In this document: in pieces, positions 1 to 64,000 of the stretch | How the letters are laid out: each line of letters opens with the position of its first letter | How positions within the stretch are numbered: the stretch's first letter is position 1 | Source: Pseudomonadota bacterium | GTDB taxonomy: Bacteria > Desulfobacterota > Binatia > Binatales > Binataceae | DNA length: 64,000 bases | Direction: 5' to 3' | NCBI GenBank assembly: GCA_021325355.1 | Contig: JAJPHI010000009.1 | Location: forward strand, 387,144 to 451,143 | Translations under genes and position numbers: made by a program | Notes under the pieces: model-generated | Database searches by the model: none | The model's input: the letters and a program-made list of their open reading frames with translations, nothing else | What the model was told of the DNA's origin: nothing

Positions 1-572
1 ATAGCCTGCTTCGCGCCCGCGACTTGCCGCCGCCGGCACCGGTTATGCGCCGGCTTCGCCGCACCTCCGGGTGACTCGCGACTGCCGCCGGCGCCGTTCC
101 GCGTCATTTTTGCGCTCTCATCGACGAGACCGGCGGAACGTCACCGCCCGCAGCCGCGCCGCAAATCTCGTCCGCCGCTTTCGGCTGAAAGCGCTCAGCT
201 CTCGCCCGCAAGATTCGCGGGAATTCGGCCAATCCGCCGCTCGCGGTCATAGACCGTGCGCCAACTGAACGGCGACTTGCCGTTGCATCGCTCACACAGC
301 CCGACGCTCGACGCCATCATATTGGCGACTGCATAGAGCATCCCGCAGCCGACGCATCGCTGCTGCACCCGCGCGTTGGGTTTCGGGCGTCTCACCGGGA
401 GCGATCCTTCCGGCCTTCGCATGGTTGGCTGACGGTAATTGCGCTCGATTACCCGCCTATCACGCGACTGTGATGCTGGCGTTAAGGCCTTCTTGGCCGA
501 TGCTGCTTCAGTTTTGCTTACTGAAATATTTCACCCTTATGCCTTCGGCGAATTTCTGAAAAATCGTCGGGC

Positions 573-1010
573 ATGTTGAACCATGCCCAATTTGCGTGGA
601 GTGCTCGCAGAAAACTCCTCTTCACTCTTGCTGTAGCAGTCTTCGCTCCGCCAGCGGTTTATGCCGGCAATGCGATTAATCAGGCAACCACCGGCCAACC
701 CGGCACGGCCGTGGTGATTTCGAACACCGCGCCGACGGAGCTGCTGGCGGCAAACCGCGCGCGCTACGGCTGGACGATTTACTGTGCCGGCACCGCCGGT
801 GGTATCGCGGCGATGGTGATGCCGGGCGATTCGGCCGGCGACCCGGCAAGCCCCGCCCCATCCCAGACCGTCGGTTTTCCGGTTCCCGCCAATGTCCTGA
901 TGACCGACCAGGATTTTCCGCTGCGCGGCCTTGACGCGATCCATCAACGTCTCGATGCGGAAGCGCAGGGGAGCGCACCGGTCAGTTGCTACACCTGGGA
1001 GGAGCAATAA
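573..1010 (+). CDS. Small secreted hypothetical protein (N-terminal hydrophobic signal-like segment), first gene of a tightly packed plus-strand operon
   Basis: ORF begins just after a local AT-rich stretch (about 480-570). The N-terminus 'RKLLFTLAVAVFAPPAVYAG' resembles a signal peptide. It ends 3 nt before the next gene. No recognisable family. Confidence 0.4.
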   Translation: MLNHAQFAWSARRKLLFTLAVAVFAPPAVYAGNAINQATTGQPGTAVVISNTAPTELLAANRARYGWTIYCAGTAGGIAAMVMPGDSAGDPASPAPSQTVGFPVPANVLMTDQDFPLRGLDAIHQRLDAEAQGSAPVSCYTWEEQ

Positions 1011-1013
1011 GCG

Positions 1014-2702
1014 ATGCTGGTCCGACGAAATCCACTGCTCCGCCGCGCCAGCGCTTGCCCCGCCCCGCCCTATCGCCCGCTGGCGAGCTTTCTTCTGCCC
1101 GCGCTCCTCGTCGCGATTTTCGGCGTTCCGTCGGCAATGGCGGCCCCGTGGGGCAACGGCGCCGGCGGCGGTGGCGGCGGCGCCTCCGGCAAGGTCAACT
1201 CGGGAGCTTCGGGCCAGCTCGGCTACTACTCGGGCAGCGGCACGACGATTTCCGGAACGACGATCGGCGGCGACTGTACTTTCGCGGCACCCAGCACCTT
1301 CACCTGCACCAAAACCAACGGCGTAAGCTTCGCCCCGTCGGCCACGATCAATACGACCAACGCGTCGAATATCAGTGCCGGCACGCTCAGCGCCGCACGC
1401 CTTCCGGCACTTGGCGGCGATACCACATCCGTAGCCGGCTCCGCGGTCACCACCACCCAGCAGGTGCATCTTCATACCCGCGCGATTACCGGAACAGGCA
1501 CCGCGGATACGGCTTCGTGCAGCACCGATCAGGTAATCACGATCAATTCGACCGGCGGCAACTTTATCGAGAATCTGCCCGCCACCACCGGGCTGCCGCC
1601 GAACTGTTCCTTCCTGATTATCAACCTGATGACTTCCGCCAACGTCACGATCACGCCGAATGCCGCAAACGGCGACAAACTTAACGGCGCTTCAAGCTAT
1701 GTTTTGGCGCCGCCCAATCGCGCCACCTGGATACAGTTCGTCGCTCCCAACAGTTGGTCAATCATCGCCGATACTCCGGCCGGCGGCGGCGATGTTGCCG
1801 GTTCGAATCAGAGCTGGCTCGTCACCGGTCTGAACGGCGTGCCGATGCAGGGGGCGCTGGCCAAAGCCAACGCGGTCTGGTGCTACGACGGCTCGGCCCA
1901 CATGGTCGAGTGCGATCTCGCCCAGTATCCCCAAGTCGTCCTCAACAACGATCCGACTACCGGCACCACCCTGAACACGCTGACCAAGATTCAGTCCGGT
2001 AATGCAATTATCGCGGCGACCACGGATTCAGCCGGGATGGTCGGGATTACCGTCGCGGGCGCCGGCAAGAGCGGCGCCGCCACTATCCAACTGACTGGTC
2101 TGGCGACCTGCGTCTTCGATAATTCCACCACGGCGGGCGATTTTGTCGGGATCAGCGCCAGCGTCCCGGGGGATTGTCACGACGCGGGCGCCAACGCCGG
2201 CGCGCTGCTCCAGTCGCAGAAAATCGGCAAGGTTCTCGCCACCAATTCTGGACCGGGCGCGTATCAAATCATGCTCTATCCGGTCGGCGAAAACGTTCGG
2301 ACTCAGGTCGATTATGGGTCTCAGGGCGCGAGCGCGGCGCCGACCACCAGCGGCGGCTCGGCTTACTTCAATCTCCAGGGCCCGCTCTCCAGCGCCACCG
2401 AGGCCAACGTCAACAACGGTCCGGTGCCGGCCAATCACGTCTTCAGCAATCTGTGTTGCGTCTCGACGGTCGCTTCCGGCAGCGCCGTCAATTGGTCCGT
2501 CGTTCTGCGGGCGAACGGCACCGTTCCGTCGGGCGAGCCCAACGTCACCCTGAGCAACACCACGGCGCCGGTGTGCGACACCATCGATACCTACACCAGC
2601 TCGGCCGCCGGCACTGATCTGCTCGACCTGAAGATCACCTGTAACGGCGGTACCTGCGCCTCCGGCAGTCTGGTCCGCTGCTCCACGCTCGAAACCTACT
2701 GA
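1014..2702 (+). CDS. Large secreted Gly/Ser/Thr/Asn-rich protein, possible beta-structured adhesin or tail-fibre-like protein
   Basis: Sec-type signal (basic N-terminus, hydrophobic core, 'AMA|AP'). Poly-Gly tract 'GNGAGGGGGGASG'. Highly T/S/G/N-rich with many Cys. Motif 'NISAGTLSAARLP' is reminiscent of phage tail-fibre proteins. No enzymatic motifs. Confidence 0.6.
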   Translation: MLVRRNPLLRRASACPAPPYRPLASFLLPALLVAIFGVPSAMAAPWGNGAGGGGGGASGKVNSGASGQLGYYSGSGTTISGTTIGGDCTFAAPSTFTCTKTNGVSFAPSATINTTNASNISAGTLSAARLPALGGDTTSVAGSAVTTTQQVHLHTRAITGTGTADTASCSTDQVITINSTGGNFIENLPATTGLPPNCSFLIINLMTSANVTITPNAANGDKLNGASSYVLAPPNRATWIQFVAPNSWSIIADTPAGGGDVAGSNQSWLVTGLNGVPMQGALAKANAVWCYDGSAHMVECDLAQYPQVVLNNDPTTGTTLNTLTKIQSGNAIIAATTDSAGMVGITVAGAGKSGAATIQLTGLATCVFDNSTTAGDFVGISASVPGDCHDAGANAGALLQSQKIGKVLATNSGPGAYQIMLYPVGENVRTQVDYGSQGASAAPTTSGGSAYFNLQGPLSSATEANVNNGPVPANHVFSNLCCVSTVASGSAVNWSVVLRANGTVPSGEPNVTLSNTTAPVCDTIDTYTSSAAGTDLLDLKITCNGGTCASGSLVRCSTLETY

Positions 2703-2742
2703 GCAGTTCGCGGCCGCGACTGCGTCCAAGGATACCCGACCA

Positions 2743-4092
2743 ATGGAACTCTCCGGATTCCGCTGCGCCGACCCGCGACTCAGCTCCGCGCACCGCGCGC
2801 GGCCACGTCATTCGAAGTTCGCCCTGCGATGGCTCCGACGCGGACTGCTGACCGCGCTGCTCGTCGTCGCCGTGGTTCTGCCGCTTCGCGCCGCCTCAGG
2901 ACCGCTCACCTCGGCCCAGGGATGGGTGGCGGCGCTGATCGATTCGCCTGCCGCCTTTTACACCCCAAATCCCGCCTTCACTCCCGGCTTCGAGATGGGG
3001 CTGTACCAGGGCACGAATGTGCTGGCCACCGCTTCCGCGCCGCACGACGCCAAACTTAAAAGCGCCGCTGCGGCGGTCGTCCCCTTATGTCAGAACGGCA
3101 ACCCGCCGAGCGGCTCCTGCGCCGAGGGCGGAGCCGGCAAAATCGGCGTCGCCCATATCGGCTTCTCGGTTTCGATCCAACAGACCTGCACCGGACCGAA
3201 CCATGCCAACGGTCTGGTCGCGCCGACTCCCTCAGCCTGCGCGACCGGCACCGCCGACTATACGCTCTACCAGGATCAGCAGGGCGCGACGCCCACCATC
3301 GCGCCGACGGTCTACTTTGCCGATTGTGCGCAGCCCTCGGCCACGATGGATAAATGGGCGGCGCAGATAGGTATCAACTCTCAAACCACCGCTCCCTATT
3401 GGTACAACTGCGTAAATACCGTTCTGCCCAACGAGGGGCTGGTCGCCAACCAGATTGAGGCGGTCACGATCGAAGCTGCCGCCGGTTCACCGTCCGCGGG
3501 CTTTTCCTCGATGTCCTCGTTGTCCCATACGCCGTGCCAGGCCGGTGACGAGGCCACCGTCGCTGCCTGCTATGGGGAACAACAGACCGGCATCGTCCTG
3601 CGCGAGCTTTTTCAGCAGTGGCCGCATCTGAAGATCGCCTACCTGTATTCGCGCGCCTACGGCGGATGCGCGGCGGCGGGCACGCTCAATCCCGAACCCT
3701 ATGCCTACGAAGACGGCTTTACCGTCCAGTTCCTGATTCAGGCGCAGATTCGCCAGGCCGACAACAACGGTCCGCAAGACAGCGAGGCCGGCAATCTTGC
3801 CTACAGCGTCGTTCCGGCACTCTCGTGGGGCGGCTATCAATGGGCCAACGGCACGACGCCCAACAGTGAAGGCCTGTCGTGGCCCTGCACTGACTTCACC
3901 ACGACTGACCAGACGCATTTCGTCAACGGCGGTTACCAGAACTCGGCAAATACCATGATCAATTTCTTTCTCGGCACGAGCGTCACCGGCGCCAACCATC
4001 AGGCGTACACCGGATGGATCCGCCCGAATGGCGCGACGCCCGCTCCCACCGCCTCCTCCACTCCCACCATGCTCTTCTCGTTTCACCGCTAA
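2743..4092 (+). CDS. Secreted Cys-rich hypothetical protein
   Basis: Hydrophobic signal-like segment 'LLTALLVVAVVLPLRAASGP'. 449 aa with many Cys, Trp and Tyr, and no recognisable catalytic motif. Start codon uncertain. Confidence 0.5.
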   Translation: MELSGFRCADPRLSSAHRARPRHSKFALRWLRRGLLTALLVVAVVLPLRAASGPLTSAQGWVAALIDSPAAFYTPNPAFTPGFEMGLYQGTNVLATASAPHDAKLKSAAAAVVPLCQNGNPPSGSCAEGGAGKIGVAHIGFSVSIQQTCTGPNHANGLVAPTPSACATGTADYTLYQDQQGATPTIAPTVYFADCAQPSATMDKWAAQIGINSQTTAPYWYNCVNTVLPNEGLVANQIEAVTIEAAAGSPSAGFSSMSSLSHTPCQAGDEATVAACYGEQQTGIVLRELFQQWPHLKIAYLYSRAYGGCAAAGTLNPEPYAYEDGFTVQFLIQAQIRQADNNGPQDSEAGNLAYSVVPALSWGGYQWANGTTPNSEGLSWPCTDFTTTDQTHFVNGGYQNSANTMINFFLGTSVTGANHQAYTGWIRPNGATPAPTASSTPTMLFSFHR

Positions 4093-4096
4093 GCCG

Positions 4097-4900
4097 ATGA
4101 AAATCAGCGCTGTCATAGTCTCAGTCGATTACGGCGATATCCTCGTCTGGACCCTGCGGGAAAATCGTCACGTCTTCGACCGGCTCGTCGTCGTCACCAG
4201 CCCGCGCGATTTCCGTACCCGTCGCGTCTGCGAGCACTTCCATATCCGGTGCGAAGTCACCAGTGCCTTTTATGCGGGCGCATCGGGGGTGGATCTGCTC
4301 GCCTTCAACAAGGCGGCCGGCATCAACCACGGCCTGCGTCAGTTGATGCAGGAGCGCCCCCCGGACCGCGACGATTGGTACGTCCATCTCGACGCCGATA
4401 TCGTCCTGCCGCCGCGCACTCGCGAACTGCTGCACAAGGTCGATCCCGACCCCGCGTGTATCTACGGCATCGACCGCATGATGTGCACGTCGTTCGATGA
4501 CTATCTGCGTTATGCGGCGCTGCCGGCGCCGCAGCATCAGAACCAGATCTTCGTCCGCGCCGACGCCTTTCCGCTCGGCGTGCGCGTGGCGCGGCTTGAT
4601 CCCGACGGCAGCGGCTATGTCCCGATCGGTTTCTTCCAGATGTGGAACCCGGTCGGCTCGGGCGTGACTGACTATCCGCAATATCACCAGTCAGCCGCCC
4701 GCTCGGACATGCTGTTTGCACTCCGATGGCCCCGGCGCCGCCGACACCTCATCCCCGAGATTGTCGCGACCCATCTCGAGTCCGAAGTCTCGCCGATGGG
4801 CCAGAACTGGAACGGCCGCCGCAGTTGTTCTTTCGGTCCGCCGCCCGCGTCCTCGATTCTCGAACCAAATCCGCAACCTTATGAATGTGAGAGGCAATAA
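4097..4900 (+). CDS. GT-A fold glycosyltransferase-like protein (family-2-like)
   Basis: Internal ATG giving N-terminus 'MKISAVIVSVDYGD', typical of the GT2 N-terminal strand. DXD-like 'HLDADIV' motif. The ORF track 5' extension (from 4028) is Pro-rich and probably untranslated. Confidence 0.5.
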   Translation: MKISAVIVSVDYGDILVWTLRENRHVFDRLVVVTSPRDFRTRRVCEHFHIRCEVTSAFYAGASGVDLLAFNKAAGINHGLRQLMQERPPDRDDWYVHLDADIVLPPRTRELLHKVDPDPACIYGIDRMMCTSFDDYLRYAALPAPQHQNQIFVRADAFPLGVRVARLDPDGSGYVPIGFFQMWNPVGSGVTDYPQYHQSAARSDMLFALRWPRRRRHLIPEIVATHLESEVSPMGQNWNGRRSCSFGPPPASSILEPNPQPYECERQ

Positions 4901-4903
4901 AGC

Positions 4904-5680
4904 ATGATTGCAGGAAAACTCGGCAAACGTCCCGCCCGTCGCGACTTCCGCACGCTGCGTATCAGCAACTATCTGCGCCGTCTGCCCCCGCCGCGTCCCG
5001 ATGGCGTCGACTGGGGTGCGGCCGTGCGCAAGGATCACCTCGCGCTCGGGATGCTCGGCAACGACCAGTACGGCGATTGCTTCTGGGCGATGGCCGCGCA
5101 TGCCTTCATCACCTGGAACGCCAACGCCGGTCGCAAGGTTGAATTCACCACCGATGCGGTACTCAATGCGTACTGCGCCTACCTCGGTATCCCGCGCAGC
5201 CAGCTCAATGATCAGACCGACAACGGCACCGTGATGCTCGACGGGCTCAAGTTCCTGCGCACCACCGGACTCGTTGACGCCTCCGGCAAGGTGCACAAAA
5301 TCGGCGCCTTCGCCGCCGTCGATGCCAAAAACGAGACGGAGGTCAGGGTCGCGCTCGATCTCTTCGGCGAGCTGCTCATCGGCGTCGAATTCCCCGGAGC
5401 GTGGATGAACACCAACGTCTGGGACGTCACCTCGGACGCTGTCGCAGGCGGGCATGCGATCAACGGCATTGCCCGCGACCTCAAGGGTGCGCCGGCGGTC
5501 GGTATCAATATCGATACCTGGGGCGCGGACAACTATTGGCTCACCTGGCCGGCCCTCGCGCAGTTCTGTGACGAGCTTTACGTCACCGTGCCGACGGACT
5601 GGATCGAGGACAACGGTCGCGCGCCGAGCGGACTCGATCTGAAGGCGCTGCTCGCGGACCTTGCCGCGGTCACCGCCTGA
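4904..5680 (+). CDS. Papain-like (C1-like) cysteine peptidase, cytoplasmic (no signal peptide)
   Basis: 'QYGDCFWAMAAHA' resembles the Q...C-x-W-A catalytic Cys region of papain. 'GGHAINGIA' is a candidate catalytic His. 'NIDTWGADNYW' resembles the papain N-S-W-G oxyanion/Asn region. Starts 4 nt after the previous stop. Confidence 0.55.
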   Translation: MIAGKLGKRPARRDFRTLRISNYLRRLPPPRPDGVDWGAAVRKDHLALGMLGNDQYGDCFWAMAAHAFITWNANAGRKVEFTTDAVLNAYCAYLGIPRSQLNDQTDNGTVMLDGLKFLRTTGLVDASGKVHKIGAFAAVDAKNETEVRVALDLFGELLIGVEFPGAWMNTNVWDVTSDAVAGGHAINGIARDLKGAPAVGINIDTWGADNYWLTWPALAQFCDELYVTVPTDWIEDNGRAPSGLDLKALLADLAAVTA

Positions 5681-5688
5681 CTCGGCAT

Positions 5689-5892
5689 ATGAAAGCACTT
5701 GCTTCGCTGTTGAGTGACCTCAAGACCAGTTGCGCCGGTATCGCCCTCATCGCGATCACCGTGCTCTTTCTCACCGGCCGTCTCGGGGTCAATCAGTATC
5801 TCGCCGCGGTGGGCGCGCTCGCCGGCGGCGGCCTCGTGATGGCGAAAGATGCTTCGCCGGTAACGCCGGAGCAGAAGAAGGAACTGAAATGA
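5689..5892 (+). CDS. Small single-pass membrane protein (holin-like or i-spanin-like topology)
   Basis: 67 aa with one strongly hydrophobic segment 'GIALIAITVLFLTG' and a charged C-terminus 'PEQKKELK'. Its stop overlaps the next start (ATGA at 5889-5892). Confidence 0.5.
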   Translation: MKALASLLSDLKTSCAGIALIAITVLFLTGRLGVNQYLAAVGALAGGGLVMAKDASPVTPEQKKELK

Positions 5893-6281
5893 ATACAGCT
5901 CTTGCCAAATTGACTATCGCGTCGCTGCTCTGCCTGACGCTGCTGTCGCTCGGATGCGCCACCCAAAACGCCGGCATCACCTGGCCCATCAGCATCGGTG
6001 GTCAGCAAATCCTGGTTAACTCCGCGCCGGTCCTGACCATGCAGGCCGAGCAATCCTGCAACGCCCAGGCGCAGGTCGAGTACAATCTGAACGTCGCCGC
6101 CTGCGAGGGCAAGCTCGCCCCGCTCTTCCCGGTGCAGTTCGCCGGCGTCAACGCGCAGGCGCAGGTTCTCTGCCAGGCCTTCGGCTACACCAACTCGAGC
6201 GGCCAGCTTGCCGTGCCCGAGACCATCCAGTTGGGCGGATGCGCCACCGCGGCCAGCACGGTCAAACGCCGCACGTCCTAA
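5889..6281 (+). CDS. Lipoprotein (signal peptide with lipobox 'LSLGC')
   Basis: Internal ATG at 5889 gives 'MNTALAKLTIASLLCLTLLSLGCATQNAG', a classic lipoprotein signal plus Cys. Gln/Ala-rich mature part with paired Cys. Translationally coupled to the upstream small TM gene. Confidence 0.55.
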   Translation: MNTALAKLTIASLLCLTLLSLGCATQNAGITWPISIGGQQILVNSAPVLTMQAEQSCNAQAQVEYNLNVAACEGKLAPLFPVQFAGVNAQAQVLCQAFGYTNSSGQLAVPETIQLGGCATAASTVKRRTS

Positions 6282-6320
6282 CGCTGCGCTGAGCCGACCT
6301 GCGCGGTGAAATCGCCATCC

Positions 6321-8195
6321 TCACGCCGGAGCAGCCGCGAACTGATCGTTGCCTTCACCGCGCAGGATCGCATCGAAACGCAGCCCGCCGAGATACTGGC
6401 GGCGCGCCTCTTCGTCGGTGATCACGCTCCGGCGCACGTCGCGGCGGCGGATCTGCCACACTCCCCCGACCATCGGATGGCGCCCCTGGCGATAGCTGAA
6501 GAAGTAATACGACCATTGCCGCCACAGCGCGCGGCGCGCTTCGGCCGAAAGGCCCCGACCGCTCGCGACCGACAGGATCATGCTCAGCAGCCGGCCCAGT
6601 GAATAGAAGCCGGTGAAAGCGTCGCGGTACGCCTGATACCAGGTGTAGGTATCCATCTTCTCGTGCCGCAGCGTCACATGCTGCGAGTCCAGATTATTGA
6701 AGTCCCAGTCGATTATCTGGCCCTCTTTCGCGTATCGCACCTGATCTTCGGTGCCGGGCAGCGGCGTCATGATAAAAAACGACACCATGTCGAAGCCGAT
6801 CTTGCGCAGCATCTGCGCCGCGACCCGCCCGCAGTCCGGACCGTCAAACGGGAATCCCAGCATATAGCCGGCATGCACTGACACGCCCACCCGATGCCAG
6901 TTTTCGACGACTCGGCGGTACTTGTGCAGCACCCGCCGCTTGGCATCTTCGAGGCTCATCCGATGCTGCCGGTCTTCGGTGTTCTGATATTTCGTGGCGT
7001 GATTCAGATTGTCCGGATTGAGCGACTCGATACCGACGAACGCCTGGTAACAGCCCGCCCGCGCCGCGAGCTCCGTAAAGCGCCGGCTTCGGCGATGCTT
7101 GGCCGTCTCGGTTTCGCCCGGTTCCAGGTTCGCGAAGCACGACGCATCGACGTCCACCTGCATCATGAACGAGAAGCGCGGAAACTCCTTGCGTACTTCA
7201 ATCAGTCCCGTGAGAATTTCTTCCCATCGCGGACTGCGGAAAAAATCGTCGTCCACCAAAAACAGCGACTCGATCCCATGATGGCGCGCGGCGTCGCGCA
7301 CCCAGTTGACCACCGCCCCCGGTTCGCGCGATCGCATCGTGCGCCCCATCACATTCTTCACGCTGCAGTAAGAGCAGGTGAACGGACAGCCGCGCGACGT
7401 ATCCAGCGTGGTCATCGTCGTCGTGAAGAACCGCGACAGATAGCGATCATCGATCGTCGGTAACTGCGCGTCGGTTATCACCGGCACGATGATGTCGTCC
7501 TGGCCGGTCTTGGCGCGAATCCCATCGACCACCGCGTAGTTCAGTTTGAGTTCACCGCGCAGAAAATCCTCGATCAGCTCGGCCCAGATCGTTTCGGCCT
7601 CACCGACGATGGTCGTGATACCGCAACTGTTCAGGAATTCGCGCGACTGCGGATAACCGCTGACGTGAAATCCGCCCATCATGGTCGGGATCTGCTTCGC
7701 CACGAACTGCAGCGCCAAATCACGACCGCGCGCATATTGGTTCGACTGCACTCCCGCCAGTCCCACCAATAATTCCACCCCGTCCTCGATCGCTTTTTCT
7801 TTGATCGCGACGATCGTCTCCGGCGTCACCACGCCGTCGCACAACTCGTCCCAGATGACCGTCTCGAGCACCACGTTGCGCTCGGCGCCGCGTTGCTGAT
7901 TGAGCGTATCGTTAAGCGCCTTCAGCACCGTCAGCGTGTTATTCGGCTGCACGCCGTAGCGAAAGAATTGAACATAGCCCTCTTCGTCGTAACGCGAGGG
8001 CTTGATGAAATACACGCGGACCGTCCGGCACGGTTCGGCCCGCAGCGCATCGCTGCCCGCCGCCGATGCCGGCCCCGTCAATTGCAACGGTCGCTTGCTG
8101 TCGCGATGGGTATAACGTTCGTGACCGATCATGAACCAGAGCAGAGTTCCGCAACCGATCAGAACCAGGCTCAGGATAGTAAACGCCAGAATCAT
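6321..8195 (-). CDS. B12-binding domain radical SAM protein (class B) with N-terminal transmembrane anchor
   Basis: CxxxCxxC 'RGCPFTCSYCS' radical-SAM motif preceded by a cobalamin-binding-like N-domain. The first about 22 aa, 'MILAFTILSLVLIGCGTLLWFMI', are hydrophobic. Confidence 0.8.
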   Translation of the reverse strand: MILAFTILSLVLIGCGTLLWFMIGHERYTHRDSKRPLQLTGPASAAGSDALRAEPCRTVRVYFIKPSRYDEEGYVQFFRYGVQPNNTLTVLKALNDTLNQQRGAERNVVLETVIWDELCDGVVTPETIVAIKEKAIEDGVELLVGLAGVQSNQYARGRDLALQFVAKQIPTMMGGFHVSGYPQSREFLNSCGITTIVGEAETIWAELIEDFLRGELKLNYAVVDGIRAKTGQDDIIVPVITDAQLPTIDDRYLSRFFTTTMTTLDTSRGCPFTCSYCSVKNVMGRTMRSREPGAVVNWVRDAARHHGIESLFLVDDDFFRSPRWEEILTGLIEVRKEFPRFSFMMQVDVDASCFANLEPGETETAKHRRSRRFTELAARAGCYQAFVGIESLNPDNLNHATKYQNTEDRQHRMSLEDAKRRVLHKYRRVVENWHRVGVSVHAGYMLGFPFDGPDCGRVAAQMLRKIGFDMVSFFIMTPLPGTEDQVRYAKEGQIIDWDFNNLDSQHVTLRHEKMDTYTWYQAYRDAFTGFYSLGRLLSMILSVASGRGLSAEARRALWRQWSYYFFSYRQGRHPMVGGVWQIRRRDVRRSVITDEEARRQYLGGLRFDAILRGEGNDQFAAAPA

Positions 8196-8307
8196 GAATC
8201 TTCCTTTTGCTGCTCGGGCCTTCGAAGCCTCGCAATATCTCTAACCGAACGGTCAGAAAAAATTAAGGGCCCCCTGTGTAATAAATCGTCGGCGCATGAA
8301 TTGCCGA

Positions 8308-10683
8308 TTAACGATACATCTCGATAAGCGAAATCAGGCCCAGGTCGCGATATCGCTCTATGAGATATCCTTTGATGTCCTTTACGCTTGAGAGTTGCGA
8401 TACATCGTGCGCGATATGCCGCGCCGTCTGATAGCTCGACTCCTGAACCAATTTTCGGACCACCGGAATGAACAGCGGACTCAAGCTCAGTTGATCGAGT
8501 CCCATCCCCACCAGCAGCAGCGTCGCCAGCGGATCGCTGGCCATCTCCCCGCACAGACAGACTTCCTTGCCGGCGCCCCGCGCCACGTTGACCACTTCCG
8601 CAATCGCCGACAACACCGCCGGATGGAGCGGCTCGTAAAGATGCGCCACCTTGGGATTATTGCGATCGGCCGCGAGCAGATACTGCACCAGGTCGTTGGT
8701 GCCGATCGAAAAGAAATCCACCTCGCGGATAAGCCGCGGCGCCAGCCAGACCGCCGACGGCACCTCGACCATGATTCCCACCTCGATCGCCGGATTGTGC
8801 TCGAGCCCCTCCTTGAACAACTCGGCCTGGGCTTCGAGCAGAAGTTCGCGCGCGCGATGCAGTTCCTCGAGACTCGAAATCATCGGAAACAACACGCGCA
8901 CCTTGCGATGGGCCGCGGCGCGCAGGATGGCGCGCAACTGCACCTTGAAGATCCCCGCCAATTCCAGTGAGATCCGAATCGATCGCCAGCCGAGAAACGG
9001 ATTCTCCTCACGCGGCACGCGCAGATATGGCGGATACTTGTCCGCCCCGATATCCAGCGTGCGAATCGTCACCGTTCGCTCCCCTACCGCCTCGAGCATC
9101 CGCGTGTACAGCTCGATCTGCTGGTTTTCGTCGGGGAAATCCTCGTACGTCAGAAAGGAAAATTCCGAGCGCAGGAGCCCGATACCTTCCGCTCCGTAGC
9201 GCAGGGCCAGCCGCACGTCCGGCAGCAGCGCGATATTGGCCAGCATCTGTACCCGATGGCCGTCGCGGGTCTCCGCCGGCGCCTGCAACCCCGCCATCAG
9301 TTCGCGGCGGAAGGCCTCGTAGCGCTTGTGCTGCAACTGATACTCGCGCTCGACCTCCGCTGACGGATTGATGTAGAGCACCCCGGAGTTGCCGTCGAGC
9401 TCGAGCGCATCGCCTTCCGAAACCGCCTCCATCAGCCGCTCGACACCCACGATCGTCGGCAGTTCGAAGGCGCGCGCCAGAATCGCCGCGTGCGAGGTCA
9501 CGCCGCCCGACTGCAGCGCAATCCCCGCCAGATTCTCATGCGACACCAGCGCCATCTGCGACAGCGTCAGCTCCTCCGCCACCAGGATGGTCTTGCGGCT
9601 GAACGATCCGATACCCTCTTCCTGGCGCAGATGGCGCAAAACGCGATGGCCGACGTCGCGGAAATCCGTGGCGCGTTCGCGCAAATAGGCGTCGGCCACG
9701 GCCAGCATCTGGGCGCTCAGTTCGTCGATTACCCGGAACAGCGAACTCTCCGCCGCATATCCCTCCGCGATCGTATCGCGCACCCGCGAGATAAACTCCT
9801 CGTCCTCGAGGATCAGCCGATGCGCGTCGAAGATCTGCAGGTCGTTCTCGGCCATCAACGGCGCCATCCGCGCTTTCAACGCCGCCAGTTCACCGCGCGA
9901 GCGCACCAGCGCCTCTTCGAACCGTTTAAGCTCGACCTTCGGATCCCGCGCCCGCAGATTGCGATCAATCGTGCTCAGGAACGTGCCGACAACGTGCGCG
10001 ACCCCGTGAGCGAAGCCCGGCGCCGCCGGCAACCCGACCAGCCGCGGATGGCGCATCTTGATTGGCGGCGCGACCCGCGTCGCCCCCGCCACCCGCTCGT
10101 AACCCTTGAGCTGACGGTTCGCCTCGATCATCCGCCGCCGATACTCGTCGCGCTCCTTCTCCTTGGTGGCCAGCGTCTCGCGCAGTTGAAACTGCGACAT
10201 GATCGCCGCCAACTGCGCCGCCGCCGTCCGCAACAGGCGGATCGCCACCGTGCCGAACTTGCGTCGCCGCAGCGTCTGCACCGTCAGCACGCCAAGCGGT
10301 TTCTGCCGCGTCTCGGCGATCGGCACCGCGAGCAGCGTGTGATAGCGCTCCTCGCCGGTTTCCGGGAAATACTTGTACCGCGGATGGCTCATCGCGTCTT
10401 CGACGACCACCGGCTCGCCCCGCTCGATCACCAGACCCACCAGACCTTCGTTGACGCGGATCGACACGCGGCCGACCGATTCGCGATTGAGGCCCACCGT
10501 CGCGCGCAGCACCAGCCGTTCGCGCTGCGGATCGAACAGGTAGATCGAACAAACCTCGACCTCCATGCGGGCAGCGATCGTGGTGACGACGCGGTCGAGA
10601 GTCTGACGCAGGTCGGCCGAAGGATCGCCGCTAATCGCCGAAATGTCCTCGATCAGCGCGAGGCGGTCTCGATTGGCGGCCAT
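8308..10683 (-). CDS. ptsP: Phosphoenolpyruvate-protein phosphotransferase with N-terminal GAF domain (EI-Ntr type)
   Basis: N-terminal GAF-like region and PEP-utilising-enzyme motifs, including active-site His region 'GGVTSHAAILARAFELPTIVGV'. Length 791 aa fits PtsP. Confidence 0.85.
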   Translation of the reverse strand: MAANRDRLALIEDISAISGDPSADLRQTLDRVVTTIAARMEVEVCSIYLFDPQRERLVLRATVGLNRESVGRVSIRVNEGLVGLVIERGEPVVVEDAMSHPRYKYFPETGEERYHTLLAVPIAETRQKPLGVLTVQTLRRRKFGTVAIRLLRTAAAQLAAIMSQFQLRETLATKEKERDEYRRRMIEANRQLKGYERVAGATRVAPPIKMRHPRLVGLPAAPGFAHGVAHVVGTFLSTIDRNLRARDPKVELKRFEEALVRSRGELAALKARMAPLMAENDLQIFDAHRLILEDEEFISRVRDTIAEGYAAESSLFRVIDELSAQMLAVADAYLRERATDFRDVGHRVLRHLRQEEGIGSFSRKTILVAEELTLSQMALVSHENLAGIALQSGGVTSHAAILARAFELPTIVGVERLMEAVSEGDALELDGNSGVLYINPSAEVEREYQLQHKRYEAFRRELMAGLQAPAETRDGHRVQMLANIALLPDVRLALRYGAEGIGLLRSEFSFLTYEDFPDENQQIELYTRMLEAVGERTVTIRTLDIGADKYPPYLRVPREENPFLGWRSIRISLELAGIFKVQLRAILRAAAHRKVRVLFPMISSLEELHRARELLLEAQAELFKEGLEHNPAIEVGIMVEVPSAVWLAPRLIREVDFFSIGTNDLVQYLLAADRNNPKVAHLYEPLHPAVLSAIAEVVNVARGAGKEVCLCGEMASDPLATLLLVGMGLDQLSLSPLFIPVVRKLVQESSYQTARHIAHDVSQLSSVKDIKGYLIERYRDLGLISLIEMYR

Positions 10684-10886
10684 GGTCTGCTTGGGTTCAG
10701 GTGATTCTATCCAGCGCCCCTTGATGGCACAACCTAAGGCGATCCGGCGCCGCGCCGCAAGCGCCGATCACCCCATGCCGCCACTTGCCCGACTCAGCGC
10801 CAGCGCGACCGCGCCGCTTACCCCGGCTTCGGCACCCCGATGACGCCAGCCAGGGTCGCCGCGCGCTACGGCGCGGAGCCGCCGAC

Positions 10887-11771
10887 TCAGCCGTCGAGGA
10901 AAATGCGCTCGAGATGCGACGTCAGCCGCGAGACGGCGCCGGCCACCGCGATCAAGCGACCGCCGGCGACCACCTTGAAGCGCGCCGCCGGCACCGCGAT
11001 ACCGTCCAGCGCGCGCGCATCGCCATGCCGCAAGCGCGCCGCCACGCCCTGGTCCACCTCCACCTCCGGCAGCGCCGACAGCGCCTCGCGCAGCGGGATT
11101 AGCGGCGCGGGCGCGCCGCCTTCAAGCACCTGCAGCACCCGCTCCAGCGGCGCCGCCGCATCGAGCGTAAAGCTGCCATTGCGCTCGCGCCGCAACTCCG
11201 CCAGATGCGCCACGGTGCCGAGCGCGAGACCGAGATCCCGCGCGAGCGCCCGCACGTACATCCCGGGTCCGCAGCTCACTCGAAAACGCAGCGATCGCCC
11301 GTCGGCCACGGCCAGCTCGAGCTGATTGATCCGCACCGTGCGCGGCGGATGCGGCGGCGCCTCGATCCCGCGCCGCGCGAGGCGATAGGAACGCACGCCG
11401 TCGCGCTTGATCGCCGAAAATGCCGGCGGCGTCTGCTCAATCGAACCGGTGAAGCGGCGCGCCGCCGCCGCCAGCAGTTCCGCGTCGATCCCGGGCACCG
11501 GCGCCTCGCGCGTCACCGCGCCGGTCGGATCGAGCGTGTCCGTCTCCGCCCCCAGCGCGATTAACCCGCTGTAGAGTTTTTCGCCTTCCTGCAGGAAAGG
11601 GGCGAGCTTCGTGCCCTCGCCCACGAGGATCGGCAGCACCCCCGTCGCGAACGGATCGAGCGTCCCCAGATGCCCGACCTTGGACCGCGACCCGAGACGT
11701 TTCCGAATCTTCCGCACCACCTCGGCCGAGCTCACGCCCGCGGGCTTGTCCACCACGATAACGCCGTCCAT
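10887..11771 (-). CDS. truB: tRNA pseudouridine(55) synthase
   Basis: 'GVIVVDKPAGVSSAEVVRKIRK...GHLGTLDPFATGVLPILVG' is the catalytic Asp motif region of TruB. Located downstream of rbfA as in the canonical operon. Confidence 0.9.
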   Translation of the reverse strand: MDGVIVVDKPAGVSSAEVVRKIRKRLGSRSKVGHLGTLDPFATGVLPILVGEGTKLAPFLQEGEKLYSGLIALGAETDTLDPTGAVTREAPVPGIDAELLAAAARRFTGSIEQTPPAFSAIKRDGVRSYRLARRGIEAPPHPPRTVRINQLELAVADGRSLRFRVSCGPGMYVRALARDLGLALGTVAHLAELRRERNGSFTLDAAAPLERVLQVLEGGAPAPLIPLREALSALPEVEVDQGVAARLRHGDARALDGIAVPAARFKVVAGGRLIAVAGAVSRLTSHLERIFLDG

Positions 11772-11824
11772 TGCGGCCTCGACTCCGCTCCTGCGAGGTC
11801 TGCTGCGGGTTTGCGTGACCGGCG

Positions 11825-12190
11825 TCAGCCCGCCCCGGTCTTGGTCCGGCTCTCGCGCAACAGCCGCTCGACCCGCGCCGCGCTTTCCGGTCCCGGATCA
11901 AACTCGAAGATGAAGTCCGGCGTGTAGCGCAGCGCGAGCGCGTGCCCAATCTCACGGCGGATAAACCCGCTCGCGCTCTGAAAGCCCTTGATCGCTTCGC
12001 CAGCCTGCGCGCGCCCCTCGAGATGGGAAAAAAAGACCCGCCCGTGCCGCAGGTCGTCGCTCATCCGCACCCGCGTCAGCGAGACGCCGCGCAGACGCGG
12101 GTCGCGCAGGTCATGCACCAGCATCTCGGACAGTTCGCGTAAAACCATCTCCGCCACCCGTTCGGGCCGCCTGCCATCACCCTCAGCCAT
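11825..12190 (-). CDS. rbfA: Ribosome-binding factor A
   Basis: Sequence 'RVAEMVLRELSEMLVHDLRDPRLRGVSLTRVRMSDDLRHGRVFFS' matches the RbfA KH-like fold. Position between infB and truB. Confidence 0.9.
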   Translation of the reverse strand: MAEGDGRRPERVAEMVLRELSEMLVHDLRDPRLRGVSLTRVRMSDDLRHGRVFFSHLEGRAQAGEAIKGFQSASGFIRREIGHALALRYTPDFIFEFDPGPESAARVERLLRESRTKTGAG

Positions 12191-12296
12191 GATTTTGATT
12201 TTAACCGCCGCTAATCTCAGAGCCCAAGCGCCGCCAATTGCTTACGGGGCGAACGCGCAACGCGTCGTCAGGGCTCCCGACGCCGCTCCGCCGCGT

Positions 12297-12584
12297 CTAG
12301 TAATTGACGATCTCGAGCACCTCTTCGCCGAGCGGCGCGAGCCCCAATCCTTCGATAAAGCGCACCACCTCGCGCAGCGCGGCATCGACGAAATCGCGAT
12401 CGGTGCCGGCCTGGCAGATGCCCAGTTCGGCCCGCTGCCACATCTCGTGGCCCGCCGACTCGACGATCGAGACATTGAATTTGTTCCGCACCCGATCCTT
12501 GATCGCGCGCAGCACCTGGCGTTTGCCCTTCAGCGAATGGTTCTCCGGCAGAAAAAGCGTCAGCCGCAACACCCCGACGACCAT
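12297..12584 (-). CDS. DUF503 family protein (YlxP-like)
   Basis: 95-aa protein 'MVVGVLRLTLFLPENHSLKGKRQ' between infB and rbfA, the typical position of the DUF503 gene. Confidence 0.8.
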   Translation of the reverse strand: MVVGVLRLTLFLPENHSLKGKRQVLRAIKDRVRNKFNVSIVESAGHEMWQRAELGICQAGTDRDFVDAALREVVRFIEGLGLAPLGEEVLEIVNY

Positions 12585-12639
12585 CGGCCTGTCTCGTCTC
12601 GCACCGAGCGGGAAATCGCCGAATGCCTGCGCCGCCGCC

Positions 12640-15600
12640 TTAGGGCTGCGGCTGCGCCGGCGCGCCCCGCGTCGCTTCGATCCGCGCCGGCTCGAGCTTG
12701 CGCAGCACGGTCTCCATCTCGAAGTCCTCGATAATGTCGCCCGGTTTCAGGTCGTTGAAGCTCTCGAGCCCGATGCCGCACTCGTAGCCGGCAAGCACTT
12801 CGCGGGCGTCGTCCTTGAAGCGCTTGAGGGAGGCGATCTTGCCCTCCCAGACCACGCGGCCGTCGCGCACCAGGCGCGCCCGCGCGCTCCGTTGCACCTT
12901 GCCGTCGAGCACCATCGCGCCGCCCACCGTGAGGCCGCCGACCACGAAGGTCTGCCGAATCTCGGCGCGGCCGAGCGCTTTTTCGCGATACGTCGGCGCG
13001 AGCAGCCCTTCCATCGCCTCCCGGATGTCGTTGATCACTTCGTAGATGATGGTGTAGAGGCGGATATCCACGCCTTCCTTTTCGGCCAGTTGCGCGGCTT
13101 TCGGTTCCGGCCGCACATTGAAGCCGATAATGATCGCCTTCGACGCCGACGCCAGCGTGACGTCGGTCTCCGAAATCGCGCCGACCGATTTATGGATGAT
13201 CTCGAGCTTCACTTCGCCGGTCGACAGCCGCACCAGCGAATCCGCCAGCGCTTCGACCGAGCCGTTGACGTCGCCCTTGATGATGATCCGCAGCTCCTTG
13301 ACTTCGCCGGCGAGCATCTTTTCGCTCAGCTCTTCGAGCGAGACCCGGCTGGTGCGCTGCAGCGCGCCCTCGCGCAGCCGCGAGCGCCGGAACTCCGCCA
13401 CCTGCCGCGCCTTCGATTCTTCTGCCACGGCCACGAACGCCGTTCCCGGCTCCGGCACGCCCGACAGTCCGAACACCTCGACCGGCGTCGACGGACCCGC
13501 TTCGGTGACGCGCTCGCCCAGATGGTTCTGCATCGCGCGCACGCGCCCGTAGGAGGTGCCGCAGACGAAGGCGTCGCCGGTATGCAGCGTGCCCTCCTGG
13601 ATTAGCACCGTGGCCACCGGCCCGCGCCCGCGATCGATCTGCGACTCGATCACCGCGCCGCGCGCCGCGCGGTTCGGGTTCGCCTTGAGCTCCATCACGT
13701 CGGCCTGCAGCATGATCATCTCGAGCAGCCGCTCGATCCCTTCGCCGGTGCGCGCCGATACCGGCACGACGATCGTGTCGCCGCCGTAGTCTTCGGGAAT
13801 CAGGCCGCGTTCGGTGAGCTGCTGCTTGACCCGGTCGATATTCGCTTCGGGCCGATCCACCTTGTTGATCGCGACGATAATCGGCACCCCCGCGGCCTTG
13901 GCGTGATTCAGCGCTTCGACCGTCTGCGGCATCACGCCCTCGTCGGCGGCCACCACCAGGATGACGATATCGGTCACCTTGGCGCCGCGCGCACGCATCG
14001 CGGTGAACGCCTCGTGCCCCGGCGTATCGACGAAGCTGATGCGCCGGCCGTGCACTTCGACCATGTACGCGCCGATATGCTGCGTGATTCCGCCGAACTC
14101 CCGTTCCGTCACGTTGGTATGCCGAATGGCGTCGAGCAGCGAGGTTTTGCCGTGATCGACGTGGCCCATCACGGTCACCACCGGCGGACGCGGCAGCGCT
14201 TCGCCAGGCGCCGCCTCGGCTTCCTCCTCGATGGCCGATTCCGCATCGAAGGCGACGTTTTCGACGCTGTAGCCGAACTCGCCGGCCACCAGCGTCGCGG
14301 TGTCGACGTCCAGCACCTGGTTCAGCGTGGACATCACGCCGAGCCCCATCAGTTGCTTGATGATTTCGGCCGCCTTTACGCCCATGTTGCGCGCCAGGTC
14401 GGCCACCGTCACGCCCTCGGTAATCCGCACCACGCGCTTCGAGGCTTTGGGCGTGGTGATCTCGGTCTTGCGCAGCTCCTTGCCGGGCAGCGCGCGCTTC
14501 TTGCGCGGCACCCGCAGTCCGCGCATCTCGCGCTCGGCGGCAATATCGGGCGCGCCCTTCTTGATGACTTTCTTCTTCTTGACCGGCCGCGCGCCCGGCT
14601 TCCCGCTGTCCGCCGGCGGCGGCGCAAACGCCTCGAGACTCGGCGGCGGCGCGCCGAACCGACGCTCACCCGGCCGCGGCGGCATCCCGGGCCGCTGCGG
14701 CCCGCCTGGTCGCGGCGGCATCCCGGGCCGGGGCACGCCGGCCGGACGCGCTCCGGTCGGCGCCGCCTTGGGCGCGGGCTTCCGCAAATCGATCTTGCCA
14801 AGCACTTTCGGCCCCGCCTGACCGTCGTCGAGGGTCGGCGCCGAAGGATGGGTCCGTCCGGTGAGATTGATCGTGCGTCCCGGCTCGAACGGCGGCCGCG
14901 GCTGGTCGCGGCCCGGTCCGGCAGCTCCGATCGCGCCGGTGCGATTCGCGCCCGCAGGTGTAAGGGGCGCGCGCGGCGACGTCGTCGTTCGCGGCGGTTG
15001 CGGGCGCGGCGGCAGCTCCACACGCTGCGGCTCGGCCGGCGGCTTCACGGCGCTCGCCGGCTTCGCTTCCGCCGGTTGCGGCGCGGCCGCCGCGGCTGAT
15101 GACGGCGCCGGCTCGGGCGCGGACGGCGGCGCTGACGGCGCAACTTCGGCCGCGGTCTCCTGACGCTCCTCGGCGCGGTCCGACGGGTGCGTCGGCGCGC
15201 TCATCTCGGCGTCGGCGCGCACCGCCGCGCCATTGCTGGCCTCCGGACGATCATTCGGCGCCGGGGCGGGCGCGACCTCAGCGGGCGTCGACGTTTCCGC
15301 CGGCGTCTCGACGTTCAACAGCGCGACCGGCGGCGGCTCCGGCAGATGCACCTCGGGCAGTTCCGGCGCGACCTGCAGCGGTTCGTCGAACAGCGGCGCG
15401 ACAAAACTTTCGCTCGGACTCGACGGCGCTTCCGCCTCGAACTGAAACGCCGGCGCATTCTCGGTCGGCGCTGACGGCGTCGGCTCGGTATGACGCCGGC
15501 GCATCACGGTCGCGTTCAGACGCTTCTCCAGCACCGTCCCCGCGCTGGTTTCGACCAGCGTCTCGCGCCGCAAGGCATTCACCCGATGGGCCCGGGCGTC

Positions 15601-15753
15601 GAGGTCGCTCTTGACGCGGTCGGCTTCTTCGCGCGACAGCAGGGCGGACTCGGATTGCGCGTGCGGCAACTCCAGGCGGCTGCAGCTCGCCAGTACGTCC
15701 TCGACCGATACACCCCATTCGTTGGCAAGGGTTTTTATTCGCTTACGCGCCAT
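12640..15753 (-). CDS. infB: Translation initiation factor IF-2 with very long Pro/Ala-rich N-terminal region
   Basis: G-domain motifs '[12 protein letters not shown]', 'DTPGHEAF', 'NKVD'. N-terminal IF2_N '[20 protein letters not shown]'. About 400 aa of low-complexity P/A/E-rich linker. Confidence 0.95.
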
Positions 15754-16057
15754 TGACGATTATTTTATCTCCGCGGACTGTGCCGAGCCATCCGGCCTTT
15801 ATCGTTTCCGTGATACGTCTGCGTTCCGCCATCCCGACGGGACTCTTGAGCGAGCGGAACGGCTTCAGCCTATGGCGTTCGAAGCGCTCGAGACAAGGCA
15901 GACTGCGATGCAGATAGCCGCCGCGCCCGGCGTGCCGCTGCGCGGCGTCGACCGTGGCGACGCCACCGACCAGCGCAACGCGCACCATGGCGCGCTTGAG
16001 GTCGCGCTCCGCGCAGCCGAGGCAGGTGCGCACCGCATTATGATTTCGCTTCGACAT
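15743..16057 (-). CDS. ylxR: YlxR/DUF448 family RNA-binding protein
   Basis: '[18 protein letters not shown]...GRGGYLH' matches the DUF448 signature. Lies between nusA and infB. Start chosen at internal Met '[12 protein letters not shown]'. The longer ORF (to 16138) overlaps the nusA 3' end. Start uncertain. Confidence 0.65.
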
Positions 16058-17447
16058 CAGCGCTTTGCTCGACGGCGGCAGCGCCGTCCTCGATCGCGGT
16101 TTCGCTCGCCGTTCCATCCGCGGGCGTCTCCGTCGCACCGTCGGGTGCGGCCGACGCGGCCATCGCCGCTCTTTCCTCTTCCATGCGCCGGCGCGCCACC
16201 CATTCGCGCGCCGCGTGGATCACCTGGCGGGCCCGCTCGGGAGTGATACCTTCGACTTCGAAATTGTCCTCATTGGCTTCCGCCAACTGCTCGGCCGAAC
16301 GAAAACCCCACTGATAGAGCAGCTCGGCATTGATATCGCCGATTCCCGGAATGGCGTTGAGTGACGCGCGCGCCGCCCGCGCCTCCTCTTCGGCTTCGGC
16401 CTCGCTGCGCACATCGAGTTTCCAGCCGGCCAGACGATGGGCCAGGCGCACGTTCTGCCCGCGTTTGCCGATCGCCAAGGAAAGCTGGTCGTCCGGCACG
16501 ATCACCTCCATCGCGTGCTCGTCCTCGTCGATAATCACCTTCGAGACCTTGGCCGGGGCGAGCGCGCGACACACCAGCTCGGCCTGGTCGTCGGTCCACG
16601 GCACGATATCGATTTTCTCGCCGCGCAACTCCTGCACCACCGCCTGCACGCGCGTGCCCTTCATGCCGACACAGGCGCCGACCGGATCGACGTCGGCGTC
16701 CTTTGAATAGACGGCGACCTTGGCGCGCCCGCCGGGCTCGCGCGCGCACTGGCGAATTTCCACGATGCCCTCGTACATCTCCGGCACTTCCTGCTCGAAC
16801 AACTTGATAAGAAACAGGTTCGCCGTCCGCGAGAGCACGATCGAAAGCCCTTTTTCCGAAAGATCCACGTCCAGAATCAGCGCCCGGATGCGATCACCCT
16901 GGCGGTAGCGCTCGTGCGGAATCTGCTCCTTTTCCGGCAGAATCGCCTCGGTCCGCCCGAGATTCACAATCATGTTCTTGCGCTCGAAGCGCTGCACGAT
17001 CCCGGAAATGATCTCGCCCTTGCGATCCTTGAATTCGCCGTAAATCTGCCGTCGTTCGGCGTCGCGAATGTGCTGGATCAGATTCTGCTTCGCCGCCTGC
17101 GCGGCGATCCGACCCATCGTCGCCGTGTCCAGCTTGATAAGAATCTCGTCGCCGAGCTGCGCGTCCGGATCATATTTCTCATGCGCCAGCTCGAGGTCCA
17201 CTTCGGCGGCCGGGTTGGTCACCTGCTCGACCACGGTCTTGACCTCGAACAACTCGATTTCGCCCAGCTCGGTGTTGAAGCGCGACTCGATATTGCGGTC
17301 GGCGCCGAAGGTGCGCCGCGCCGCCGAATGCATCATCTCCTCGACCGCGCTGATTACGATCGACTTGTCGATGCCTTTTTCCTTCGAGACCTGCTCGATA
17401 ACGCGGTTCAGATCAACCGCCATGTCGCCTCCTGCGGGGTCTGCCAC
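16038..17447 (-). CDS. nusA: Transcription termination/antitermination factor NusA
   Basis: N-terminal 'VDLNRVIEQVSKEKGIDKSIVISAVEEMM', S1 and KH regions 'GACVGMKGTRVQAVVQELRGEKIDIV', and an acidic C-terminal tail. True start may be the Met at 17423. Confidence 0.9.
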   Translation of the reverse strand: MADPAGGDMAVDLNRVIEQVSKEKGIDKSIVISAVEEMMHSAARRTFGADRNIESRFNTELGEIELFEVKTVVEQVTNPAAEVDLELAHEKYDPDAQLGDEILIKLDTATMGRIAAQAAKQNLIQHIRDAERRQIYGEFKDRKGEIISGIVQRFERKNMIVNLGRTEAILPEKEQIPHERYRQGDRIRALILDVDLSEKGLSIVLSRTANLFLIKLFEQEVPEMYEGIVEIRQCAREPGGRAKVAVYSKDADVDPVGACVGMKGTRVQAVVQELRGEKIDIVPWTDDQAELVCRALAPAKVSKVIIDEDEHAMEVIVPDDQLSLAIGKRGQNVRLAHRLAGWKLDVRSEAEAEEEARAARASLNAIPGIGDINAELLYQWGFRSAEQLAEANEDNFEVEGITPERARQVIHAAREWVARRRMEEERAAMAASAAPDGATETPADGTASETAIEDGAAAVEQSADVEAKS

Positions 17448-17477
17448 CCATCTCGTGCCTGGTGTCGCCCGCGCCGA

Positions 17478-17993
17478 TCAGTCGAACTGATGCTCATAGT
17501 TCGCGCCCTGGATTTCACCAAAGCCGATCACCTCGCGCGCCCCGCTCACGTCATCATCCAATTCAATGCCCTCGGCCGTCACTGAAGCCAGCACGCCGAT
17601 GAAGTTCTTGCGTCCGGCATGCGCCTCGCGCGTGCGCACCTTGATTCGCCGTCCGACGTACTCCTTGAAGTCTTTCAGTCTCATCAACGGCCGATTAATT
17701 CCCGGCGACGCCATCTCGAGCGTGTAGCGACCTTCAATCGGGTCATACACATCCAGCAGGTCCCCGACCAGCGGACTCAGTTGCTCGAGGTCATCCAGCG
17801 AAATGCCGCCGGCGGGTCGATCGACCAGGAGCCGCAACAGCGATTGCCGCGTCCCGCGGCGAAATTCGACCCCGATCAACTCAAAGCCCTGCCGCTCGAT
17901 ATGCGGCTCGATCAGTTCCGCGACCTTTCGCGCAACAGCATTAACCTGCACAACCATCACGGCGCTTAGCCCCGGCCCCTCGCCGAACGCCAA
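17478..17993 (-). CDS. rimP: Ribosome maturation factor RimP
   Basis: 'LIEPHIERQGFELIGVEFRRGTRQSLLRLLVDRPAGGISLDDLEQLSPLVGDLLD' is typical RimP. Sits immediately upstream of nusA. Start may be internal (about 17957). Confidence 0.85.
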   Translation of the reverse strand: MAFGEGPGLSAVMVVQVNAVARKVAELIEPHIERQGFELIGVEFRRGTRQSLLRLLVDRPAGGISLDDLEQLSPLVGDLLDVYDPIEGRYTLEMASPGINRPLMRLKDFKEYVGRRIKVRTREAHAGRKNFIGVLASVTAEGIELDDDVSGAREVIGFGEIQGANYEHQFD

Positions 17994-18222
17994 CTCGATT
18001 CGCTGCCTCGCGGTGAGCGCTGGCTGCCAATAAAAAATGGGCCATCAGCCCATGACAAGCATCGTATCACCCAAAGCCGATTTTTCAAGGCGAGATTTCG
18101 CCCCTCTCGCCGCAACTCCGAGCGCCGCGCCGCCCGGCGGTTGACGAAGCCCACCGCTTCAGCAAATGCTAGCCCTTCGTTGAGAGTCCAGGCCTCTGCC
18201 AATCCGGATTTGAGGACCCACC

Positions 18223-18762
18223 ATGCGATGCGGACAATGCGGCGCTGACCTGGCCCAGGGCGCGACCTTCTGCTCGCGATGCGGCACGCGCGTGATGCAG
18301 CCGCGTCCCGCCGAAGTGCGCGAATACGCCCTCAGCCGCATCCTGCCCTCCTGGTGGCACTTCACGCGTGAGCTCCTCGTCGCCTTCGCCCTGTTCCTCG
18401 GTGGCGCTTACTGCCTCGGCGTCCCGCACCTGGACAACCGCGTCGGCCTCGCCCTGGTGCTGCTCGCCGTCGTGGTCTTCGGGATGGCCGCGCTGGCGCG
18501 CCGCTCAACCTCCTGGAGCCTGACCTCCGACCGTTTAATCGAGCGCCGCGGCACCTTCGCCAATCGCCGCCGCGAGATGGAACTCGCCGATGTTCGTTCG
18601 ATCGAGGTCGACCAGTCGTTTTTTCAACGGCTGCTCGGACTCGGCGATGTCGCCGTCGCCTCGGCCGCCAGCGCCGAATTCCTCATCCGCCTGAGCGACA
18701 TTCCCAACCCCGAAGAGGTCGCCGAGATGCTTCGACGGGCGCGCCTCAAACGCCTCGCCTGA
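18223..18762 (+). CDS. Zinc-ribbon plus bacterial PH (bPH_2/DUF304-like) domain membrane protein
   Basis: N-terminal 'CGQCGADL...CSRCGT' zinc ribbon, two hydrophobic helices, then a YdbS-like PH-domain stretch 'WSLTSDRLIERRGTF...'. Confidence 0.6.
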   Translation: MRCGQCGADLAQGATFCSRCGTRVMQPRPAEVREYALSRILPSWWHFTRELLVAFALFLGGAYCLGVPHLDNRVGLALVLLAVVVFGMAALARRSTSWSLTSDRLIERRGTFANRRREMELADVRSIEVDQSFFQRLLGLGDVAVASAASAEFLIRLSDIPNPEEVAEMLRRARLKRLA

Positions 18763-18815
18763 GCGCTCCCGGCAGCCGCCCTCGGCGCTGTCGCGCTGAT
18801 TGCCGCCGGCCCCAT

Positions 18816-19784
18816 TCAGCCAATCACGTTGATTGGATGGCCCGAGACGAAGGCGCGGACGTTGGCAATCGCGGTGGCCAGCAGGCGGGCGCGGGCTTCA
18901 CGCGTCGCCCACGCCATATGAGGCGTCACGAGACAGTTCCGCGCGCTCAGCAGCGGATTGTCGGCGGGTGGCGGCTCCGCCGAAAGCACATCGACGGCCG
19001 CTCCCGCCAACCGCCCTGAATTGAGCGCCGCGGCCAGGTCCTGCTCGACGATGAGCGGACCCCGCGCGACATTGAGCAGGATTGCCGTCGGCTTCATCAG
19101 GGCGAGGGCGCCGGCATTGATCAACCCGCGCGTCGCCGGGGTCAGCGGGCAGTGCAGACTGATAACGTCGCTTTCGTGAAACAGCTCATCGACGCTAACC
19201 CAGCGAAAACCCGGCCATTCAGGGGGATCGGCGCGCCGACCGCTCGACGCGATGACGCGCATCCCGAACGCCGCCGCAATCGCGCCGACGCGTCGCCCAA
19301 TTCGCCCCAAACCAACGATGCCGAGGGTTTTACCGGCCAGCTCAACCAGCGGCGTCCGCCAGAAGCAGAAGTCCGGCGCCCGTGACCATTCCCCAGCGCG
19401 AACGGCGTCGGCATGCATCGCCACCCGCTGGCAAAGCTCGAGCAGCAGGGCGAAGGTGAACTGGGCGACCGAGTCGGTGCCGTAGCTGGGGACGTTGGTG
19501 ACGACGATCGCCTGCGCGCGCGCCGCCGCGAGGTCCACCACGTCGTAGCCGGTCGCGAGCACCCCGATATAGCGCAGCGCCGGCAGTTGCGCGAGCGTCG
19601 CACCGCGCAGCGGGGTCTTGTTGGTCAGCACAATATCGGCGTCAGCGGCGCGCGCAACGATTTGATCAAGCGGCGTGCGTTCGTACACCTGCAACGGGCC
19701 CACGGCGGTAAGCGGCCCCCAATCGAGGTCGCCGGGGTTGAGCGCGAAGCCGTCGAGCACGACCAGTTTGTGCGCGGGGGTCAT
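18816..19784 (-). CDS. D-isomer-specific 2-hydroxyacid dehydrogenase (glycerate or hydroxypyruvate reductase-like)
   Basis: NAD-binding 'GIVGLGRIGRRVGAIAAAFGMRV' and catalytic region motifs of the D-2-hydroxyacid dehydrogenase family. Confidence 0.85.
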   Translation of the reverse strand: MTPAHKLVVLDGFALNPGDLDWGPLTAVGPLQVYERTPLDQIVARAADADIVLTNKTPLRGATLAQLPALRYIGVLATGYDVVDLAAARAQAIVVTNVPSYGTDSVAQFTFALLLELCQRVAMHADAVRAGEWSRAPDFCFWRTPLVELAGKTLGIVGLGRIGRRVGAIAAAFGMRVIASSGRRADPPEWPGFRWVSVDELFHESDVISLHCPLTPATRGLINAGALALMKPTAILLNVARGPLIVEQDLAAALNSGRLAGAAVDVLSAEPPPADNPLLSARNCLVTPHMAWATREARARLLATAIANVRAFVSGHPINVIG

Positions 19785-20099
19785 CTCGCGAAATCAAGCT
19801 TAAATCAGCGGTAGCTCAATAATTCGGGAGAAGCCGGGCGCCGGCAACTCCTGGTTGCGGCCGTCCCCGTCGATGTTTCACGTGAAACATCGCCCGCGCC
19901 CCATTCTTCTCGGTTTTGTCCACAGGAAAATCGCGATCGCGACCAGTTGGGCCGCAATCGTCGCCCCTCAACCCTTGACCGCCGCCCGCGCCGGTTGTGC
20001 GCCAATTGCCGCATCGGGCCGCCGGCTAAAGATGCACGGCGCCGCGGTTTCTGCTCTGATCTCCTGACTAGGCTCGCATCTCATAAGAGGAGGGGGGCG

Positions 20100-20723
20100 G
20101 TGGGACATCCGACGCTGCGGTTCGAGCGCAAATTATGGGGAGCCGGCGCCCTTGCGATCGCCGGCGTGGACGAAGCGGGAGTCGGTCCGATGGCCGGGCC
20201 GGTAGTGGCTGCAGCGGTGATTTTCGCCCCCGAGCAATACGTGCCGGGGGTTAACGACTCGAAGCAATTGGCGGCAGAGCAGCGCGAAAGACTGTTCGAC
20301 AAAATTCATCGCCGCGCCGTGGCCATCGGGGTCGGCATGGCCACTCCGGCCGAAGTCGACGAACTGAATATCTACTGGGCGACGGCGCTCGCTCATGAAC
20401 GCGCGCTGCTCGCACTCAACCGGACGCCCGATCATGTGCTGGTCGATGGCCGCACGATCCCGGAGCTGAAAGTCCCGCAGACCCGCATCGTCGGCGGCGA
20501 TCGCAAGAGCTTCTCGATCGCCGCCGCCTCGATAATCGCCAAGGTGACGCGCGACCGCGCGATGATCGAATACGATGCGTTGTACCCGGAATTCGGCTTC
20601 GCCCGCCACAAGGGCTACTGCACCGCCGATCATTTCGCCGCCCTCGCGCGCCTCGGTCCGACGCCCATCCATCGGCGCTCGTTCGCGCCGGTATGGGAAG
20701 CGGCGCAGCGGCGGCTGTTCTAA
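20100..20723 (+). CDS. rnhB: Ribonuclease HII
   Basis: 'IAGVDEAGVGPMAGPVVAAAVIF' RNase HII active-site region. Proposed GTG start at 20100 with AGGAGG Shine-Dalgarno at 20087-20092. The ORF track 5' extension is probably not translated. Confidence 0.85.
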   Translation: MGHPTLRFERKLWGAGALAIAGVDEAGVGPMAGPVVAAAVIFAPEQYVPGVNDSKQLAAEQRERLFDKIHRRAVAIGVGMATPAEVDELNIYWATALAHERALLALNRTPDHVLVDGRTIPELKVPQTRIVGGDRKSFSIAAASIIAKVTRDRAMIEYDALYPEFGFARHKGYCTADHFAALARLGPTPIHRRSFAPVWEAAQRRLF

Positions 20724-20753
20724 GGGACGCGGTGAACGCTCCGGCACGATCGC

Positions 20754-21977
20754 ATGCGGCGATGGTGGTACGCCATCCCGGCTGAGGCCGGCGTATTGAT
20801 CGGGACGCGCGCGCTGCGCGGCTTTGCTGACGGCGCGGTCAGCGTCCTCTTGCCCGTCTACCTCGCGCGGATTGGCTTCAGCGCGCTGGGGATAAGCGCG
20901 ATCGTGTTCGGCACGCTGCTCGGCTCGGCCGCCCTGACCTTGAGCGTGGGGCTGCTCGGCTATCGCAGCGATCCGCGACGGATCCTTCTCGGGGCGGCGG
21001 CCCTGATGCTGGCGACGGGCGTTGGCTTCTTCAGCCTCACGAGCTTCTGGCCGCTGTTTTTCGTCGCGGTGGTCGGCACGTTGAACCCTTCGGCGGGAGA
21101 CGTCAGTCTGTTCCTGCCGGCGGAGCAAAGCCTGATCGCGGAAGCGGTCCCGATCGCGCATCTGACCCGGATCTTCGCGCTCTATAATCTCGGCGGGGCG
21201 CTGGCGGGCGCGCTGGGGGCTCTCGCCGCGGGCCTGCCGAGCGTAATCGCCGCGCAGTATCACCTGCCTGCCGTGGTGACCGAGCGCTGCGTTTTCCTGG
21301 TGTACGCGGCCTGCGCCCTGCCGGCGGCGACGCTCTACCTGCGCCTCGGCCCGCGTTTACGACCGTCGGCCGATCCCGTGCGACCGCTGGGCCGCTCGCG
21401 CGCGATCGTAATCAGGCTCGCGGCGCTGTTCAGCCTCGACGCCTTCGGCGGCGGCTTCGTCGTGCAATCGATGCTCGCCTTGTGGCTGCTGCGGCGCTTC
21501 GCGCTGCCGGCGGCGACGGTGGGGGCATTCTTCTTCGCGGCCAACGCGTGCGGGGCTTTGGCGCAGTTGGCCTCGGGAACGATAGCCGCGCGAATCGGCC
21601 GCGTCCGCACCATGGTTTACACCCATATCCCGTCGAATGGCTGCCTGATTGTGGCCGCCCTGATGGATCGCCCGGCGGCGGCGCTCGCTTTCCTCTTCCT
21701 GCGCGCTGCCACCTCGTCGATGGATGTTCCGGCGCGGCAATCCTATGTAATGGCGATGGTCACGCCGGAGGAGCGAGCGGCCGCGGCGAGCGTTACCGCC
21801 GTACCGCGCAGTCTCGCCGCCGCGCTCGCGCCGTTGCCGGCCGGCGCGATGCTCGAAGCGACGGCGTTCGGCTGGCCGCTGGTTTGCGCCGGCGCGCTCA
21901 AGCTTGCCTATGACCTGCTGCTGCTCGCCCAGTTCCGCAGCGCGCGTCCGGCCGACGAGCAACCCACTACCGCTTGA
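20754..21977 (+). CDS. MFS transporter
   Basis: 12-TM-like hydrophobicity pattern and Gly-rich motifs typical of the major facilitator superfamily. Confidence 0.75.
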   Translation: MRRWWYAIPAEAGVLIGTRALRGFADGAVSVLLPVYLARIGFSALGISAIVFGTLLGSAALTLSVGLLGYRSDPRRILLGAAALMLATGVGFFSLTSFWPLFFVAVVGTLNPSAGDVSLFLPAEQSLIAEAVPIAHLTRIFALYNLGGALAGALGALAAGLPSVIAAQYHLPAVVTERCVFLVYAACALPAATLYLRLGPRLRPSADPVRPLGRSRAIVIRLAALFSLDAFGGGFVVQSMLALWLLRRFALPAATVGAFFFAANACGALAQLASGTIAARIGRVRTMVYTHIPSNGCLIVAALMDRPAAALAFLFLRAATSSMDVPARQSYVMAMVTPEERAAAASVTAVPRSLAAALAPLPAGAMLEATAFGWPLVCAGALKLAYDLLLLAQFRSARPADEQPTTA

Positions 21978-22086
21978 TCGCGCGCGACACCTTACACGAG
22001 TTGTGCGATTGCGTTAGTGTTCAGATGAAGCACTGGCGGGGCGAATCTTGGAGCCGTAAGCAGCCTGCCGGCGCCGGGAGTTGAGG

Positions 22087-23112
22087 ATGGCCCTGGAACG
22101 CGAAAAGCATATCGCTGAGCGCGCCCTGCTCACGATGGATGACGTTCAGATCATCGATCTCTATCGACGCATGGTGCTCATCCGTCGTTTCGAGGAAAAG
22201 ACCGCCGAGATGTACTCGCGCGGCAAGATTACCGGCTTCTGCCATCTCTATGCCGGCGAGGAAGCGGTCGCGGTCGGCGCTATCGCCGCGCTCTACGACA
22301 AGGACTACGTCGTTTCGACCTACCGTGAACACGGTCACTGCCTCGCCAAGGGCGCGGCGCCGCGCGCGGTCATGGCGGAACTGTTCGGCAAGGCGACCGG
22401 CATCTCGCGCGGTCATGGCGGCTCGATGCATCTGTTCGACGCCAACCTGCGCTTCATGGGCGGCTATGCGATCGTCGGCGGCGGCCTGCCGATCGCCGCC
22501 GGTCTTGGTCTCGCGGTCAAGTACCGCGAGGAGCCCGAGGTGGTGTGCTGTTTCTTCGGCGACGGCGCGCTGCCGCAGGGCGCCTTCCACGAAAGTCTCA
22601 ATCTCGCTTCGCTGTGGAAGCTGCCGGTCGTGTTCATCTGCGAAAATAACTTCTACGGCATGGGCACGATGGTGCAGAACGCCATCTGCCAGGAGGAGCT
22701 CTACCGCTTCGCCGAACCCTACAAGATGCCGGGCGTGCGGGTTGACGGCATGAACGTGCTCGAGGTTTACCAGGCGACGGTGGAGGCCGCCGCCCGCGCG
22801 CGCGAAGGCGACGGCCCCTCGCTGATCGAAGCCGTGACGTATCGCTTCCGCGGCCACTCGATGTCCGATCCGGCCGAGTATCGGTCGCGCCGCGAGGAGC
22901 GGATCTGGCAGGAGCGCGACCCGATCAAGCAACTGCGGCGCAAGCTGTTGCAGGATCGGCGCGCCGACGAAAATCAGTTAACCACAGTCGAAACCGAGGT
23001 TAACGCGATTATCGAGGATGCGGTCAGATTCGCCGAGGAGAGTCCCGAACCGGCCCTCGACACCCTCGGCAAGCTGGTTTACGTCGAGGACGACGGCACC
23101 GCGCAGTCCTGA
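22087..23112 (+). CDS. pdhA: Pyruvate/2-oxoacid dehydrogenase E1 component alpha subunit (TPP-dependent)
   Basis: 'YRRMVLIRRFEEKTAEMYSRGKITGFCHLYAGEEAVAVG' and TPP-binding 'GDGALPQGAFHESLNLASLWKLPVVFICENN'. Confidence 0.9.
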   Translation: MALEREKHIAERALLTMDDVQIIDLYRRMVLIRRFEEKTAEMYSRGKITGFCHLYAGEEAVAVGAIAALYDKDYVVSTYREHGHCLAKGAAPRAVMAELFGKATGISRGHGGSMHLFDANLRFMGGYAIVGGGLPIAAGLGLAVKYREEPEVVCCFFGDGALPQGAFHESLNLASLWKLPVVFICENNFYGMGTMVQNAICQEELYRFAEPYKMPGVRVDGMNVLEVYQATVEAAARAREGDGPSLIEAVTYRFRGHSMSDPAEYRSRREERIWQERDPIKQLRRKLLQDRRADENQLTTVETEVNAIIEDAVRFAEESPEPALDTLGKLVYVEDDGTAQS

Positions 23113-23207
23113 GGAAGTTTTGAAAGAAAGGATCAGCAGCGTCACGCGCCGCGGCCTTTAGCCGGACCGCCAGAGGCGCAGGATGACGGGATCGCGGAAT
23201 CATCAAG

Positions 23208-24179
23208 ATGGCTGAAATCACTTATCGGGAAGCGCTCAATCAGGCGTTGCGCGAGGAGCTCGACCACGACGAGCGGGTCTTTATCATGGGCGAAGAGGTC
23301 GGCTACTTCGGCGGCGCCTTCAAGGTCACCGACGGTCTGCTCGCCACCTTCGGCGAAAAGCGCGTGCGCGACACGCCGATCTCCGAACTGACCATCGTCG
23401 GCGCCGGGGTGGGCGCGGCGATGGGCGGACTCAAGCCCATCGTCGAGCTGATGACCATCAATTTCGGCCTGCTGGCCTTCGATCAGATCGTCAACTCGGC
23501 GGCGAAGATTCATTACATGTTCGGCGGCAATGCCAAGGTGCCGATGGTGATACGGGCGCCGCAGGGCGCGGGTCATCAGCTCGGCGCGCAGCACAGTCAG
23601 AGTCTCGAGGCCTACTTCCTGCATTGCCCCGGGCTGCGCGTGGTCATCCCGGCAACCCCGGCCGACGCCAAGGGTCTGCTCAAAAGCTGCGTCCGCCAGG
23701 ACGATCCCGTGATGTTTCTCGAACACGAGTCGCTCTACGGCGTCAAGGGCGAGGTTCCCGACGGTGAGCATTTCGTGCCGCTGGGCCAAGCCAACGTCAT
23801 GCGCGAAGGCAAGGACGTCACGCTCATCTCCTACTCGAAATGCGTCTATGACGCGATCGCCGCCGCCGAAGCCCTCGAAAATGAGGGCATCGATGCCGAG
23901 GTGATCGATTTGCGCACGCTTAATCCGCTCGATATCGGCACGGTGGTCGAATCGGTGAAAAAGACCGCCCGGGCGATCATGGTGTACGAAGGCTGGCGGA
24001 CGGGCGGCGCCGGCGCCGAAATCGCCGCGCAGATCTACGAGGCCGCCTTCGACCATCTGGACGCGCCGGTCGAACGCGTCGCCACGCTGGATACGCCGAT
24101 GCCGTACAATGCGCGCCTCGAACGCGCGGCGCTGCCCAGCGCCGCCCAGATCGTGCAGGCGGCCGAGCGTCTGATGTAA
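23208..24179 (+). CDS. pdhB: Pyruvate/2-oxoacid dehydrogenase E1 component beta subunit
   Basis: 'ITYREALNQALREELDHDERVFIMGEEVGYFGGAFKVT' transketolase-like E1 beta signature. Confidence 0.9.
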   Translation: MAEITYREALNQALREELDHDERVFIMGEEVGYFGGAFKVTDGLLATFGEKRVRDTPISELTIVGAGVGAAMGGLKPIVELMTINFGLLAFDQIVNSAAKIHYMFGGNAKVPMVIRAPQGAGHQLGAQHSQSLEAYFLHCPGLRVVIPATPADAKGLLKSCVRQDDPVMFLEHESLYGVKGEVPDGEHFVPLGQANVMREGKDVTLISYSKCVYDAIAAAEALENEGIDAEVIDLRTLNPLDIGTVVESVKKTARAIMVYEGWRTGGAGAEIAAQIYEAAFDHLDAPVERVATLDTPMPYNARLERAALPSAAQIVQAAERLM

Positions 24180-24226
24180 AAAGTGACCGGGGCCGTCCCG
24201 CAGGCGGCCCACCCTAAGGACCGTCC

Positions 24227-25681
24227 ATGAGCAGTGAAATCACGATGCCCAAGCTTTCCGACACCATGTAGGAAGGCAAGATTCTTCGATGGTTGAAGCG
24301 TCCGGGCGACCAGGTGCATCACGGCGATGCGCTGGCCGAGGTCGAGACCGACAAGGCCGACATGGTGATGGAGTCCTTCGACGACGGCGTGCTGGAAGAA
24401 ATTCGTCTCAAGGAAGGCGAGTCCGCGCCGGTTGGCGCCGTGATCGCCGTGCTGCGACCGCTCAACGGCGAGAGCGCCGCGACCGCGCCGCGCGCCGAAG
24501 CCCCTGCCGAAGCTCCGGCGGACGCCGCGACGGCTCCGACCCTAAGTTCCGCGCGGCCCGAACGGGTAACGACGCTCGAACCGTCCCGCCGACGACGCCG
24601 CAGTGAGGCTGCGTCGGCGTCGCGGGGCCGCCAGGAGGTCGATGCGAACCCTGCCGCCGACCAGCAGGGCGCGGAGGACGATGGCGCCGAGACGGCGCCT
24701 GCCCGTCCGGTGGTCCATCCGGCGATGAGCGCGCATCCGTCGGCCGCACCGACCGCTATCGTCGCGCCGCCGGCGCCCAGTCAAGCGCCGGCGATGGAGG
24801 TTGCGGTCGTGACCGACGGCAGCAAGCTCCGCGCTTCGCCGCTCGCGCGGCGCGCCGCCGAAGAGGCCGGCATCGACCTCGCCGCGATCCGCGGGACCGG
24901 ACCCGAGGGGCGCATCACCAAGCGCGATGTCGATAACTTTATCCGCGAGCAGCAGCTTTTCCGTTTCCGCCGCCTGGTCGCGCCGCGCGAGGGACTACCC
25001 GGCACGCGCGAAGAGCTCTCCAAGATGCGCAAGACGATTGCCAACCGGATGGCGCAATCGAAGCGCGAAATCCCGCATTTCTATGTCACCGTCGAAGTGG
25101 ATATGGAGGAGGTGGTGCGGCTCAAGAAGTCGCTCGAAACCACCGAGCTCTTCGATCAGAACATCACCTACAACGACATCATCATCAAGGCGACCGCGCT
25201 CGCCCTCGCTCGCTATACGCGCATGAACGCGAGCTACCAGGACGAGGGCATCGTCATCTACCCGAACATCAATATCGGGATGGCGGTGGCGGTCGAGGAC
25301 GGCCTCATCGTTCCGGTGATCCACAATTGCGAGCGGCTCACTCTGCCGCAGATCGCTGAGGCGGCGCGGCGGCTGGTCGGCAAGGCCGCGCGTGGCGGCT
25401 TCAGCGGCGACGATCTCTCGGGGGCCACCTTCACGATCTCGAACATGGGGATGCTCGGCGTCGAGCACTTTGCCGCGGTGATCGTGCCGCCGCAGGCGGC
25501 GATTCTCGCCGTGAGCGCGGTCAAGGATCGTCCGGTCGTGCGCGACGGTCAGGTGGTGGTCGGCAAAACCATGATGATCACCGTCGCCTGTGACCATCGC
25601 ATCATCGACGGCGTGGTCGGCGCGCGTTTCGTCAACGAGATCAAACGCTTCCTCGAAAACCCGGCGAGTCTGCTGGTCTAA
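24227..25681 (+). CDS. Dihydrolipoamide acetyltransferase E2 (lipoyl domain + PSBD + catalytic domain), reading frame interrupted by an in-frame TAG at 24269-24271
   Basis: ATG at 24227 with AAGGA RBS gives 'MSSEITMPKLSDTM*EGKILRWLKRPGDQ...ETDKA'. Lipoyl-lysine motif DKA, PSBD 'SPLARRAAEEAGIDLAAIRGTGPEGRITKRDV', and catalytic 'DHRIIDG' present. The ORF track calls only the TTG-initiated remainder (24293-25681). Confidence 0.8.
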
Positions 25682-25707
25682 CCGTTCTTGCGAGCACAGG
25701 GTGAATC

Positions 25708-27117
25708 TTGCCTAACCAGCGCTACGATTTAATCGTTATCGGTTCGGGGCCGGGTGGCTACGTGGCGGCAATCCGCGCGAGCCAGCTCAAGATGCGGGTC
25801 GCCGTGATCGAGCGCGATCGGCCGGGCGGCGTCTGCCTCAACTGGGGCTGTATCCCGAGCAAGGCGCTGCTCAACTCGGCCGAAGCGATGGACACGATTC
25901 GCACCGCGGCGCAGGAGCACGGTATCGCCACGGGTGAGGTGCGGGTCGATTTCAAACGCGTGATTGCCCGCAGCCGCGAGGCCGCCGACAAGCTGTCGAA
26001 GGGCGTGCGCTTCCTTTTGCGCAAGAACAAGGTCGATTACTTCGAGGCGCACGCGACGCTCGCCGGACCCCATGCCGTGGCGCTCGCTGCCTCGCCCGGC
26101 AAACCGAATCCGCCGGCGGCGACGCTCGAGGCCGAGCGCATTCTTATCGCAGCCGGGTCGGGCGAACGGCTGTTTCCGGGCATGACTATCGGCAACGGCG
26201 TGATGACCAGCCGCGAAGCGCTGGTTCACGACACCCTGCCCGCGAGTATCGTGATCATCGGCGCGGGCGCGATCGGCCTCGAATTCGGCTATTTCTACAG
26301 CGCCTTCGGCACCGCGGTCACAATCGTTGAACTGGAAAAGCAGATGCTGCCGGGTTTCGATGCCGAGATCGCCGAAGAGTTGCGCAAGGCCTTCCTCAAG
26401 CGCGGCGCCACCGTGATGCTCGGTCATGGCTACAAGTCGATGACGCGCAAGGGCGGCGGCTGGCGGGTCGCGCTCGACGCCGCCGGCACCGCCGCATCCG
26501 TCGAAGCCGAATGCGTACTGGTGGCGGTCGGCCGCGCTCCCCTCAGCACCGACCTCGGGCTCGAGCGGGTCGGCGTCGAGGTCGAGCGCGGCTATATCAA
26601 AATCGACGACTCCTTCCGGACGACCTGCCCGAGTATCTATGCGATAGGCGACGTCGCGCGGATGCCGCTGCTCGCGCACAAGGCCTCGGCCGAAGGCGTC
26701 GCCGCGGTCGAGATCATGGCGGGCGCGCGCGAACCGGGCTTCGACCTGCTCGCGATCCCGGGATGCATCTACTGCGAGCCGGAGGTCGCGACCGTCGGCC
26801 TCTCCGAGGCGCAGGCGCGCGAGCGCGGTATCGACGTGACGGTCGGCAAGTTTCCGTTTCGCGCCAACGGCAAGGCAGTTGCCGTGAATCAGACCGAGGG
26901 CTTCGTCAAACTGGTCGCGAGCAAGCAATACGGCGAGGTGCTCGGCTGCCAGATCATCGGCCATCACGCGACCGACCTCATCTCGGAGGTGGTGCTTGGC
27001 CGCACGCTCGAAACCACAACCGCCGAAATCGGCCGCAGTATCCATCCGCATCCGACGCTTTCCGAGGCGATCATGGAAGCGGCGCTGTCGGCCGAAGGCG
27101 AGGCTATCAATTTCTAG
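25708..27117 (+). CDS. lpdA: Dihydrolipoyl dehydrogenase (E3)
   Basis: FAD motif 'YDLIVIGSGPGGYVAAIRA', redox disulfide 'GGVCLNWGCIPSK', C-terminal His-Glu dimer-interface motif. Ends with TAG. Confidence 0.9.
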   Translation: MPNQRYDLIVIGSGPGGYVAAIRASQLKMRVAVIERDRPGGVCLNWGCIPSKALLNSAEAMDTIRTAAQEHGIATGEVRVDFKRVIARSREAADKLSKGVRFLLRKNKVDYFEAHATLAGPHAVALAASPGKPNPPAATLEAERILIAAGSGERLFPGMTIGNGVMTSREALVHDTLPASIVIIGAGAIGLEFGYFYSAFGTAVTIVELEKQMLPGFDAEIAEELRKAFLKRGATVMLGHGYKSMTRKGGGWRVALDAAGTAASVEAECVLVAVGRAPLSTDLGLERVGVEVERGYIKIDDSFRTTCPSIYAIGDVARMPLLAHKASAEGVAAVEIMAGAREPGFDLLAIPGCIYCEPEVATVGLSEAQARERGIDVTVGKFPFRANGKAVAVNQTEGFVKLVASKQYGEVLGCQIIGHHATDLISEVVLGRTLETTTAEIGRSIHPHPTLSEAIMEAALSAEGEAINF

Positions 27118-27122
27118 GTGCG

Positions 27123-27896
27123 ATGAACGAAGCGATGGTCAGAACGCCTGCTGCCACGGCGGCGTCGAGTCCCAGCGGACAGCCGCGCGAGCCCTCCCGG
27201 GGGCGGACGCTCCGCGTCGCCCGACTCGGCGTGCTCGACTATGCGGCGGCGCTCGATCGGCAGTACGCGCTGGTCGAGGCGCGGCTGCGCGAGCGGGTTC
27301 CCGACACGCTGCTGCTGCTCGAGCATCCGCACGTCTATACGCTCGGGCGCGGCGCCGACGAGCGCTTCATCCTCGACCGCCGTGGCAACGTTCCGCTTCA
27401 TCGGGTGTCGCGCGGCGGCCAGGTGACCTATCACGGCCCGGGACAGCTCGTCGGCTATCCTATTCTTCGGCTGGAGGGCGCCGCGCGCGACGTTTTGCGC
27501 TACCTGCGCAATCTTGAACAGGTCATGATCGACGCGCTGGCGGACTGCGGGATTAGCGCCGGGCGCCGCACGGGTCTGACCGGCGTCTGGGTCGGCGACG
27601 CCAAGATTGCCTCGATCGGCGTCGGCCTCCGCCGCTGGGTGACGCTCCACGGCTTTGCGCTCAACGTCAGCACCGACCTGCGCTACTTCGACCGTATCGT
27701 GCCCTGCGGTATCGAGGGCTGCCGGATGACGTCGATTGCCGCGCTGGGTCGGTCCGCGATTTCGGTGGAAGCCTTCGCGGCGATGATCACCCGCGCCTTC
27801 GCTGCGGTTTTCGGCTACGATCGCCTCGAGGAAGTCGGCGCCGAGGATCTTTCGCGAACCCTGCAGGACGCATCGGCGGCGCCCGCGGCCGCATGA
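27123..27896 (+). CDS. lipB: Octanoyltransferase (lipoyl(octanoyl) transferase)
   Basis: 'LLLLEHPHVYTLGRGADERFI...RGGQVTYHGPGQLVGYPIL...KIASIGVGLRRWVTLHGFALNV' LipB signature. It is only the C-terminal part of the long ORF called at 26511-27896. Confidence 0.85.
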   Translation: MNEAMVRTPAATAASSPSGQPREPSRGRTLRVARLGVLDYAAALDRQYALVEARLRERVPDTLLLLEHPHVYTLGRGADERFILDRRGNVPLHRVSRGGQVTYHGPGQLVGYPILRLEGAARDVLRYLRNLEQVMIDALADCGISAGRRTGLTGVWVGDAKIASIGVGLRRWVTLHGFALNVSTDLRYFDRIVPCGIEGCRMTSIAALGRSAISVEAFAAMITRAFAAVFGYDRLEEVGAEDLSRTLQDASAAPAAA

Positions 27897-27899
27897 TCG

Positions 27900-28763
27900 A
27901 TGAACGAACGTCGCCATCCTGATTGGATCAAAGTCCGGGCGCCGGTCTCGCCGGAGTACTTTCGCACCCGCGCGACGCTGGCCGAGCTGAAGCTGCATAC
28001 GGTCTGCCAGGAGGCCTGCTGTCCCAATATCGGCGAATGCTTCGGTCATCGCACGGCCACCTTCATGCTGATGGGCGACGTCTGCACCCGCAATTGTCCG
28101 TATTGTGCCGTGGCGCATGGCAAGGTGCGGCCGCTCGATGCCGACGAGCCCCGGCGGATCGCCGAGGCGGTGGCCCGCCTGGGACTTCAGCATGTGGTTG
28201 TCACGTCGGTGGATCGCGATGACCTGCCGGACGGCGGCGCGGCGCACTTCGCGGCGACCGCTCAGGCGATTAAGGCGGCGATGCCGAGCGCGCGCATCGA
28301 GGTGCTCGTACCGGATTTCAAAGGCGCCCTGCCGAGCGTCGAAACCGTCGTCAACGCGCCGGTGGATATCTACAATCACAATATCGAGACGGTGCCGAGC
28401 CTCTACCGGCGATGCCGTCCGGGCGGCCGCTACGAAGTCTCGCTCGCGGTCCTCGATCACGCCAAACGCTATGCGCGGACGCAGGGACGGGCGACCCTGA
28501 CGAAGGCCGGCCTGATGCTCGGACTGGGCGAAGCGCGGGACGAGCTGCTGCAGGTGCTGCGCGACTTGCGCGCCGTCGAGTGCGATATCCTGACGCTCGG
28601 GCAGTATCTCCGGCCGAGCCGCGATCATCTGCCGGTGGTCCGGTACGTTCATCCCGACGAGTTCGCCGAGCTGCGGGCGACGGCGCTCGCGCTCGGCTTC
28701 CGCCACGTCGAATCCGGACCGCTGGTGCGCAGTTCCTATCACGCCTGGTCCCAGGTACCGTGA
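27900..28763 (+). CDS. lipA: Lipoyl synthase
   Basis: Two Cys clusters, 'CQEACCPNIGEC' and 'CTRNCPYCAV' (radical SAM CxxxCxxC). Confidence 0.9.
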   Translation: MNERRHPDWIKVRAPVSPEYFRTRATLAELKLHTVCQEACCPNIGECFGHRTATFMLMGDVCTRNCPYCAVAHGKVRPLDADEPRRIAEAVARLGLQHVVVTSVDRDDLPDGGAAHFAATAQAIKAAMPSARIEVLVPDFKGALPSVETVVNAPVDIYNHNIETVPSLYRRCRPGGRYEVSLAVLDHAKRYARTQGRATLTKAGLMLGLGEARDELLQVLRDLRAVECDILTLGQYLRPSRDHLPVVRYVHPDEFAELRATALALGFRHVESGPLVRSSYHAWSQVP

Positions 28764-29018
28764 GCCGCAGTGCTTGGCGCTGACGGTTCCGCGGCTTCCG
28801 AGGGACCGCCTCCTCGCCTGCCCGGCATTCATCCGCGGCGCGCCGGACGGAACGTCGGCGCGCGCCGACGCCATCCGGTTTGCGCGCATGAAAATTCCCT
28901 AATTCAATTCCGCCCGCGACCTGTGCTAGCTCTACCAGCTACGATCGGTTTTTGGGGATAGCCGGTCGGCGACCGTAAATCGTCCGCCATGGGGACCTGG
29001 GGACGTAGGAGAGTGTAG

Positions 29019-31409
29019 ATGACCGCGAACACCTCTTCCCGCCGGAGCTTCGGGGCACTCCTGCTCGACTATCGTCAGCCCGTTGGACTGCTGCTGATGG
29101 TCGTTACGCTGGTAATGTTCTACTTCGCTCTGCATCTGCCGATCGCGACCCGTTTCGAAGACCTGTTCCCGGCGGACCATCCCAACGTGGTGCTGTACCG
29201 CCAGTTGCGCGGGGCCTATGGCGGCGCGCAGACCCTTGTCCTGATGATCCGGGTCAAGGACGGCGACATCTTCAATCCCAAAACGCTGCTCGCGATCCAG
29301 CAGATGAACGACGAGGTCAACAAGCTGCCGGGCGTCAATCACAACGAGGTCTTTTCGCTCGCCTCCTACCGCGTGCTCTATGCGCGCGCGTTGCCTGGAA
29401 CTCTGGCTTCGACGCCGTTCATGTATCCGAAGGTGCCGGACACGCCGGCGCAGATCGCCGAGCTGCGCACGCTCGTCCAGGAGCACGGCACGCAGCTTGC
29501 CGGCCTCGTCACGCCCGACCTCAAAGGCGCTCTGGTGATCGCCGGCTTCAACGACTATGCGCTGGATTACGGCACGATTTTCGACGCGGTGCAGAACCTG
29601 ATTCATGAGCACGAAGACGCCAACACCCGCGTCTATGCCACCGGCGCCGTGATGTTCGCCGCATGGGGCTATCATTACCTGCCGCGCCTGAGCGCGATTT
29701 TCGGCGCCTCGGCGCTGCTCATGATCCTGCTTACGGCGGTTTGTCTCGGGGGACGCGTCGGCTGGTGGGCGCCCGTCGTGACGGGACTGTCCGCGGCCTT
29801 CTGGGGCATGGGTTTCATGGCCCTGATGGGCTACAGCTTCGATCCGATCATGCTGGTGATCCCCCTGATCATGACGGCGCGCGACCTCGGCCATGGGATC
29901 CAGTGGCAGGGCGCCTATTACGATGAATTCGCACGGCTCGACGATCCGGTGGCGGCGTGCGTCGCCGCCGCCGATTCGATGCTGCGGCCGGGCCTGCTCG
30001 CGATCCTCGCAAGCGTCGCCGGCATCGTGTTCGTCGCCACCGGCGATATTCCCGTGCTTCGCCAAATCGGCCTCGGCGGCGCGGTGTGGATGGGTTCGAG
30101 TCTCGTCGTCGTGCTGTTGGGCCAGCCGATCCTGGTGAGCTACCTGCGCGCGCCCGCCCGCGACCGTGTGCCGGAACGCAGCCGGCTCGAACGTCTGGCG
30201 CGGCTTCCGCTGGCCGGCAACGGCGCGCGGACGGGACTGATCGCGCTTGGTCTGCTGGTCGGCGCGATCGGTTTGCTTGCCTACCGCTACGTCGGGATCG
30301 GGTACCAGACGCCGGGCACGCCCATCTATCGGACCGATGCCAAGGTCAACCTGGATACGGCGGAAGTCGGCAAGTTCGTGCCGTCAAATTTTGCCTGGGT
30401 CGTGCTCGAGACGCCTGAATATCCTGACCCGCGCTCGACAATGGGCACCAAAACGCTGCGGATGACCGACGATCTGGGCAACTACCTGATCGAAAAGGGC
30501 GACGCGGTGGCGGTGCTCGACTTCGCCAATGTCGCCGAAAAACCGATGGATCAATTGCTGCACAACGGCTCGCCCAAGTTCCTGGCCCTGCCGGATACCG
30601 AGCAGCTCAGCGCCGCCTTGTGGGGTTTCTTCTTTGGCGCCTCGGCGCCCGATGAACCCAAGGCCTACTTCGCCCACGAACCGTCGGCGAGAAGCGCGAG
30701 CGTGCGGATCCTCCTGCCGGATCACACCACCGCGCGTCTCAACAAGCTCCGCGCCGACCTCGACGCCTTTGTGCGCGAGCGCGTCGCCAGCGATCCCGAG
30801 CTCAAAGGCGTCACCCTCCGCTATGTCGGCGGCGAGGCCGGACTCTACCAGGCTATCGACGACGTCACTCCCGGGCTGAATCTCCGAAACCTCGGCCTGA
30901 CGCTCGGGGCGATCTTCGTCGCCGGATCACTGGTGATGTGGTCGCCGCTGGCCGGTCTGATCCTGCTGTTGCTCGCCGCGATGGCGAATTTTCCCGGCTT
31001 TCTCTTCATGGCCGTGGGCGGTATCGGACTGACCGCGGATACGATCCCGGTGCTGTCGCTGGGCCTGGGTGTCGGTGTGGTATTTTCCATTTACCTGCTC
31101 GGCTCGATCCGCGCCCAGATGGTCCGCGGTGCCGCGCTCAACGAAGCGATTGCGGCGGCGCTCGGCACGACCGGCCGCTGGGTCGGCGGCAGCTTCATCG
31201 TGATCGTCGGCGGGCTTATTCCGTGGGCCTTCTCGCCGTTGCTCTTCCACAACGAGATGAGCACGATCCTGATTCTCCTGATGATCACCAACCTGACTGC
31301 GGCGCTGCTGATCCTGCCGGCGATGGTCGCCTCACTGCGTCCCGCTTTCGCGCGGGCGACGGCCTTTGCGGCCGAAGACGAGGTGCGCGGCGGCCGCGCG
31401 GTCTCCTAG
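29019..31409 (+). CDS. MMPL/RND-superfamily membrane transporter
   Basis: 796 aa. Two blocks of about six TM helices separated by large hydrophilic loops. N-terminus typical of MMPL/RND exporters. Confidence 0.75.
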   Translation: MTANTSSRRSFGALLLDYRQPVGLLLMVVTLVMFYFALHLPIATRFEDLFPADHPNVVLYRQLRGAYGGAQTLVLMIRVKDGDIFNPKTLLAIQQMNDEVNKLPGVNHNEVFSLASYRVLYARALPGTLASTPFMYPKVPDTPAQIAELRTLVQEHGTQLAGLVTPDLKGALVIAGFNDYALDYGTIFDAVQNLIHEHEDANTRVYATGAVMFAAWGYHYLPRLSAIFGASALLMILLTAVCLGGRVGWWAPVVTGLSAAFWGMGFMALMGYSFDPIMLVIPLIMTARDLGHGIQWQGAYYDEFARLDDPVAACVAAADSMLRPGLLAILASVAGIVFVATGDIPVLRQIGLGGAVWMGSSLVVVLLGQPILVSYLRAPARDRVPERSRLERLARLPLAGNGARTGLIALGLLVGAIGLLAYRYVGIGYQTPGTPIYRTDAKVNLDTAEVGKFVPSNFAWVVLETPEYPDPRSTMGTKTLRMTDDLGNYLIEKGDAVAVLDFANVAEKPMDQLLHNGSPKFLALPDTEQLSAALWGFFFGASAPDEPKAYFAHEPSARSASVRILLPDHTTARLNKLRADLDAFVRERVASDPELKGVTLRYVGGEAGLYQAIDDVTPGLNLRNLGLTLGAIFVAGSLVMWSPLAGLILLLLAAMANFPGFLFMAVGGIGLTADTIPVLSLGLGVGVVFSIYLLGSIRAQMVRGAALNEAIAAALGTTGRWVGGSFIVIVGGLIPWAFSPLLFHNEMSTILILLMITNLTAALLILPAMVASLRPAFARATAFAAEDEVRGGRAVS

Positions 31410-32728
31410 CCCGCGCGCGCCGCGGGCCTCGGCTCCCCACTCGTCGCGGCCGGCGCGGCGGCGGCCGCGTCGAGCGGCTTGCGGCATCGCATAATCAACT
31501 CGCTCCCCGCGACGTAGGCCGTCTCCTCATGGACGAAGCCGTGCCGTTCTAAAACCTCGGTCAGGCTGCGGCGCGTGTAGTGCGTAATATGTTCGTCGCG
31601 ATAGCCGCCGGGCATCAGGAAGCCGTACACCGGTTCGATCATTCGCCAGCCGAGCGTGGCGTAATCGGGCGTGCCGATGATCAGCCGGCCGCCGGGCTCG
31701 AGCACACGCCAGAGCTCGCGGAACAGCAGTTCATCGTAGGGGATATGCTCGATCACCTGCGAGCTGATGACGCAGTCAAACACGCCGTCCCTGAAGGGCA
31801 GGGCAAACGCCGACGCGCGCAGCAGTGGAATGCCCGCGCGCCGCAGGAAACGCAGTTTATCGGCGTTGATATCCATACCGATAGCATTGTTCAGGCTCTG
31901 AATGATCATGCTCGAGCCGCAGCCCGCGTCGAGGATGCGTGCCGCGCCGCGCGCCCACGCCGTGGTGATCCGATGGCGGCGGCGCTGCCAGTAGCGCTGC
32001 ACCGGAATCAGGCTGTAAAACGCCCGGTCGTCGTAGTCGGCCGAATTGATCGAGTTGCGGAGCGCCCACAAGCGAAAGCCGGCGCGCGTCAGATCCCATC
32101 CGAAACGCGTCAGCCGCGCGTGCGATCGCCCGCTCTCGCGCGGGAAGTAGGTGAACGGAACTTCGTGCACGCGATAGCCCCGGGCGTAGGCTTTGACCAG
32201 GATCTCCTCGAGCACCTCGAAATTGCGCGCTTCGAGCTTTAGACCCTCGAGCGCGCTGCGCCGATAGAGGCGGAACCCGCTCGACATATCCCGCACCGGC
32301 ATCGACAGCAGCCTGCGCATGTAGAAATTCAAGGCCCGACTCAGGAGGCGGCGCGTCAGCGGCGCATAGGCCATCCCGCCGCGCGTGTAGCGCGAAGCGA
32401 TGATGATGTCGGCCTGCTCGCGCGCCCGCCATAGCTTGGCGACGAAATCCGGCTCGTGCGACAGATCGGCGTCGAGCGTCAGGACGTAGTCGCCGGCGGC
32501 CGCGGCGAACCCGGTTTCGAGCGCGCCCGCATAGCCGGGCCGCCGCTCCGGGATGACCCGCGCGCCGCGCTCGCGCGCCAGCTCCTGCGTGCCATCGCGC
32601 GAACCGCCGTCGATCACCAGCACCTCGAAGCCGAGATGCATCCGGCGCATCAGCGCGTCGATCCGCGGCAGCAGTTCGGCGAGGTTCGCGCGTTCGTTCA
32701 AGACCGGCAGGATAATCGAAAGGTCCAT
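31406..32728 (-). CDS. Bifunctional glycosyltransferase family 2 / class I SAM-dependent methyltransferase fusion protein
   Basis: N-terminal 'MDLSIILPVLNERANLAELL...EVLVIDGGSRDGT' GT2/DPM-synthase-like. C-terminal 'ILDAGCGSSMI...VFDCVISSQVIEHIP...LEPGGRLII' methyltransferase motifs I, II and post-I. Start at internal ATG 32728. Confidence 0.75.
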   Translation of the reverse strand: MDLSIILPVLNERANLAELLPRIDALMRRMHLGFEVLVIDGGSRDGTQELARERGARVIPERRPGYAGALETGFAAAAGDYVLTLDADLSHEPDFVAKLWRAREQADIIIASRYTRGGMAYAPLTRRLLSRALNFYMRRLLSMPVRDMSSGFRLYRRSALEGLKLEARNFEVLEEILVKAYARGYRVHEVPFTYFPRESGRSHARLTRFGWDLTRAGFRLWALRNSINSADYDDRAFYSLIPVQRYWQRRRHRITTAWARGAARILDAGCGSSMIIQSLNNAIGMDINADKLRFLRRAGIPLLRASAFALPFRDGVFDCVISSQVIEHIPYDELLFRELWRVLEPGGRLIIGTPDYATLGWRMIEPVYGFLMPGGYRDEHITHYTRRSLTEVLERHGFVHEETAYVAGSELIMRCRKPLDAAAAAPAATSGEPRPAARAG

Positions 32729-32976
32729 GTACTGAAGGATGTTTATTGATCGGCGACGGCCAAGGAAACTCTCCGGTGCCAAATACTTGCGCTGAAGAGA
32801 TCCGGGCCGTAGTCTTTTTTGCCGCGGAGCGTTTGCTTCAAAACCGCTTACCGGCCGCCTGTGTGAGCGGCGCCACAGGCCTTTCAAGCGATCGGAACCG
32901 GCACCGCAGCGGCGGGCGCGAGGGGCAGCGCCGCAAGGGGAGACGGGTTGTGGATGCGATCTTTCGATGTTGCGCC

Positions 32977-34239
32977 ATGCGGACGGTTATCGCGGCGGGG
33001 CTGGTGCTTATCGCGGTAAGCATGATGCCGGCCGCGCGCGCGGCGAGTCTCCGTCAGGCTCACCGGCTGCGCAGTCCGAAAGCACCGACGCCGCCGGCCG
33101 TGCCGCTCAACCAAATCCGCGTCTTCGGGAATCTGCCGGCGCCGTTCGCGGTGGCCGGCTCCGCCGCCGATCTCGTCGCCCTGCATAGTGGCGCCGAGCT
33201 CTACGCCTTCAACGAGCACGCCAAAACGCAGCCCGCCAGCCTCGCCAAGATCATGACCTTCTATCTGACCCTCGAGGCGCTCAAGCAGGGCCGTATCACG
33301 CTCGACACGCAGATGCCGGTCAGCGAAACGGCGTGGCGCCTGTCGCTCAATGACACGGTGTCGCGCATGTTCCTGCAGGTCGGTCAGAAGGTCGCGGTGC
33401 GCGACCTGCTCTACGGCTTGATGGTCTCGTCGGGAAATGACGCCGCGGTCGTGTTGTCCGAATATCTCGCCGGCAGCACCACCGCCTTCGCCGAAGAAAT
33501 GAACAAGAAGGCCGCCGAACTCGGCATGACCGAGACCCATTTCACCAATCCCGACGGTCTGCCGCAGCCCGGCGAGTACACGACAGCGGCCGATATGGTG
33601 AAGCTCGGGCGCGCGCTGCTGGAGAATTTTCCCAACGCGCTCGAATACACTTCGACCAAGGTCTTCACTTTCAAGACGGTCGGCCCGGAAAATCGCCCGG
33701 TGACCATCTCGCAGCGCAACTTCAACACGCTGCTGTTCTATGACTCGCGCGTCAACGGCATCAAGACCGGCCATGTCGACGAGGCCGGCTACCATCTTGT
33801 CGCTTCGGCGCACACCGACGACCTCGAGTTGATTTCCGCGGTCTTCGGCACTTCCAGCATGGAGGCGCGACGCGTCGAGACTGACAAGCTGCTGGAATGG
33901 GCCTTCCAGACCTTCATCACGGTCCATCCCAACTGGCACAAGGCGGCGCCGGCGACCGTCCGCGTCTATGAGGGCGACGTCGATGAAGTGCCGATCGCGC
34001 CGGCCGGCGGCGACGCTTACTTCACCGTTGTCCGCGGACAGGAGGGCCGGATCAAGCTGACCGCGGAGATGAACAAGACGCCGCTGGTGGCGCCGGTCGC
34101 GCAAGGCACCACGGTCGGCCAGCTCACCGTGATGCTCGGGGACAAGCCGCTCTCATCCCAACCGATCGTGACGCAGGCCGCGGTCAAGCCCGGCAGCTAT
34201 CTGCATCAATGGATGGACGCGCTCCGTCTGCGCCTCTAG
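32977..34239 (+). CDS. D-alanyl-D-alanine carboxypeptidase (peptidase S11, PBP5/6-like) with signal peptide
   Basis: Signal peptide 'MRTVIAAGLVLIAVSMMPAARA'. SxxK 'ASLAK', SGN 'SSGND', and a C-terminal beta-sandwich-length extension. Confidence 0.8.
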   Translation: MRTVIAAGLVLIAVSMMPAARAASLRQAHRLRSPKAPTPPAVPLNQIRVFGNLPAPFAVAGSAADLVALHSGAELYAFNEHAKTQPASLAKIMTFYLTLEALKQGRITLDTQMPVSETAWRLSLNDTVSRMFLQVGQKVAVRDLLYGLMVSSGNDAAVVLSEYLAGSTTAFAEEMNKKAAELGMTETHFTNPDGLPQPGEYTTAADMVKLGRALLENFPNALEYTSTKVFTFKTVGPENRPVTISQRNFNTLLFYDSRVNGIKTGHVDEAGYHLVASAHTDDLELISAVFGTSSMEARRVETDKLLEWAFQTFITVHPNWHKAAPATVRVYEGDVDEVPIAPAGGDAYFTVVRGQEGRIKLTAEMNKTPLVAPVAQGTTVGQLTVMLGDKPLSSQPIVTQAAVKPGSYLHQWMDALRLRL

Positions 34240-34333
34240 CGAGCATCGCGCCAACCGTTCTCCACCCAGGCGGGTTTCGCTTCAATCAGCAGGGCGCGAG
34301 AGGGAGGCCCCAGCCTCCCTCTCGCGCGACGGT

Positions 34334-35221
34334 TCAATTGGCGTTTTCGACGATAAACCCGCCGGCCCGCTCGATTGCCTGCTGACCTTCGGGCAGAAAG
34401 CTCGCGAACAGATGCCACACGTGAATCATCTCGGGCCAGATTTCGAGCTTGGTCGGCACACCGGCGGCCTTGGCTCGCTCGGCCAGACGATTCGAATCAT
34501 CCAGCAAGGTCTCCGCATCGCCGACCTGGATCAGCAGCGGCGGCAGACCCTTGAGGTCAGCATAGAGCGGCGCCGCCAGCGGCGTCTTGGGATCCTTGCC
34601 CTGCAGGTAGGCCTGCGCCATCTGCAGCAGTCCCTCCTTGCGGACGACCGGGTCGGCGTCGACGCGCGTCTTCATCGACTCGCCGAGACCTTCCATATCG
34701 ACCCAGGGGGAGATCAGCACGCCGGCGCCGGGCGTCGGCAGTTTCTGATCGCGGATCGCGACCAGCGTCGCCGCCGTCAGGCCGCCGCCCGCCGAGTCAC
34801 CGGCAACGGCTACGCGCGACGGCTTGGCGCCCTGCGCCAGCAACCATTTATAGCCCGCCACCGCATCATCGACCGCGGCCGGGAAGGGATGTTCGGGGGC
34901 GAGGCGGTAATTGAGACCCAGCACGCGCGCCTTGGCCGCGCGCGACAGCCGCGCCATCAAATCGCGATGGGATTGCACAGACCCGATCACATAACCGCCG
35001 CCGTGCAGATAGAGCACAAAGCGGTCGTCGGCCGCACCGGGGGCGCACACCCATTCCGCATCCACGCCGCCGGCGTTGACCTTCTGGCATTGCACGTCGG
35101 CAGCCGGTGTCGGTGCCATCTGGTCAAACGCACGCCGCAAATCCTGAGGGGTCGCGTTCGCCATCTGCGATGCCATCTGTTTCATCGCATCGATCGCCTG
35201 TTTGAGCTGCGGACTCGCCAT
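34334..35221 (-). CDS. Alpha/beta hydrolase (esterase/lipase, HSL-like fold-3)
   Basis: 'LYLHGGGYVIGS' oxyanion HGGG motif and 'GDSAGGG' nucleophile elbow. Confidence 0.8.
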   Translation of the reverse strand: MASPQLKQAIDAMKQMASQMANATPQDLRRAFDQMAPTPAADVQCQKVNAGGVDAEWVCAPGAADDRFVLYLHGGGYVIGSVQSHRDLMARLSRAAKARVLGLNYRLAPEHPFPAAVDDAVAGYKWLLAQGAKPSRVAVAGDSAGGGLTAATLVAIRDQKLPTPGAGVLISPWVDMEGLGESMKTRVDADPVVRKEGLLQMAQAYLQGKDPKTPLAAPLYADLKGLPPLLIQVGDAETLLDDSNRLAERAKAAGVPTKLEIWPEMIHVWHLFASFLPEGQQAIERAGGFIVENAN

Positions 35222-35469
35222 CTCATCGATCTCCTTTGTTCAACTTCCATCCACGCACTGTGGGCGAAGCCTAGTCAACCCTTCCGCTCATCGCAAACTC
35301 GCCGTTTCGCCCTGAGGCGCCCGATCGCGGACGAACGCGCCTCGAGAGCGGCGATTTTGCGCCTCCATGCCGCCGCCGTCCGGAGGATAAGCGCGCGCGC
35401 CTTGCTTGACTGTCGGGTGCGCGTCGATGCTTGATCGGACGAGAGCCTCGGTTCGCACAAGGAGCGGCA

Positions 35470-36405
35470 ATGAAGATTCTGGTCATGGGCGCGGGCGGCG
35501 TCGGCGCCTATTATGGGGCGAAACTGCAGCAGGCGGGTGAAGACGTCACCCTCTGTGCGCGCGGCGATAACCTGCGCGCGATGCGCGAAAACGGCCTTTC
35601 CGTCCAAAGCTTCAAAGGTGACTTTCACGTCAGGGTCAAAGCCACCGGCGAACCTCGGGAGTTTGCCCCCTACGACCTGATCCTGTTCGCGGTCAAATCC
35701 TACGATACCGAATCTGCCGCAAAACAGATCCAGGGTTGTCTCGCCCCCGACGGCATCCTGATGACGATCCAGAACGGCGTCGAGAATGAGGAGGTGCTCT
35801 GCCGCTTCTTCCCCCGCGAGGCCGTGATGGGCGGCAATTCGCGGATCGGCGCCGACATGGTGGCGCCGGGCCGCCTGAACCATACCGCGCTCGGCGTGAT
35901 CGAGTTCGGCGAGATCGACGGCCGCATCACGCCGCGCGCCGAACGGCTCAAGGAGCTGTTCGAGCGCGCCGGAATTTACGGCGAGCTCACCGCCGACCTC
36001 AAGACCATCCGCTGGTACAAGCTGATGGGGAATAACAGCACCAACAGCGTCAGCGCGCTGACCCGGACCACGCTCGGCCAGATGCTCGAGGATCCCGAGG
36101 GCTACAACCTGGTGCGCACGCTGATGCTCGAAACGCTCGCGGTCGGCCGCGCCGAGGGCGCCAAAGTCGTCGACGAGCGCGTCGATCTGCAGCTCAAGCA
36201 GATTCGCCAGATCAACGCCTACGCAATCAAGACCTCGACCCTGCAGGATTTGGAAAAAGGCAAGCCGCTCGAATACGAGGCGATTTCCGGGGCGGTCGTG
36301 CGCGCCGCCCGCCGCCATAACATGCGCGTTCCAGCAACCGAGACGGTCTATGCGCTGCTGAAACTGCTCGAGAGCACGCGCCGTAAAAAAGCTGATCGCC
36401 CGTGA
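35470..36405 (+). CDS. panE: 2-dehydropantoate 2-reductase (ketopantoate reductase)
   Basis: 'MKILVMGAGGVGAYYGAKL' Rossmann N-terminus of ApbA/PanE. GGAG RBS 8 nt upstream of ATG 35470. Confidence 0.8.
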   Translation: MKILVMGAGGVGAYYGAKLQQAGEDVTLCARGDNLRAMRENGLSVQSFKGDFHVRVKATGEPREFAPYDLILFAVKSYDTESAAKQIQGCLAPDGILMTIQNGVENEEVLCRFFPREAVMGGNSRIGADMVAPGRLNHTALGVIEFGEIDGRITPRAERLKELFERAGIYGELTADLKTIRWYKLMGNNSTNSVSALTRTTLGQMLEDPEGYNLVRTLMLETLAVGRAEGAKVVDERVDLQLKQIRQINAYAIKTSTLQDLEKGKPLEYEAISGAVVRAARRHNMRVPATETVYALLKLLESTRRKKADRP

Positions 36406-36923
36406 TAAGAAGCATGAACCGCGCGAACCTCGCCGCCGGGGCCTTCGTCGTCGCCTTGACCGCCTTGGGTCCATGGTGGATGGCCTGCTCGATCCCATCG
36501 ACCGGTCAGATTTTGCCGACTGCCGCCGCGCCTCCTGCGGCAAATCCGGATACCACCGGATGGGTGCTCGTCTACCCGCCGCTTAGACCCTATGCCAGCG
36601 ACCGCACGCCGCAGATGGGCGGGCCATTGGCCTTGCCCGCCGGATGGCAGGAGCGGCGCAGCGGCGGCAGCGATATCTCAATCGACCGAATCGACACCAG
36701 CGCGCCGCTGTCCAAGTGGCAGCGCGCAGGGATGTTCAGTTTCACCAGTCAGAAGGACTGTGAAGACGCCCGTCAGGGCGAGAGCGAGCGTTACAATGAT
36801 CCGCGCTATGTGGCGCAGGGCGAGCCCCGCACCCACGATCTGTTGGTCGATCCGGTTTTCATGAAGGAACTGGTGGCGGACGGCAAATGCGTCGAGGCGT
36901 CGAGCCTGACCGGCGCGCACTGA
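36402..36923 (+). CDS. Secreted hypothetical protein (signal peptide, possible lipoprotein)
   Basis: GTG at 36402 overlaps the panE stop (GTGA). Alternative ATG at 36414. Hydrophobic signal 'LAAGAFVVALTALGPWWMACS'. Confidence 0.5.
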   Translation: MIRSMNRANLAAGAFVVALTALGPWWMACSIPSTGQILPTAAAPPAANPDTTGWVLVYPPLRPYASDRTPQMGGPLALPAGWQERRSGGSDISIDRIDTSAPLSKWQRAGMFSFTSQKDCEDARQGESERYNDPRYVAQGEPRTHDLLVDPVFMKELVADGKCVEASSLTGAH

Positions 36924-37009
36924 TCGCCGCCGCCGGTCCGGCCGGCGGTTGCCCAGGCCCTCAGCAAACCCACTATCGGCGGCCGGCCTGCAGCACCGGC
37001 GCGCAACGG

Positions 37010-37138
37010 CTAGCGCTTGCCGCGCAAACGCGTCCGGCGCATCCGGCGCTTGCGCGCGCGCACCTGAGTCGGTTCTGTGCGACGCTTCAAACTCAGCTTG
37101 CGGTTGCGGCGGTTACGTGTTTTCGAGGCCGGTGTCAT
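37010..37138 (-). CDS. Candidate 42-aa extremely basic (Arg/Lys-rich) mini-protein, translationally coupled to the upstream carboxypeptidase gene
   Basis: Minus-strand ATG at 37138 overlaps the TGA stop of the S11 peptidase gene (ATGA). It encodes 'MTPASKTRNRRNRKLSLKRRTEPTQVRARKRRMRRTRLRGKR'. Not in the ORF track (under 60 aa). Could be spurious. Confidence 0.25.
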   Translation of the reverse strand: MTPASKTRNRRNRKLSLKRRTEPTQVRARKRRMRRTRLRGKR

Positions 37139-38418
37139 CGCTTCTCCTGCGGATCAATCGTCAGCCGCGGCGCCACCGCGGGCAGCACTGCCGCGGGCGG
37201 CATCGAGGTCGTTCCGCTACTCGGTTCGTGAACGCCGGCCATGCTAGCAGAAGTCGGCGCGCTCGCCGATAGCGGACAGATCGCGTCCACCCGGCTGAGC
37301 ACCTCGCTGCCGTCCAGCACTTCGACGGCGCCGATGGGCTGGCCGTCGCTCAGCGGCCCCTGAACGACCGTCGGGATCTTGTATTCGAGGTGTAAGCGAT
37401 CGATCGCCGACTTGGGCATCACCAGGTCAAGATCGCTTTCCGCGATCGGCTGAATCTCGGGACCCTGCGCGACCTGGACGTGCACCGGCAGGCTCTCGCC
37501 GCGCGTCACCAGGTGAACCTTCTCGAAATTATCGAAGCCCCAGTTCAACAGTCGCGCGCTCTGAATAAATCGTTGCGGATTGGACGGCGCACCCAGCACG
37601 ACCGAGATTAGCCGCATGTCACCGCGCTTCGCCGTCGCCGTCAGATTGAAGCCGGCATGATAGGTGAAGCCGGTCTTGAGCCCGTCGCAGCCGTCGAAAT
37701 GGCCCACCAGATGGTTGGTGTTGTGCAGCATCACGCGGCCACCATCGAAGGGCGCCGTCTGCATCGAGGACCATTGCAGCAGGTTCGTGGTCAGAATCAG
37801 ATGACGCGCGAGAATCGCCAGATCATGCGCGGTGGTGAAATCCACGTCATGCGCGGGGATCGGCGGCAGCCCGTCAACGGTCTCATAATGAGTATTAGCC
37901 ATGCCCAATTCGCGGGCCTTGGCGTTCATCAGGCGCACGCAGCCATCGACCGAACCGCCAACCTTCTCGGCCACGGCGACGGCGGCGTCGTTGGCCGAAC
38001 GAATCAGCGCGGCCTTCATCAACTCACCCAGTGGATAGACGTCGCCCGGATGGAGTCCGAGGCGTGAGCCGCCGGTAAGCGCCGCGCGCATCGACACCCG
38101 CACCGGATCGTTATACGTAGCGCGGCCGGCGCGAATCTGGTCCTCCGCCACCGCGAGAAGCATCATCTTCGCCATCGAGGCCGGCGGCCACGATAAATCG
38201 GGATTAACCGCGAACAGGACCGTTCCCCGGTCGGCGTCCATCAGCAGCGCCGCATGGTAAAGCGGCACCGCCTGTCGCGCATGGGTCCGGCGATGATGCA
38301 GGGGACGTCGGCGCAGGACTGCCCGTGCCGGAGCGATCTGAGACAGCAGCAGCAGTCCCGCCATCGCGAATCGCCAACTCCACCACCATCCACCCCGCCG
38401 TCGCGAAACCTCGGCCAT
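37135..38418 (-). CDS. D-alanyl-D-alanine carboxypeptidase (peptidase S11), second copy
   Basis: Signal peptide, SxxK 'ASMAKMM', 'SANDAAVAVAE' SxN region, 'KTGFT' KTG motif. Confidence 0.8.
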   Translation of the reverse strand: MAEVSRRRGGWWWSWRFAMAGLLLLSQIAPARAVLRRRPLHHRRTHARQAVPLYHAALLMDADRGTVLFAVNPDLSWPPASMAKMMLLAVAEDQIRAGRATYNDPVRVSMRAALTGGSRLGLHPGDVYPLGELMKAALIRSANDAAVAVAEKVGGSVDGCVRLMNAKARELGMANTHYETVDGLPPIPAHDVDFTTAHDLAILARHLILTTNLLQWSSMQTAPFDGGRVMLHNTNHLVGHFDGCDGLKTGFTYHAGFNLTATAKRGDMRLISVVLGAPSNPQRFIQSARLLNWGFDNFEKVHLVTRGESLPVHVQVAQGPEIQPIAESDLDLVMPKSAIDRLHLEYKIPTVVQGPLSDGQPIGAVEVLDGSEVLSRVDAICPLSASAPTSASMAGVHEPSSGTTSMPPAAVLPAVAPRLTIDPQEKR

Positions 38419-38453
38419 CTGTCCTCCCCCGGAGAAGCCTCTGGCGCGCGTCT

Positions 38454-39164
38454 CTACGGCGCCTTGGCCAACCCGCTCAATTGTGACGACTTGTCAACTT
38501 CACCCCGCTCGACGCGCTTCAAGATCTCCAGATTTGCCCGCGCCGGCGTGTAATCCGGATACGCATCGCTGAGTTCGGCCCACTCCTGGCGAGCGCGGAC
38601 GTAGTTCCCTTCTTCCGCGTAGATGACGCCCAGGGTGTTGCGCGCTTCCAACTGATCGGGCTGGAGCCGCAATGAAAGCAGAATCTCCTGTTCCGCCTTG
38701 GCGAGCGCGCCGAGCCGCTCGTAAACCAGGCCCAGGTTGTAATGGGTCTCGTAGCGCGTCGGCGCCAATAGCGTCGCCAGCCGAAAAGCGTCACCCGCCT
38801 GCGTGATCGCGCCCGACTCGAGGTATACGCGGCCCAGGTTGAGGAACAATTCCCAGTCGCTCAAACCCAGTTCAATCGCCTTTTGATAGTCAACCAGCTC
38901 ACGCTTATGGTCACCCAGCTCACCATAAGCGAAGCCCAGGTGATAGTAAGCGAGCGCAAGGTCAGGATGGCGCCGGATGACCGCCAAATGGAGTTTGACG
39001 GCAGTCGGATAGTCCTCCATGCCGAGGTAGTAATCGGCAATGGGATCGCAGATTTGTTCCTCAGGAGCGCTGGTAGAATTATCAGCCGGGGCGACTAAAG
39101 GATAGAGCAACGCTGCGCCCAGCGTCATCGCGATCGCCAAAAACCTTTCGAACCGAGTATGCAA
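38454..39164 (-). CDS. Tetratricopeptide-repeat protein with signal peptide
   Basis: Signal 'FLAIAMTLGAALLYPLVAPA'. Repeated 34-aa TPR-like units, e.g. 'AYYHLGFAYGELGDHKRELVDYQKAIEL'. Confidence 0.75.
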   Translation of the reverse strand: MHTRFERFLAIAMTLGAALLYPLVAPADNSTSAPEEQICDPIADYYLGMEDYPTAVKLHLAVIRRHPDLALAYYHLGFAYGELGDHKRELVDYQKAIELGLSDWELFLNLGRVYLESGAITQAGDAFRLATLLAPTRYETHYNLGLVYERLGALAKAEQEILLSLRLQPDQLEARNTLGVIYAEEGNYVRARQEWAELSDAYPDYTPARANLEILKRVERGEVDKSSQLSGLAKAP

Positions 39165-39336
39165 TTGCGGACGCCGCGGTTGATGCTCCTGCGGCGACTA
39201 TAGCAGGAAGACGAAATGAATGAATAGCGCCGATGACGTGGACGATGATTACAAGCGGATAAAAAAACACGCCGCCCGCTGACCTTCTGGCTGCTCCCAA
39301 CCGATGCGGCGGACGGCGTTGGCGGACGATCGCGAA

Positions 39337-39612
39337 CTACTGCGCCGCCGGCGAGCCGGCCGGTGCCGCCATCGAGGATTCTGCCGCGGGGCTGGCTTCC
39401 GTGCTGGCGGCCTTGTGATGGTGCCGGCGCATATAATGATGATGACGATGATGCATCTTGGTCGTCGGCGCGCTCTCGCTGGTCGAACTGGTGGTTGCCG
39501 GGGCCGCGGCCGAAGCCGCCGCAGCCGGCGAGGAATCCGATTGCGCGAAGGCCGGCAGCGCGATAGCGCTGGCCAGAATCGACGCAGTCAGCATCAAAGC
39601 GGTACGTTTCAT
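39337..39612 (-). CDS. Small secreted His/Arg-rich, Ala/Ser/Pro-rich protein (family member 1)
   Basis: Signal peptide 'MKRTALMLTASILASAIALPAFAQS'. 'HHRHHHYMRRHHHK' block. GAAGGAG SD 8 nt upstream of ATG. C-terminus 'ESSMAAPAGSPAAQ'. Confidence 0.65.
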   Translation of the reverse strand: MKRTALMLTASILASAIALPAFAQSDSSPAAAASAAAPATTSSTSESAPTTKMHHRHHHYMRRHHHKAASTEASPAAESSMAAPAGSPAAQ

Positions 39613-39927
39613 TACTATTGCTCCTTCATTGCCGGCAAAATTGCCGCTGATTCCTTCCTAAAGCCAAGGCCATGCCATCTTAGGCTGGGCCTAAACGCTT
39701 GCAAAGACGGACCGTCGATGGACGGCCGCCATGGTTTGAACGACCGAATGCGGTTACTGACTAGACGCTTTGCGACGAAGCGCGCGGCGCCGTTTATCGC
39801 GCTTCCCTATCTCGCTCTCCGGCCGGCGGCATCCAGCCCGCCCTTACCCCGGCGCCGCCGGGACTCAGCCATCAACGGCTTCGGCCGTAAACAGCGTCAG
39901 GAACGAGCTGGAGCGTAAACCGTAATC

Positions 39928-40185
39928 CTACGAAGCCGCCGGCGAGGCCATCGGCGATTCCTCGGTTCCCGCGCTCGACTTTTCGCGCATCTTGCGCGCG
40001 TGATGACGCCGATGATGATGTTTGGCGCGCGTATGGCCGGCGGTTTCGGCTCCCGAACCGGACATCCCCGGCGACATCGTGGCCTGGGCCGCCGGCGACT
40101 CGGCGGGTGATTGAGCGAGCGCGGGTGCGATCAGCGCGCCGATCAACAGCGCGCCCGCCAGCACGGACATCGTGGTCTTAATCAT
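39928..40185 (-). CDS. Small secreted His/Arg-rich protein (family member 2, paralog of 39337-39612)
   Basis: Start at ATG 40185 with GGGAGGA SD. Signal 'MIKTTMSVLAGALLIGALIAPALAQS'. 'KHHHRRHHARK' block. C-terminus 'ESPMASPAAS'. Confidence 0.65.
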   Translation of the reverse strand: MIKTTMSVLAGALLIGALIAPALAQSPAESPAAQATMSPGMSGSGAETAGHTRAKHHHRRHHARKMREKSSAGTEESPMASPAAS

Positions 40186-40284
40186 GCTCTTCCTCCCTGG
40201 GTTATACAGGCTTTGGGAAGCCCTCATTCCTCCCGATTACCTCTCCCTACCGGCAGACTGCCACTGCGGCCCGATGATCGCGAG

Positions 40285-41007
40285 CTAGGCCGCCGGGCTG
40301 CCCGCGCGAGCCGATTTCAATTCCCGATATAACAGAAAAAGCTCCTTGAAGGCGCGGGCGATAACCCGCAAATCGGCCCCGCTCTGCTCGCCCGCCAGAC
40401 GCGGCAGATGCTTCACGTCCACTTCGGTGATTTTTGCGCCGCGACCTGCCAATCGCGCCATCAACTCTGTCGTAATCATCGCGCCGTGCGCGTGCAAATC
40501 GAGATCCTGCAACAGCTCGCGGCGAAAGAGCTTGAAGCCGCAATCCATATCCGAGATGCGCAGCCCGAACATCATGCGCACCAGCATCGTCCAGGCTTTG
40601 CCATTGAGCTTGCGGACGAAGGGATCGGCGCGATGCGCCCGGCGGCCGACGACGACGTCGTACTCGGGCGTTCGCGCCGCCAGCAGCGCGACATCCGCCG
40701 GGTCGAACTGGCCGTCGCCGTCGCTCAGCAGCACCCACGGCAAAGTGGCCGCGCGGATCCCCGAGATCACCGCGCCCCCGTAGCCGCGATTCACCTCATG
40801 ATGCACGACCCTTACGCGATCGTCGGCCGCTGCCAGTTGATCGGCGATAGCGCCGGTACGGTCGCGACTGCCGTCATCCACCACGATAACCTCGTAAGCG
40901 TCGGCGACCCGCGGCAATTCGGCAAGATAGCCCTTCACCACCCGCTCGATGTTGCCTTCTTCGTTATGCGCGGGTAGGAAGACGCTGAGTCCGGATAAGC
41001 GCGACAC
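40285..41007 (-). CDS. Glycosyltransferase family 2, polyprenol-phosphate (dolichol-phosphate mannose synthase-like) glycosyltransferase
   Basis: 'LSVFLPAHNEEGNIERVV...YEVIVVDDGSRDRT...VVHHEVNRGYGGAV' DPM1-like GT2 motifs. Confidence 0.8.
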   Translation of the reverse strand: MSRLSGLSVFLPAHNEEGNIERVVKGYLAELPRVADAYEVIVVDDGSRDRTGAIADQLAAADDRVRVVHHEVNRGYGGAVISGIRAATLPWVLLSDGDGQFDPADVALLAARTPEYDVVVGRRAHRADPFVRKLNGKAWTMLVRMMFGLRISDMDCGFKLFRRELLQDLDLHAHGAMITTELMARLAGRGAKITEVDVKHLPRLAGEQSGADLRVIARAFKELFLLYRELKSARAGSPAA

Positions 41008-41109
41008 TCGGCTCTCCTATGATCCGGGCGCGACCGCCCGCGCCCTGGTCAGCGGATACACGTGGCCGTCAGGTGGGGTCACTGAATTCTCGGCTGGCCG
41101 GACGCGCGG

Positions 41110-41619
41110 TTACCCGCTGATCGAGCGGTAACCGCCGCGATAGAACAGCAGGGGTTTCAGTTCCCGGGTCTCGGCCTGCTCAATCTCGCCGAGGAACAAG
41201 GTATGGTCACCCCCGTCGTAGGCGGCAAACAGTTTGCACTCGAGGTAGGCCAGCGCCCCTTCGAGAATCGGCGCGCCGTTGGCGCCCATGCGATACGCCA
41301 CGCCCTGAAACTTGTCTCCCCCGCTCACCGCGAATTTGCGCGACAGCGATTCCTGCTCATCGCTCAGGATATTAACGGTGAACACCTTGCTCTCATTGAA
41401 GAACGGATAGCTCTCGGCCTTCTTATCCACGGCGATAAGCAGCAGCGGCGGCTCGAGCGAGACCGACGTAAAGGCATTCGCCGTCAGCCCGTAAGGCGTG
41501 CCGCTCTTCGAGACTGTCGTGATGACCGTCACGCCGGTGGCGAAATGACCCATCACGCGGCGCAACTCGTTGCGTTCAATCGGCATCGGCGTTCCCTGTT
41601 TGGCGCGGCATGCTAGCAA
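41110..41619 (-). CDS. Flavin reductase family protein (FMN-binding split barrel)
   Basis: 'RVMGHFATGVTVITTVSKSGTPYGLTANAFTSVSLEPPLLLIAV' flavin-reductase-like domain. Confidence 0.8.
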   Translation of the reverse strand: MLACRAKQGTPMPIERNELRRVMGHFATGVTVITTVSKSGTPYGLTANAFTSVSLEPPLLLIAVDKKAESYPFFNESKVFTVNILSDEQESLSRKFAVSGGDKFQGVAYRMGANGAPILEGALAYLECKLFAAYDGGDHTLFLGEIEQAETRELKPLLFYRGGYRSISG

Positions 41620-41671
41620 AGCGCTTCAGCGAAGGTCAAATTCTTTTCGCTGGCCGCGAACGCTACCGCAA

Positions 41672-42187
41672 TTATTCCCATCCGCGACGATCGCGCGCGA
41701 TTACCGTGCGCCCGCCCAGATAAACATAGTCAAGATCGAGCGAGGTCAGGGGGCGGTCGGCCGACTCGATCCGAATCTCCTGCGGTCGCGCGATATAAAT
41801 CGTATGGTCGCCGGCGACCAGCTCCTGCACCACTTCAGCCGCCACCGCCGCCATCGCCGACTTCAGCCACGGCACGCCGAGACGCGGCGACAGCACGTAG
41901 TCGATGTTCTCCAGATTGTCGGCGCGCCGCGCCGCCGGCGAATAGAAATAGTCCTCGAGCTCCCGCCCACGCCGCCCCACGATATTCAAACCGAAGCGGC
42001 GCGTGCGCTCGATTACGGCGCGCGACAGATGCTGATTATCGACCGCGGCGCTGAACAACGGCGGCGCGCCCGAGACCTGTGTCACCCACGACGAGGACAT
42101 GCCGTGACAGCGCCCGTTCTCGGCGACGGTCAACACGTAAATGCCCGTGGTCAACGCCCCCAGGAACTGCATCAGCGCATCGTCCAT
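41672..42187 (-). CDS. Flavin reductase-like domain protein (second, tandem copy)
   Basis: 'LMQFLGALTTGIYVLTVAENGRCHGMSSSWVTQVSGAPPLFSAAV'. Start chosen at ATG 42187 with GGAG SD. The ORF track extension to 42376 is unlikely. Confidence 0.7.
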   Translation of the reverse strand: MDDALMQFLGALTTGIYVLTVAENGRCHGMSSSWVTQVSGAPPLFSAAVDNQHLSRAVIERTRRFGLNIVGRRGRELEDYFYSPAARRADNLENIDYVLSPRLGVPWLKSAMAAVAAEVVQELVAGDHTIYIARPQEIRIESADRPLTSLDLDYVYLGGRTVIARDRRGWE

Positions 42188-42335
42188 AATTGCTCCGCTC
42201 AGGGCATCGTGGCCTCTGCGCACGACTGCGCGCATCGCGCCCTGACAATTATCGCTTGACAAAACTCCTTGGCAATTGATCGATTGGGGCATCGCTCGCA
42301 AAATAGCAAATGCTGAAACAAGGGGTTTGTGGCGG

Positions 42336-43022
42336 ATGGCGCGGCGACGGCTCGACCTCAAATTATTGCTCCTCATCCCGATGCTGGCGGTGCTGCCGCC
42401 AGCCCTCGCGTCGGGTCAGTCGAAAACCCCCGCTGCAACCTCGAGAGCGCCGGCGGCGCCAATCGTCACTGCGGCGCAGCCGCCCGCCGCGCTGTCGTCA
42501 CCGTCTGCGATCGCTCCGGTTGACGACACCAGCGCGGGTCAGCGTCTGTACGTCAACAGTATCGACGGCGCCCGCGACGACCCGGCCAACTGGTCGGTGC
42601 ATGTCTTCAAATCGCGCCATCGGATGGAAGTGTATTACCGGGGCCGCCTGTTTCGCGTCTATCACGCGGTCTTCGGCCGCAGTCGATGGGCCGGCGGCAA
42701 GGAATGGGAGGGCGATACGCGCACGCCCGAAGGCTCGTACTTTATTATCCAGAAGCGTCGCAGCCGGCGCTTCGACTGGTTTCTCAAGCTCAACTATCCG
42801 AACGGCCTCGATCAGGAACAGTTTGTCGCCCTCAAGGAAGCCCACCAGATTCCGGCGCGGCTGAGTCTTGGCGGGAACGTCGGGATTCACGGGACCGATG
42901 ATCCGCGGCTGAATCGCGACAACGTCAACTGGACGCTTGGCTGCATCTCGGTGGACAACCAGAATATCGAAGAGATGGCGGCGCTTCTGCCGGTGGGCAC
43001 GCTCGTGGTAATCAAACCCTGA
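42336..43022 (+). CDS. L,D-transpeptidase (YkuD domain) with signal peptide
   Basis: Signal 'LKLLLLIPMLAVLPPALASG'. Catalytic 'GIHGTDDP...WTLGCISVDNQNI' His/Cys motif of L,D-transpeptidases. Confidence 0.8.
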   Translation: MARRRLDLKLLLLIPMLAVLPPALASGQSKTPAATSRAPAAPIVTAAQPPAALSSPSAIAPVDDTSAGQRLYVNSIDGARDDPANWSVHVFKSRHRMEVYYRGRLFRVYHAVFGRSRWAGGKEWEGDTRTPEGSYFIIQKRRSRRFDWFLKLNYPNGLDQEQFVALKEAHQIPARLSLGGNVGIHGTDDPRLNRDNVNWTLGCISVDNQNIEEMAALLPVGTLVVIKP

Positions 43023-43076
43023 GGCGGACCCGCTCCAACGGTCCGCATGGCGCGGTCAGGCGAGGAGGGCCGACTG

Positions 43077-44267
43077 ATGGAAGCACCGGCGGGCGAATTC
43101 AATTTCACGCGGCTTGAGCGCGTGGTCTTTGGTCCGGGAAAAATCACGACGCTCGGTCGCGAGCTGGAACGGCGCGGACTCGAACGCGCGATCGTCGTGA
43201 CCGGCAACAGTCTTGGCCGCTCGAAACTCCTCGATAAGGTGACCGGCACGCTGGCCAGCCGCTGCGTCGCGGTCTTCAAAGGCGCGCGCCAGCACGTGCC
43301 GCTCAGCACGGTGCAGGCGCTGATCGAGGAGATCAAACGCGCCCGCGCCGATTGTCTGGTCAGCTTCGGCGGCGGCAGCCCGATCGATACCGCGAAAGTG
43401 GCCGCGGCGGCCGTGCTGACCGGGCGTGATCCGCTCGCCAGCGCCCGCCATATCGATTTCACCAACGCTGCCGCCGTCACTGACAGCAAAGCCGATCTGG
43501 TTGAGATTGCCGTACCGACCACGCTTTCCGCCGGCGAATACACGCCGGCCGGCGGTGTCACCAACGAGGCCACCCTGGTCAAGGGCGGCGTCGTCGATCC
43601 GCGCCTGCAGCCGCGCACGGTCATCAACGATCCGACCCTGACGGTCGAGACCCCTGATTGGCTCTGGGTGGCGACCGGGATGCGCGCGCTCGACCACGCG
43701 GTCGAGGCCATCTACTCGATCCGCCACCAGCTTCTGACCGATACGCTGGCAACGCGCGCCATCGCACTCCTCTTCGAGCATCTGCCGGCCTCGATCAAAA
43801 CCACCGGCGATGCCGCCATCAGCCATCGCGGCTACTGCCAGATGGCGGCCTGGCTGTCGATCTTCGGCGGAATGAACACGCGCTTCGGCGTTTCACACGC
43901 GCTCGGCCATCAGATCGGTCCCAAATGGAATGTTGCTCACGGCGTGACCTCGTGCATCACGCTGCCGCATGTGATGCGCTTCATGGCCGAGATCGCGCCC
44001 GAGCGCTTCGGGCCTATCGCCGAGGGCCTGGGCGTGACGTTCACACCGGAGGAGGCGCGGCGCAGCGCGCTTGAATGCGCCGACCGGGTCGCCGCCTTTA
44101 TCGCGCAGTTCGACGTGCCCCATAATCTCAGGGAGGCCGGCGTGCCGCGCGCCGAGCTCGGTCAGATTGTCGCGCCCGTGTTCGAAGAGATCGATCGCGC
44201 GAAGGTGGTGGATCGCGCCGTCTCGCGCGAGGAAATCGTGTCGCTGCTCGAACGCGCGTACGCCTGA
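43077..44267 (+). CDS. Iron-containing alcohol dehydrogenase family protein (maleylacetate reductase-like)
   Basis: 'ERAIVVTGNSLGRS' and 'VSFGGGSPIDTAKVAAAA' Fe-ADH GGGS motif. His-rich metal site 'HALGHQIG'. Confidence 0.8.
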   Translation: MEAPAGEFNFTRLERVVFGPGKITTLGRELERRGLERAIVVTGNSLGRSKLLDKVTGTLASRCVAVFKGARQHVPLSTVQALIEEIKRARADCLVSFGGGSPIDTAKVAAAAVLTGRDPLASARHIDFTNAAAVTDSKADLVEIAVPTTLSAGEYTPAGGVTNEATLVKGGVVDPRLQPRTVINDPTLTVETPDWLWVATGMRALDHAVEAIYSIRHQLLTDTLATRAIALLFEHLPASIKTTGDAAISHRGYCQMAAWLSIFGGMNTRFGVSHALGHQIGPKWNVAHGVTSCITLPHVMRFMAEIAPERFGPIAEGLGVTFTPEEARRSALECADRVAAFIAQFDVPHNLREAGVPRAELGQIVAPVFEEIDRAKVVDRAVSREEIVSLLERAYA

Positions 44268-44290
44268 ACGTCCGACAGGGAGGAATCCGC

Positions 44291-44692
44291 ATGAGCGTTG
44301 AAAGCAACAAGCAACTCGTCACCGACTTCTGGAAGGCTTTCGCCGGCGGCGATATCAAGACCGCGTTCGCGATGCTCTCCGACGAAGTAAGCTGGCTGAT
44401 TCCGGGCAACCTCCCCGAGCTCTCCGGCCTGCGCAAGGGCAAGGCCGAGATTCTCAACTTTGCCCGCACTGCAGCCAAAACCTTCCCGAGCGGGCTTCGG
44501 AGCGAAATTCGGCGCGTCTATGGCGACGGCGAAACGGTGCTGGTCGAGATGACCAATCGCGGCAAACTTTTTAACGGCCGCGACTACGAGAACGAATACT
44601 GCTTCGTCTTCGAGATCGAAGGCGGCAAAATTCGCCGCGTGCGCGAGTACGTCGATACGCACAAGGTGCATGAGCTGAGCGCCTCGGCCTAG
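44291..44692 (+). CDS. NTF2-like (SnoaL/ketosteroid isomerase-like) protein
   Basis: 'QLVTDFWKAFAGGDIKTAFAMLSDEVSWLIPGN...IRRVREYVDT' typical SnoaL-like fold sequence features. AGGGAGGAA SD upstream. Confidence 0.7.
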   Translation: MSVESNKQLVTDFWKAFAGGDIKTAFAMLSDEVSWLIPGNLPELSGLRKGKAEILNFARTAAKTFPSGLRSEIRRVYGDGETVLVEMTNRGKLFNGRDYENEYCFVFEIEGGKIRRVREYVDTHKVHELSASA

Positions 44693-44720
44693 GCCGCTGA
44701 CGCGGCGCGCCGTGATCCAT

Positions 44721-46148
44721 CTAGGCGCGCGCCTTGAGCATCCGGTAGACCGGCGCCGCGCTGAGCGCGATCAGGAAGCCCGGCCAGGTGTAGCGCGGTT
44801 TCACGACGAGCAGATCGGCCATCAGGCTGAGCGCGGCGCCGACGTAAAGCGCCGGCAACCATGGATAACCCGGCACCCGGTAGCTGCGAGGTGCCGCCGG
44901 CCGGCGACGGCGCATCACGAACACCGCACCGACGGTCAGCGCATAGAACAGAAGCTGGGTGAAGATGACGTAGTCGAGCAGCTCGGAGTAGGTGCCGGAA
45001 AGCGTCAGCAGGGCCGACCAGACGCCCTGCACGACGAGCGCAACATCCGGCACCGCGGCCCGATTCAGACGTCCCGCCGCGGCAAAAAACAGCCGGTCAT
45101 GCGCCATCGCCCAGATAACACGCGCGCCGGTCAGAATCAGACCGTTCGCGCATCCGAAGGTCGAAATCATGACCAGCACGGCGATCACGAGCGGTCCCCG
45201 GCCACCCAGGATCGAGCTCATCGCGGCGGTTGCCACGCGGTCGTCGGCGGCACCGGCGATACCGCGCGCAAAGGCGCTGCCGGCGTGCGGCGCAGCGCCG
45301 CTCGCCACGGGCAGTTCGCAGAGGTAGGCGACGTTGGTCAGCAGGTAGAGCAGAATCACGAGGCCCGCGCCGAGGGCGAGTGCGCGCGGCAAGTCGCGCC
45401 GTGGCTCCCGCGCTTCGGTGGCAACGAAGGTCACCGTGGCCCAGGCGTCCGACGAGAATAATCCGCCGACCATCGCGGCGCCGAAAGCCGCCGGTCCCAC
45501 GCTCGCGCCGTCGCCGAAAAATGCGCGCAGAGTGCCGAAATTCCGCGCGATCGCCCCGGGGTCCGGCGCGATCAGGCAGCCCAGCACGATAAGCATCAGG
45601 AGCGCCCCGACCTTCGCCGTCGTAAAGGCGTTTTGCACCGTCTTGCCGAGGTCGAGACCGCGCAGATTGAGCGCCGTCAGAAGCGCAATCACGCCTACTG
45701 CCACGATTCTTTCGTGGGACAGGCCGACCGTGCCGACGCCGAAGAAAAGCGTCGCGCCGCACCAGGGAAAGAGCACCGCGGCAAAGCGCGCAAACGCCAC
45801 CGCGACCGCCGCCACCGTCCCCGACTGGATCACCAGCAGCAGCGACCAGCCATAGGCGAAGCCGACCAGGTCGCCGTATGCCTCGCGAAGGAAGACATAT
45901 TGCCCACCCGCCTCCGGCATCATTGCCGCCAACTCGCCGTAACTGAGCGCGCCGAGAATCGTCATGAAACCGCTGGCGATCCACACGCCCAGCAGTCCCG
46001 CGGGCGAGCCGACCTTGCGCGCGATATCCGCCGAAACGATAAAGATGCCCGACCCGATCATCGAGCCGGCGACGATCATGGCGCAGTCAAACAACGAGAG
46101 CCGTCGGGCAAAGCGGCGTTCAGATGAGCGCCCGCGCGACTGCGTCAT
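44721..46148 (-). CDS. APC-family amino acid permease
   Basis: 'LSLFDCAMIVAGSMIGSGIFIVSADIA' amino acid permease N-terminal signature. 12 TM segments. Confidence 0.8.
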   Translation of the reverse strand: MTQSRGRSSERRFARRLSLFDCAMIVAGSMIGSGIFIVSADIARKVGSPAGLLGVWIASGFMTILGALSYGELAAMMPEAGGQYVFLREAYGDLVGFAYGWSLLLVIQSGTVAAVAVAFARFAAVLFPWCGATLFFGVGTVGLSHERIVAVGVIALLTALNLRGLDLGKTVQNAFTTAKVGALLMLIVLGCLIAPDPGAIARNFGTLRAFFGDGASVGPAAFGAAMVGGLFSSDAWATVTFVATEAREPRRDLPRALALGAGLVILLYLLTNVAYLCELPVASGAAPHAGSAFARGIAGAADDRVATAAMSSILGGRGPLVIAVLVMISTFGCANGLILTGARVIWAMAHDRLFFAAAGRLNRAAVPDVALVVQGVWSALLTLSGTYSELLDYVIFTQLLFYALTVGAVFVMRRRRPAAPRSYRVPGYPWLPALYVGAALSLMADLLVVKPRYTWPGFLIALSAAPVYRMLKARA

Positions 46149-46277
46149 CACCGGGCTTCTCGCCCATCCTGCCACCGAGCAGGGCGCCCGGCGAGTGCGG
46201 AGAAGTAACTTAAGAGAAGGAAGGAGACCTGTGCGTCGTCGTCCCCGCGACGCACAGGTCGCGTCGTGGAATTACGG

Positions 46278-46484
46278 TTAGGAGCCGGACGGCGACGCCA
46301 TCGGGCTTGCCTCGGAACTCGCACTGGCCTCAGGCGCCGCAGCCGAGGCCGATTCTGCCGGGCTCGCTTCACTGCCCGCGGCGGACGCTGAGGCCTCGGG
46401 CGAGGAAGTCTCCTCCGTGGATTTCTGGCACGCCGTCAATGCAAGAAATGCCGGAATCAGAGCGAAGATGAGGAACTTGCGCAT
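46278..46484 (-). CDS. Small lipoprotein, Ala/Ser/Glu/Pro-rich (family member 3 of the small secreted protein family, lacks His block)
   Basis: ATG 46484 preceded by AAGGAGG SD. Signal plus lipobox 'MRKFLIFALIPAFLALTAC'. C-terminus 'SEASPMASPSGS' matches the C-termini of 39337-39612 and 39928-40185. Confidence 0.6.
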   Translation of the reverse strand: MRKFLIFALIPAFLALTACQKSTEETSSPEASASAAGSEASPAESASAAAPEASASSEASPMASPSGS

Positions 46485-47097
46485 TACACCCTCCTTAGTA
46501 AAGTCGGCAGCAAAGCAAGTCTGCGCCAAGCCGATGCCTGAACGCCGGTAGGATACTTCACGCTAAAACCGACTTCAAGGTGACTCCCGCGCGATTATCA
46601 CCGGTTACTTGTCGGCGCAGGTCGGCCCGCTTTTGCGGCCGTTCGCGCGAACGCCCTTCGCCAGTGGCGGAGGGCCATCATGCCCGTCGGGAGCAGTTGG
46701 ATGAGCCGTGCTACGGCCCGCAGCAGAGCAGGTCTCGTGGTCTTTGCTCCTCGCCTCAGGCAAATTTTTTGACTCAAATCCATGCGTATGGCATATCTCG
46801 CTCGGTTGGGGGCAAGTTGCGCGGCAGGAGGAGGGGGCGTGGACGCTTTTCGCAGCTCGTCGGCGCGACGAGCGGAGGTTCATCATAATCGCCTGGTAGT
46901 CGAACCTGAGCTGGATATGCATCGTTCGCAACCGCGATCGTCGCGGATGGTCAGGTTTCTCGCTTTGTTTCGACGGCTGATTACAACTTCGGAAGTGACC
47001 ACCGAGCCGCCGAAACGCTCGATTCAGCGCGAGCTCGAGGAAAACTGGCCCAACGGCACCGCCGACTGAGCGTCGAGCCGCGCCGGCGGCGCGCTGA

Positions 47098-48585
47098 CTA
47101 ACGCGCGAAGGCGGTGGCCTGGGCTGGCGGCCCTGCCGCCGCCGCGAAAGCATCGCGCGCGGCATTCATATATGGAGTCGGTGCGATACCGATAAGGACC
47201 ACGGCCAAGGCCGCGATGGCAACCCCGATCAGTACCCCGGGGCTCGCCCCCGATGGCTCAATCTCCGGGGTCCCCTCCTGCATGTACATCGCGACGATCA
47301 CCCCGATGTAGTAATAGGCGGAGATCGCGCTGTTGATCACCGCAATTACCACCAGCGGGACGTGGCCACTATCGACCGCGGCGGCAAAGACATAAAGCTT
47401 GCCGACGAAGCCGGCCAGCGGCGGCACTCCGGTCAGCGACAGCATGAAGAGGGTCATCGCCGCCGCGAGTCCCGGACGGGTTTGGGCGAGCCCGCGATAA
47501 TCCGCGATCCGGAGCCCGGCCGTCGCGCGCCGCTCGAGCACGATCACGACGGCAAACGCCCCCAGCGTCGCGAAGGCATAGGCGACCAGATAGTAAAGCA
47601 CCGCCGCCGCCGAGCCTGCCGCCGTCATCCCGACGAGCGCATAGCCCGCATGCGCGATCGCGGAATAGGCGAGCATCCGCTTGATATTGTCCTGGACCAG
47701 CGCGACCACGTTGCCGACCGTCATGGTCAGCGCCGCCAGCACCCAGAGGACGCCGCTCCACTGCGCCGCCGCCGGCCCGAGATAGATCATGAAGACGCGC
47801 ACGAAGCTCGCGAACGCCGCGAGCTTGACGCCGGTCGCCATAAAAGCGGTGATCGGCGTCGGCGCACCCTCATAAGCGTCCGGGGTCCAGGCGTGAAACG
47901 GCGCCGCGGCAACCTTGAAGCCGAAGCCAATCACCATCAGCCCGACCCCCAGCTCGAGGTAGGGTTGTGACGCCGCCCGCGCGACGATCGCGGCGCGGAT
48001 ACCGTCAAGATGGACCGTGCCGGTCGCGCCGTAAATCAGTGCGATACCGTAGAGCAGGAAACCGGTGGAAAAGGCGCCGAGCAGGAAGTACTTCAGCGCG
48101 GCCTCGCTCGAGCGCGCTTCGCGCCGCACGAAGCCGGCCAGCGCATACACCGCGATCGACATCGTTTCGAGACCGAGGAAAACGATGATCAGATCGCCCG
48201 CCGCCGCCATCAGCATCATGCCGAGCACGGCAAACAGGACGAGGCTGTAGTATTCCGCGCCGGCGAGCCCGTTGTCGGCGGCGTAGTCGAGCGAAAGCGC
48301 CACGCTTATCGCCGCCGCGGCCTGAATGACGATTTCGAAAAAGGCCGTGTAATCGTCCGTCAGCAGCGCCCCGCCGAAGGCCTCGGCGTTGACGCCGATC
48401 GTGAAGAGGGTGCAGACGAAACTGACCAGCAACACCCCCAGCGCGAGGATTCCTAGCCCCGCGCTGTCCTCGTCCTCGAGCCGCACACCGACCAGCAGAA
48501 TGATTGCGGCGCCGACCGCCACGGCGATAAGCGGCAGCAGCGGCAGCCACGCGAAACCCAGGTTGGCGAGATTCAAGGTGTTCAT
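47098..48585 (-). CDS. nuoN: NADH-quinone oxidoreductase subunit N
   Basis: 14-TM antiporter-like subunit. N-terminus 'MNTLNLANLGFAWLPLLPLIAV'. Position after nuoM. Confidence 0.85.
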   Translation of the reverse strand: MNTLNLANLGFAWLPLLPLIAVAVGAAIILLVGVRLEDEDSAGLGILALGVLLVSFVCTLFTIGVNAEAFGGALLTDDYTAFFEIVIQAAAAISVALSLDYAADNGLAGAEYYSLVLFAVLGMMLMAAAGDLIIVFLGLETMSIAVYALAGFVRREARSSEAALKYFLLGAFSTGFLLYGIALIYGATGTVHLDGIRAAIVARAASQPYLELGVGLMVIGFGFKVAAAPFHAWTPDAYEGAPTPITAFMATGVKLAAFASFVRVFMIYLGPAAAQWSGVLWVLAALTMTVGNVVALVQDNIKRMLAYSAIAHAGYALVGMTAAGSAAAVLYYLVAYAFATLGAFAVVIVLERRATAGLRIADYRGLAQTRPGLAAAMTLFMLSLTGVPPLAGFVGKLYVFAAAVDSGHVPLVVIAVINSAISAYYYIGVIVAMYMQEGTPEIEPSGASPGVLIGVAIAALAVVLIGIAPTPYMNAARDAFAAAAGPPAQATAFAR

Positions 48586-50141
48586 TGACGGGCGAGCATC
48601 CTCGACGGCGCCGGGCGCCGGGCCAGCGGCACAGGAGCCTGCGCTTCAGCCTGCATCGCCACGGCCGCATCGACGCGGTTGATCACCCCGGCGACCGACG
48701 GCTCGATCCGCCGCAGCAGCGGGCGCGGATAGAGACCCATGAACAGGATGAGCGCGATCAGCGGGACCATCACGGCGATTTCGCGCGCCGTCAGATCGGC
48801 GAGCGTGGCATTGACGGCATGCGTGATCGGTCCCCACATCACGCGTTCATAGGCCCACATCATGTACAGCGCGCCGAGGATTACCCCGATCACCGCGAAG
48901 TACACCGCCAGCCGGAATTTCAGAAAAGTGCCGAGCAGGACCAGGAACTCGCCGACGAAGCCATTCAGCCCCGGCAATCCGATCGAGGACAACATAATGA
49001 ACATGAAGATCGCCGCATAAACCGGAATACTCTTCCAGAGCCCGCCGAAATCCGCGATCTCGCGGGTATGCCGGCGCAGGTAGAGCATCCCGACCAGCAA
49101 AAACAGCGCGCCGGTCGAAAGTCCGTGGTTGAGCATCTGATAGACCGCACCATCGACGCCGGTCGGATCGAGGGCGAAGATGCCGAGCATCACGAAACCC
49201 AGATGGCTCACCGAAGAGTACGCGATAAGTCGCTTCAGGTCCGGCTGCACCATCGCCACCAGCGCGCCATAGATGATGCCGACCACGGCCAGCGCGAGAA
49301 ACCACGGCGCCGCCTCAACCGCGACGACCGGAAAGAGCGGAATGGCGAAGCGCAGAAACCCGTAGGTGCCCATCTTGAGCATGATGCCGGCGAGGATCAC
49401 CGAACCGGCGGTCGGCGCTTCGGTATGTGCGTCGGGCAGCCAGGTATGCACCGGCCACACCGGCACCTTGATCGCAAAGGCGATAGCGAAGCCGGCAAAC
49501 AACCATCGCGCCTCGGTCGCCGACAGCGGCACCCGGTACAGCGCCGGCAGATCGAAGGTCAGATTGTCGAGGCGCGCATGCGCCGCGGCCGCCAGATAGA
49601 GCATCGCCACCAGCATCAGCAGCGATCCGAACATCGTGAAGAGGACGAATTTGAACGTCGCGTAGAGCTTGCGGCCGTGACCCCAGATGCCGATCAGGAA
49701 GTACATCGGCACCAGCATCACTTCCCAAAAGACGTAAAAGAGGATCAGGTCGAGCGCGAGCAGCGCGCCCAACAGACCGGTCTCGAGCACCAGCACGAGG
49801 AAACAGAACTCGCGGGCGCGCATCGCGATATCGCCGCCGCCCGAATACAGCAGCGACAGCGTTATCAGCACGGTGGTCAGAATCACCAGGAACAGGCTGA
49901 TCCCGTCGATACCCAGATGGTAGGAGATGCCGAACTGCGGAATCCAGGCGTAGTGTTCGACGAACTGGTAGTCCGCCCGGCCCGGTTCGAACGCCACCAG
50001 GAGATAGAGGCTCAGGGCCAGCGGCACGAGCGAAAAGATGAACGCCGAACGCCAGACGACTTCATCGTCGTCGGGCAGCAGCATCAGCGCGCCCGCCCCC
50101 AGCAAGGGCACGAAAACCAGGATGGTCAGCGCGAAGCTCAT
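48582..50141 (-). CDS. nuoM: NADH-quinone oxidoreductase subunit M
   Basis: Antiporter-like subunit with conserved 'WLPDAHTEAPTAGSVILAGI' motif. Confidence 0.9.
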   Translation of the reverse strand: MSFALTILVFVPLLGAGALMLLPDDDEVVWRSAFIFSLVPLALSLYLLVAFEPGRADYQFVEHYAWIPQFGISYHLGIDGISLFLVILTTVLITLSLLYSGGGDIAMRAREFCFLVLVLETGLLGALLALDLILFYVFWEVMLVPMYFLIGIWGHGRKLYATFKFVLFTMFGSLLMLVAMLYLAAAAHARLDNLTFDLPALYRVPLSATEARWLFAGFAIAFAIKVPVWPVHTWLPDAHTEAPTAGSVILAGIMLKMGTYGFLRFAIPLFPVVAVEAAPWFLALAVVGIIYGALVAMVQPDLKRLIAYSSVSHLGFVMLGIFALDPTGVDGAVYQMLNHGLSTGALFLLVGMLYLRRHTREIADFGGLWKSIPVYAAIFMFIMLSSIGLPGLNGFVGEFLVLLGTFLKFRLAVYFAVIGVILGALYMMWAYERVMWGPITHAVNATLADLTAREIAVMVPLIALILFMGLYPRPLLRRIEPSVAGVINRVDAAVAMQAEAQAPVPLARRPAPSRMLARQ

Positions 50142-52060
50142 CGGATCACGACTCGATAAAGGTAGTACGCGCCGATCCCCAGCGCGCCGCAGAGATAGAG
50201 CAGCGCATAATGCTGCACGTTGCCTGACTCGGTGCGGCGCAATTCCTCGCCGCCTTCGAGCAGGGTCAGGCCGGTGCCGTTGACCAGCCCGTCGATCACC
50301 GCGCCGTCAACGCCGCGATGAAGCACGTAGGCGGCGACCCAGAAGAGCGGCCGCGCGATCACCGCGTTGTAGAGCTCATCGACGTAGTATTTGTGCCGCA
50401 ACAGCGAATCGAGCAGCCGTGCCTTGTAGGCTACCAGCACCGGCAGCCCCGGCATCTGCGCGTAGCACACCACTGCCGCCGCCACGCCGACGATCGGTAT
50501 CGCGATCATCACCAGAGCGAGACCGCTTCCCGGCGTCGCCAGCTCCGCGCCCGGAGGGATGACCACCGGGGCGAGGAAGCGATTGAAAGCCTCGCCCCAG
50601 AGGAAGCCCCTCGGCAGCCCCACCCAGCCCCCGCCGACCGAGAGCAGCGCCAGCACGATAAGCGGCACGGTCATAACCGCCGGCGCATCGTGCAGATGGG
50701 CCGCCTTCGACGGCTCGACGCGGGATTCCCCATAGAAGGTCAGGATGATCAGGCGGAAGATATAAAACGCCGTCAATCCGGCGGTGATTACGCCGATTAG
50801 CCACAGCGTCGGATGACCCGACGCAAAGGTCGCCTCGAGAATCTGGTCCTTCGAGAAATACCCGGCAAACGGCGGGATACCGCTGATCGCCAGCGCCGCC
50901 GTCAGCATCGTCAGCCACGTGATCGGCATCGATCCGCGCAGCCCGCCCATCCGGCCCATCTCCTGCTCGCCGTCGAGCTCGTGAATGATCGCGCCGGCGC
51001 ACAGAAACAGCAGCGCCTTGAAGAAGGCGTGCGTCATCAGATGGAAGATGCCGGCGCTGAAGGCGCCCACGCCCGCCCCGAGCATCATGTAGCCGATCTG
51101 ACTGATCGTCGAATAGGCCAGCACGCGCTTGATATCGGTCTGCACCATCGCGATCGTGGCGGCAAAGAACGCCGTCACCGCGCCTACCACCGCCACCACC
51201 GTCAGCGCCGCCGGCGCGAGGGTGAAGAGAAAGCCGAGGCGCGTCACCATGTAGACGCCCGCCGTGACCATCGTCGCGGCATGGATAAGCGCGCTGACCG
51301 GAGTCGGCCCGACCATCGCGTCGGGCAGCCATACGTAGAGCGGGATTTGCGCCGATTTCCCTGTTGCGCCAAGAAAGAGCAGCAGCGCCGCCGCTGTCGC
51401 GTACGGTTGCAGGAGCGCCGCCTGATGGCTCATGCCGGCGAACGTGACCGTCCATACCCCGCCGCGAGCGAGCGCATAGACGATCGTGAAGATGCCGAGC
51501 AGGAAACCCGCATCGCCGACGCGATTGACGATAAACGCCTTGCGGCCGTTGTAGGCGTATTCAGGGTTGGTGTACCAGAAGGCAATCAGCAGGTAGGAAC
51601 AAAGCCCGACGCCCTCCCAGCCGACGAACATCACCACGAGGTTGTCCGCCAGAACCAGGATCAGCATCGACGCGGTAAACAGGTTCATGTAGGTGAAGAA
51701 CCGCGCGTAGTCCTCGTCGTGCCCCATGTAGCCGACGGAGTAGACGTGGATCAGCGCGCCGACGCCGGTCACGACCAGGCACATAATCGCCGTCAGCGCA
51801 TCGAAGCGCAGCGCCATCTCGACGTGAAAAGGTCCGGCGGCGATCCAGCGCCAGGCGGCAAACCTGAGCGCCCCGCCGGCCGGCAGACTCACGAGCCGCG
51901 CCAGCGACCATACCGACACCGCGAAGGCGAGTCCCACCACGCCGGGGGCGACGACGTTCACCGCGCGCCGCCCACCGCGGCGCCCGCCGAACAGGGCAAA
52001 GAGGACGCCGCCGAGCGGTAGCAGCGGGATTAACCCGAGCGGCCAGAACTGCTGTGTCAT
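50138..52060 (-). CDS. nuoL: NADH-quinone oxidoreductase subunit L
   Basis: 640 aa. 'WLPDAMVGPTPVSALIHAATMVTAGVYM' conserved motif and long C-terminal amphipathic helix region. Confidence 0.9.
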   Translation of the reverse strand: MTQQFWPLGLIPLLPLGGVLFALFGGRRGGRRAVNVVAPGVVGLAFAVSVWSLARLVSLPAGGALRFAAWRWIAAGPFHVEMALRFDALTAIMCLVVTGVGALIHVYSVGYMGHDEDYARFFTYMNLFTASMLILVLADNLVVMFVGWEGVGLCSYLLIAFWYTNPEYAYNGRKAFIVNRVGDAGFLLGIFTIVYALARGGVWTVTFAGMSHQAALLQPYATAAALLLFLGATGKSAQIPLYVWLPDAMVGPTPVSALIHAATMVTAGVYMVTRLGFLFTLAPAALTVVAVVGAVTAFFAATIAMVQTDIKRVLAYSTISQIGYMMLGAGVGAFSAGIFHLMTHAFFKALLFLCAGAIIHELDGEQEMGRMGGLRGSMPITWLTMLTAALAISGIPPFAGYFSKDQILEATFASGHPTLWLIGVITAGLTAFYIFRLIILTFYGESRVEPSKAAHLHDAPAVMTVPLIVLALLSVGGGWVGLPRGFLWGEAFNRFLAPVVIPPGAELATPGSGLALVMIAIPIVGVAAAVVCYAQMPGLPVLVAYKARLLDSLLRHKYYVDELYNAVIARPLFWVAAYVLHRGVDGAVIDGLVNGTGLTLLEGGEELRRTESGNVQHYALLYLCGALGIGAYYLYRVVIR

Positions 52061-52101
52061 TCGGATGACCTCTAGCGTGCCTCGTCAATCAGCGTGCCGC
52101 G

Positions 52102-52404
52102 TTACCAGCGCAACAGCTTCAGCTCATCCGCATTGAGCGTCATCCGATTGCGGAACACGGCAATGATGATGCCGAGACCGACGGCGGCCTCGGCCGCCGC
52201 AACGGTGATCGCAAAGAAGACGATCACCTGCCCCTCGGCATTGCCGAGCTGGCGACCAAACGCGACGAAAGCAAGATTGACGGCATTCAGCATCAGTTCG
52301 ATGGACATGAACATGACAATCACGTTGCGGCGCAGCAGCACGCCGGCGACGCCGATCACGAACAACACGGCGCTCAGCACGACGAAGTAGTTAAGCGGCG
52401 TCAT
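52102..52404 (-). CDS. nuoK: NADH-quinone oxidoreductase subunit K
   Basis: 100 aa '[49 protein letters not shown]...'. It is the C-terminal part of the over-extended ORF 52102-53475. Confidence 0.9.
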
Positions 52405-52955
52405 CCCGCGGCGCTCCGCAGACGGTCGGCGACGTCCGACGGCGGCGCCGCGACGGCATTGGTGCCGGGAATTCGGCGCGCCAGACCAATCGCTCCAACC
52501 ATCGCCGCCAGCAGCAATGCCGACGTCACTTCGAACGCCACGAGGTAGTTGGCAAAGAGCAGTCGCGCGAGACTGCGCAGCGATCCGTAATCGACCGGCA
52601 GCGGCGCCGCGGGCGCCGGCCCGGCATGAACCAGCAGCGCGCACAGCTCGGCACCCAGCGCCGCCGCGGCCAGCGTGCCGATAACCTTCAGGCCGATACG
52701 CTCGGTCGCGAGCCCCTCGCGCTGCAGGTTGAGCAGCCAGATGACGAACAGGAACAGCACCATGATCGCGCCGACATAGATGATTATCTGCAGAAAGCCC
52801 AGCGCCTCGGCGCCGAGCCCGATGAACAGCGCCCCGATATCCAGCAGCGCCAGCGCCAGCGCCAGCAGACAATGCACCGGATGGCGCTGCAGGATGACCC
52901 CCAGCGCACTCACCACCGCGATAATGGCGAAAAACGCGAACAGCCAGAGCGGCAT
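52401..52955 (-). CDS. nuoJ: NADH-quinone oxidoreductase subunit J
   Basis: '[35 protein letters not shown]' NuoJ/ND6-like. Confidence 0.85.
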
Positions 52956-52958
52956 CCC

Positions 52959-54077
52959 TCAGCGCCCTCCGACGGCGACGACCACGAAGGCGGTGACGAC
53001 GAGATTGAGCAGACCCAGCGGCAGCAGCCCCTTCCAGCCGAGACCCATGAGCTGGTCGTAACGCAGGCGCGGCAGGGTCCAGCGCACGAGAATCTGCAGG
53101 AGACAGAAGAACAGGGTTTTCACCCAAAACGCGATGATCTGCAGAATCGCCACCGCATAGTTCGGCAGCGCGAGGAACGCCCCGTGCGGACCGGGAAAGT
53201 GAAACCCGTCGGCATACAGCCATGGCACCTGCCATCCGCCGAAGAAGAACAGCGTGATCAGCACCGACACCAGCACCACCTCGGCGAAATCGGTCATCAT
53301 GAAGACCGCCTGCTTGCCGCCCGAGTACTCGGTGAAATACCCGGCGACCAGCTCCGACTCGCCCTCCGGCAGATCGAACGGCACCCGTTTGGACTCGGCA
53401 ATCCCCGCGACCAGCAGCAGGATGAACGATACCGGCTGCAGCACGATACCCCAGCGCGGCAGCCATCCGAACCATACCCCGCCCTGCATCCGGCAGATAG
53501 TCTGTAGGTCGACCGTGCCGTAGGTCACGACGACGGCGAGGATCGCGAGCCCCATGGCCATTTCATACGAAATCATCTGGGCGCTGGCGCGGATACCGCC
53601 GAGCAGCGCCCAGCGATTATTCGAGGCCCATCCGCCCAGCGCCACGCCGTAAACCCCCACCCCCAGCACCGCCAGCACGTAAAGCGCGGCCGCCGGCAGA
53701 TTCGCCGCCTGCAGCGTGATCGTGCGGGAACCGATACGCAGAACGTCGCCGATCGGCACCACGGCGAAGGTCACCAGCACCGGAAACAGCGCGAGAAAGG
53801 GCGCCAACGAGTGCAACACTCGATCAGCGCCCGCCGGCACGAAGTCCTCCTTGGTGAACAGCTTGATCGGGTCGGCGATAAGCGTGTTGATAAGGCCGAG
53901 ATTCGGCAGCCCCATCCGCCGACCCACTCCGAAGATCGCCGCGCGGTTGGCGCCGATCCGATCCTGGATCAACGCCGCCCCCTTGCGCTCGAACCACAGC
54001 ATCGAACCCGTCACGTTCAGGACGAGCAGCAGCACCACGAGCGCCTTGACCGCGCCGATTACGAGCTCAATCGCCAC
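52959..54077 (-). CDS. nuoH: NADH-quinone oxidoreductase subunit H
   Basis: '[30 protein letters not shown]...GLLQILADGIKL-like' NuoH/ND1 signature and 8 TM segments. Confidence 0.9.
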
Positions 54078-54292
54078 AGGCGCCTCGACGGGACGGCCTC
54101 CGGCTCAGGTGACGGCGGGTTACCAAGGGCAGTCCTCCATGGTGGTCAAATCGGATGAGCTGAAACCCTGATACTGGTAACTGAAATTATTCGTGCATGC
54201 CAGTCCCGCCGTCCGGAAAATCCGCGCGGGCTGCTATGCTCTATCGTGGACCGCAGCGGCGGTGGCGACCGCGGCGACAGGCGGCGATAGTT

Positions 54293-54898
54293 ATGCGACT
54301 GATTGCCGGACATGAGCATGGCAGGCGCTTGCGCGCACCACGTGGGACGACCACCCGTCCGGCGACGGCCCGCGTCCGTGCCTCGATTTTCTCCCGTCTC
54401 GCCGCCCGTCGCGAGCTCGCCGCGACCGCCGTGCTCGACCTTTTCGCCGGCAGCGGATCGCTCGGCCTCGAAGCGCTTTCGCGCGGCGCCGCCTCGGCCG
54501 TCTTCGTCGATTCCTCGCGCGCGGCGGCTGCCGCCATCAGCGACAATCTTGAGCGCCTCGGCCTCGCCCCGCGCGGTCGCGTCCTGACGGCGGACTGGCA
54601 GGCGGCGCTGCTCCGCCTGGCCCGCGAGCGTGCCACCTTCGACCTGGTTTTCCTTGATCCGCCGTTCGCCGCCGATTATGCCCTCGCAGCGCTTGCCAAA
54701 CTGGCGGCTCTGGAACTATTAAAGCCGGACGGAATCGTGACCGCACACACATACTATCGAACGCCGGTCCTGAGTGTCCCGGGCTTTGAAGTGCTGAGCA
54801 GCGCGCGGCTGGGCGATCATCGCGTCGCCCTTTACCGACTCGCCCCCGCGGCGGTCGCTTTGGATGGTAAACAATCGCATGCCGAACAGAACCGCTGA
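54293..54898 (+). CDS. rsmD: 16S rRNA (guanine966-N2)-methyltransferase
   Basis: 'RPTTARVRASIFSRL...VLDLFAGSGSLGLEALSRGA...FDLVFLDPPF' RsmD motifs. Followed by coaD as in many genomes. Confidence 0.85.
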   Translation: MRLIAGHEHGRRLRAPRGTTTRPATARVRASIFSRLAARRELAATAVLDLFAGSGSLGLEALSRGAASAVFVDSSRAAAAAISDNLERLGLAPRGRVLTADWQAALLRLARERATFDLVFLDPPFAADYALAALAKLAALELLKPDGIVTAHTYYRTPVLSVPGFEVLSSARLGDHRVALYRLAPAAVALDGKQSHAEQNR

Positions 54899-55394
54899 AC
54901 AGGCGCATCTTGTCGCTATTTACCCTGGCAGCTTCGACCCGATCCACTTCGGGCACATCGACGTTATCCGGCGGAGTATCGCCATCTTTGACGAAGTAAT
55001 CGTCGCTGTCGCCTACAATCCGCATAAGGATTCGGCGCTGTTTACCCCCGACGAGCGCGTCGAGATGATCCGCGAAAGTATCCGCGACCTCGAACCGCGC
55101 GCGCGCGTCGATAAGTTCAGCGGCCTCAGCGTCGACTACGCCGAGCGGATCGGCGCCCGCGTCATCATCCGCAGCCTCCGCGCCGTCACCGACTTCGACT
55201 ACGAGCTGCAGATGACCCACATGAACAAGCAGATGAAGGAGACCGTCGAGACGGTTTTCCTGTTTGCCAATCCGAAGCTGTTCTTTACCGCCTCGCGGCT
55301 CATCAAGGAGGTCGCCGGCTACGGCAAACGCCTGCCCGACCTGGTGCCCGAACCGGTAATGAATCGGCTGCGGATCAAGCTCAAGGTCGATTGA
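54879..55394 (+). CDS. coaD: Phosphopantetheine adenylyltransferase
   Basis: 'VAIYPGSFDPIHFGHIDVIRRS' nucleotidyltransferase (H/T)xGH motif. Start chosen at Met 54879. ORF track starts at 54864. Confidence 0.85.
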   Translation: MPNRTAEQAHLVAIYPGSFDPIHFGHIDVIRRSIAIFDEVIVAVAYNPHKDSALFTPDERVEMIRESIRDLEPRARVDKFSGLSVDYAERIGARVIIRSLRAVTDFDYELQMTHMNKQMKETVETVFLFANPKLFFTASRLIKEVAGYGKRLPDLVPEPVMNRLRIKLKVD

Positions 55395-55480
55395 GCCGCC
55401 GCCGCGCCGTCGCAGTTTCGCCGTCACCGACGAGTCGATAAGATAGGCGCGCGCTCGCCGCTGAGAGCGGGCGAAGCCCC

Positions 55481-56680
55481 ATGATCAAGCTCAATCGCCG
55501 CATCGCTGCAATCAAACCTTCCGCCACGATGGCCGCCGAGGCGCGCGCCACCGAAATGAAGGCGGCCGGAATCGACGTCATCTCGCTGGCCGCCGGTGAA
55601 CCGGATTTCGATACTCCCGAGCATATCAAGGATGCGGCGCGGCGCGCCCTCGCCGAAGGCTTCACCCATTACACGCCGGTCAGCGGCACCATGGCGCTCA
55701 AACAGGCCATCTGCGCGAAGCTTGCCCGCGACAGCGGTCTCGCGTACGAGCCCGCGGAAATTCTCGCCTCGGCCGGCGCCAAGCAGGCCGAAGCCAACGT
55801 CATCGCGGCATTGTTCGACGAGGGCGACCAGGTCATCATCCCCACCCCGGCCTGGGTCAGCTTCGTCGCGATGGTCAACCTGAGCGGGGCCGAAGCGCTC
55901 CTGCTGCCGTGTCCCGAGAGCGATGCCTTTCAGCTCGATCCCGCGCGCCTGCGCGAGGTCCTCACGCCGCGCACCCGCGGCATCCTGCTCAACTCGCCGT
56001 CGAACCCGACCGGCGCGGTGTACTCCGCCGAACAACTGGCCGCGCTCGCCCGCGTGCTGCTCGAGCACGACCTCTGGATCATGTCCGACGACGTTTACGA
56101 GCACATGTCCTACGACGGCCCGGTGGCGCATCTGTTCGCGATCGAGCCGCGCCTCAAGCCCCGGGGCATCATTTTCAATTCGCTCTCGAAGACCTACGCG
56201 ATGACCGGCTGGCGCATCGGCTTTGCCGCCGGTCCGCGCGAAGTAATCACCGCGGCGTCGCGCCTGCAGAGCCAGAACAGCGGCAATCCCAATTCGCTCA
56301 CCCAGGTCGCCGCCATCGAGGCCCTGACCGGATCGCAGGCCGAAGTCGCCACGATGGTCGCCGAGTTCCGCGCCCGTCGTGAATTGACCGTCCGCCGCAT
56401 CCGTGCGCTGCCCGGCTTCCGCCTGCCTCACGTGCCTCAGGGCGCCTTCTATTGCTTCCCGAATATCTCGGCGCTGATCGGCGCGCGGCTCGACGGCCGC
56501 ACCGTCACCGACGGCAACGCGCTCGCCGATCTGATTCTCAACGAGGCGCAGGTCGCCCTGGTCGGCGGCAATGACTTCGGCGCGCCCGACCACGTGCGGA
56601 TCAGCTATGCGACCTCGATCGCCAACCTGAACCGCGCCTTCGATCGTATCGAAGGTCTGCTGAAGCGCCTCAGCGCCTGA
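55481..56680 (+). CDS. Aspartate/aromatic aminotransferase (PLP-dependent, class I)
   Basis: 'ISLAAGEPDFDTPEHIKDAA' and PLP-lysine region 'FNSLSKTYAMTGWRIGF'. Confidence 0.85.
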   Translation: MIKLNRRIAAIKPSATMAAEARATEMKAAGIDVISLAAGEPDFDTPEHIKDAARRALAEGFTHYTPVSGTMALKQAICAKLARDSGLAYEPAEILASAGAKQAEANVIAALFDEGDQVIIPTPAWVSFVAMVNLSGAEALLLPCPESDAFQLDPARLREVLTPRTRGILLNSPSNPTGAVYSAEQLAALARVLLEHDLWIMSDDVYEHMSYDGPVAHLFAIEPRLKPRGIIFNSLSKTYAMTGWRIGFAAGPREVITAASRLQSQNSGNPNSLTQVAAIEALTGSQAEVATMVAEFRARRELTVRRIRALPGFRLPHVPQGAFYCFPNISALIGARLDGRTVTDGNALADLILNEAQVALVGGNDFGAPDHVRISYATSIANLNRAFDRIEGLLKRLSA

Positions 56681-57107
56681 CCGGCAGCCGCGGGCGCGGC
56701 GGTCGCCCGCTCGCCCGATACTGCAGATAGTCGGCCAGAATCTCGGCATGGTCGAAGGCGAGCGGGGCCGGCGCCGCCGTCGGCTCGAAGAGTTCGGCTT
56801 CGCGCGCGTCGTCGGCGCCGACCGGCACGCCTTCCGCCCGCCCGACATAGACCACGCTGATAGTCTGACCGCGCGGGTCCCGATCGGGCCGCGAATAGAC
56901 GCCGAGCAGCGCCGAAAGTTCGACCTCCAAAGAGACCTCCTCGCGCATCTCGCGTAGCGCCGCCTCCTCGACCGTCTCGCCATAGTCAACGAAACCGCCC
57001 GGCAGCGCCCACCCTTCCGGGAAGTTCCGGCGGCGGATGAACACGATGCGCTCGCCCACTTCGATAATCACGTCGGTCGCGACCGGCGGCGTCTCAGGCT
57101 TGCTCAT
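56670..57107 (-). CDS. NUDIX hydrolase
   Basis: Nudix box 'GGFVDYGETVEEAALREMREEVSLEV'. Confidence 0.85.
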   Translation of the reverse strand: MSKPETPPVATDVIIEVGERIVFIRRRNFPEGWALPGGFVDYGETVEEAALREMREEVSLEVELSALLGVYSRPDRDPRGQTISVVYVGRAEGVPVGADDAREAELFEPTAAPAPLAFDHAEILADYLQYRASGRPPRPRLPVRR

Positions 57108-57158
57108 GCCGCGATCGTAGCAACCCGCCCTGCCCGACGCAGCCGCTCATCCGGTCGC

Positions 57159-59339
57159 TCAGTCGGCCGCCGCACGCAGACGTTCGGTCAGCCGGCTGAA
57201 GCGGCGGCGCTCGTCTTCATTGCGCACCGCCTGCATCAGGGCGTTCCGCGTGCCAACCAGGATACAGACCCGTTCGGCCCGCGTGATCGCCGTGTAGAGC
57301 AGGTTGCGCCGCAGCATCAGGTAATGCGTCTGATGGAGCGGCATGACCACCGCCGGATACTGACTGCCCTGGCTCTTGTGGATCGAGATGGCGTAGCCCA
57401 GTCCAAGCTCGTCGAGCTCGGATAAATCGTATTCCGCGTGCGCGTCCTCGAATCTCACGCCGAGCCTGCCGCGCGTGGCATCGACCGCGATCACCCGCCC
57501 GATGGCGCCGTTGAAAATCTGCTTGTCGTAGTCATTGCGCAGTTGGATAACCCGATCCCCTTCGCGAAAGATCCGGTCGCCGGCGCGCAGCTCCGGCCCC
57601 GTCGGATTGAGCAGGGCCTGCAATTCCGCATTCAGCGTATGGACCCCCAGCGGACCCCGATTCATCGGCGTCAGCACCTGGATCTCGCTGCTGTCGCTGA
57701 GACCGAACCGGCCGACCAGCCGATGCCGCACGAGTTCCTTGATCGTCCCCAGCACATCCTGCGGCGCGCTGCGCTCGAAAAAGAAAAAATCATCGTCGGC
57801 GCGATTCGCCGTCTGCGGCGGCTCGCCGCGGTTCAATCGATGCGCATTGGCGACGATAAGACTGTGGCGCGCCTGCCGGAAAACTTCGCGCAGATGCGCC
57901 ACCGGGACCATCTCCGAGGCGATAACGTCGTTGAGCACGCTGCCCGGTCCGACCGACGGCAGTTGATCGCGATCGCCCACCAGCAGCAGGGAGGAGTTGG
58001 GCGTGAGCGCCTCCAGCAGCGCCGCCGCCAGCTCGACATCCATCATCGAGGCTTCATCGACAATCAGGTAATTGGTGCGCAGGGGAAACGCGCGATTGCG
58101 CACGAAGCTCTGCGTCTCCGGCGCATACTCGAGCAGCCGATGGATGGTGCGCGCCTCGCGCCCCGTCGCCTCCGCGATCCGCCGCGCCGCCCGCCCGGTC
58201 GGCGCACAGAGCATCGGCTTCAGCCCGGCGGCGTCGAGCGCCGCCAGAATCGAGCGCAGCAGCGCCGTTTTACCGGTCCCGGGCCCGCCCGTGATCACAC
58301 TTACACGACTCCTCAAGGCGAAGCCGAGCGCGCGCTGCTGATCGGCATTCGGCGCAAAGTCGGCGTTCGCTTCGAGCGCAGCCGCGAGCGCCGCATTTGC
58401 CGCCTTCTCGCCAAGCGGCCGCCCCGCGCAGAGCATCCGGAGGCAGGCGGCCACCGCGGTTTCCGCGACGTGCAAGCGCTTCAGATAAACCGCCGCATCC
58501 GCCGCCGTCCCCTCGACCACCACTTCGCCGCTCACCGCCAGTTCGCCGACCGCCGTGCGGACCAGTTCCGGCTCGAGCTCGAGTTCCTGCTGAAACTGGC
58601 CCTCGAGATAGCCGAGCGGCGCATATACGTGCCCCTCCTCCGCCATCCGTTCAAGCAGATAGAGCGCCGCCCCGCGCGCCCGCTGCAACGAATTGCGTGG
58701 CACGCCGAGTTTTTCCGCAACCTGGTCGGCCGTGCGAAAGCCGATCCCCGCGATCGTTCGCGCCAGAACGTACGGATCGCTCCGCACCGTCTCGAGCGCC
58801 GCCGCCCCGTACATCTTGTAGATCCGCCGCGCATGAACCGAGCTGATCCCGTGTCCGCGCAGAAAAACCGTGAGCTCGCGCTCCCCCGAAGCGTCGCGCC
58901 ACGCCGCCGCGATCCGCTGCGCCGCCACCCGCGGCAGCCCGCGCACCTCATGCAGGCGCTCTGGACTGCGCTCCAGCACGACCGCCAGCTCTTCGCCGAA
59001 ATGGCTCGCGATCCGCCGCGCCAGCGCCGGACCCACCCCCCTGATCTCCGCCGCCAGATATCGTTCCAGCGCCAACACTCCCGCCGGTCGCACGACTTCG
59101 ACCCCCTCGACCCGAAACTGCTCACCGTAGCGCGGATGCTTTTCGTAGCGGCCTTCCAGTCTGAGCGCCGCGCCGATCTCGATCCCACCCAGATCACCAA
59201 CCACCGTCACCCGCCGTCCGCCGCTACCCCCTTGCGCGTCGGTTTCGACCAGCGCCACCGTGTAGTCCGTCGAGGCGTTGGCATAGAGCACCTGATACAG
59301 CGTGCCCTCGATAACCTCCGGCGCCGTCGGATTGCTCAT
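57159..59339 (-). CDS. RecD2-like SF1B ATP-dependent DNA helicase
   Basis: Walker A 'ITGGPGTGKT', HhH region and C-terminal UvrD-like domain. 726 aa. Confidence 0.85.
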   Translation of the reverse strand: MSNPTAPEVIEGTLYQVLYANASTDYTVALVETDAQGGSGGRRVTVVGDLGGIEIGAALRLEGRYEKHPRYGEQFRVEGVEVVRPAGVLALERYLAAEIRGVGPALARRIASHFGEELAVVLERSPERLHEVRGLPRVAAQRIAAAWRDASGERELTVFLRGHGISSVHARRIYKMYGAAALETVRSDPYVLARTIAGIGFRTADQVAEKLGVPRNSLQRARGAALYLLERMAEEGHVYAPLGYLEGQFQQELELEPELVRTAVGELAVSGEVVVEGTAADAAVYLKRLHVAETAVAACLRMLCAGRPLGEKAANAALAAALEANADFAPNADQQRALGFALRSRVSVITGGPGTGKTALLRSILAALDAAGLKPMLCAPTGRAARRIAEATGREARTIHRLLEYAPETQSFVRNRAFPLRTNYLIVDEASMMDVELAAALLEALTPNSSLLLVGDRDQLPSVGPGSVLNDVIASEMVPVAHLREVFRQARHSLIVANAHRLNRGEPPQTANRADDDFFFFERSAPQDVLGTIKELVRHRLVGRFGLSDSSEIQVLTPMNRGPLGVHTLNAELQALLNPTGPELRAGDRIFREGDRVIQLRNDYDKQIFNGAIGRVIAVDATRGRLGVRFEDAHAEYDLSELDELGLGYAISIHKSQGSQYPAVVMPLHQTHYLMLRRNLLYTAITRAERVCILVGTRNALMQAVRNEDERRRFSRLTERLRAAAD

Positions 59340-59535
59340 CGCGCCCGCTGCCCGCTCGTCCTCACTCGATTGGCCTCGGCAATGACCTTCGGAATGTGCA
59401 AAGACCTCGCGTCATGTTTTCGCATCTTGCGCAGAAACTCCCGTCGTACCGTGCAAAACCCTCACAAATGCTTAAGTTATTTTTGGGCACAGTCCATGCT
59501 TCTCGGTGCTCAACCATTCAGGGAGGTGTCAGCCA

Positions 59536-59714
59536 TGTTCGAGCCTTCAATCTCAATCATCGTCATCGGGCTGCTGGTCACGGCGTTTCTAATGACGGTC
59601 AACTGGGCTCTCTGGAGCTCATCCGATAAACGTATCGCGCAGGGCAATCGCGGCGTCGGTCTCGCGACCGGTACGCCGACTCATCCTGACGGCGGTTTCC
59701 GTCATGCAGCCTGA
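59536..59714 (+). CDS. Small hydrophobic membrane protein (59 aa)
   Basis: ATG 59536 with GGAGG SD 7 nt upstream. 'MFEPSISIIVIGLLVTAFLMTVNWALW' is a single TM helix. It is the in-frame tail of a long shadow ORF antisense to the helicase gene. Confidence 0.4.
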
Positions 59715-59922
59715 CCCCGCGATGGCGGCCGGAGCCGAGCTCCGTCCGCCATCATTCGACCACCGACCATGATAGCCCCGACTCACTCAGCTCAGTAGGA
59801 TCCTGCGGCCGAGATTTCCCCTAGCCGCCGCGCCGCCGTTCACTCGCCGACCTATCGATCTGGTCCGCTTCAGCACATACATTTTCTGACACGTCTCGTC
59901 CCTTTTCCTGCTGGGGATCACG

Positions 59923-62016
59923 ATGCCGGTTTTCGTGACGCGCCTGAAGACTCGCCCGCGGGCAGCGCTGATACTCGTCCTGAGCCTGAGTATGCTGCTC
60001 CTCGCCGATCGACGCGTCGGCACGGCGGCGAACCCCACGAGCCGCGTCACGCCGAGTCCGACCGCTACCGCAGCGCCCACGACCACTCATGCCGCCGCGG
60101 TCACGCCGAGCGTCGCTGCGACGCCGACCCGGGCCGCCGGTCCGGAACCTTCGGCCGCGCTCGATCGCAGCGCGCTGCTGACCTACCTCGGCGAGGTCGT
60201 CCGATGGCATCAGCAACTTGCCGGCCTCGCGCGCGCGGCCCAGGATCCGGGCGAGCAGATCTATGCCGCCGACGATCGTCGGCTGGCCAACGAAGCCTTG
60301 CAACTCGCCTTTGATTTCGCCCACGCCGTCGCGCCGCTCCTCGAGCCTGCCAGCGCCGCCGCCCCGCCAGCCGCCGCCTCACCCAATGAGGTTGCCGCCG
60401 GCGCCGCCAATGCCGTCCAGTTGAGCGCGCGGCGCGCCGAATTGCAGAACAATCTTGACGATCTGCAGGACCGGATTAAAACCTTGAACCGCAGGCTGAG
60501 CCCCGCTACCGCCAAAAATCGCGCGGAACTGAATCGCGAACTGCTCGCCGCCCAGGCGCAATTCGAGCTGACCCAATCGCGTATCGATTCGCTCGACGCG
60601 ATGATCGCCTTTCAGCAAACCACCGCCGGTACTCTCGCCTCCGGGCTCGTCGCCGAAATCGACGAGTTACAACGGGCCAGCACCCCGGCTAAAACAGCGG
60701 CGCCTTCCGCGGCGGCATCCGGCGGCCCGGGATTGCTGGCCGGTGCCCAGCGCTTCCTCTCGATCCTCGATAAGCAACGCGCGCTCGCCAACGCCAATCT
60801 CGTGTCGCGTCAGCTTCTGGACAAGACCACCGCCCTGCACGCGACCGTGCTCCAGCGGCTTAACCAAATCGACGCCCAGGGTCTCAGCCGCAGTCTTCAG
60901 GCCAACAACACCACCACTGCGGCGATCAACCAGGAACGCGCACAATTCCAGCAACTGACCCAGCGCGGCAAGACGCTCGCCAACGCCCTCCTGCCGCTCT
61001 CCAAAGAGCTCGTGACGCTCCGTCTCTATGTCGCCAACCTGAAGCAATGGCGCGAAAAGGCCCACGAGCAGGCCCGTGCCGCGCTGCGCGAACTGGCTCT
61101 CCGCGGCTCCATCATGGGCGCGATGCTCCTTGCGGTGTTCGTCGCCTCCATCGTCTGGCATCGGCTCACCGTCCGTTACGTCCAGGATTTGCAGCGGCGC
61201 CACCAGCTCCTGCGCCTGCGCCGCTTCGTCGTCGGCACCGCCGTCATTCTGATTTTACTGGTGAGCTTCGCCGCCTCCCTCGGCTCCTTTGCCACCATCA
61301 TGGGTTTCGCTGCCGCCGGCATCGCCGTCGCCCTGCAGAACGTTATCCTGTCGGTCGCCGGCTACTTCTACCTCAGCGGACGCTTCGGCATCCGCGTCGG
61401 CGACCGCGTGCAGATCGCCGGCGTCAATGGCGACGTCCTCGAAATCGGTTTTTTCAAAATCACCCTGATGGAACTGGTTGGCGACGAACGCGGCTACCAG
61501 ACCAGCGGCCGCGCCGTGATCTTCCCCAACTCCATCGTCTTCCAGCCGAGCAGCAATTTCTTCCGTCAGCTCCCCGGCGCCAACTTCGGCTGGCGTGAGA
61601 TGCGTTTTACGGTCGCCGCCGATACCGACTATCGGCTCGCCGAAAAACGTCTCGGCGACGTCGTCAACGACGTCTTCGCCCGTTATCGCGACGTCATTCA
61701 GCGTGAAGCCCATCAGGCCGAGGACAAACTGAATCTGCGACTCGAAACGCCGCGGCCGCGCACCCGCCTGCAGCTCGGTCCCAACGGCCTCGAAATCGTC
61801 ATCCGCTACCCGGTGATCCTGCGCAACTCGATGCAGGTCTCCGACGATATCACCCGCCGCCTCATCGACGCGCTCGCCACCGACCCCGCGCTCCGCCTCG
61901 CCACCATCGGTACGCCGATCATTCAGCCGGGTCAGCCGCCGGCCCCGGCTGCGCCCACCGACAAGGCCGACCAGTCGACCATTCGCCTGACCGCCCCGCG
62001 CGAGCGTTCCGGCTGA
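59923..62016 (+). CDS. Mechanosensitive channel, MscS family (MscK-like, with long periplasmic coiled-coil N-domain)
   Basis: Signal peptide, about 400-aa Ala/Gln/Leu-rich coiled-coil region, TM helices, then MscS beta-domain 'VGDRVQIAGVNGDVLEIGFFKITLMELVGDERGYQTSGRAVIFPNSIVF'. Confidence 0.8.
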   Translation: MPVFVTRLKTRPRAALILVLSLSMLLLADRRVGTAANPTSRVTPSPTATAAPTTTHAAAVTPSVAATPTRAAGPEPSAALDRSALLTYLGEVVRWHQQLAGLARAAQDPGEQIYAADDRRLANEALQLAFDFAHAVAPLLEPASAAAPPAAASPNEVAAGAANAVQLSARRAELQNNLDDLQDRIKTLNRRLSPATAKNRAELNRELLAAQAQFELTQSRIDSLDAMIAFQQTTAGTLASGLVAEIDELQRASTPAKTAAPSAAASGGPGLLAGAQRFLSILDKQRALANANLVSRQLLDKTTALHATVLQRLNQIDAQGLSRSLQANNTTTAAINQERAQFQQLTQRGKTLANALLPLSKELVTLRLYVANLKQWREKAHEQARAALRELALRGSIMGAMLLAVFVASIVWHRLTVRYVQDLQRRHQLLRLRRFVVGTAVILILLVSFAASLGSFATIMGFAAAGIAVALQNVILSVAGYFYLSGRFGIRVGDRVQIAGVNGDVLEIGFFKITLMELVGDERGYQTSGRAVIFPNSIVFQPSSNFFRQLPGANFGWREMRFTVAADTDYRLAEKRLGDVVNDVFARYRDVIQREAHQAEDKLNLRLETPRPRTRLQLGPNGLEIVIRYPVILRNSMQVSDDITRRLIDALATDPALRLATIGTPIIQPGQPPAPAAPTDKADQSTIRLTAPRERSG

Positions 62017-62067
62017 ATCGCCACGCCGCACCTCTGACGAAACCCGCGCGACAGTGTCGCCTGATTT

Positions 62068-63636
62068 TCAGTGCTTCGGCCGCGTCGCCGCGCGCGCGAG
62101 GCACTCCGGAGTTTCGCCGGTGGTCCGCCACGCGACGAAATACCGGCCGTGGAACACCTCCTGCCGGCACTCGGACGCGCTCGCGAACTCCCTCGCCGGC
62201 CACTCGGCGAGGCTCAACATGCCCGGGATGTTCGGCGCGATGATCCACGTCGCGGCGCTGAGCGCGGCGTGCTCCCGCGCGAGATCCCCCGCCGTCGCCA
62301 CCCCCGGCACGAGAAACGCCGCCGGCTCGCGCTCAACCCAGGGGCACAGCCGGCCCGCCGCACCGATCCAACTCGACACCACCACTCGCTCACCGCCCGC
62401 CGCCGCTCTTAGCTGCGCCCACTCCGCAAGCTCCGCCGCCGGCGCATACAGTCCCGCGGTCTCCGGCGATCGCACCATCCGGCGCCATCCCGCCGCCGCG
62501 TTCTCGATCCAGCTCACGTTGGCCAGCACCGCGAGCCCGCACAGCACGAGCGTAATCAGCCGCCAACCCGCTAATCCGCCGGCCATCACCAGGCCGCTGA
62601 CCAGCACGTAAGCGTAATACTGCCACGACGCAGGACCGCCAAAAAAAACGCCGATAAAGCCCAGATGCATGATCGTGCAACTGACCATCACCGCGAACCG
62701 GCGACCCCACTCCACGTGCCCACCGAGCGCGATCGCGCTGGCCGCGACCAGCGCCGCCGTTCCGGCGATCCAGAACACGACCGGCGTGCCGAAATAGTAT
62801 CCGAGCGTCGCTCCCGGCAGATACAGAAACCGGCTTCCGCTGTCGAAGATCCCCAGATGCAGTACGTGATAGGCCTGCGCGCCGGCGCTCGGCAAGAGCG
62901 TCGTCGCCACCGCCGCCGCGCCGAAGCGCGCCCCCAGCAGGGTGACCAGGACCACTCCGACGAGCGCCGCCGGCAGCAATTCCCGCCCAACCCTGCCGAC
63001 AATCTCAGTCAGTCGCGCCTGACCCGCCCGTCTCGTCCGCTCGCACTCAATTCCCACGATAGCGACCAGGATAGCCCCGTACAGGTAGCCCATCGTCGGC
63101 TTGGTAAAGACCGCCGCCGTCGCCAGACCAAGGGCGGCGCGGTACCGGCCGCGCAGTTGACTGAGTATCGCCGTCGCCAGCAGCGCGGCCTCCAAAATGT
63201 GCGGCAGATCCGCGCCGAGTTCCGTGATAAACGGCAGCGCCGCCGCGACCAGCAGCCGCTCCCGCCCGCCGCCCGCCGCCGCAATCTGGCCGAGCGCAAG
63301 GGCGAACCACACCGTGACGATCGCGCTTATCAGCAGAAACGATCCCGGCGTGGCGCCCGCCATCGCATAGCAGGCTTCCTGCACCAGGAGCGGAAGCAAA
63401 CCGTACTGCCAGCCAAAATCGATTCCCGGTCGCAGTCCCTGTTTGAGCAGATCATGCGCGACCAGGTAACCGCCACAATCCCAGAACGCGAAATTGTTGA
63501 AGTTATATAGTAGCGGTAACCGCCAAAGATAAACCGCCGCGAGCTCTGCTACGAACGCCGCCCCCAGCCATCCCCCGCGCCCAGCCTTCATCCCACAACG
63601 CATAGCGGAAAGGCCGGCCCGAGAGCCAGTCGCCAC
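62068..63636 (-). CDS. Polytopic integral membrane protein, possibly GT-C-fold glycosyltransferase-like
   Basis: 522 aa with at least 12 hydrophobic segments. A conserved-looking acidic/aromatic first-loop motif 'FAFWDCGGYL'. No soluble catalytic motif. Function inferred weakly. Confidence 0.4.
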   Translation of the reverse strand: MATGSRAGLSAMRCGMKAGRGGWLGAAFVAELAAVYLWRLPLLYNFNNFAFWDCGGYLVAHDLLKQGLRPGIDFGWQYGLLPLLVQEACYAMAGATPGSFLLISAIVTVWFALALGQIAAAGGGRERLLVAAALPFITELGADLPHILEAALLATAILSQLRGRYRAALGLATAAVFTKPTMGYLYGAILVAIVGIECERTRRAGQARLTEIVGRVGRELLPAALVGVVLVTLLGARFGAAAVATTLLPSAGAQAYHVLHLGIFDSGSRFLYLPGATLGYYFGTPVVFWIAGTAALVAASAIALGGHVEWGRRFAVMVSCTIMHLGFIGVFFGGPASWQYYAYVLVSGLVMAGGLAGWRLITLVLCGLAVLANVSWIENAAAGWRRMVRSPETAGLYAPAAELAEWAQLRAAAGGERVVVSSWIGAAGRLCPWVEREPAAFLVPGVATAGDLAREHAALSAATWIIAPNIPGMLSLAEWPAREFASASECRQEVFHGRYFVAWRTTGETPECLARAATRPKH

Positions 63637-64000
63637 CCGCGCCCGCCCGGATGACGCTCAGCGGCGCAGCTTGCCGCAGCGCCGGCGCACTAGCTAATCG
63701 CCGGCGTCTGTCCGATGCTGTATACGGCGCACAGCACCAGCGTCTCATTCGGTCCCGCGGTCGATCCGGCCGCCGGCAGCGTCAGCATCGTATCCCAGGC
63801 CGCCCCGAGACCCAGCGCCGCGCGCGATATCGGCGTGAGCTGCACAATCGGACCCACCGGCGTCGGCAGCACGGCACCGGAGACCGGCAGATACATCAGC
63901 GAAAACACCGCGCCACCCGGATCGATCATTGCTCAGGCCTCCGCGCCTCCAATCGATATCCACTTCGCTCCGATGGCTATCCACTTCAGTAGGCGCATAC

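Follow-up and report, generated by a model that had tools for sequence, protein, structure and literature searches.

The seven co-directional genes w1 to w7 (positions 573–6281, plus strand) in the chromosome of an uncultured Candidatus Binataceae bacterium form a 5.7-kb island. This island is a domesticated fragment of the late region of a temperate phage. It was fixed once beside a radical-SAM/PtsP gene pair, in the common ancestor of a small Candidatus Binataceae clade, and purifying selection has acted on it through vertical inheritance since. It joins three Sec-type exported proteins (w1–w3) to a four-gene phage module (w4–w7) and probably functions in protein export or cell-surface remodeling. 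As to mechanism, we tentatively favor a type-10-secretion-like module that would release Sec-exported cargo.

Table 1 Features of the island and its upstream region
Feature	Position	Strand	Length	Description
w0	195..422	-		Candidate small zinc-ribbon ORF (CxxC...CxxC), divergent from the operon
Motif ACTGAAATATTTCACCCTTATG	520..541	+	22 nt	Conserved; 31 nt before w1 in the AT-rich patch
w1	573..1010	+	145 aa (~114 aa mature)	Small exported protein, 2 Cys, no assigned family
w2	1014..2702	+	562 aa	Exported fiber-like protein, signal peptide, poly-Gly tract
w3	2743..4092	+	449 aa	Exported Cys-rich protein of a large uncharacterized secreted family
w4	4097..4900	+	267 aa	Cytoplasmic GT-A-fold glycosyltransferase, DxD = D99-A-D101
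w5	4904..5680	+	258 aa	Cytoplasmic cathepsin/papain-like cysteine peptidase, catalytic Cys59/His184
w6	5689..5892	+	67 aa	Small membrane protein, holin-like size and topology, charged C-terminal tail
w7	5889..6281	+	130 aa	Lipoprotein; starts at the ATG of the ATGA overlapping the w6 stop

The genes are tightly packed, with gaps of 3, 40, 4, 3, and 8 nt from w1 to w6 and a 4-nt overlap (ATGA) between w6 and w7. The ORF list and an independent gene caller run on the public contigs, which returned the identical seven genes, reproduce exactly the ORFs, gaps, and terminal overlap of a preliminary description of this DNA. The w4 start is placed at the ATG giving the 4-nt gap; an extended ORF that begins at 4028 overlaps w3. 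Searches of Pfam, as that description had proposed, and of NCBIfam and PADLOC matched none of the seven proteins. Signal peptides were judged solely by a crude hydrophobicity test of the N-termini, by which w1, w2, w3, and w7 appear exported and w4 and w5 do not; across the homolog families, w2 and w3 mostly have signal-peptide-like N-termini under the same test, and the w4 and w5 families lack them. The protein classes proposed in the preliminary description hold for w1 (exported), w2 (exported and Gly/Ser/Thr/Asn-rich, at 40.7% G+S+T+N), w3 (exported and Cys-rich, with 11 Cys), and w7 (a lipoprotein with the lipobox LSLGC), and structure prediction and Foldseek confirm the GT-A-like glycosyltransferase fold of w4 and the papain-like cysteine peptidase fold of w5. 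The single-TM label for w6 fits its one strong hydrophobic segment (~10–35) but omits a weaker, Gly/Ala-rich segment at 37–52.

Housekeeping genes surround the island. The 5 kb upstream encode Lnt, a SpoU methylase, LssY_C, DUF1285, and a CDP-alcohol phosphatidyltransferase, and the 9 kb downstream encode the radical-SAM protein (rSAM), PtsP, TruB, RbfA, and IF-2; no integrase, capsid, or tail genes flank the island. The 64-kb window (the whole stretch of DNA analyzed) holds no further copies of w1–w7 and no tRNA genes, and there are no flanking repeats around the island. Tailocin clusters usually end with a tail-fiber-like gene and then lysis-type genes, and on that count the block could belong to an active prophage, tailocin, or phage-tail-like bacteriocin with genes beyond it. 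Given these surroundings and a w2 N-terminus that is a signal peptide instead of a baseplate-attachment region, this explanation has almost no probability left; an active prophage or tailocin at the locus is refuted by the housekeeping-only flanks.

The same chromosomal site is occupied in three lineages, represented by the window, L092, and L175/L180, whose flank proteins are ~88% identical (rSAM and PtsP of L092 and L175/L180 are 87–91% identical to those of the window). The island is missing from 80 other Binataceae species, in which rSAM is ≤80% identical; 51 of the loci in this survey reach at least 6 kb beyond rSAM. All seven genes are intact in L092, at 61–80% amino acid identity, and six of the seven are intact in L175/L180, where w5 is cleanly deleted and w6 and w7 remain. 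Signal peptides, the lipobox, catalytic residues, and the C-terminal FSFHR of w3 are kept in all copies, and the tight spacing and overlaps are preserved. In the comparison with the second lineage, synonymous sites are saturated and dN/dS is 0.04–0.17 across the island genes; their proteins nonetheless evolve 2–4 times faster than those of the flanking genes (dN 0.13–0.36 versus 0.06–0.08). GC content is 0.637 in the island versus 0.652 in the window, and GC3 is 0.68–0.85 versus 0.77–0.81 in flanking genes. This ameliorated GC, the site shared by three diverged lineages, and the saturated dS bear out the earlier proposal that the block, if foreign, is old. Its description as a degenerate phage module is off in one respect, as the genes are under purifying selection and not decaying. 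A functionless, slowly decaying prophage remnant would explain why no phage genes flank the island, most of the phage being gone, and why w5 was lost in one lineage. Seven (or six) intact ORFs at such low dN/dS despite saturated synonymous sites, together with the conserved spacing and sequence features, leave this explanation very improbable and close to refuted.

The w4–w7 module has counterparts in phages. A Binataceae Mu-like prophage carries contiguous homologs of w4, w5, and w6 (75%, 75%, and 42% identical), that of w6 being a 58-aa protein encoded directly after the w5 homolog, and a w7-like lipoprotein gene lies two genes upstream of the three. All of these homologs fall between Mor and gp27/terminase, which is where Mu keeps its lysis genes; the w7 homolog, a weaker match than the one in contig L009 described below (pairwise E 0.001, with the Cys pattern conserved), opens this slot, which also holds a second lipoprotein and DUF2730, a TM-plus-coiled-coil protein. 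The w6 orthologs in L092 and L175 are intact, and w6 matches no holin family. Mature w7 comprises 107 aa, with Ala at +2 of the lipobox and four conserved Cys forming two probable disulfides. It is 34% identical to a lipoprotein whose gene overlaps the start of a w5 homolog in a second phage (contig L009), where the w7-like/w5-like pair adjoins small membrane proteins and lies 2.4 kb from a Hydrolase_2 endolysin.

The peptidase w5 belongs to PHROG 19005 (E 1.3e-24). Its AF2 model (pLDDT 92.8) has a papain-like fold that matches xylellain in Foldseek (3ois, E 1.5e-10), as does a profile search of the PDB (E 1.5e-5), and C59 and H184 are invariant in the family. The two-lobed fold, the Cys-His dyad, and an N-terminal stretch resembling a pro-region recall xylellain and family C1 (papain/cathepsin), and a Gluconobacter relative carries the NCBI name “C1 family peptidase”. 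In contrast to family C1, to which identity is 12–18% with no Pfam Peptidase_C1 match, the w5 family is phage-borne, lysis-associated, and cytoplasmic, not secreted or lysosomal. Relatives of w5 adjoin an amidase, are overlapped by a GH25 muramidase, or lie near Hydrolase_2; small TM proteins occur within ±3 genes of w5 homologs more often than expected on 54 viral contigs (15% versus 6.9%, p = 7e-4). The co-occurrence of glycosyltransferase, peptidase, and lipoprotein, offered earlier as a check, is found in the Mu-like prophage, which has w4–w7 together; at the 54 further viral w5 loci, w4, w6, and w7 are missing from the vicinity (0/54).

Among the exported proteins, w1 is 69–76% identical to its orthologs in L092 and L175, with a cleavage-type motif (AxA|GNAIN) conserved in the three orthologs and a dN/dS of 0.17. 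In w2 (15 Cys; dN/dS 0.075), residues ~312–420 form a ~100-aa domain common to proteins in phage tail-fiber positions, and residues 61–423 are 52% identical to a 738-aa lipoprotein in the tail module of a Mu-like prophage. There, a four-gene insert of exported proteins that includes the w2 homolog lies between GpD and baseplate V. Two siphovirus tail modules also have w2 relatives, encoded downstream of the host-specificity gene. Some relatives match tail-fiber PHROGs, and 35 of 47 have signal-peptide-like N-termini (crude test); w2 is a fiber akin to tail-fiber or receptor-binding proteins of phages. The w3 family, with 1,528 representative clusters at E ≤1e-3, is large and includes fusions with Big, Laminin_G, and T9SS sorting domains; it has no Pfam or PDB link by sequence and no match among GenBank phages. 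In addition to a Pro/Thr linker and the FSFHR terminus, w3 has a G-x-S motif whose S142 is invariant, and D389/H392, nearly invariant, fall within the family consensus DGTHPS; these motifs mark it as a putative SGNH/SASA-like esterase. Its orthologs are 80% identical (dN/dS 0.04). Of the two readings in the preliminary description, a domesticated phage tail-fiber plus lysis cassette is therefore well supported as to origin by the tail-fiber-position kin of w2, the Mu-like slot of w4–w7, and the endolysins beside w5 relatives.

A type 10 secretion system (T10SS) has as its core a holin and a wall hydrolase without a signal peptide; both stem from phage lysis and share an operon with the cargo (PMC13284979). 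Some cargo first reaches the periplasm via Sec, and spanins are optional (PMC13284979, PMC4259817, PMC10847048). The island resembles Serratia ChiWXYZ, Salmonella ChiH/ChiP and TtsA, and the Yersinia entomophaga lysis cassette in being chromosomal and derived from a phage lysis cassette, and in combining, within a single operon, exported proteins with a signal-less hydrolase and an adjacent small holin-like membrane protein. It likewise recalls the lysis cassettes of phages of diderm hosts (lambda S-R-Rz-Rz1, the Mu lys region) through the Mor-to-gp27 position of the w4–w7 homologs and the amidase, GH25, and Hydrolase_2 endolysins that adjoin w5 relatives. By analogy, w1–w3 would pass the inner membrane via Sec and undergo disulfide folding in the periplasm, and w5 would gain the periplasm through w6, where it could cleave peptide links in the wall or in wall-to-outer-membrane tethers. 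Lipoprotein w7, of the outer-membrane type, would work at the outer membrane, so that the bulky fiber and the enzyme reach the surface or medium without full lysis, and w4 may glycosylate an envelope glycan precursor or the cargo on the cytoplasmic side.

Several observations count against this T10SS-like reading. No island component matches known holin, endolysin, or spanin families, and w5 has a cathepsin-like cysteine peptidase fold, in contrast to the muramidases, amidases, and L-Ala-D-Glu endopeptidases of known T10SS and to the papain-like wall hydrolase families NlpC/P60 and CHAP. Because at least three phages pair a w5 relative with a canonical endolysin, w5 may be some other type of accessory factor. 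Its loss in one lineage with w6 and w7 intact, if not recent, fits poorly with a hydrolase that is essential. Compared with a canonical lysis cassette (holin, endolysin, i-/o-spanin), the island has no recognized wall-hydrolase domain and no i-spanin, and w7, given its mature size and probable disulfides, is unlike an o-spanin and much larger than Rz1. The candidate cargo is itself phage-derived (tail-fiber-like), unlike that of known T10SS. The module also includes a GT-A enzyme to which the T10SS-like reading gives no necessary role; to our knowledge, a glycosyltransferase in a lysis cassette is unprecedented.

The glycosyltransferase is central to a close rival, possible though less probable, in which the island serves lysogenic conversion or superinfection exclusion by remodeling and masking a glycan receptor at the surface. 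Here w4 would add a sugar to an envelope glycopolymer precursor and SGNH-like w3 would alter its acetylation, w2 (with w1) would bind and occlude the glycan that serves related phages as receptor, and w7 would block an outer-membrane receptor, the cassette being kept as protection against the phage family of origin. Consistent with this, the w4 family acts as a movable accessory gene in many phage contexts. Exported proteins sometimes follow it (L023, L028, L045, L063, L067), although this enrichment is marginal (14% versus 8.3%, p = 0.05), and in L045 it occupies the same tail-module slot as a small-lipoprotein/large-protein pair beside the w2 homolog in L093. Proteins of the w2 family are exported even from tail modules, which is not compatible with cytoplasmic virion assembly. 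Phages are known to encode exported moron proteins in tail and lysis regions (lambda lom and bor, T5 llp). These, like cor, resemble the four-gene insert with the w2 homolog in that signal-peptide or lipoprotein genes are embedded in tail or lysis modules, but the proteins of the insert have a much greater size and one shares homology with tail-fiber domains. The faster evolution of the island proteins is as an arms race would predict, and loss of w5 is tolerated. Masking leaves the peptidase and the holin-like protein without a role, however, and depends on an esterase call for w3 made from motifs. In addition, the island lacks the GtrA- or GtrC-type membrane partners of Shigella/Salmonella gtrABC and any PADLOC match, and in the Mu-like prophage the w4 and w7 homologs sit in a late, lysis-type slot, not beside a lysogeny promoter. 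Among the prophage-encoded envelope glycosyltransferases that serve lysogenic conversion, S. aureus TarP shares only 15% sequence identity with w4.

The first reading of the preliminary description, in which a glycosylated surface fiber or adhesin has its own maturation system, appears unlikely. In such a system, w4 would glycosylate the Ser/Thr/Asn-rich w2 before export, w5 would process it, and w7 and w6 would anchor or assemble it on the envelope. The composition and export of w2 fit this scheme, as does the GT-A fold of w4 with its DxD, for which the peptide S-glycosyltransferases SunS and ThuS are among the structural matches; phage contig L064 has translationally coupled glycosyltransferase and peptidase genes, located downstream of the gene for a Thr/Ser-rich protein with a signal peptide. 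Conservation of the w4 family, ~50% identical among phages with unrelated neighbors (thymidylate synthase, terminase, portal, homing endonucleases), however, argues for a common, non-fiber substrate, and nothing ties the glycosyltransferase to w2 as its substrate. Furthermore, w5 stays in the cytoplasm whereas mature w2 leaves it, one lineage dispenses with w5, and the further viral w5 loci have no other module genes nearby.

Upstream of w1, the preliminary description had noted an AT-rich, promoter-like patch (~480–570). The patch is AT-rich (GC 0.45) but contains no sigma-70 consensus; 20 of the 22 nt of ACTGAAATATTTCACCCTTATG within it are identical at the matching place in L092, making this motif a candidate promoter or operator. 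The divergent ORF w0 is absent from the gene caller's output on the public contig and matches no Pfam family; its C-terminal 50 aa show 66% identity in L092, the second island copy, where the DNA under positions 207–275 is 83% identical. It is a possible regulator of the operon, and w0 and the conserved motif could provide the tight control that a T10SS-like module would need.

The seven tightly packed plus-strand genes of the preliminary description, w1–w7, were recovered with the same spacing (gaps of 3, 40, 4, 3 and 8 nt, then an ATGA overlap), and an independent gene caller predicts the same genes on public contigs carrying the window sequence, whose exact matches fall in metagenome-assembled genomes of Candidatus Binataceae. 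A simple hydrophobicity test finds signal-peptide-like N-termini on w1, w2, w3 and w7, the four proteins proposed to be exported, and none on w4 or w5. The small protein w7 also carries the lipobox LSLGC of the lipoprotein it was taken to be, and w6 is a 67-aa membrane protein encoded directly 3′ of w5. None of the seven matches a family in Pfam, NCBIfam or PADLOC, housekeeping families included; the scans returned chance-level entries only (e.g., YsaB for w7, E 0.045). In PHROGs, w5 is the sole island protein with a match. As described earlier, the island (GC 0.637) resembles the surrounding genes in GC, and it does so in GC3 as well. The patch at 480–570 is indeed AT-rich (GC 0.45); no sigma-70 consensus was found upstream of w1.

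The small divergent ORF w0 has no usable match in Pfam or PADLOC. The last 50 aa of w0 share 66% identity with their counterpart in L092, the second island-bearing lineage, which also keeps a 22-nt motif at 520–541. Judged from sequence conservation, w0 and the motif may belong to the same unit as the island, and w0 may be a candidate regulator of it. A hairpin at 567–590 with a 9-bp stem (GGGCATG...CATGCCC) overlaps the w1 start codon at 573 and is followed by a T-run on the minus strand; it could occlude translation initiation of w1 or terminate transcription running leftward.

Features of the island and of the related phage-borne loci (positions of w0–w7 are those of the window; those of the insert refer to contig L093)
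Feature	Position	Strand	Description or basis
w0	195-422	-	CxxC...CxxC zinc-ribbon ORF, divergent from operon; uncalled by gene caller
w1	573-1010	+	ORF and independent gene caller
w2	1014-2702	+	ORF and independent gene caller
w3	2743-4092	+	ORF and independent gene caller
w4	4097-4900	+	ORF and independent gene caller
w5	4904-5680	+	ORF and independent gene caller
w6	5689-5892	+	ORF and independent gene caller
w7	5889-6281	+	ORF and independent gene caller
L093 insert	9588-14822		138-aa lipoprotein, 738-aa lipoprotein (w2 homologue), 461-aa protein, 396-aa signal-peptide protein
Mu-like prophage Mor-gp27 slot, gene 1			w7-like lipoprotein; pairwise E 0.001, same four-Cys pattern
Mu-like prophage slot, gene 2			second lipoprotein
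Mu-like prophage slot, gene 3			w4 homologue, 75% identical
Mu-like prophage slot, gene 4			w5 homologue, 75% identical
Mu-like prophage slot, gene 5			w6 homologue, 42% identical
Mu-like prophage slot, gene 6			DUF2730 protein; N-terminal TM segment and coiled coil

The 5.7-kb island is set among housekeeping genes. The 5 kb upstream encode Lnt, a SpoU methylase, LssY_C, DUF1285 and a CDP-alcohol phosphatidyltransferase, and the 9 kb downstream encode a B12-type radical-SAM protein, PtsP, TruB, RbfA, DUF503 and IF-2. A prophage or tailocin cluster is ruled out by these flanks, by the absence of integrase, terminase, capsid, sheath/tube, baseplate and tail genes from the island and the flanking 5 kb and 9 kb, by the absence of tRNA genes from the 64-kb window, and by the lack of direct or inverted repeats (possible att sites) flanking the island.

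All seven genes are present in L092, where they encode proteins 61–80% identical to those of the window and directly adjoin the same radical-SAM–PtsP pair. A third lineage, represented by two independent assemblies (L175 and L180, mutually 99.7% identical), has w1, w2, w3, w4, w6 and w7 beside this pair, with about 80 bp left in place of w5. The two flanking proteins are 87–91% identical among the three lineages. No island genes were found in 80 other Binataceae species, in which the pair is present and the radical-SAM protein is 73–80% identical; 51 of these loci reach at least 6 kb beyond the radical-SAM gene. The far side of the island varies by lineage (CDP-alcohol phosphatidyltransferase versus CbiQ), and as neither gene adjoins the radical-SAM gene in island-less species, no exact empty site is definable.

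In the comparison of the window with L092, synonymous sites have reached saturation (dS >1.2, or not computable), while dN ranges from 0.13 to 0.36 in the island and from 0.06 to 0.08 in the flanks. Where computable, dN/dS is 0.04–0.17; for w4, w6 and w7 the ratio is undefined owing to saturated dS. Signal peptides, the lipobox, the catalytic residues and the C-terminal FSFHR of w3 are kept in all island copies. The intact reading frames, low dN/dS and saturated dS effectively exclude a slowly decaying remnant. Most simply, the block inserted once in the ancestor of a small clade and was then passed on vertically for a long time under purifying selection, with w5 lost once at a later stage.

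Homologues of w4–w7 are carried by a Binataceae Mu-like prophage whose locus-tag prefix, shared with the window, suggests that both belong to one MAG; they lie between Mor and gp27/terminase, the region that holds the lysis genes in Mu. On its contig (L006, 227–16449) this prophage appears truncated, with a portal gene and two small genes followed by host genes and no capsid or tail genes on the contig. A second phage, L009, has overlapping homologues of w7 (34% identical) and w5 (54% identical), the former running into the start of the latter; two small membrane proteins come just before, and a Hydrolase_2 endolysin is 2.4 kb away. In the viral contig L064 the glycosyltransferase and peptidase genes are translationally coupled. 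At 54 further viral w5 loci w4, w6 and w7 are absent, so the four-gene combination is specific to the branch nearest the island. The island copies of w4 and w5 are about as close to the prophage copies (75% identical) as to each other (71–75%), which argues that the block came from, or was exchanged with, that phage lineage. Homologues in the Mu-like lysis slot and w5 relatives beside endolysins together establish a phage lysis-cassette origin for w4–w7. The island is a domesticated phage late-region module assembled from four or five unannotated families.

The predicted structure of w5 displays a two-lobed papain/cathepsin-like fold (pLDDT 92.8). Xylellain is the best match both in Foldseek (E 1.5e-10, with procathepsins at about 1e-7) and in a profile search (E 1.5e-5). 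Across 41 relatives Cys59 and His184 do not vary, and His184 is followed by TWG, comparable to the SWG of papain. The protein matches no Pfam model, Peptidase_C1 included, its family (PHROG 19005) has no assigned function, and NlpC/P60, CHAP and amidase structures are absent from the 50 best Foldseek matches listed. A tblastn search against GenBank phages returned a single match. Relatives of w5 adjoin an N-acetylmuramoyl-L-alanine amidase gene at the end of a tail module; a GH25 muramidase gene overlaps one of them, the distance from another to a Hydrolase_2 gene is 0.8 kb, and in a Gluconobacter prophage the w5 relative closes the region of tail and small genes. A 159-aa protein of the same Gluconobacter prophage, lytic transglycosylase-like by eye, has no significant PDB match and is not used as evidence. 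In a viral-contig scan that used 12 closer sequences, small transmembrane proteins were enriched within three genes of the w5 homologue (15% versus 6.9%, Fisher p=7e-4, 54 further viral contigs). A lone w5-family gene also occurs on a 4.3-Mb bacterial contig (L179, 8001–8786) between GntR regulator and glucokinase genes, with no phage genes nearby, and is possibly another domestication of the peptidase alone.

The w4 protein is predicted to adopt a Rossmann-like GT-A fold (pLDDT 91), with a DxD motif (D99-A-D101) invariant in 48 relatives. Its best Foldseek match is AvpGT, a nucleoside glucosyltransferase (PMC11959488). At E<=0.1 it matches nothing in Pfam, including curated glycosyltransferase models such as Glycos_transf_2, and only a minority of its relatives carry PF00535 or PF12804. 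The family comprises >1,000 clusters and matches IMG/VR viral contigs in 278 stretches; tblastn against 50,697 GenBank phage genomes and comparison with PHROGs gave no match, and the family seems, by these searches, confined to uncultivated viruses. Its members are ~45–55% identical across the phage contigs retrieved, where they have diverse neighbors: thymidylate synthase, homing endonucleases, terminase, portal and a gp23-type major head protein. An exported protein follows the glycosyltransferase in 14% versus 8.3% of cases in viral contigs, a marginal difference (p=0.05).

The compositions reported earlier for w2 (41% Gly/Ser/Thr/Asn, with 15 Cys) and w3 (11 Cys) were reproduced. One of the two readings in the preliminary description, a glycosylated surface adhesin, is given a low probability here. 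Residues 61–423 of w2, and especially a ~100-aa module, are shared with proteins in phage tail-fiber positions. A Mu-like myovirus prophage from this bacterial family (L093) encodes a 738-aa homologue, one of four genes inserted between those for the GpD hub and the baseplate V spike; other relatives lie just downstream of the host-specificity protein in two siphovirus tail modules (L176 and L177), and several carry tail-fiber PHROG domains. Unexpectedly, 35 of 47 w2 relatives, phage-borne ones included, have a signal peptide or lipobox at the N-terminus. A virion fiber would attach to the virion by its N-terminus and assemble in the cytoplasm; w2 has a signal peptide and no virion genes nearby. 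In the myovirus L045, the tail-module slot that L093 uses for its lipoprotein/large-protein pair, next to the w2 homologue, holds a w4-type glycosyltransferase gene beside the gene of a small lipoprotein (44% identical). No similarity was detected between w1 and the 138-aa lipoprotein of the L093 insert or between w3 and its 461-aa protein, so the first three island genes cannot be equated with the insert, except for w2. By BLAST, w1 and w2 also lack similarity to the small exported and fiber-like proteins beside the glycosyltransferase in phages of the L023 type.

The w3 protein belongs to a very large secreted family (1,528 representative clusters) that lacks a Pfam model and, at the sequence level, any relative of solved structure. 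Fusions to Ig-like, Laminin_G or T9SS sorting domains are frequent among its members; tblastn against GenBank phages found no match. Ser142 is invariant within the motif G-(M/F)-S-(N/V), and Asp389 and His392 are invariant or nearly so (family consensus DGTHPS; D-Q-T-H in w3 itself). These residues resemble blocks I (G-x-S-x) and V (D-x-x-H) of SGNH/SASA enzymes, a match by motif only, and profiles of 23 and 87 relatives found no SGNH member in PDB/Pfam. From the motifs we infer that w3 is a putative SGNH/SASA-type esterase. In all three w3 orthologues, a Pro/Thr/Ser linker leads into a strictly conserved C-terminal FSFHR (window 4060–4092). The 461-aa insert protein of L093 (13590–13635), unrelated to w3 in sequence, ends in PTPTPT...VYSFHK, and no such ending occurs in 411 other fetched proteins. 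The FSFHR-type ending of w3 may be a C-terminal sorting or recognition tag.

The systems closest to the island are the type 10 secretion system (T10SS), holin–endolysin–spanin cassettes, prophage envelope glycosyltransferases (TarP, Gtr) and exported moron proteins of tail and lysis regions. The T10SS core consists of a holin and a signal-less wall hydrolase of phage-lysis origin, encoded together with their cargo (PMC13284979); some cargo is first exported by Sec, and spanins are optional (PMC13284979; see also PMC4259817, PMC10847048). The island resembles this arrangement in three signal-peptide-bearing candidate cargo proteins (w1–w3) within the same tightly spaced operon, and in the lysis-cassette origin of w4–w7. 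As a possible counterpart of the hydrolase and holin it has a peptidase without a signal peptide and, immediately downstream, the membrane protein w6, but w5 has a cathepsin-like fold and w6 matches no holin family. The island agrees with a T10SS in architecture but not clearly in its enzymes. It also departs from a holin–endolysin–spanin cassette, since it has no recognized lysin (no Pfam, NCBIfam or PHROG lysin family is matched) and its lipoprotein, w7, lacks a C-terminal transmembrane segment. A spanin-type partner with an N-terminal transmembrane segment and coiled coil is present in the Mu-like prophage (DUF2730) but not in the island. Nor does the island correspond to a Gtr O-antigen cluster (GtrA flippase, membrane-anchored GtrB and polytopic GtrC), as w4 has no transmembrane segment and the island no polytopic membrane protein.

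The results show the phage origin of the island, its long retention, the folds of w4 and w5 and, by heuristic, which proteins are exported and which cytoplasmic; how the island works is inferred from these. Because exported w1–w3, a signal-less hydrolase, the holin-like w6 and a lipoprotein match the architecture that defines a T10SS, we tentatively favor, at somewhat less than an even chance, a T10SS-like two-step release of w1–w3. The fiber w2, the enzyme w3 and w1 would be the released proteins, and w4 would have an envelope glycan precursor or the cargo as its substrate. Against this stand the fold of w5, which is no known wall-hydrolase fold, the classical endolysin that often accompanies w5 in phages, and the island lineage without w5, whose loss argues against a strict dependence of cargo secretion on the hydrolase. 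The model also gives the glycosyltransferase no necessary role.

The main rival, which we rate as rather unlikely, is a cassette of the lysogenic-conversion type that would alter a surface glycan receptor and mask it. Here the glycosyltransferase would add a sugar, the putative esterase would shift acetylation, the exported fiber would serve as a decoy and the lipoprotein as a blocker. Such a cassette would explain the exported tail fibers, the moron-like spread of the glycosyltransferase, the tolerated loss of w5 and the faster evolution of the island proteins, but it leaves w5 and w6 without a role. A joint reading, in our estimate unlikely, would combine a phage module with decoys. The GT-A enzyme, cathepsin-like peptidase, small two-segment membrane protein and disulfide-rich lipoprotein would form a new egress and envelope-attack module of phages infecting soil diderms. 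The peptidase, perhaps with the glycosyltransferase, would target peptides of the wall or its tethers to the outer membrane, either replacing a classical endolysin and spanin or working beside them. Members of the w2 family that bear signal peptides would serve as exported decoys of receptors and not as virion parts, and the island would be a domesticated mix of both.

To our knowledge, domesticated phage lysis cassettes of the T10SS type have so far been known from a handful of pathogens and with classical wall hydrolases. T10SS-like release by the island would add Binatota, an uncultured soil phylum, to the known carriers, with another set of enzymes. If w5 is lytic or cuts tethers, it would found a new class among phage lysis factors and might serve as an enzybiotic scaffold, and exported fibers acting as receptor decoys would be a new principle of superinfection exclusion. 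The origin of the island is now explained and is not exotic. Four unannotated families are common in environmental viruses: the GT-A enzyme, an endolysin-adjacent cathepsin-like peptidase, a disulfide-rich lipoprotein and exported tail-fiber-like proteins. Both the glycosyltransferase/peptidase/lipoprotein module of phage lysis slots and the exported tail-fiber homologues are widespread there and testable.

Two further observations concern the downstream flank. The radical-SAM protein (minus strand, within 6321–10683) is a B12-binding-type enzyme of 624 aa that adjoins PtsP (GAF and PEP-utilising domains); its best NCBIfam scores fall far under every family cutoff. The pair is kept in 80/80 Binataceae species sampled, which suggests a functional link. 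At 10751–11500, GC rises to 0.73–0.75 with a strong positive AT skew; transfer of coordinates from the public contig puts this stretch within the truB gene region.

Follow-up and report, generated by a model that had tools for sequence, protein, structure and literature searches.

The adjacent glycosyltransferase (GT)-like and cysteine peptidase genes that a sequence-only reading had placed at positions 4097 to 5680 were found at exactly those coordinates, in a 64,000-nucleotide stretch (the window) of a “Candidatus Binataceae” chromosome. The pair lies within an island of seven tightly packed, same-strand genes (573 to 6281) that are arranged like one operon:

573–1010, + strand: orf145, first gene of the island; small, with a signal-peptide-like N-terminus by sequence
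1014–2702, + strand: orf562, rich in Gly, Thr, Ser, and Asn, with an N-terminal hydrophobic segment
2743–4092, + strand: orf449, exported protein whose small family occurs mainly in “Candidatus Binataceae”
4097–4900, + strand: GT267 (ATG at 4097, TAA ending at 4900), soluble glycosyltransferase-like protein with a GT-A fold, from a large family carried by phages
4391–4399, + strand: DxD codons of GT267 (D99-A-D101), both Asp invariant in 48 relatives
4904–5680, + strand: pep258 (ATG at 4904, TGA ending at 5680), leaderless xylellain-like papain-fold cysteine peptidase, phrog_19005
5060–5080, + strand: codons N53 to C59 of pep258 (N-D-Q-Y-G-D-C), oxyanion-hole equivalent and catalytic Cys
5447–5455, + strand: codons G182-G183-H184 of pep258, catalytic His
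5513–5524, + strand: codons D204-T205-W206-G207 of pep258, equivalent of papain N-S-W-G
5689–5892, + strand: orf67, small membrane protein, holin-like
5889–6281, + strand: orf130, lipoprotein with lipobox LSLGC and a Cys-rich mature part

GT267 starts 4 nt past the stop of orf449, and the start of orf130 overlaps the stop of orf67 (ATGA). Host genes lie on both flanks of this 5.7-kb island, and the pep258 copy it carries is not encoded in a phage or prophage. Beyond the phage-derived block described below, the island held no further phage genes: neither structural nor replication genes were present, nor was an i-spanin partner for the orf130 lipoprotein. Direct and inverted att-like repeats around the island were just chance GC-rich matches, a promoter and terminator scan of the island gave no excess over shuffled sequence, and no paralogues of the island genes were found elsewhere in the window.

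The neighboring proteins look exported, as had been proposed: by eye and from their sequences alone, orf145, orf562, and orf449 have hydrophobic N-termini, orf130 has a lipobox, and orf67 has membrane segments. Neither orf145 nor orf562 matched a family in Pfam, PHROG, or NCBIfam; the former has a 72% identical orthologue (dN/dS 0.17) in genome L170, and the latter has a full orthologue in L170 and a partial one in L174. No match to orf562 or orf449 was found among 50,697 deposited phage genomes. With 12 homologues, and with a distant relative named as a lysophospholipase L1-like (SGNH) esterase, orf449 represents a host-type exoprotein family; it is about 80% identical in L170 and L174, and no other island gene is as strongly constrained (dN/dS 0.04). 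Downstream of the pair, orf67 combines one clear and one Gly/Ala-rich hydrophobic segment with a charged C-terminus (inspection and hydropathy scan), is 42% identical to a 58-amino-acid protein that follows the peptidase in a Mu-like prophage, and has orthologues in L170 and L174. In phage contig L008, the gene immediately before the peptidase encodes a lipoprotein homologous to orf130 (34% over 93 amino acids); by eye, orf130 also resembles a 125-amino-acid lipoprotein of the Mu-like prophage. In Pfam, PHROG, and NCBIfam, orf67 and orf130 matched no described holin or spanin family.

The papain-like fold suggested earlier for pep258 was borne out by structure prediction. Its AlphaFold model (pLDDT 94.1, pTM 0.91) has the two-lobe fold of peptidase family C1 (clan CA), with C59 opening helix 59-74 and H184 within strand 180-191 in a papain-like arrangement. 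The top 50 Foldseek matches were all C1A peptidases, led by xylellain (PDB 3OIS; E 1.5e-10, TM 0.64) and followed by cathepsins B, K, and L and Der p 1. Xylellain was also the sole significant match of the family profile against PDB sequences (E 3.8e-6); the Cys, GGH, and (S/T)WG motifs line up, and C59 and H184 align with the xylellain Cys and His. Searches of PDB, Pfam, and NCBIfam with the pep258 sequence itself returned nothing (PF00112 gave no match at E <= 1 and scored one relative at 17.8 bits, below its cut-off of 20.7), and phrog_19005 was the sole curated-library match for the pair. It is thus profile and fold comparison alone that point to the predicted homology with family C1.

An alignment of 156 unique family members refined the active-site motifs that had been proposed. 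N53 and C59 were present in all 154 members with a residue at the site, H184 (the His of the previously noted GGHAING, aligned with xylellain GGH) in 156/156; W206 was likewise invariant, and position 205 was always T or S. The Cys region of the proposed Q-x5-C-x-W-A motif held, but its Gln did not: Q55 lies only three residues ahead of the catalytic Cys, and the true motif is N53-x5-C59-x-W-A, in which N53 aligns with the oxyanion-hole Gln (papain Gln19), an invariant, chemically similar, and family-wide substitution. In the N-x-W-G-like stretch DTWGADNYW, the (T/S)WG aligned as suggested, whereas an Asn175-like residue at D204 was not a family feature: this position is V or I in 133 of the 156 members, D or N in only 8, and Asp in pep258, so that the conserved part is (T/S)-W-G alone. 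The lack of a signal peptide was confirmed for pep258 and extends to 79 of 80 genome-encoded relatives, which begin right at a conserved M-x(2-3)-[KR]-L-G-K motif; some family members carry membrane segments at the N-terminus, and a Tat-like leader is present in one. A pro-segment could be formed by the first 31 residues, which are conserved in the family.

Like pep258, xylellain (a short C1A peptidase of Xylella fastidiosa) is a short single domain with an N-terminal extension and no leader. The two are 17% identical, the xylellain oxyanion-hole Gln is Asn in the pep258 family, and, unlike xylellain, 85% of the members have a hydrophobic residue where papain has Asn175. Links to wall hydrolases and lysis cassettes, described next for the pep258 family, are so far without parallel for xylellain. 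Kordis and Turk (2023, PMC10380794) already noted that Myoviridae and Siphoviridae had taken up xylellain-type peptidases.

The family to which pep258 belongs (phrog_19005, E 1.3e-24) comprises about 7000 clusters, has no Pfam model, and is labeled “unknown function” in PHROGs. Domain fusions and gene neighborhoods suggest that phages use it as a catalytic module of cell-wall lysins. In one continuous ORF (L147), the peptidase domain is joined to Phage_lysozyme and PG_binding_1; in others, it is joined to Big_1 and the NlpC/P60-like endolysin phrog_3513 (L094), an AmpD-like amidase (Amidase_2; P0282), an M23 peptidase (P0324), an SLT-like transglycosylase (P0231), or a PeiW/PeiP-like pseudomurein endoisopeptidase with pseudomurein-binding (PMB) repeats (P0237). 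A further fusion, P0281, was left out of this count, as its C-terminal domain, guessed to be Rv2525c-like, had no phage match; neither P0231 nor P0281 matched PDB sequences. Within two genes of the peptidase at about 75 viral loci, a census based on heuristic gene calls recovered GH25 (8 times), Transglycosylas (2), GH108 (2), Amidase_2, CHAP, and holin families (4 times), and in phage MW202816 an amidase gene lies immediately upstream of the peptidase homologue. Small membrane proteins made up 69 of 281 peptidase neighbors versus 30 of 260 neighbors of the GT (Fisher P = 9e-5). Two traits of an endolysin are seen in the family: location in lysis cassettes (the prophage paralogue and the viral neighborhoods) and modular union with wall-hydrolase or wall-binding domains.

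Hosts of the family range from Actinomycetota and Proteobacteria to methanogenic archaea; since they include monoderms, diderms, and methanogens, the common target is most likely wall peptide. A role as a protease of outer-membrane tethers (Lpp type) was set aside, given monoderm and methanogen hosts. Equating the family with the “lysin A protease” of cultured actinophages was likewise rejected, as the matches were one metagenomic phage and three Komagataeibacter phages. We consider pep258 most likely to be a holin-dependent wall peptidase, a predicted role that would account for the missing signal peptide. CHAP (C51), NlpC/P60 (C40), and PeiW/PeiP (C71) enzymes have the same inferred role and contexts, as leaderless Cys/His peptidases of lysis cassettes that stand alone or are fused to lysozyme, amidase, M23, SLT, or wall-binding domains, but are built on compact or transglutaminase-type cores, whereas the pep258 family has the full two-lobe papain/cathepsin fold. 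The occurrence of a pep258-type domain beside such modules in one protein (L094, P0237) shows it to be a module in its own right rather than one of their variants. The papain/cathepsin fold is so far without association to wall lysis.

Several observations run against a wall-lysin reading. Xylellain, the closest relative with a solved structure, is a general intracellular protease that is not known to act on the wall. The chromosomal copies in Solirubrobacterales are leaderless, keep a conserved synteny with metabolic genes, and have no visible holin, a setting that fits a cytoplasmic peptidase better. Known wall-active papain-like enzymes fall in the NlpC/P60-CHAP cluster (“cluster II”) and not in the C1 cluster (“cluster I”) (PMC10318531). 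An alternative is that the peptidase is a xylellain-like intracellular protease with cytoplasmic substrates, be it regulatory, housekeeping, or directed by a phage against its host. The leaderless state of nearly all genomic copies, the closeness of xylellain in structure, the possible pro-segment, and the Solirubrobacterales synteny, in which the peptidase gene adjoins a gene for a nucleosidase-like protein in about 7 genomes, all speak for it. It does not sit well with six independent kinds of fusion to domains that hydrolyze or bind the wall, with the over-representation of endolysins and holins beside the peptidase, or with the members that have N-terminal membrane segments or a Tat-like leader, and we rate it as quite unlikely.

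For GT267, the proposed GT-A-like character with a DxD in LDADIV was upheld, and the possibility that the protein might lack a GT-A fold did not materialize. The model (pLDDT 91) shows alternating strands and helices with a Rossmann-like nucleotide-sugar-binding domain, Foldseek returned only GT-A enzymes and related nucleotidyltransferases, and D99-A-D101 falls at the end of core strand 93-99; GT267 is thus a predicted metal-dependent (DxD) GT-A enzyme on the strength of model and motif. No curated GT model was matched: the best Pfam hit, PF13704, reached 13.2 bits against a cut-off of 27.5, and NCBIfam, PHROGs, and PDB sequences gave no match. The best solved match was AvpGT (PDB 9JMA), a nucleoside 3′-O-glucosyltransferase, yet against any solved or BFVD structure the TM score was about 0.5 to 0.6 with identity of at most 15%, and the conserved C-terminal half (GFFQ[LM]W, YP..H, WPR..R.LIPE..HL, NW.GR) has no counterpart there. 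Phage GT-A (GT2-like) enzymes include the seroconversion enzyme GtrB and glycosyltransferases suggested to glycosylate mycobacteriophage capsids. GT267 shares with them the Rossmann-like nucleotide-sugar-binding half, the invariant DxD, and a phage-borne state; GtrA and GtrC partners are absent here. A minority of the homologues carry PF00535 or PF12804 in precomputed annotation, and certain members have C-terminal membrane anchors. At 18 viral loci, and also in L173, the GT gene comes after portal, and its other neighbors in phages include terminase and thymidylate synthase; the family is widespread in uncultured phages without a constant partner.

The source of the pair was revealed by a Mu-like prophage encoding a paralogous GT (about 75% identical) and peptidase (75% identical). 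GemA and Mor precede these genes, and DUF2730, Mu gp27, terminase, and portal follow them, with DUF2730 two genes downstream of the peptidase. Both orf67 and orf130 have orthologues alongside the peptidase in this prophage and in another phage. The comparison shows that the GT-peptidase-orf67-orf130 block derives from a Mu-like transposable phage of this lineage, specifically from its lysis region. In phage Mu, the lysis cluster consists of the SAR endolysin gp22, the spanin gp23/23.1, and the releasin gp25 (DUF2730) (Chamblee et al. 2022, PMC9239132). The block in the Binataceae prophage fills the corresponding slot, between Mor and DUF2730/gp27/terminase/portal, with a soluble cysteine peptidase in place of the SAR muramidase and, unlike Mu, with two lipoproteins and a GT. 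The window island has lost DUF2730 and all other Mu genes.

Whether GT and peptidase are partners can be judged from their distribution. They co-occur in three separate lineages (the window with L006 and L010; L064; and L012, L021, and L025), far more often than expected of two families so rare in viral contigs, so a functional link of some kind may exist. Elsewhere, no GT was found within 8 kb of the peptidase at any of 79 other viral or 80 genomic loci. It is through common phage ancestry that GT and peptidase are neighbors; as enzymes, they form no obligate pair. This bears on the idea, offered in the sequence-only reading, that the two could form a glycosylation/processing module. Spelled out, the cytoplasmic GT would glycosylate one or more of the exported orf145, orf562, and orf449 proteins before export, and the peptidase would process them. 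The operon-like packing of the seven genes is compatible with it, as are the orf562-orf449-GT order common to three genomes, the continued adjacency of GT and orf449 where the peptidase has been lost, and the Ser/Thr/Asn-rich composition of orf562 with its 12 N-x-S/T sequons; these, however, are no significant excess over the 8.2 expected (P = 0.09). Six fusion types and lysis-cassette neighbors connect the peptidase family with wall hydrolases, not with secreted substrates, and the orthologous island in L174 persists without a peptidase. Neither family retains these neighbors elsewhere: the orf449 paralogues are solitary, in ordinary chromosomal contexts without a GT, and the phage neighbors of the GT (portal, terminase, thymidylate synthase) are quite different. 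As an answer to the original question, such a module is very unlikely, although the GT alone may modify the co-transcribed exported proteins or the envelope.

The island itself is under purifying selection. It occupies the same locus in L170 and L174, with the order orf562-orf449-GT conserved in all three genomes. In L170, all island genes are intact, with pS of about 0.6 to 0.8 and, for genes whose dS was estimable, dN/dS no higher than about 0.2; synonymous sites between the two intact-island genomes are saturated or nearly so. In L174, the GT and flanking genes are kept and the peptidase is absent. At least three genomes thus maintain the island, which in one of them lacks the peptidase. 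Purifying selection indicates that the island has been domesticated, its retention in a genome without the peptidase implies that the host's use of it does not need that enzyme, and the persistence of orf67 and orf130 in L174 means that these two need not be lysis proteins here. A decaying prophage remnant without present function could be imagined from a mere phage lysis-region fragment lacking structural and replication genes, from which one genome has lost the peptidase, but synteny across three genomes and genes that are intact in two at (near) synonymous saturation, with dN/dS of 0.04 to 0.17 where estimable, similar to flanking truB (0.19), make this highly improbable.

Taken together, the locus is probably a phage-derived lysis block, with a wall-lysin-type peptidase and an independent phage GT, in an island since domesticated by the host. 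Under this reading, pep258 would be made in the cytoplasm without a leader, would reach the wall only once the membrane is opened, most plausibly by the holin-like orf67, and would then cleave peptide stems or cross-links. GT267 may act at the inner membrane face on an envelope glycan precursor or a protein, as some of its relatives carry C-terminal membrane anchors, and the island would serve the host in a way independent of the peptidase.

What that service might be invites comparison with type 10 secretion systems, in which holins and peptidoglycan hydrolases mediate export, as in Serratia ChiWXYZ. In a domesticated, nonlytic device of this sort, orf67, the peptidase, and the lipoprotein would pass the upstream exoproteins across wall and outer membrane while the GT modifies cargo or envelope. 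The likeness lies in gene content: a lipoprotein and a holin-like protein join a phage-type lysin, all predicted to be co-transcribed with three exported proteins and all outside any prophage, with orf449 of a host-type exoprotein family and all genes under purifying selection across genomes with (nearly) saturated synonymous sites. Secretion by holin and lysin should not, however, tolerate the loss of the hydrolase, yet L174 keeps all but the peptidase, and neither orf67 nor orf130 matches a described holin or spanin family; the probability of such a device appears small. A broader proposition joins two claims, namely, that a papain/cathepsin-fold (C1A-like) domain is a widespread, unrecognized phage-lysin module, directed at murein in monoderm and diderm bacteria and at pseudomurein in methanogens, and that a Mu-like fragment carrying it, along with an uncharacterized GT-A enzyme, was domesticated into an exoprotein operon as a host-controlled device for wall opening, secretion, or envelope-glycan modification, not phage release. 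That both hold at once is, in our estimation, unlikely.

Returning to the preferred reading of a domesticated phage lysis block, the island offers a small, clean case of phage lysis-gene domestication in a poorly known phylum. If the lysin assignment holds, a family of about 7000 clusters without a Pfam model would constitute a new class of endolysin catalytic domain, of use in phage annotation and in lysin (enzybiotic) engineering. The GT family, with more than 1000 relatives and 286 places in viral contigs of IMG/VR, has none in cultured phages, and GT267 itself had no match in the 50,697 deposited phage genomes; its position right after the portal gene raises ideas of virion or envelope glycosylation.

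In the window, which derives from a Candidatus Binataceae metagenome-assembled genome, seven same-strand ORFs form a compact island with host genes on both sides: a CDP-alcohol phosphatidyltransferase gene upstream and, on the opposite strand downstream, a radical-SAM gene, ptsP, truB, rbfA, and infB (both flanks as read on a longer copy of the contig). Since the gene junctions are only 3 to 8 nt long or overlap (ATGA), the seven ORFs look like a single operon.

ORFs of the island, in window coordinates
573-1010, plus strand: orf145, first of the seven ORFs
1014-2702, plus strand: orf562
2743-4092, plus strand: orf449
4097-4900, plus strand: GT, a GT-A-fold glycosyltransferase-like protein (GT267)
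4904-5680, plus strand: pep258, a papain-fold cysteine peptidase
5689-5892, plus strand: orf67
5889-6281, plus strand: orf130, last of the seven ORFs

A composition scan revealed nothing distinctive in the G+C content of the island. Elsewhere in the window, positions 44000-54000 have a strongly positive AT skew (0.12 to 0.30, versus near zero across most of the window), and there the minus strand carries most of the long ORFs.

A counterpart of the end of the island was found in the same lineage. A Mu-like prophage (L006/L007:200-16500) encodes a paralogous peptidase (75% identical) and a GT (~75% identical) in the order transposase, MuB-like ATPase, Gam, GemA, Mor, a 125-amino-acid lipoprotein, a 100-amino-acid lipoprotein, GT, peptidase, a 58-amino-acid membrane protein, DUF2730, Mu gp27, terminase, and portal. 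The product of orf67 is 42% identical to the 58-amino-acid membrane protein, and that of orf130 is homologous to a lipoprotein whose gene immediately precedes the peptidase gene in an unrelated phage contig and, by eye, resembles the 125-amino-acid lipoprotein. [quoted passage not shown] Gene order, the orf67 and orf130 homologies, and the position of DUF2730 together identify the last four island genes as a fragment of a Mu-like lysis cluster. The prophage itself breaks off soon after portal: host genes resume there, and no head or tail genes come in between.

The peptidase, 100% identical to a protein annotated in a Candidatus Binataceae genome, had been recognized with the GT in a sequence-only reading, and that observation was confirmed with two motif corrections: the motif sets of both proteins are present at 4097-5680, and structure prediction gave a papain-type fold for pep258 (AlphaFold; pLDDT 94.1, pTM 0.91), in which Cys59 opens a long helix and a strand carries His184. 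Foldseek against the PDB returned papain-family enzymes only, with xylellain on top (3OIS; E 1.5e-10, TM 0.64), followed by cathepsins B, K, and L and Der p 1. A profile built from 42 relatives found xylellain by sequence as well (E 3.8e-6), in an alignment where the oxyanion-hole Gln falls on N53, the catalytic Cys on C59, GGH on GGH184, and S-W-G on T205-W206-G207. Cys59, His184 of “GGHAING,” and W206 stand as proposed and, with N53, are invariant across 156 unique family members; the proposed Q-x5-C was wrong, and position 204, suggested as the equivalent of the papain Asn, is taken by Val or Ile in 133 members, and only 8 have Asp or Asn there. With N53 invariant and position 204 variable, the true motif is N-x5-C-x-W-A, and the family would act through Cys and His plus a third residue, or as a dyad. 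Because the family does not conserve papain's Gln19 and Asn175, and neither pep258 nor the one relative with a hit reached the Pfam C1 threshold, pep258 is described here as C1A-like (xylellain-like) and not filed as a C1 member.

Inteins usually lie at conserved sites of phage-important genes. Among the peptidase relatives read by eye, inteins with homing-endonuclease-sized inserts interrupt P0223, P0262, P0279, P0329, and P0300 precisely in the active site. In P0223, P0279, and P0329 the +1 position behind the intein is the catalytic Cys; the intein of P0262 lies five residues past that Cys, and that of P0300 just behind the GGH motif.

Fusions, neighbours, and host range of the peptidase family point to cell-wall lysis, and we judge it probable that the family is lysin in nature. 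Along its full length, pep258 matches PHROG 19005 (E 1.3e-24), a phage family listed as of unknown function, and the family comprises 7007 cluster representatives at E <= 1e-3 (3414 at E <= 1e-30). One viral contig encodes, in an uninterrupted ORF, Phage_lysozyme (residues 13-150), PG_binding_1 (178-232), and the peptidase domain (243-494); a second combines this domain with an Ig-like domain and an endolysin module bearing NlpC/P60-type motifs (phrog_3513, E 2.6e-18). Database fusions link it to an AmpD-like N-acetylmuramoyl-L-alanine amidase, a lysostaphin-like M23 peptidase, an SLT-type transglycosylase resembling T7-group internal virion protein D, and, in methanogen viruses, a PeiW/PeiP-like pseudomurein endoisopeptidase that carries pseudomurein-binding repeats. 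At ~75 viral loci, the two genes on either side of the peptidase included GH25 muramidases (8), transglycosylases (2), GH108 (2), one amidase, one CHAP domain, and four recognized holins; in phage MW202816, the peptidase gene overlaps the 3' end of an amidase gene. Small membrane proteins were 2.5 times commoner near the peptidase (69/281) than near the GT (30/260; P = 9e-5), whose neighbours served as the control set. Genomic copies occur in Solirubrobacterales, Gaiellales, Leifsonia, Mycobacterium, Xanthobacteraceae, Methylobacterium, Polyangia, Planctomycetes, and others, and the family extends to methanogen viruses; the one part of the envelope that all of these hosts share is a peptide-cross-linked wall.

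The absence of a signal peptide, seen in the sequence-only reading and borne out here, fits this role because canonical holin-dependent endolysins are wall enzymes without a leader. Some family members have N-terminal membrane segments, and only one of 80 genomic copies, that of Mycobacterium sp. IS-836 (L222:7908-8744), has an N-terminal extension, the twin-arginine-like RRDLFRYAAAIGAAAGIAGS, before the conserved KLGK motif. Tailed phages are on record as having acquired C1A peptidases of the xylellain type (PMC10380794). The known wall-active papain-like enzymes belong to the NlpC/P60-CHAP cluster and not to the papain cluster (PMC10318531), whereas this family is C1A-like; no description of a C1-fold lysin domain was found in the literature searched. 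At high-G+C loci (L091, L093, L098, L099, L102, L106, L128, L129, L139, and L166), many of the peptidases end in a Pro/Thr-rich linker and a conserved helical motif of ~35 amino acids (roughly W..H.G.N..A......W...KGL) that matched no Pfam family and may bind wall or membrane. When three members of the family were used as queries against deposited phage genomes, the only carriers named for a cultured host were three Komagataeibacter phages; in phiKX2 (LC644976.1:43397-44131), the family member ends the late operon directly before the integrase gene, and all genes around it are annotated as hypothetical.

Xylellain is a general intracellular protease, and this, together with the Solirubrobacterales context, means that the peptidase family may have more than one role. 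There the gene is chromosomal and leaderless, no holin was seen near it at the loci examined, and its conserved synteny with acetyl-CoA synthetase in ~20 genomes hints at a non-phage role. In ~7 genomes (L193:6842-8756 and six related loci) it is preceded by a nucleosidase-like gene, whose product is a 362-amino-acid protein with an MTA/SAH-nucleosidase (PNP_UDP-like) region matching PDB 3eei (E 4e-4). Genes close by encode an IS630-type transposase and a secreted, collagen-like protein.

The GT belongs to a distinct family of >1000 relatives. The proposed GT-A fold with its DXD held up: the model (pLDDT 91.3) matched only GT-A enzymes and related nucleotidyltransferases in Foldseek (TM ~0.5; AvpGT, chondroitin polymerase, GnT-I, viral GT2s), and D99 and D101, along with D14, D38, K72, D126, and H226, are invariant among relatives. 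No Pfam or NCBIfam model matched at threshold, the protein has no PHROG, and no match was found among 50,697 deposited phage genomes; in IMG/VR the family occurs at 286 places, on contigs of 0.29 to 0.65 G+C. In 18 viral loci (among L011-L029 and other GT loci) the gene lies directly 3' of the portal gene in a head-morphogenesis module, with terminase one gene beyond, and L173, a phage contig of 63 kb, likewise has the GT next after portal. Other neighbours include terminase, thymidylate synthase, homing endonucleases, RNA ligase, and a T4-type capsid gene; on low-G+C T4-like contigs it adjoins thymidylate synthase, RNA ligase, or a gp23-type capsid gene. These positions may reflect virion or nucleic-acid glycosylation, and lysis genes were not enriched near viral GT loci. 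Several relatives (P0168, P0187, and P0197) look tail-anchored, with a linker of low complexity leading into a hydrophobic helix at the C terminus, which suggests that they work on the cytoplasmic side of the membrane. Candidate acceptors would be an envelope glycan precursor or a virion or exported protein, with nucleic acid less likely.

The sequence-only reading had suggested that the two enzymes could form a cytoplasmic glycosylation/processing module beside exported substrates; their identities stood, but this functional reading found only partial support. The GT was within 8 kb of the peptidase at none of 159 other loci (0/79 further viral, 0/80 genomic), and a related island (L174) has the GT without the peptidase. 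The two genes adjoin only in the Candidatus Binataceae lineage and one other contig (L064); in one phage group, terminase and portal stand between them and the gap is 3.5 kb. The pair is thus not obligate. Co-occurrence in three lineages is nonetheless above chance for two rare families, so a loose functional link is possible, as is a tendency of both to settle at the lysis/packaging junction, a place where accessory genes gather.

The same seven genes occupy the same site, beside the radical-SAM gene and ptsP, in a related genome (L170) whose synonymous sites are saturated or nearly so relative to the window (pS 0.6-0.8). Between the two, dN/dS was 0.04-0.17 for the island genes with estimable dS (that is, excluding orf562 and GT) versus 0.03-0.19 for flanking host genes. 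At that site, L174:1-3400 (JGI 3300038796) retains orf562, orf449, GT, orf67, and orf130, with an 82-bp spacer between GT and orf67 in place of the peptidase gene. The most constrained gene, orf449 (dN/dS 0.04), belongs to a small family with two stand-alone paralogues in ordinary chromosomal contexts of the same genome; among more distant relatives, some carry LRR or Big_2 domains as fusions and others are named lysophospholipase L1-like (SGNH) esterase. Conservation at the site, low dN/dS, and the host-type orf449 indicate that the island is no recent wreck but a domesticated mosaic under selection, in which host exoprotein genes are combined with part of a phage lysis cluster; what it does for the host does not depend on the peptidase. 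On balance we favour the view that pep258 is a wall peptidase of phage type and of a new, C1A-like kind, and GT267 an independent phage accessory glycosyltransferase, co-inherited from a Mu-like lysis cluster and kept in a host operon. Our confidence in any present-day function is much lower; from gene content, a holin/lysin-type secretion device or an envelope-modification cassette is conceivable. In our own reading of orf449, a D-x-x-H motif (DQTH), which we take to be a feature as in SGNH hydrolases, lies near the C terminus.

Follow-up and report, generated by a model that had tools for sequence, protein, structure and literature searches.

The locus considered here raises a simple question. 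A gene for a small membrane protein, and the lipoprotein gene that overlaps it, lie directly downstream of a peptidase gene in a bacterial chromosome: do they belong to a phage-type lysis system, or do they anchor something to the cell envelope? In an earlier note on this window (the whole stretch of DNA analysed, 64,000 nucleotides) they were read as a holin/spanin-like pair, with an envelope anchor for the upstream exported proteins as the alternative. The coordinates and the ATGA overlap given there hold in the sequence. The first open reading frame, p67, runs from an ATG at 5689 to a TGA stop at 5890-5892 (67 aa), and the second, p130, from an ATG at 5889 to a TAA at 6279-6281 (130 aa), with an AAGGAA Shine-Dalgarno-like motif 6-11 nt ahead of its ATG. 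The pair does lie directly after a peptidase, the gene for the papain-like p258 ending 8 nt before the start of p67. The features of the locus are listed here.

195 to 422, minus strand: zn75, a 75-aa CxxC...CxxC protein, divergently transcribed, at the left edge of the island
573 to 1010, plus strand: p145, a small exported protein, with a homologue in prophage L008
1014 to 2702, plus strand: p562, an exported protein, Gly/Thr/Ser-rich and Cys-rich
2743 to 4092, plus strand: p449, an exported, Cys-rich protein and the best conserved gene of the island
4097 to 4900, plus strand: p267, a cytoplasmic protein with a GT-A-like glycosyltransferase motif (HLDADIV)
4904 to 5680, plus strand: p258, a signal-less papain-family (C1-like) cysteine peptidase, candidate endolysin or lysis enzyme
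5689 to 5892, plus strand: p67, a small membrane protein and holin-like candidate (from ORF, hydropathy and family alignment)
5889 to 5892, plus strand: the ATGA stop/start overlap of p67 and p130 (from the sequence; window's lineage only)
5889 to 6281, plus strand: p130, a predicted lipoprotein of 130 aa (from lipobox, family profile and AF2 model)

The seven plus-strand genes (145, 562, 449, 267, 258, 67 and 130 aa) are closely packed, with gaps of 3-40 nt, and together with the divergent zn75 they make up an eight-gene island that has p67 and p130 at its distal end. The start of p267 is placed at 4097 by gene callers, and the longest ORF begins at 4028. In a BLASTP search of a 13-protein database, p145 matches positions 14728-15210 of prophage L008 with 31 % identity over 143 aa (E 5e-11). 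zn75, which has a 66 % match in the related locus L011, has homologues just upstream of a Mor-like late activator in the viral contigs L013 and L015, and is possibly a regulator. No match to p449 was found in Pfam, PHROG, the PDB or viral contigs. The upstream exported proteins have signal peptides of their own and would not need a holin, which is a point against a lysis module serving them.

The surroundings of the island are those of a host chromosome. On a 126-kb contig the left flank encodes Lnt, a SpoU methylase, LssY_C, DUF1285 and a CDP-alcohol phosphatidyltransferase, and the right flank a convergent B12/radical-SAM gene followed by ptsP, truB, rbfA, infB and nusA. Lnt encoded nearby is consistent with a diderm that triacylates its lipoproteins. 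Only positions 195-6281 match any of the phage loci compared, and a full prophage in the window is ruled out, since these matches are confined to that segment and host genes lie on both sides of it. The island holds no virion genes, and has neither a DUF2730 gene nor an i-spanin gene. No tRNA gene (a common site of phage integration) was found in the window, GC content gives no clear signal of an island there, and scans for promoters and terminators performed no better than on shuffled sequence. Exact copies of p130 occur on 23 contigs, and identical copies of the island come from several samples (soil, peat).

The island recurs in synteny at two other loci, L011 and L012, again beside radical-SAM/ptsP genes, giving three Binataceae lineages in all. 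Between lineages, host proteins are 88-91 % identical and island proteins 61-80 %. Synonymous divergence has reached saturation (pS 0.6-0.8). For p67, pN is 0.29-0.30 and for p130 0.19-0.22, with dN/dS of roughly 0.1-0.3 for the pair, 0.04-0.08 for p449, and about 0.04-0.3 across every gene of the island. All island ORFs are intact in the three lineages. Because they are conserved, syntenic and low in pN at saturated synonymous divergence, p67 and p130 are real, constrained genes and not chance ORFs.

The pair is not organised identically in the three lineages. In L011 and L012 the small protein ends in ...ARDAK/N, about 11 residues earlier than in the window, and a gap of 35-80 nt separates the two genes. 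The charged tail of p67 and the ATGA overlap are absent from both loci, and are therefore recent features, restricted to the window's lineage, in which p67 is fast-evolving. L012 lacks the peptidase gene entirely and retains the pair, so the island pair cannot depend strictly on that peptidase. Three-taxon arithmetic on dN values gives no acceleration of the pair on the L012 branch.

The peptidase, p258, is 258 aa long and has no signal peptide. It matches phrog_19005 over its full length (E 1.3e-24), and its family comprises 82 or more genes. In the deposited phage MW202816 a homologue follows an N-acetylmuramoyl-L-alanine amidase. The catalytic Cys59 and His184, as well as Trp206, are invariant in 27 homologues, and p258 has the stretches GNDQYGDCFW, GGHAING and DTWG, in keeping with the C1 signature of Q/N-x-x-G-x-C-W/F around the Cys, GGH with the His and then (N/D)xWG. 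The Pfam Peptidase_C1 model does not match p258 itself; the family profile reaches xylellain (3ois, E 7.7e-5) and, weakly, cathepsin K. Judged by its sequence, p258 is a distant papain-family (C1) cysteine peptidase. As it is signal-less, a holin would in principle be required for it to act. For p267 the only Pfam signal is a sub-threshold one to Glyco_tranf_2_4, obtained with a prophage copy (E 0.035). PDB sequence searches with the p130 family profile, p267, the single p258 sequence and p449 gave empty or random results.

Homologues of p267, p258, p67 and p130 are found in phages, and the gene order, which had been said to recall phage lysis cassettes, does so for good reason: they sit in lysis regions of Mu-like and other uncultured phages. 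The closest case is a Mu-like prophage (L018) in the same MAG as the island (locus tags VFB15_07235 and VFB15_11685). It begins with a transposase, a MuB-like ATPase, Gam, GemA and a Mor-like activator. These are followed by lipoproteins of 125 and 100 aa, a 262-aa protein (9200-9988) that is 75 % identical to p267, a 271-aa peptidase that is 75 % identical to p258, and a 58-aa protein that is 42 % identical to p67 (E 2e-13). After these come a 108-aa DUF2730 protein, Mu gp27, TerL and the Mu portal. The Mu gp25 'releasin' belongs to the DUF2730 family, a member of which was found no more than five genes downstream of the endolysin in 34 of the 34 phages of Chamblee et al., also where the endolysin is cytoplasmic (PMC9239132). 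By this placement rule the L018 peptidase occupies the site of the endolysin, with the p67 homologue lying between it and the releasin. The signal-less peptidase is likely, by position, to be the endolysin of L018, and the p67 homologue, whose gene overlaps the DUF2730 gene by 8 nt, is the only other small membrane protein in the cassette.

Prophage L008 has a different enzyme. Its order is a GH108 lysozyme, a p130 homologue (67 % identity), a 166-aa protein, a 55-aa p67-like protein coupled by ATGA to its DUF2730 gene, and DUF2730; the His...Cys order of the 166-aa protein suggests, by eye, a permuted papain-like enzyme. The Mu-like viral contigs L013-L015 have a late activator, GH108, a small TM protein, lipoproteins including a p130 homologue (45 % identity), a TM-plus-coiled-coil protein and terminase.

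More distant members of the p130 family extend this picture. In L018 the lys operon opens with a distant member (hhalign 82 %); in L021 and L022 one (hhalign 99.4 %) comes after a 2-TM protein, and its gene overlaps that of a p258-family peptidase immediately downstream; and in L031 and L032 one stands ahead of a Pfam Peptidase_C1 protein. In L028 a holin recognised by Pfam (Phage_holin_10, 60.9 bits) stands two genes ahead of the p258-family peptidase, whose gene is preceded and overlapped by a lipoprotein gene, for which hhalign finds no link to the p130 family beyond the signal peptide. Lysis cassettes of no fewer than five (pro)phage lineages thus contain a member of the p130 family, as a rule next to a papain-fold peptidase or a GH108 lysozyme. 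The peptidoglycan hydrolases that accompany the family belong to two unrelated classes, with papain-fold peptidases the more frequent.

Outside the three islands, relatives of p67, p130 and p258 all lie in lysis regions of Mu-like prophages or viral contigs, with the exception of L024, where a p130-family member stands, moron-like, between Mu gp37 and downstream (tail) genes. This variable position of the lipoprotein in phages is a point against a lysis role. L014, L015 and L018 carry other lipoproteins as well, more spanin-like in appearance, which is a further point against it. The TM-plus-coiled-coil proteins of these cassettes are DUF2730-like, with a basic cytoplasmic C-side, and are not i-spanins, and no i-spanin-type gene was found in the island or in cassettes L008, L013, L018, L021 and L031. 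The earlier note had proposed to see whether homologues of the pair occur in phages; they do for each family taken separately, but not as a pair. Only the chromosomal islands have the two genes side by side; in phages the p67 gene is coupled to DUF2730 and the lipoprotein gene to a hydrolase gene.

The small membrane protein has been further analysed. p67 has a strongly hydrophobic segment at residues 13-29 (summed Hessa scale -0.7), in agreement with its description as a single-TM protein, but a second segment at 36-52, weakly hydrophobic and Gly/Ala-rich (+4.2), may be another membrane span. The charge distribution is compatible with an N-in/C-in arrangement. The family alignment (A5, n=5) consists of the proteins from the window, L011, L012 and the prophages L018 (58 aa) and L008 (55 aa). 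Only the window's copy has the charged C-terminal tail KDASPVTPEQKKELK; the four others end 4-6 residues past the second segment, and the lack of this holin-typical feature in them is a point against a holin. In size and topology p67 falls within the range of holins (about 60-150 aa, at least one TMD), and its homologues in L018 and in the GH108 cassette of L008 have the position of one, in a lysis cassette beside the candidate endolysin. The location of these homologues after a Mor-like activator suggests late expression.

None of the five members matches a holin family in Pfam, NCBIfam or PHROGs. hhalign gives no relation to the small TM protein of L013 and L015 (2.9 %), and a word-index homology search with p67 returned only p67 itself. 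By size, topology and position p67 is therefore a holin-like candidate, as had been proposed, that matches no holin family, and it may represent a new, undescribed holin-like family coupled to DUF2730. The absence of a periplasmic domain rules p67 out as an i-spanin; with at most 15 residues past the last hydrophobic segment it is indeed too short, as had been noted.

p130 begins with MNTALAKLTIASLLCLTLLSLG, followed directly by cysteine, which together form a signal peptide and a lipobox (LSLG before the Cys) that is conserved across relatives. The lipobox cysteine is Cys23 and the +2 residue is Ala, so that lipidation and sorting to the outer membrane are predicted, as for the lipoprotein signal of an o-spanin. 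The label 'Gln/Ala-rich lipoprotein' is apt, if the enrichment is moderate (Ala 15 %, Gln 10 %). The protein has a core of about 95 aa with four conserved cysteines (57, 72, 95 and 118), and lacks the Pro/Ala/Thr-rich C-tail with which many family members end. An exhaustive profile search among 1.8 billion proteins found 33 representatives of the family; a word-index search found three homologues, and scans of genome and metagenome collections added one further locus each. Among the full-length members the motif C-N-x-x-A...Y...C...C-x-x-x-G-Y...C is common to all, and the lipobox to nearly all.

AF2, run on 23 sequences, predicts three helices, with a pLDDT of 76 overall and 82-95 for residues 40-120; an earlier model from four sequences was unusable (pLDDT 38). 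Foldseek finds no match for the model in BFVD or the PDB, and p130 has no sequence match in Pfam or the PDB. The p130 family is a rare, previously unannotated family of lipoproteins, helical according to the model and with four cysteines. There is no C-terminal hydrophobic segment, and the four cysteines are predicted to be periplasmic; since it lacks a C-terminal TMD, p130 is not a u-spanin.

Comparison with curated holin and spanin families (Pfam, NCBIfam, PHROGs, PADLOC) places neither p67 nor p130 in any of them, and tblastn of p67, p130 and p267 against 50,697 deposited phage genomes gave no match; both results are points against a lysis function. The earlier note had held that a lack of family similarity, together with consistent chromosomal conservation, would favour an envelope anchor over a lysis role. 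The former is found, and the pair is conserved in the chromosome with upstream genes in three lineages, but phage homologues exist as well, and a purely envelope-anchor origin is therefore not favoured.

The explanation that we prefer, with a modest balance of probability in its favour, is that the pair forms the distal end of a phage-derived, lysis-type module in the chromosome of Candidatus Binataceae, and that this module has most likely been domesticated; the estimate covers the proposed mechanism as well. The module would consist of the GT-like protein, the papain-like cysteine peptidase, the small membrane protein and the lipoprotein. Gene structure, homology, genomic context, selection and the predicted fold are what the analysis shows; the biochemical roles are proposed by analogy with the phage cassettes in which homologues occur. 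p67 would enter the inner membrane as a holin-like permeabiliser, and the permeabilised membrane would allow the signal-less p258 to reach and cut the cell wall. p130 would be exported, lipidated and, by its +2 Ala, sorted to the outer membrane, and would act at the outer-envelope step of lysis, together with the hydrolase or on its behalf. The association of its family with two classes of hydrolase points to a generic envelope role rather than that of a specific inhibitor. o-Spanins can be helical, with up to four periplasmic cysteines (PMC6139136), and an o-spanin-like role for p130 is therefore conceivable, with the partner missing. The island is probably domesticated and not a decaying prophage, as it lacks virion genes, DUF2730 and an i-spanin, yet is under purifying selection in three lineages, and as it forms one operon with three exported proteins.

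A more ambitious version of this explanation is possible, though we consider it distinctly doubtful. The p130 family would be a new lysis component, an outer-membrane lipoprotein that partners papain-fold peptidoglycan peptidases, and the island a domesticated form of the cassette, serving the host as a type-10-like system for release of the three exported proteins. Here p130 might recruit or activate the peptidases at outer-membrane-to-wall tethers, replacing spanins at the final step of lysis.

p130 could alternatively act on papain-fold peptidoglycan peptidases from the periplasm as their inhibitor, regulator or immunity factor, in effect a chromosomal 'orphan immunity' protein with p67 as its membrane partner. 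T6SS Tae/Tai pairs, and T4 Spackle acting on the gp5 lysozyme, follow the same logic. The lipoprotein gene is coupled or adjacent to cysteine peptidase genes in independent lineages, and the predicted small, helical, disulfide-type periplasmic domain of p130 would suit an inhibitor. L012 in particular, which keeps the lipoprotein with the peptidase gone, as orphan immunity genes do, keeps this reading live. However, a specific inhibitor should track one class of enzyme, and the family also occurs beside GH108 muramidases without a C1-like peptidase (L013-L015). Furthermore, p130 resembles neither Spackle nor any solved inhibitor in structure, and it is not obvious why a phage should inhibit an endolysin of its own that a holin gates. 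We therefore regard it as unlikely.

The envelope reading in its full form would make the pair the anchor and lipoprotein of a host module that serves the three upstream exported proteins, its phage relatives being secondary. It accounts for the close packing of the seven genes, and for the retention of the pair with p449 and p267 in all three syntenic loci, L012 included. It does not fit the relatives outside the three islands, which lie in phage lysis regions without p449 or p562; the phage homologues of p67 are coupled to DUF2730 rather than to exported proteins, and beyond the island loci none of the p130-family genes accompanies them. Since viral contigs contain no p449 homologue, the link to the exported proteins is a derived trait of the island. 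A host module of this kind is improbable.

Another reading to which we give a low probability is that p130 is a phage moron, that is, a superinfection-exclusion or receptor-masking outer-membrane lipoprotein of a kind whose genes tend to insert near lysis genes. Lipoproteins of this type include T5 Llp, phi80 Cor and lambda Bor. The family is rare and patchy, its position in phages is variable (including that between Mu gp37 and the tail genes), and its retention in a chromosome would be explained if exclusion of related Mu-like phages benefits the host. Against this, the gene is mostly part of the late lysis operon, where it shares the orientation of hydrolase genes and in some cases overlaps them, and lacks the promoter and terminator arrangement of its own that typical morons have; p130 is moreover dissimilar to the Bor, Cor and Llp families.

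That the island is simply an inert, decaying fragment of a prophage is very unlikely. The loss of DUF2730, of the virion genes and, in L012, of the peptidase could be read as decay, as could the fast evolution of p67 in the window's lineage, but the ORFs are intact in three lineages at saturated synonymous sites with dN/dS of about 0.04-0.3, and identical copies come from 23 contigs and several samples. A classical two-component spanin, with p67 as i-spanin and p130 as o-spanin, is barely credible: the ATGA overlap and the order of TM protein and lipoprotein resemble an overlapped spanin architecture, but i-spanins carry coiled-coil domains and no spanin pair is known with a combined periplasmic length below 62 residues (PMC6139136), whereas p67 has no periplasmic domain and its relatives have only 4-6 residues past the last segment, the overlap is not conserved, the genes are not adjacent in phages and no i-spanin partner is present, and there is no Pfam or PHROG spanin match (a weak negative, spanins being very diverse).

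A domesticated lysis module in this bacterium would be of wider significance. What is known of phage lysis in diderms comes almost wholly from Proteobacteria; of the spanin families about 40 % are singletons, and in some phages no protein that disrupts the outer membrane can be recognised. Here, two unannotated families from the uncultured phylum Binatota recur in lysis cassettes with a signal-less papain-like peptidase and a DUF2730 releasin. If p130 is indeed an outer-membrane component or a hydrolase partner, it would represent a new solution to the last step of lysis, and the families would provide annotation handles for many 'hypothetical' genes. If none of these proposals holds, the locus is simply a prophage remnant.

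Several known systems can be compared with the locus. As in the Mu lys operon (PMC9239132), the homologues of p267, p258 and p67 follow a Mor/C-type activator and precede DUF2730, Mu gp27, TerL and the portal. The enzyme, however, is a papain-like peptidase without a SAR or signal sequence and not a muramidase, the small two-segment membrane protein is coupled to DUF2730, and there are no recognisable spanins of the Rz/Rz1 type. The window's island in addition lacks DUF2730 and all other Mu genes.

Class II holins and pinholins (two TMDs, about 60-95 aa, such as S68 of phage 21) resemble p67 in being small, with two hydrophobic segments. As in the S68 type, the weak Gly/Ala-rich segment is SAR-like and the gene lies beside that of a lysis enzyme. 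p67 differs from them in that the weak segment is the second and not the first, there is no sequence similarity to holin families (Pfam, PHROGs), and the charged C-terminal tail is confined to the window's copy.

Like the o-spanins, of which lambda Rz1 is the example, p130 is predicted from its sequence to be an outer-membrane-type lipoprotein with periplasmic cysteines, belonging to lysis cassettes. Many of its phage relatives share with o- and u-spanins an extended Pro/Ala/Thr-rich C-tail, which the window's copy lacks. In contrast to lambda Rz1, p130 has a predicted folded, helical four-Cys core of ~95 aa rather than being a short Pro-rich peptide, and has no i-spanin partner, its gene being neither embedded in nor downstream of an i-spanin gene. 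From u-spanins such as T1 gp11 it differs in having no C-terminal TMD and in its four periplasmic cysteines, u-spanins having none.

A further comparison is with type 10 secretion systems, domesticated phage lysis cassettes of holin, endolysin and spanin genes that lie beside cargo genes, as in Serratia ChiWXYZ, Yersinia entomophaga and Salmonella (PMC10847048, PMC13284979). The components of the island are unrelated in sequence to the known parts, the enzyme is C1-like, and the putative cargo has its own signal peptides. The organisation, with components assigned by analogy, is compatible with such a system: a chromosomal, virion-less, lysis-type cassette, clustered with exported proteins and under selection. 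A prophage-derived lysis module as such is of a known kind, and its three components here, the C1-like endolysin candidate, the holin-like family and the helical four-Cys lipoprotein family, are undescribed and come from an uncultured phylum. The virion-less chromosomal copy is thus a candidate domesticated lysis cassette outside the Enterobacterales, the group in which type 10 secretion has been studied.

The radical-SAM gene that adjoins the island is conserved in that position in all three Binataceae lineages. It converges with the lipoprotein gene, with 39 nt from stop to stop, and no subfamily is assigned to its product; the best matches in NCBIfam lie far under the cut-offs. The features of the window considered here are as follows.

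Window 195-422, minus strand: 75-aa ORF, uncalled, with two CxxC pairs and the C-terminal motif SWRxVYDRxRxIGxIPxNL
Window 573-4092: exported proteins p145, p562 and p449
Window 6321-8195, minus strand: B12-binding radical-SAM protein, 624 aa, with an N-terminal membrane segment

The 75-aa ORF is conserved in one of the syntenic islands (L011), and homologues lie directly upstream of a Mor-like late activator in two Mu-like viral contigs, L013 and L015. The ORF possibly encodes an island regulator that came from a phage.

The signal peptide of each of the three exported proteins has a Tat-like feature, an Arg-Arg pair right ahead of the hydrophobic core (SARRKLLF in p145, LLRRASA in p562 and WLRRGLL in p449), and all three proteins are Cys-rich (2, 15 and 11 cysteines, respectively). 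Relatives of p562 and p449 were detected only within the syntenic islands; p145 has a homologue encoded in the prophage L008. This homologue is one of two exported L008 proteins (14728-15210 and 15576-16379) that have in common an N-terminal motif, FVGAVRERPS, ahead of a hydrophobic segment.

In the other syntenic island, L012 (1844-3395), the peptidase gene is absent and the GT-like and small membrane genes are 130 nt apart, with the small protein and the lipoprotein both still intact.

Comparison of the island (window 4097-5680) with the Mu-like prophage L018 of the same MAG (9200-10816) gave a synonymous divergence (pS) of 0.48-0.57, lower than the 0.70-0.78 found between orthologous islands, despite an amino-acid identity of about 75 % in both comparisons. 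The lower value could stem from a codon usage common to both, or from the prophage having recombined with the island.

Many prophage genes are separated by short palindromic intergenic repeats, which read PFPxxGKG on both strands; there are none in the window.

L008: about 12 sites, e.g. 3295-3370, 4433-4459 and 5787-5872
L015: e.g. 2211-2234 and 3836-3923

The phage cassettes also encode other lipoproteins.

L015 1794-2183 and L014 77-367: Pro-rich lipoprotein (…DPPPQLPDATQSPCPPGSG…)
L018 8889-9191: lipoprotein of 100 aa whose C-terminal segment (AASAAASGITFGFAMCAAG) is weakly hydrophobic

The gene for the Pro-rich lipoprotein overlaps the 3' end of the small TM gene before it, and is followed by one for a second, unrelated lipoprotein. 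The 100-aa lipoprotein is possibly a u-spanin-like protein, and the Pro-rich lipoprotein resembles a classical o-spanin more closely than members of the p130 lipoprotein family do.

Follow-up and report, generated by a model that had tools for sequence, protein, structure and literature searches.

A single-base stop codon private to one assembly interrupts the pyruvate dehydrogenase E2 gene of a Candidatus Binataceae contig

Gene content of the locus

Here we describe a stretch of 64,000 nt (hereafter the window) with 57 genes, in which pdhA, pdhB, pdhC, lpd, lipB and lipA lie on the same strand in one operon (Table 1). The E1 alpha gene, pdhA, is called at the same length of 341 aa in all other assemblies. 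The two lipoylation genes stand directly 3′ of pdhA-pdhB-pdhC-lpd (27123-28763, plus strand), and from this position they appear to share a transcript with the genes of pyruvate dehydrogenase (PDH), the main substrate complex of their enzymes.

The native start of the E2 gene, pdhC, is the ATG at 24227-24229, in the sequence context ...AAGGAccgtccATGAGCAGTGAAATCACGATGCCCAAGCTTTCCGACACCATGTAGGAAGGCAAG..., and from there the frame translates as MSSEITMPKLSDTM*EGKILRWLK..., with a TAG as codon 15. Beyond this stop the frame is open up to a TAA at 25679-25681, for a total of 484 codons in translation, and the mechanical ORF list gives only the shorter frame from a TTG at 24293. The first-pass annotation had picked out the same ATG with its AAGGA ribosome-binding site, the same TAG at codon 15 and the same recovery of E2 only via the TTG, all of which our own reading bears out; its description of an otherwise intact gene also stands, but the length that it gave, 480 aa, has to be corrected to 484 codons.

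Even the truncated product matches the Pfam family Biotin_lipoyl (E=4e-13), with the match limited to profile positions 21-73 of 73, and residues 4-76 of the intact protein align with full lipoyl domains in the PDB. The lipoyl-lysine, K43, is encoded at 24353-24355 within an ETDKADM motif of the translation. The E3_binding (E=3e-16) and 2-oxoacid_dh (E=3e-83) domains are both present, and the motif CDHRIIDG is found in the catalytic domain. Against the NCBIfam model TIGR01349 the protein scores 391.6 bits, under the equivalog cutoff of 445, and we therefore infer its pyruvate specificity from the neighbouring E1 alpha, E1 beta and E3, all of which exceed the cutoffs of their own models (TIGR03182, NF006667 and TIGR01350).

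In its order of lipoyl, E3-binding and 2-oxoacid_dh domains with DHRIIDG, the window E2 is like the single-lipoyl-domain E2 of the pyruvate dehydrogenase complex (PDC) of alphaproteobacteria and mitochondria, the type of TIGR01349; so is the placement of its gene in an operon with a heterodimeric E1 alpha/beta and E3, and its best relatives in the PDB are mammalian PDC E2 proteins. It is unlike that type in the sub-cutoff score, in its long, low-complexity inter-domain linker and in the TAG that one assembly has at codon 15.

Table 1. Features of the pdhA-lipA operon, with positions in the window
Feature	Position	Strand	Details
pdhA, pyruvate dehydrogenase E1 alpha	22087..23112	+	341 aa; Pfam E1_dh E=8e-97; TIGR03182 452.6 bits (cutoff 393.85)
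pdhB, E1 beta	23208..24179	+	323 aa; Pfam Transket_pyr and Transketolase_C; NF006667 459.4 bits (cutoff 321)
AAGGA ribosome-binding site	24216..24220	+	6 nt 5′ of the native E2 start (direct reading)
pdhC, E2 dihydrolipoyllysine-residue acetyltransferase	24227..25681	+	484 codons, broken at codon 15
In-frame TAG	24269..24271	+	T at 24269 private to one assembly; elsewhere G (GAG, Glu15)
Residual ORF from TTG	24293..25681	+	462 aa; lacks the first 22 residues, in the lipoyl domain
lpd, dihydrolipoyl dehydrogenase E3	25708..27117	+	469 aa; TTG start, TAG stop; TIGR01350 528.8 bits (cutoff 408.8)
lipB, lipoyl(octanoyl) transferase	27123..27896	+	257 aa; TIGR00214 173.9 bits (cutoff 83.55)
lipA, lipoyl synthase	27900..28763	+	287 aa; TIGR00510 372.6 bits (cutoff 310.25)

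Sister assemblies of the same population

Eighteen public contigs bear the exact E1 beta protein of the window, and ten of them were examined as a set of sister assemblies. In each of the ten the gene after pdhB is an intact 484-aa E2 that starts 48 nt past pdhB, the position of ATG 24227, and codon 15 is GAG (...ACCATGGAGGAAGG...). These contigs come from ENA and NCBI (ERZ27279688, ERZ27279670, GCA_037025125 and GCA_037025045), JGI (3300005531, 3300005607 and 3300027706) and Logan (SRR24677561, SRR24677563 and SRR24677566). For seven sister contigs, the base at 24269 is the one and only difference from the window across 3.4-9 kb, and a 98.9%-identical strain (L008) has GAG at codon 15 as well. 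The single G-to-T change from GAG to TAG that had been proposed from the window alone is thus what the comparison finds, the ten near-identical contigs having G and matching the window elsewhere in the gene.

With the window tiled by further locus look-ups, sister contigs cover 62,060 of its 64,000 bases, and at least nine independently assembled contigs (ENA, NCBI, JGI and Logan; at least eight samples) are ~100% identical to it. Over 62,060 nt the window and a 126-kb ENA contig agree at every position except two, 24269 and 61371, and 56 of the 57 encoded proteins are the same in both. At 24269 the window has T and all 11 covering loci have G; the other position, 61371, is a synonymous C/T difference (TAC/TAT) that separates the window from two other assemblies. 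The first base of codon 15 is G in at least 14 contigs from at least eight samples and T in one contig. What the comparison shows is a single-base difference, the T at 24269, confined to one assembly, and a stop without conservation; the uninterrupted frame of a PDH E2 is broken in the window and found in all other assemblies.

By exact-sequence look-up, the public record has the 462-aa TTG-start product on a single contig, 479,103 nt long and from NCBI. The stop therefore belongs to the deposited sequence, and we reject the idea that it is confined to the copy of the window that we analysed. The intact 484-aa E2 is found on at least eight contigs, six of them with the exact protein and the others with two near-identical 484-aa variants, and an identical intact E2 is held in NCBI as HZP45407.1, “Candidatus Binataceae bacterium”. 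Exact look-up returned no recorded product for the other in-frame starts at 24314, 24362, 24365, 24368, 24389, 24440 and 24449, and exact patterns of 35-39 nt matched neither allele in genome and metagenome contig collections, a result that is uninformative on allele frequency.

A lesion in one contig against at least 14 intact ones, and with no further decay, would not amount to an established pseudogene. In having one in-frame stop where the orthologues are intact, and a shorter ORF rescued from a downstream alternative start, the gene resembles the “internal stop” pseudogenes of draft genomes and metagenome-assembled genomes (MAGs); it is unlike them in the lack of further decay and in the absence of the stop from all sister assemblies. 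Because of that absence the stop would be at most very recent, and it may not exist in the organism at all. Comparison of the window with seven sister assemblies revealed no second lesion in the E2 gene or in the operon, and a difference confined to a single assembly, where the population is otherwise identical, is what a sequencing or assembly artefact would show. What makes this codon stand out is that it is the sole internal stop in the 57 genes and that, against an independent assembly, 62 kb contain just one other difference.

Orthologues and conservation of codon 15

Among GTDB species representatives the nearest, with E2 identities of 62-76%, are MAGs under the label Candidatus Binataceae. 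All 24 Binataceae orthologues from other species have MPKLSDTMEEGKI at the site, with GAG or GAA as codon 15, and the N-terminus in the 24 Binataceae-type genomes, MS(S/N/I/T)(E/Q/D)I(T/V)MPKLSDTMEEGKI(L/I)RWLK, begins at the same position as the native ATG. The comparison of orthologues and strains that the first-pass annotation had recommended has hence found a glutamate codon throughout, GAG in the other strains and either codon in the orthologues. Its description of this Glu as conserved in lipoyl domains holds for the 24 Binataceae species but not more widely: Gln or Thr is aligned with position 15 in the lipoyl domains of mammalian PDC E2, and Glu15 is conserved within the Binataceae clade only, not across the E2 family. 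That the conservation is limited to the clade has no bearing on the effect of a stop codon.

Recoding, readthrough and re-initiation

Stop codon use in the 57 window genes is TGA 29, TAA 15 and TAG 13. The TAG group includes lpd (25708-27117), as had been pointed out at the outset in arguing that genome-wide recoding is unlikely, and the other 56 genes are free of internal stops; with 13 of 57 genes ending in TAG, we reject genome-wide recoding of this codon. Conserved or programmed readthrough is also rejected, on the strength of Glu in 24/24 orthologues and 10/10 sister assemblies; no relative has a stop at codon 15, and there is therefore no sign of an evolved bypass. Three options had originally been left side by side, namely error, recent mutation and readthrough, and with no stop in the other assemblies or orthologues the last is effectively excluded as an evolved feature, while the first two remain.

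A real TAG might also be bypassed by a suppressor tRNA, natural readthrough or TAG reassignment, with full-length E2 being made, and this we regard as extremely unlikely. The frame past the TAG is fully intact, yet that is equally expected if the stop is an error or a recent mutation, and nothing specific points to bypass. Against it stand the absence of the stop from every orthologue and sister assembly, the use of TAG to end 13 of the 57 genes, including lpd directly downstream, with no in-frame TAG in the other 56, and the scans of the 64-kb window, in which no tRNA and no Rfam match were found.

Less credible still is a working 462-aa E2, made by ribosomes that stop at a real TAG and re-initiate 22 nt downstream, at the TTG at 24293. 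In favour, this TTG shares the frame of the gene, the GGAAGG at 24271-24276 might work as a weak Shine-Dalgarno sequence, and the product would keep K43 and all later domains; but the 16 nt between that run and the TTG are a long spacing, no relative uses the TTG as a start, and the product lacks residues 1-22, ~27% of the lipoyl-domain profile. The sole lipoyl domain of the 462-aa protein would probably misfold, since in lipoyl domains (for example PDB 1LAB) the N-terminal strands are part of the beta-barrel. Taken together, the two forms of functional bypass, readthrough and re-initiation at the TTG, are very improbable. We place equally little trust in a TAG that is the real majority allele of one local Binataceae population, whose cells cope by drawing enough E2 from low-level amber readthrough or from re-initiation at TTG 24293, or live without a lipoylated PDH E2.

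Consensus error or recent mutation

The other assemblies have private differences of their own, and 8 of the 10 are C:G>A:T transversions (positions 12344, 21347, 21352, 25347, 26485, 35553, 49840 and 53386; loci L051, L003/L039, L002, L040 and L057), the class into which the G>T of the window at 24269 falls. In the sister assemblies this class looks like an unselected noise or error signature, because it is mostly non-synonymous (6 of 8: G>W, P>Q twice, G>C, G>V and R>L), whereas the C/T transitions, one seen in a single assembly (28700) and one common to two (61371), are both synonymous. The C:G>A:T differences are confined to short contigs of less than 12 kb, presumably of low coverage, and several lie no more than ~150 nt from a contig end; the long contigs have none of them across the ~92 kb compared.

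Changes of the C>A/G>T type are a known artefact class of oxidative damage (8-oxoG) in sheared Illumina libraries, where their allele fraction is low (Costello et al. 2013, PMC3616734) and a bias in read orientation is their diagnostic mark. The substitution at 24269 and most of the private differences of the sister assemblies belong to the same class as these artefacts (PMC3616734), but the artefacts, being of low fraction, normally do not become consensus at good coverage.

On balance we judge, if only just, that the TAG is probably a consensus error and not a real allele. This judgement draws on the ten GAG contigs, the two differences in 62,060 nt, the restriction of the truncated product to one contig, the noise-like C:G>A:T class of the sister assemblies and the operon free of other degenerative change, and on purifying selection, which makes nonsense alleles of central genes rare. 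Against an error, the site lies in a 479-kb contig and at least 24 kb from any end, where coverage is probably good and consensus errors rare, and oxidation artefacts of low fraction should rarely win the consensus. By a rough count, the nonsense errors and the real nonsense SNPs to be expected in 62 kb are of similar order, and our preference for error is therefore modest. If the TAG is an error, it would be a wrong base call or consensus in a single deposited contig, assembled from a metagenome, of a Candidatus Binataceae bacterium, and the true pdhC of the organism would be the intact 484-aa gene that all the other assemblies of this near-clonal population have. Ribosomes in the cell would then begin at ATG 24227 and read Glu15 as in all relatives, with no biological mechanism acting at the site.

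A real and very recent nonsense mutation, in a sub-population sampled by one MAG, is a serious contender, to which we nevertheless give less than an even chance. The stop is in the deposited record, on a contig of 479 kb in which consensus errors should be rare, and the synonymous difference from two assemblies at 61371 suggests that the window may represent a slightly distinct genotype. Moreover, G:C>T:A is a genuine oxidative mutation class in cells. Weighing against a mutation, the allele is missing from at least 14 contigs of the same population (at least eight samples), no second lesion is found in the gene or operon, the site falls in a motif invariant across 24 species, and nonsense alleles of a core enzyme are under strong counter-selection.

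Two particular routes to an error were considered and rejected. The change destroys a wild-type NcoI-type CCATGG, but a systematic miscall at a methylation motif is contradicted by 12 other, intact CCATGG sites and by the identity of the window to short-read assemblies in all other respects. An artefact of a contig end does not fit a site that lies inside a 479-kb contig, with at least 24 kb between it and either end of the window.

We suggest that the E2 stop is an ordinary private single-base difference in one MAG, with no new biology: an error in the likeliest case, and in the best case a null allele that has only just arisen. On a practical level this is a matter of data quality, in that anyone reconstructing metabolism from this MAG would be misled into counting PDH E2 as truncated or pseudogenised, while the population plainly has an intact pdhABC-lpd-lipBA operon. 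Were the allele true, translation from the strong native start would stop after 14 residues, pdhC would be null or severely crippled, and polarity may hurt the downstream lpd, lipB and lipA; the lineage would need other routes from pyruvate to acetyl-CoA, or the variant would be transient and deleterious. A real T in the majority would then make a minor case of a fresh null allele of a core enzyme in an uncultured soil bacterium, with no new mechanism, and if such an allele were tolerated it would offer a natural snapshot of a core-metabolism gene at its inactivation in an uncultured phylum.

Other features of the window

Seven co-directional genes at 573-6281 (plus strand; 145, 562, 449, 267, 258, 67 and 130 aa) have no Pfam match on record and form a conserved block of unassigned function, which adjoins a gene for a 624-aa radical-SAM protein (6321-8195, minus strand) and a GAF-domain PEP-utilising (PtsP-like) gene (8308-10683, minus strand). 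The synonymous difference at 61371 lies in a gene for a 697-aa protein (59923-62016, plus strand) with no Pfam family on record. Genes assigned by Pfam to the NADH dehydrogenase membrane subunits nuoH, J, K, L, M and N occupy 47098-54077 on the minus strand, with no nuoI-type gene called between H and J, and the AT skew is strongly positive at 44-54 kb, coinciding with this run of membrane-protein genes. Two paralogous genes for D-Ala-D-Ala carboxypeptidases of the PBP5 type (Peptidase_S11) lie ~3 kb apart, at 32977-34239 (plus strand) and 37135-38418 (minus strand).
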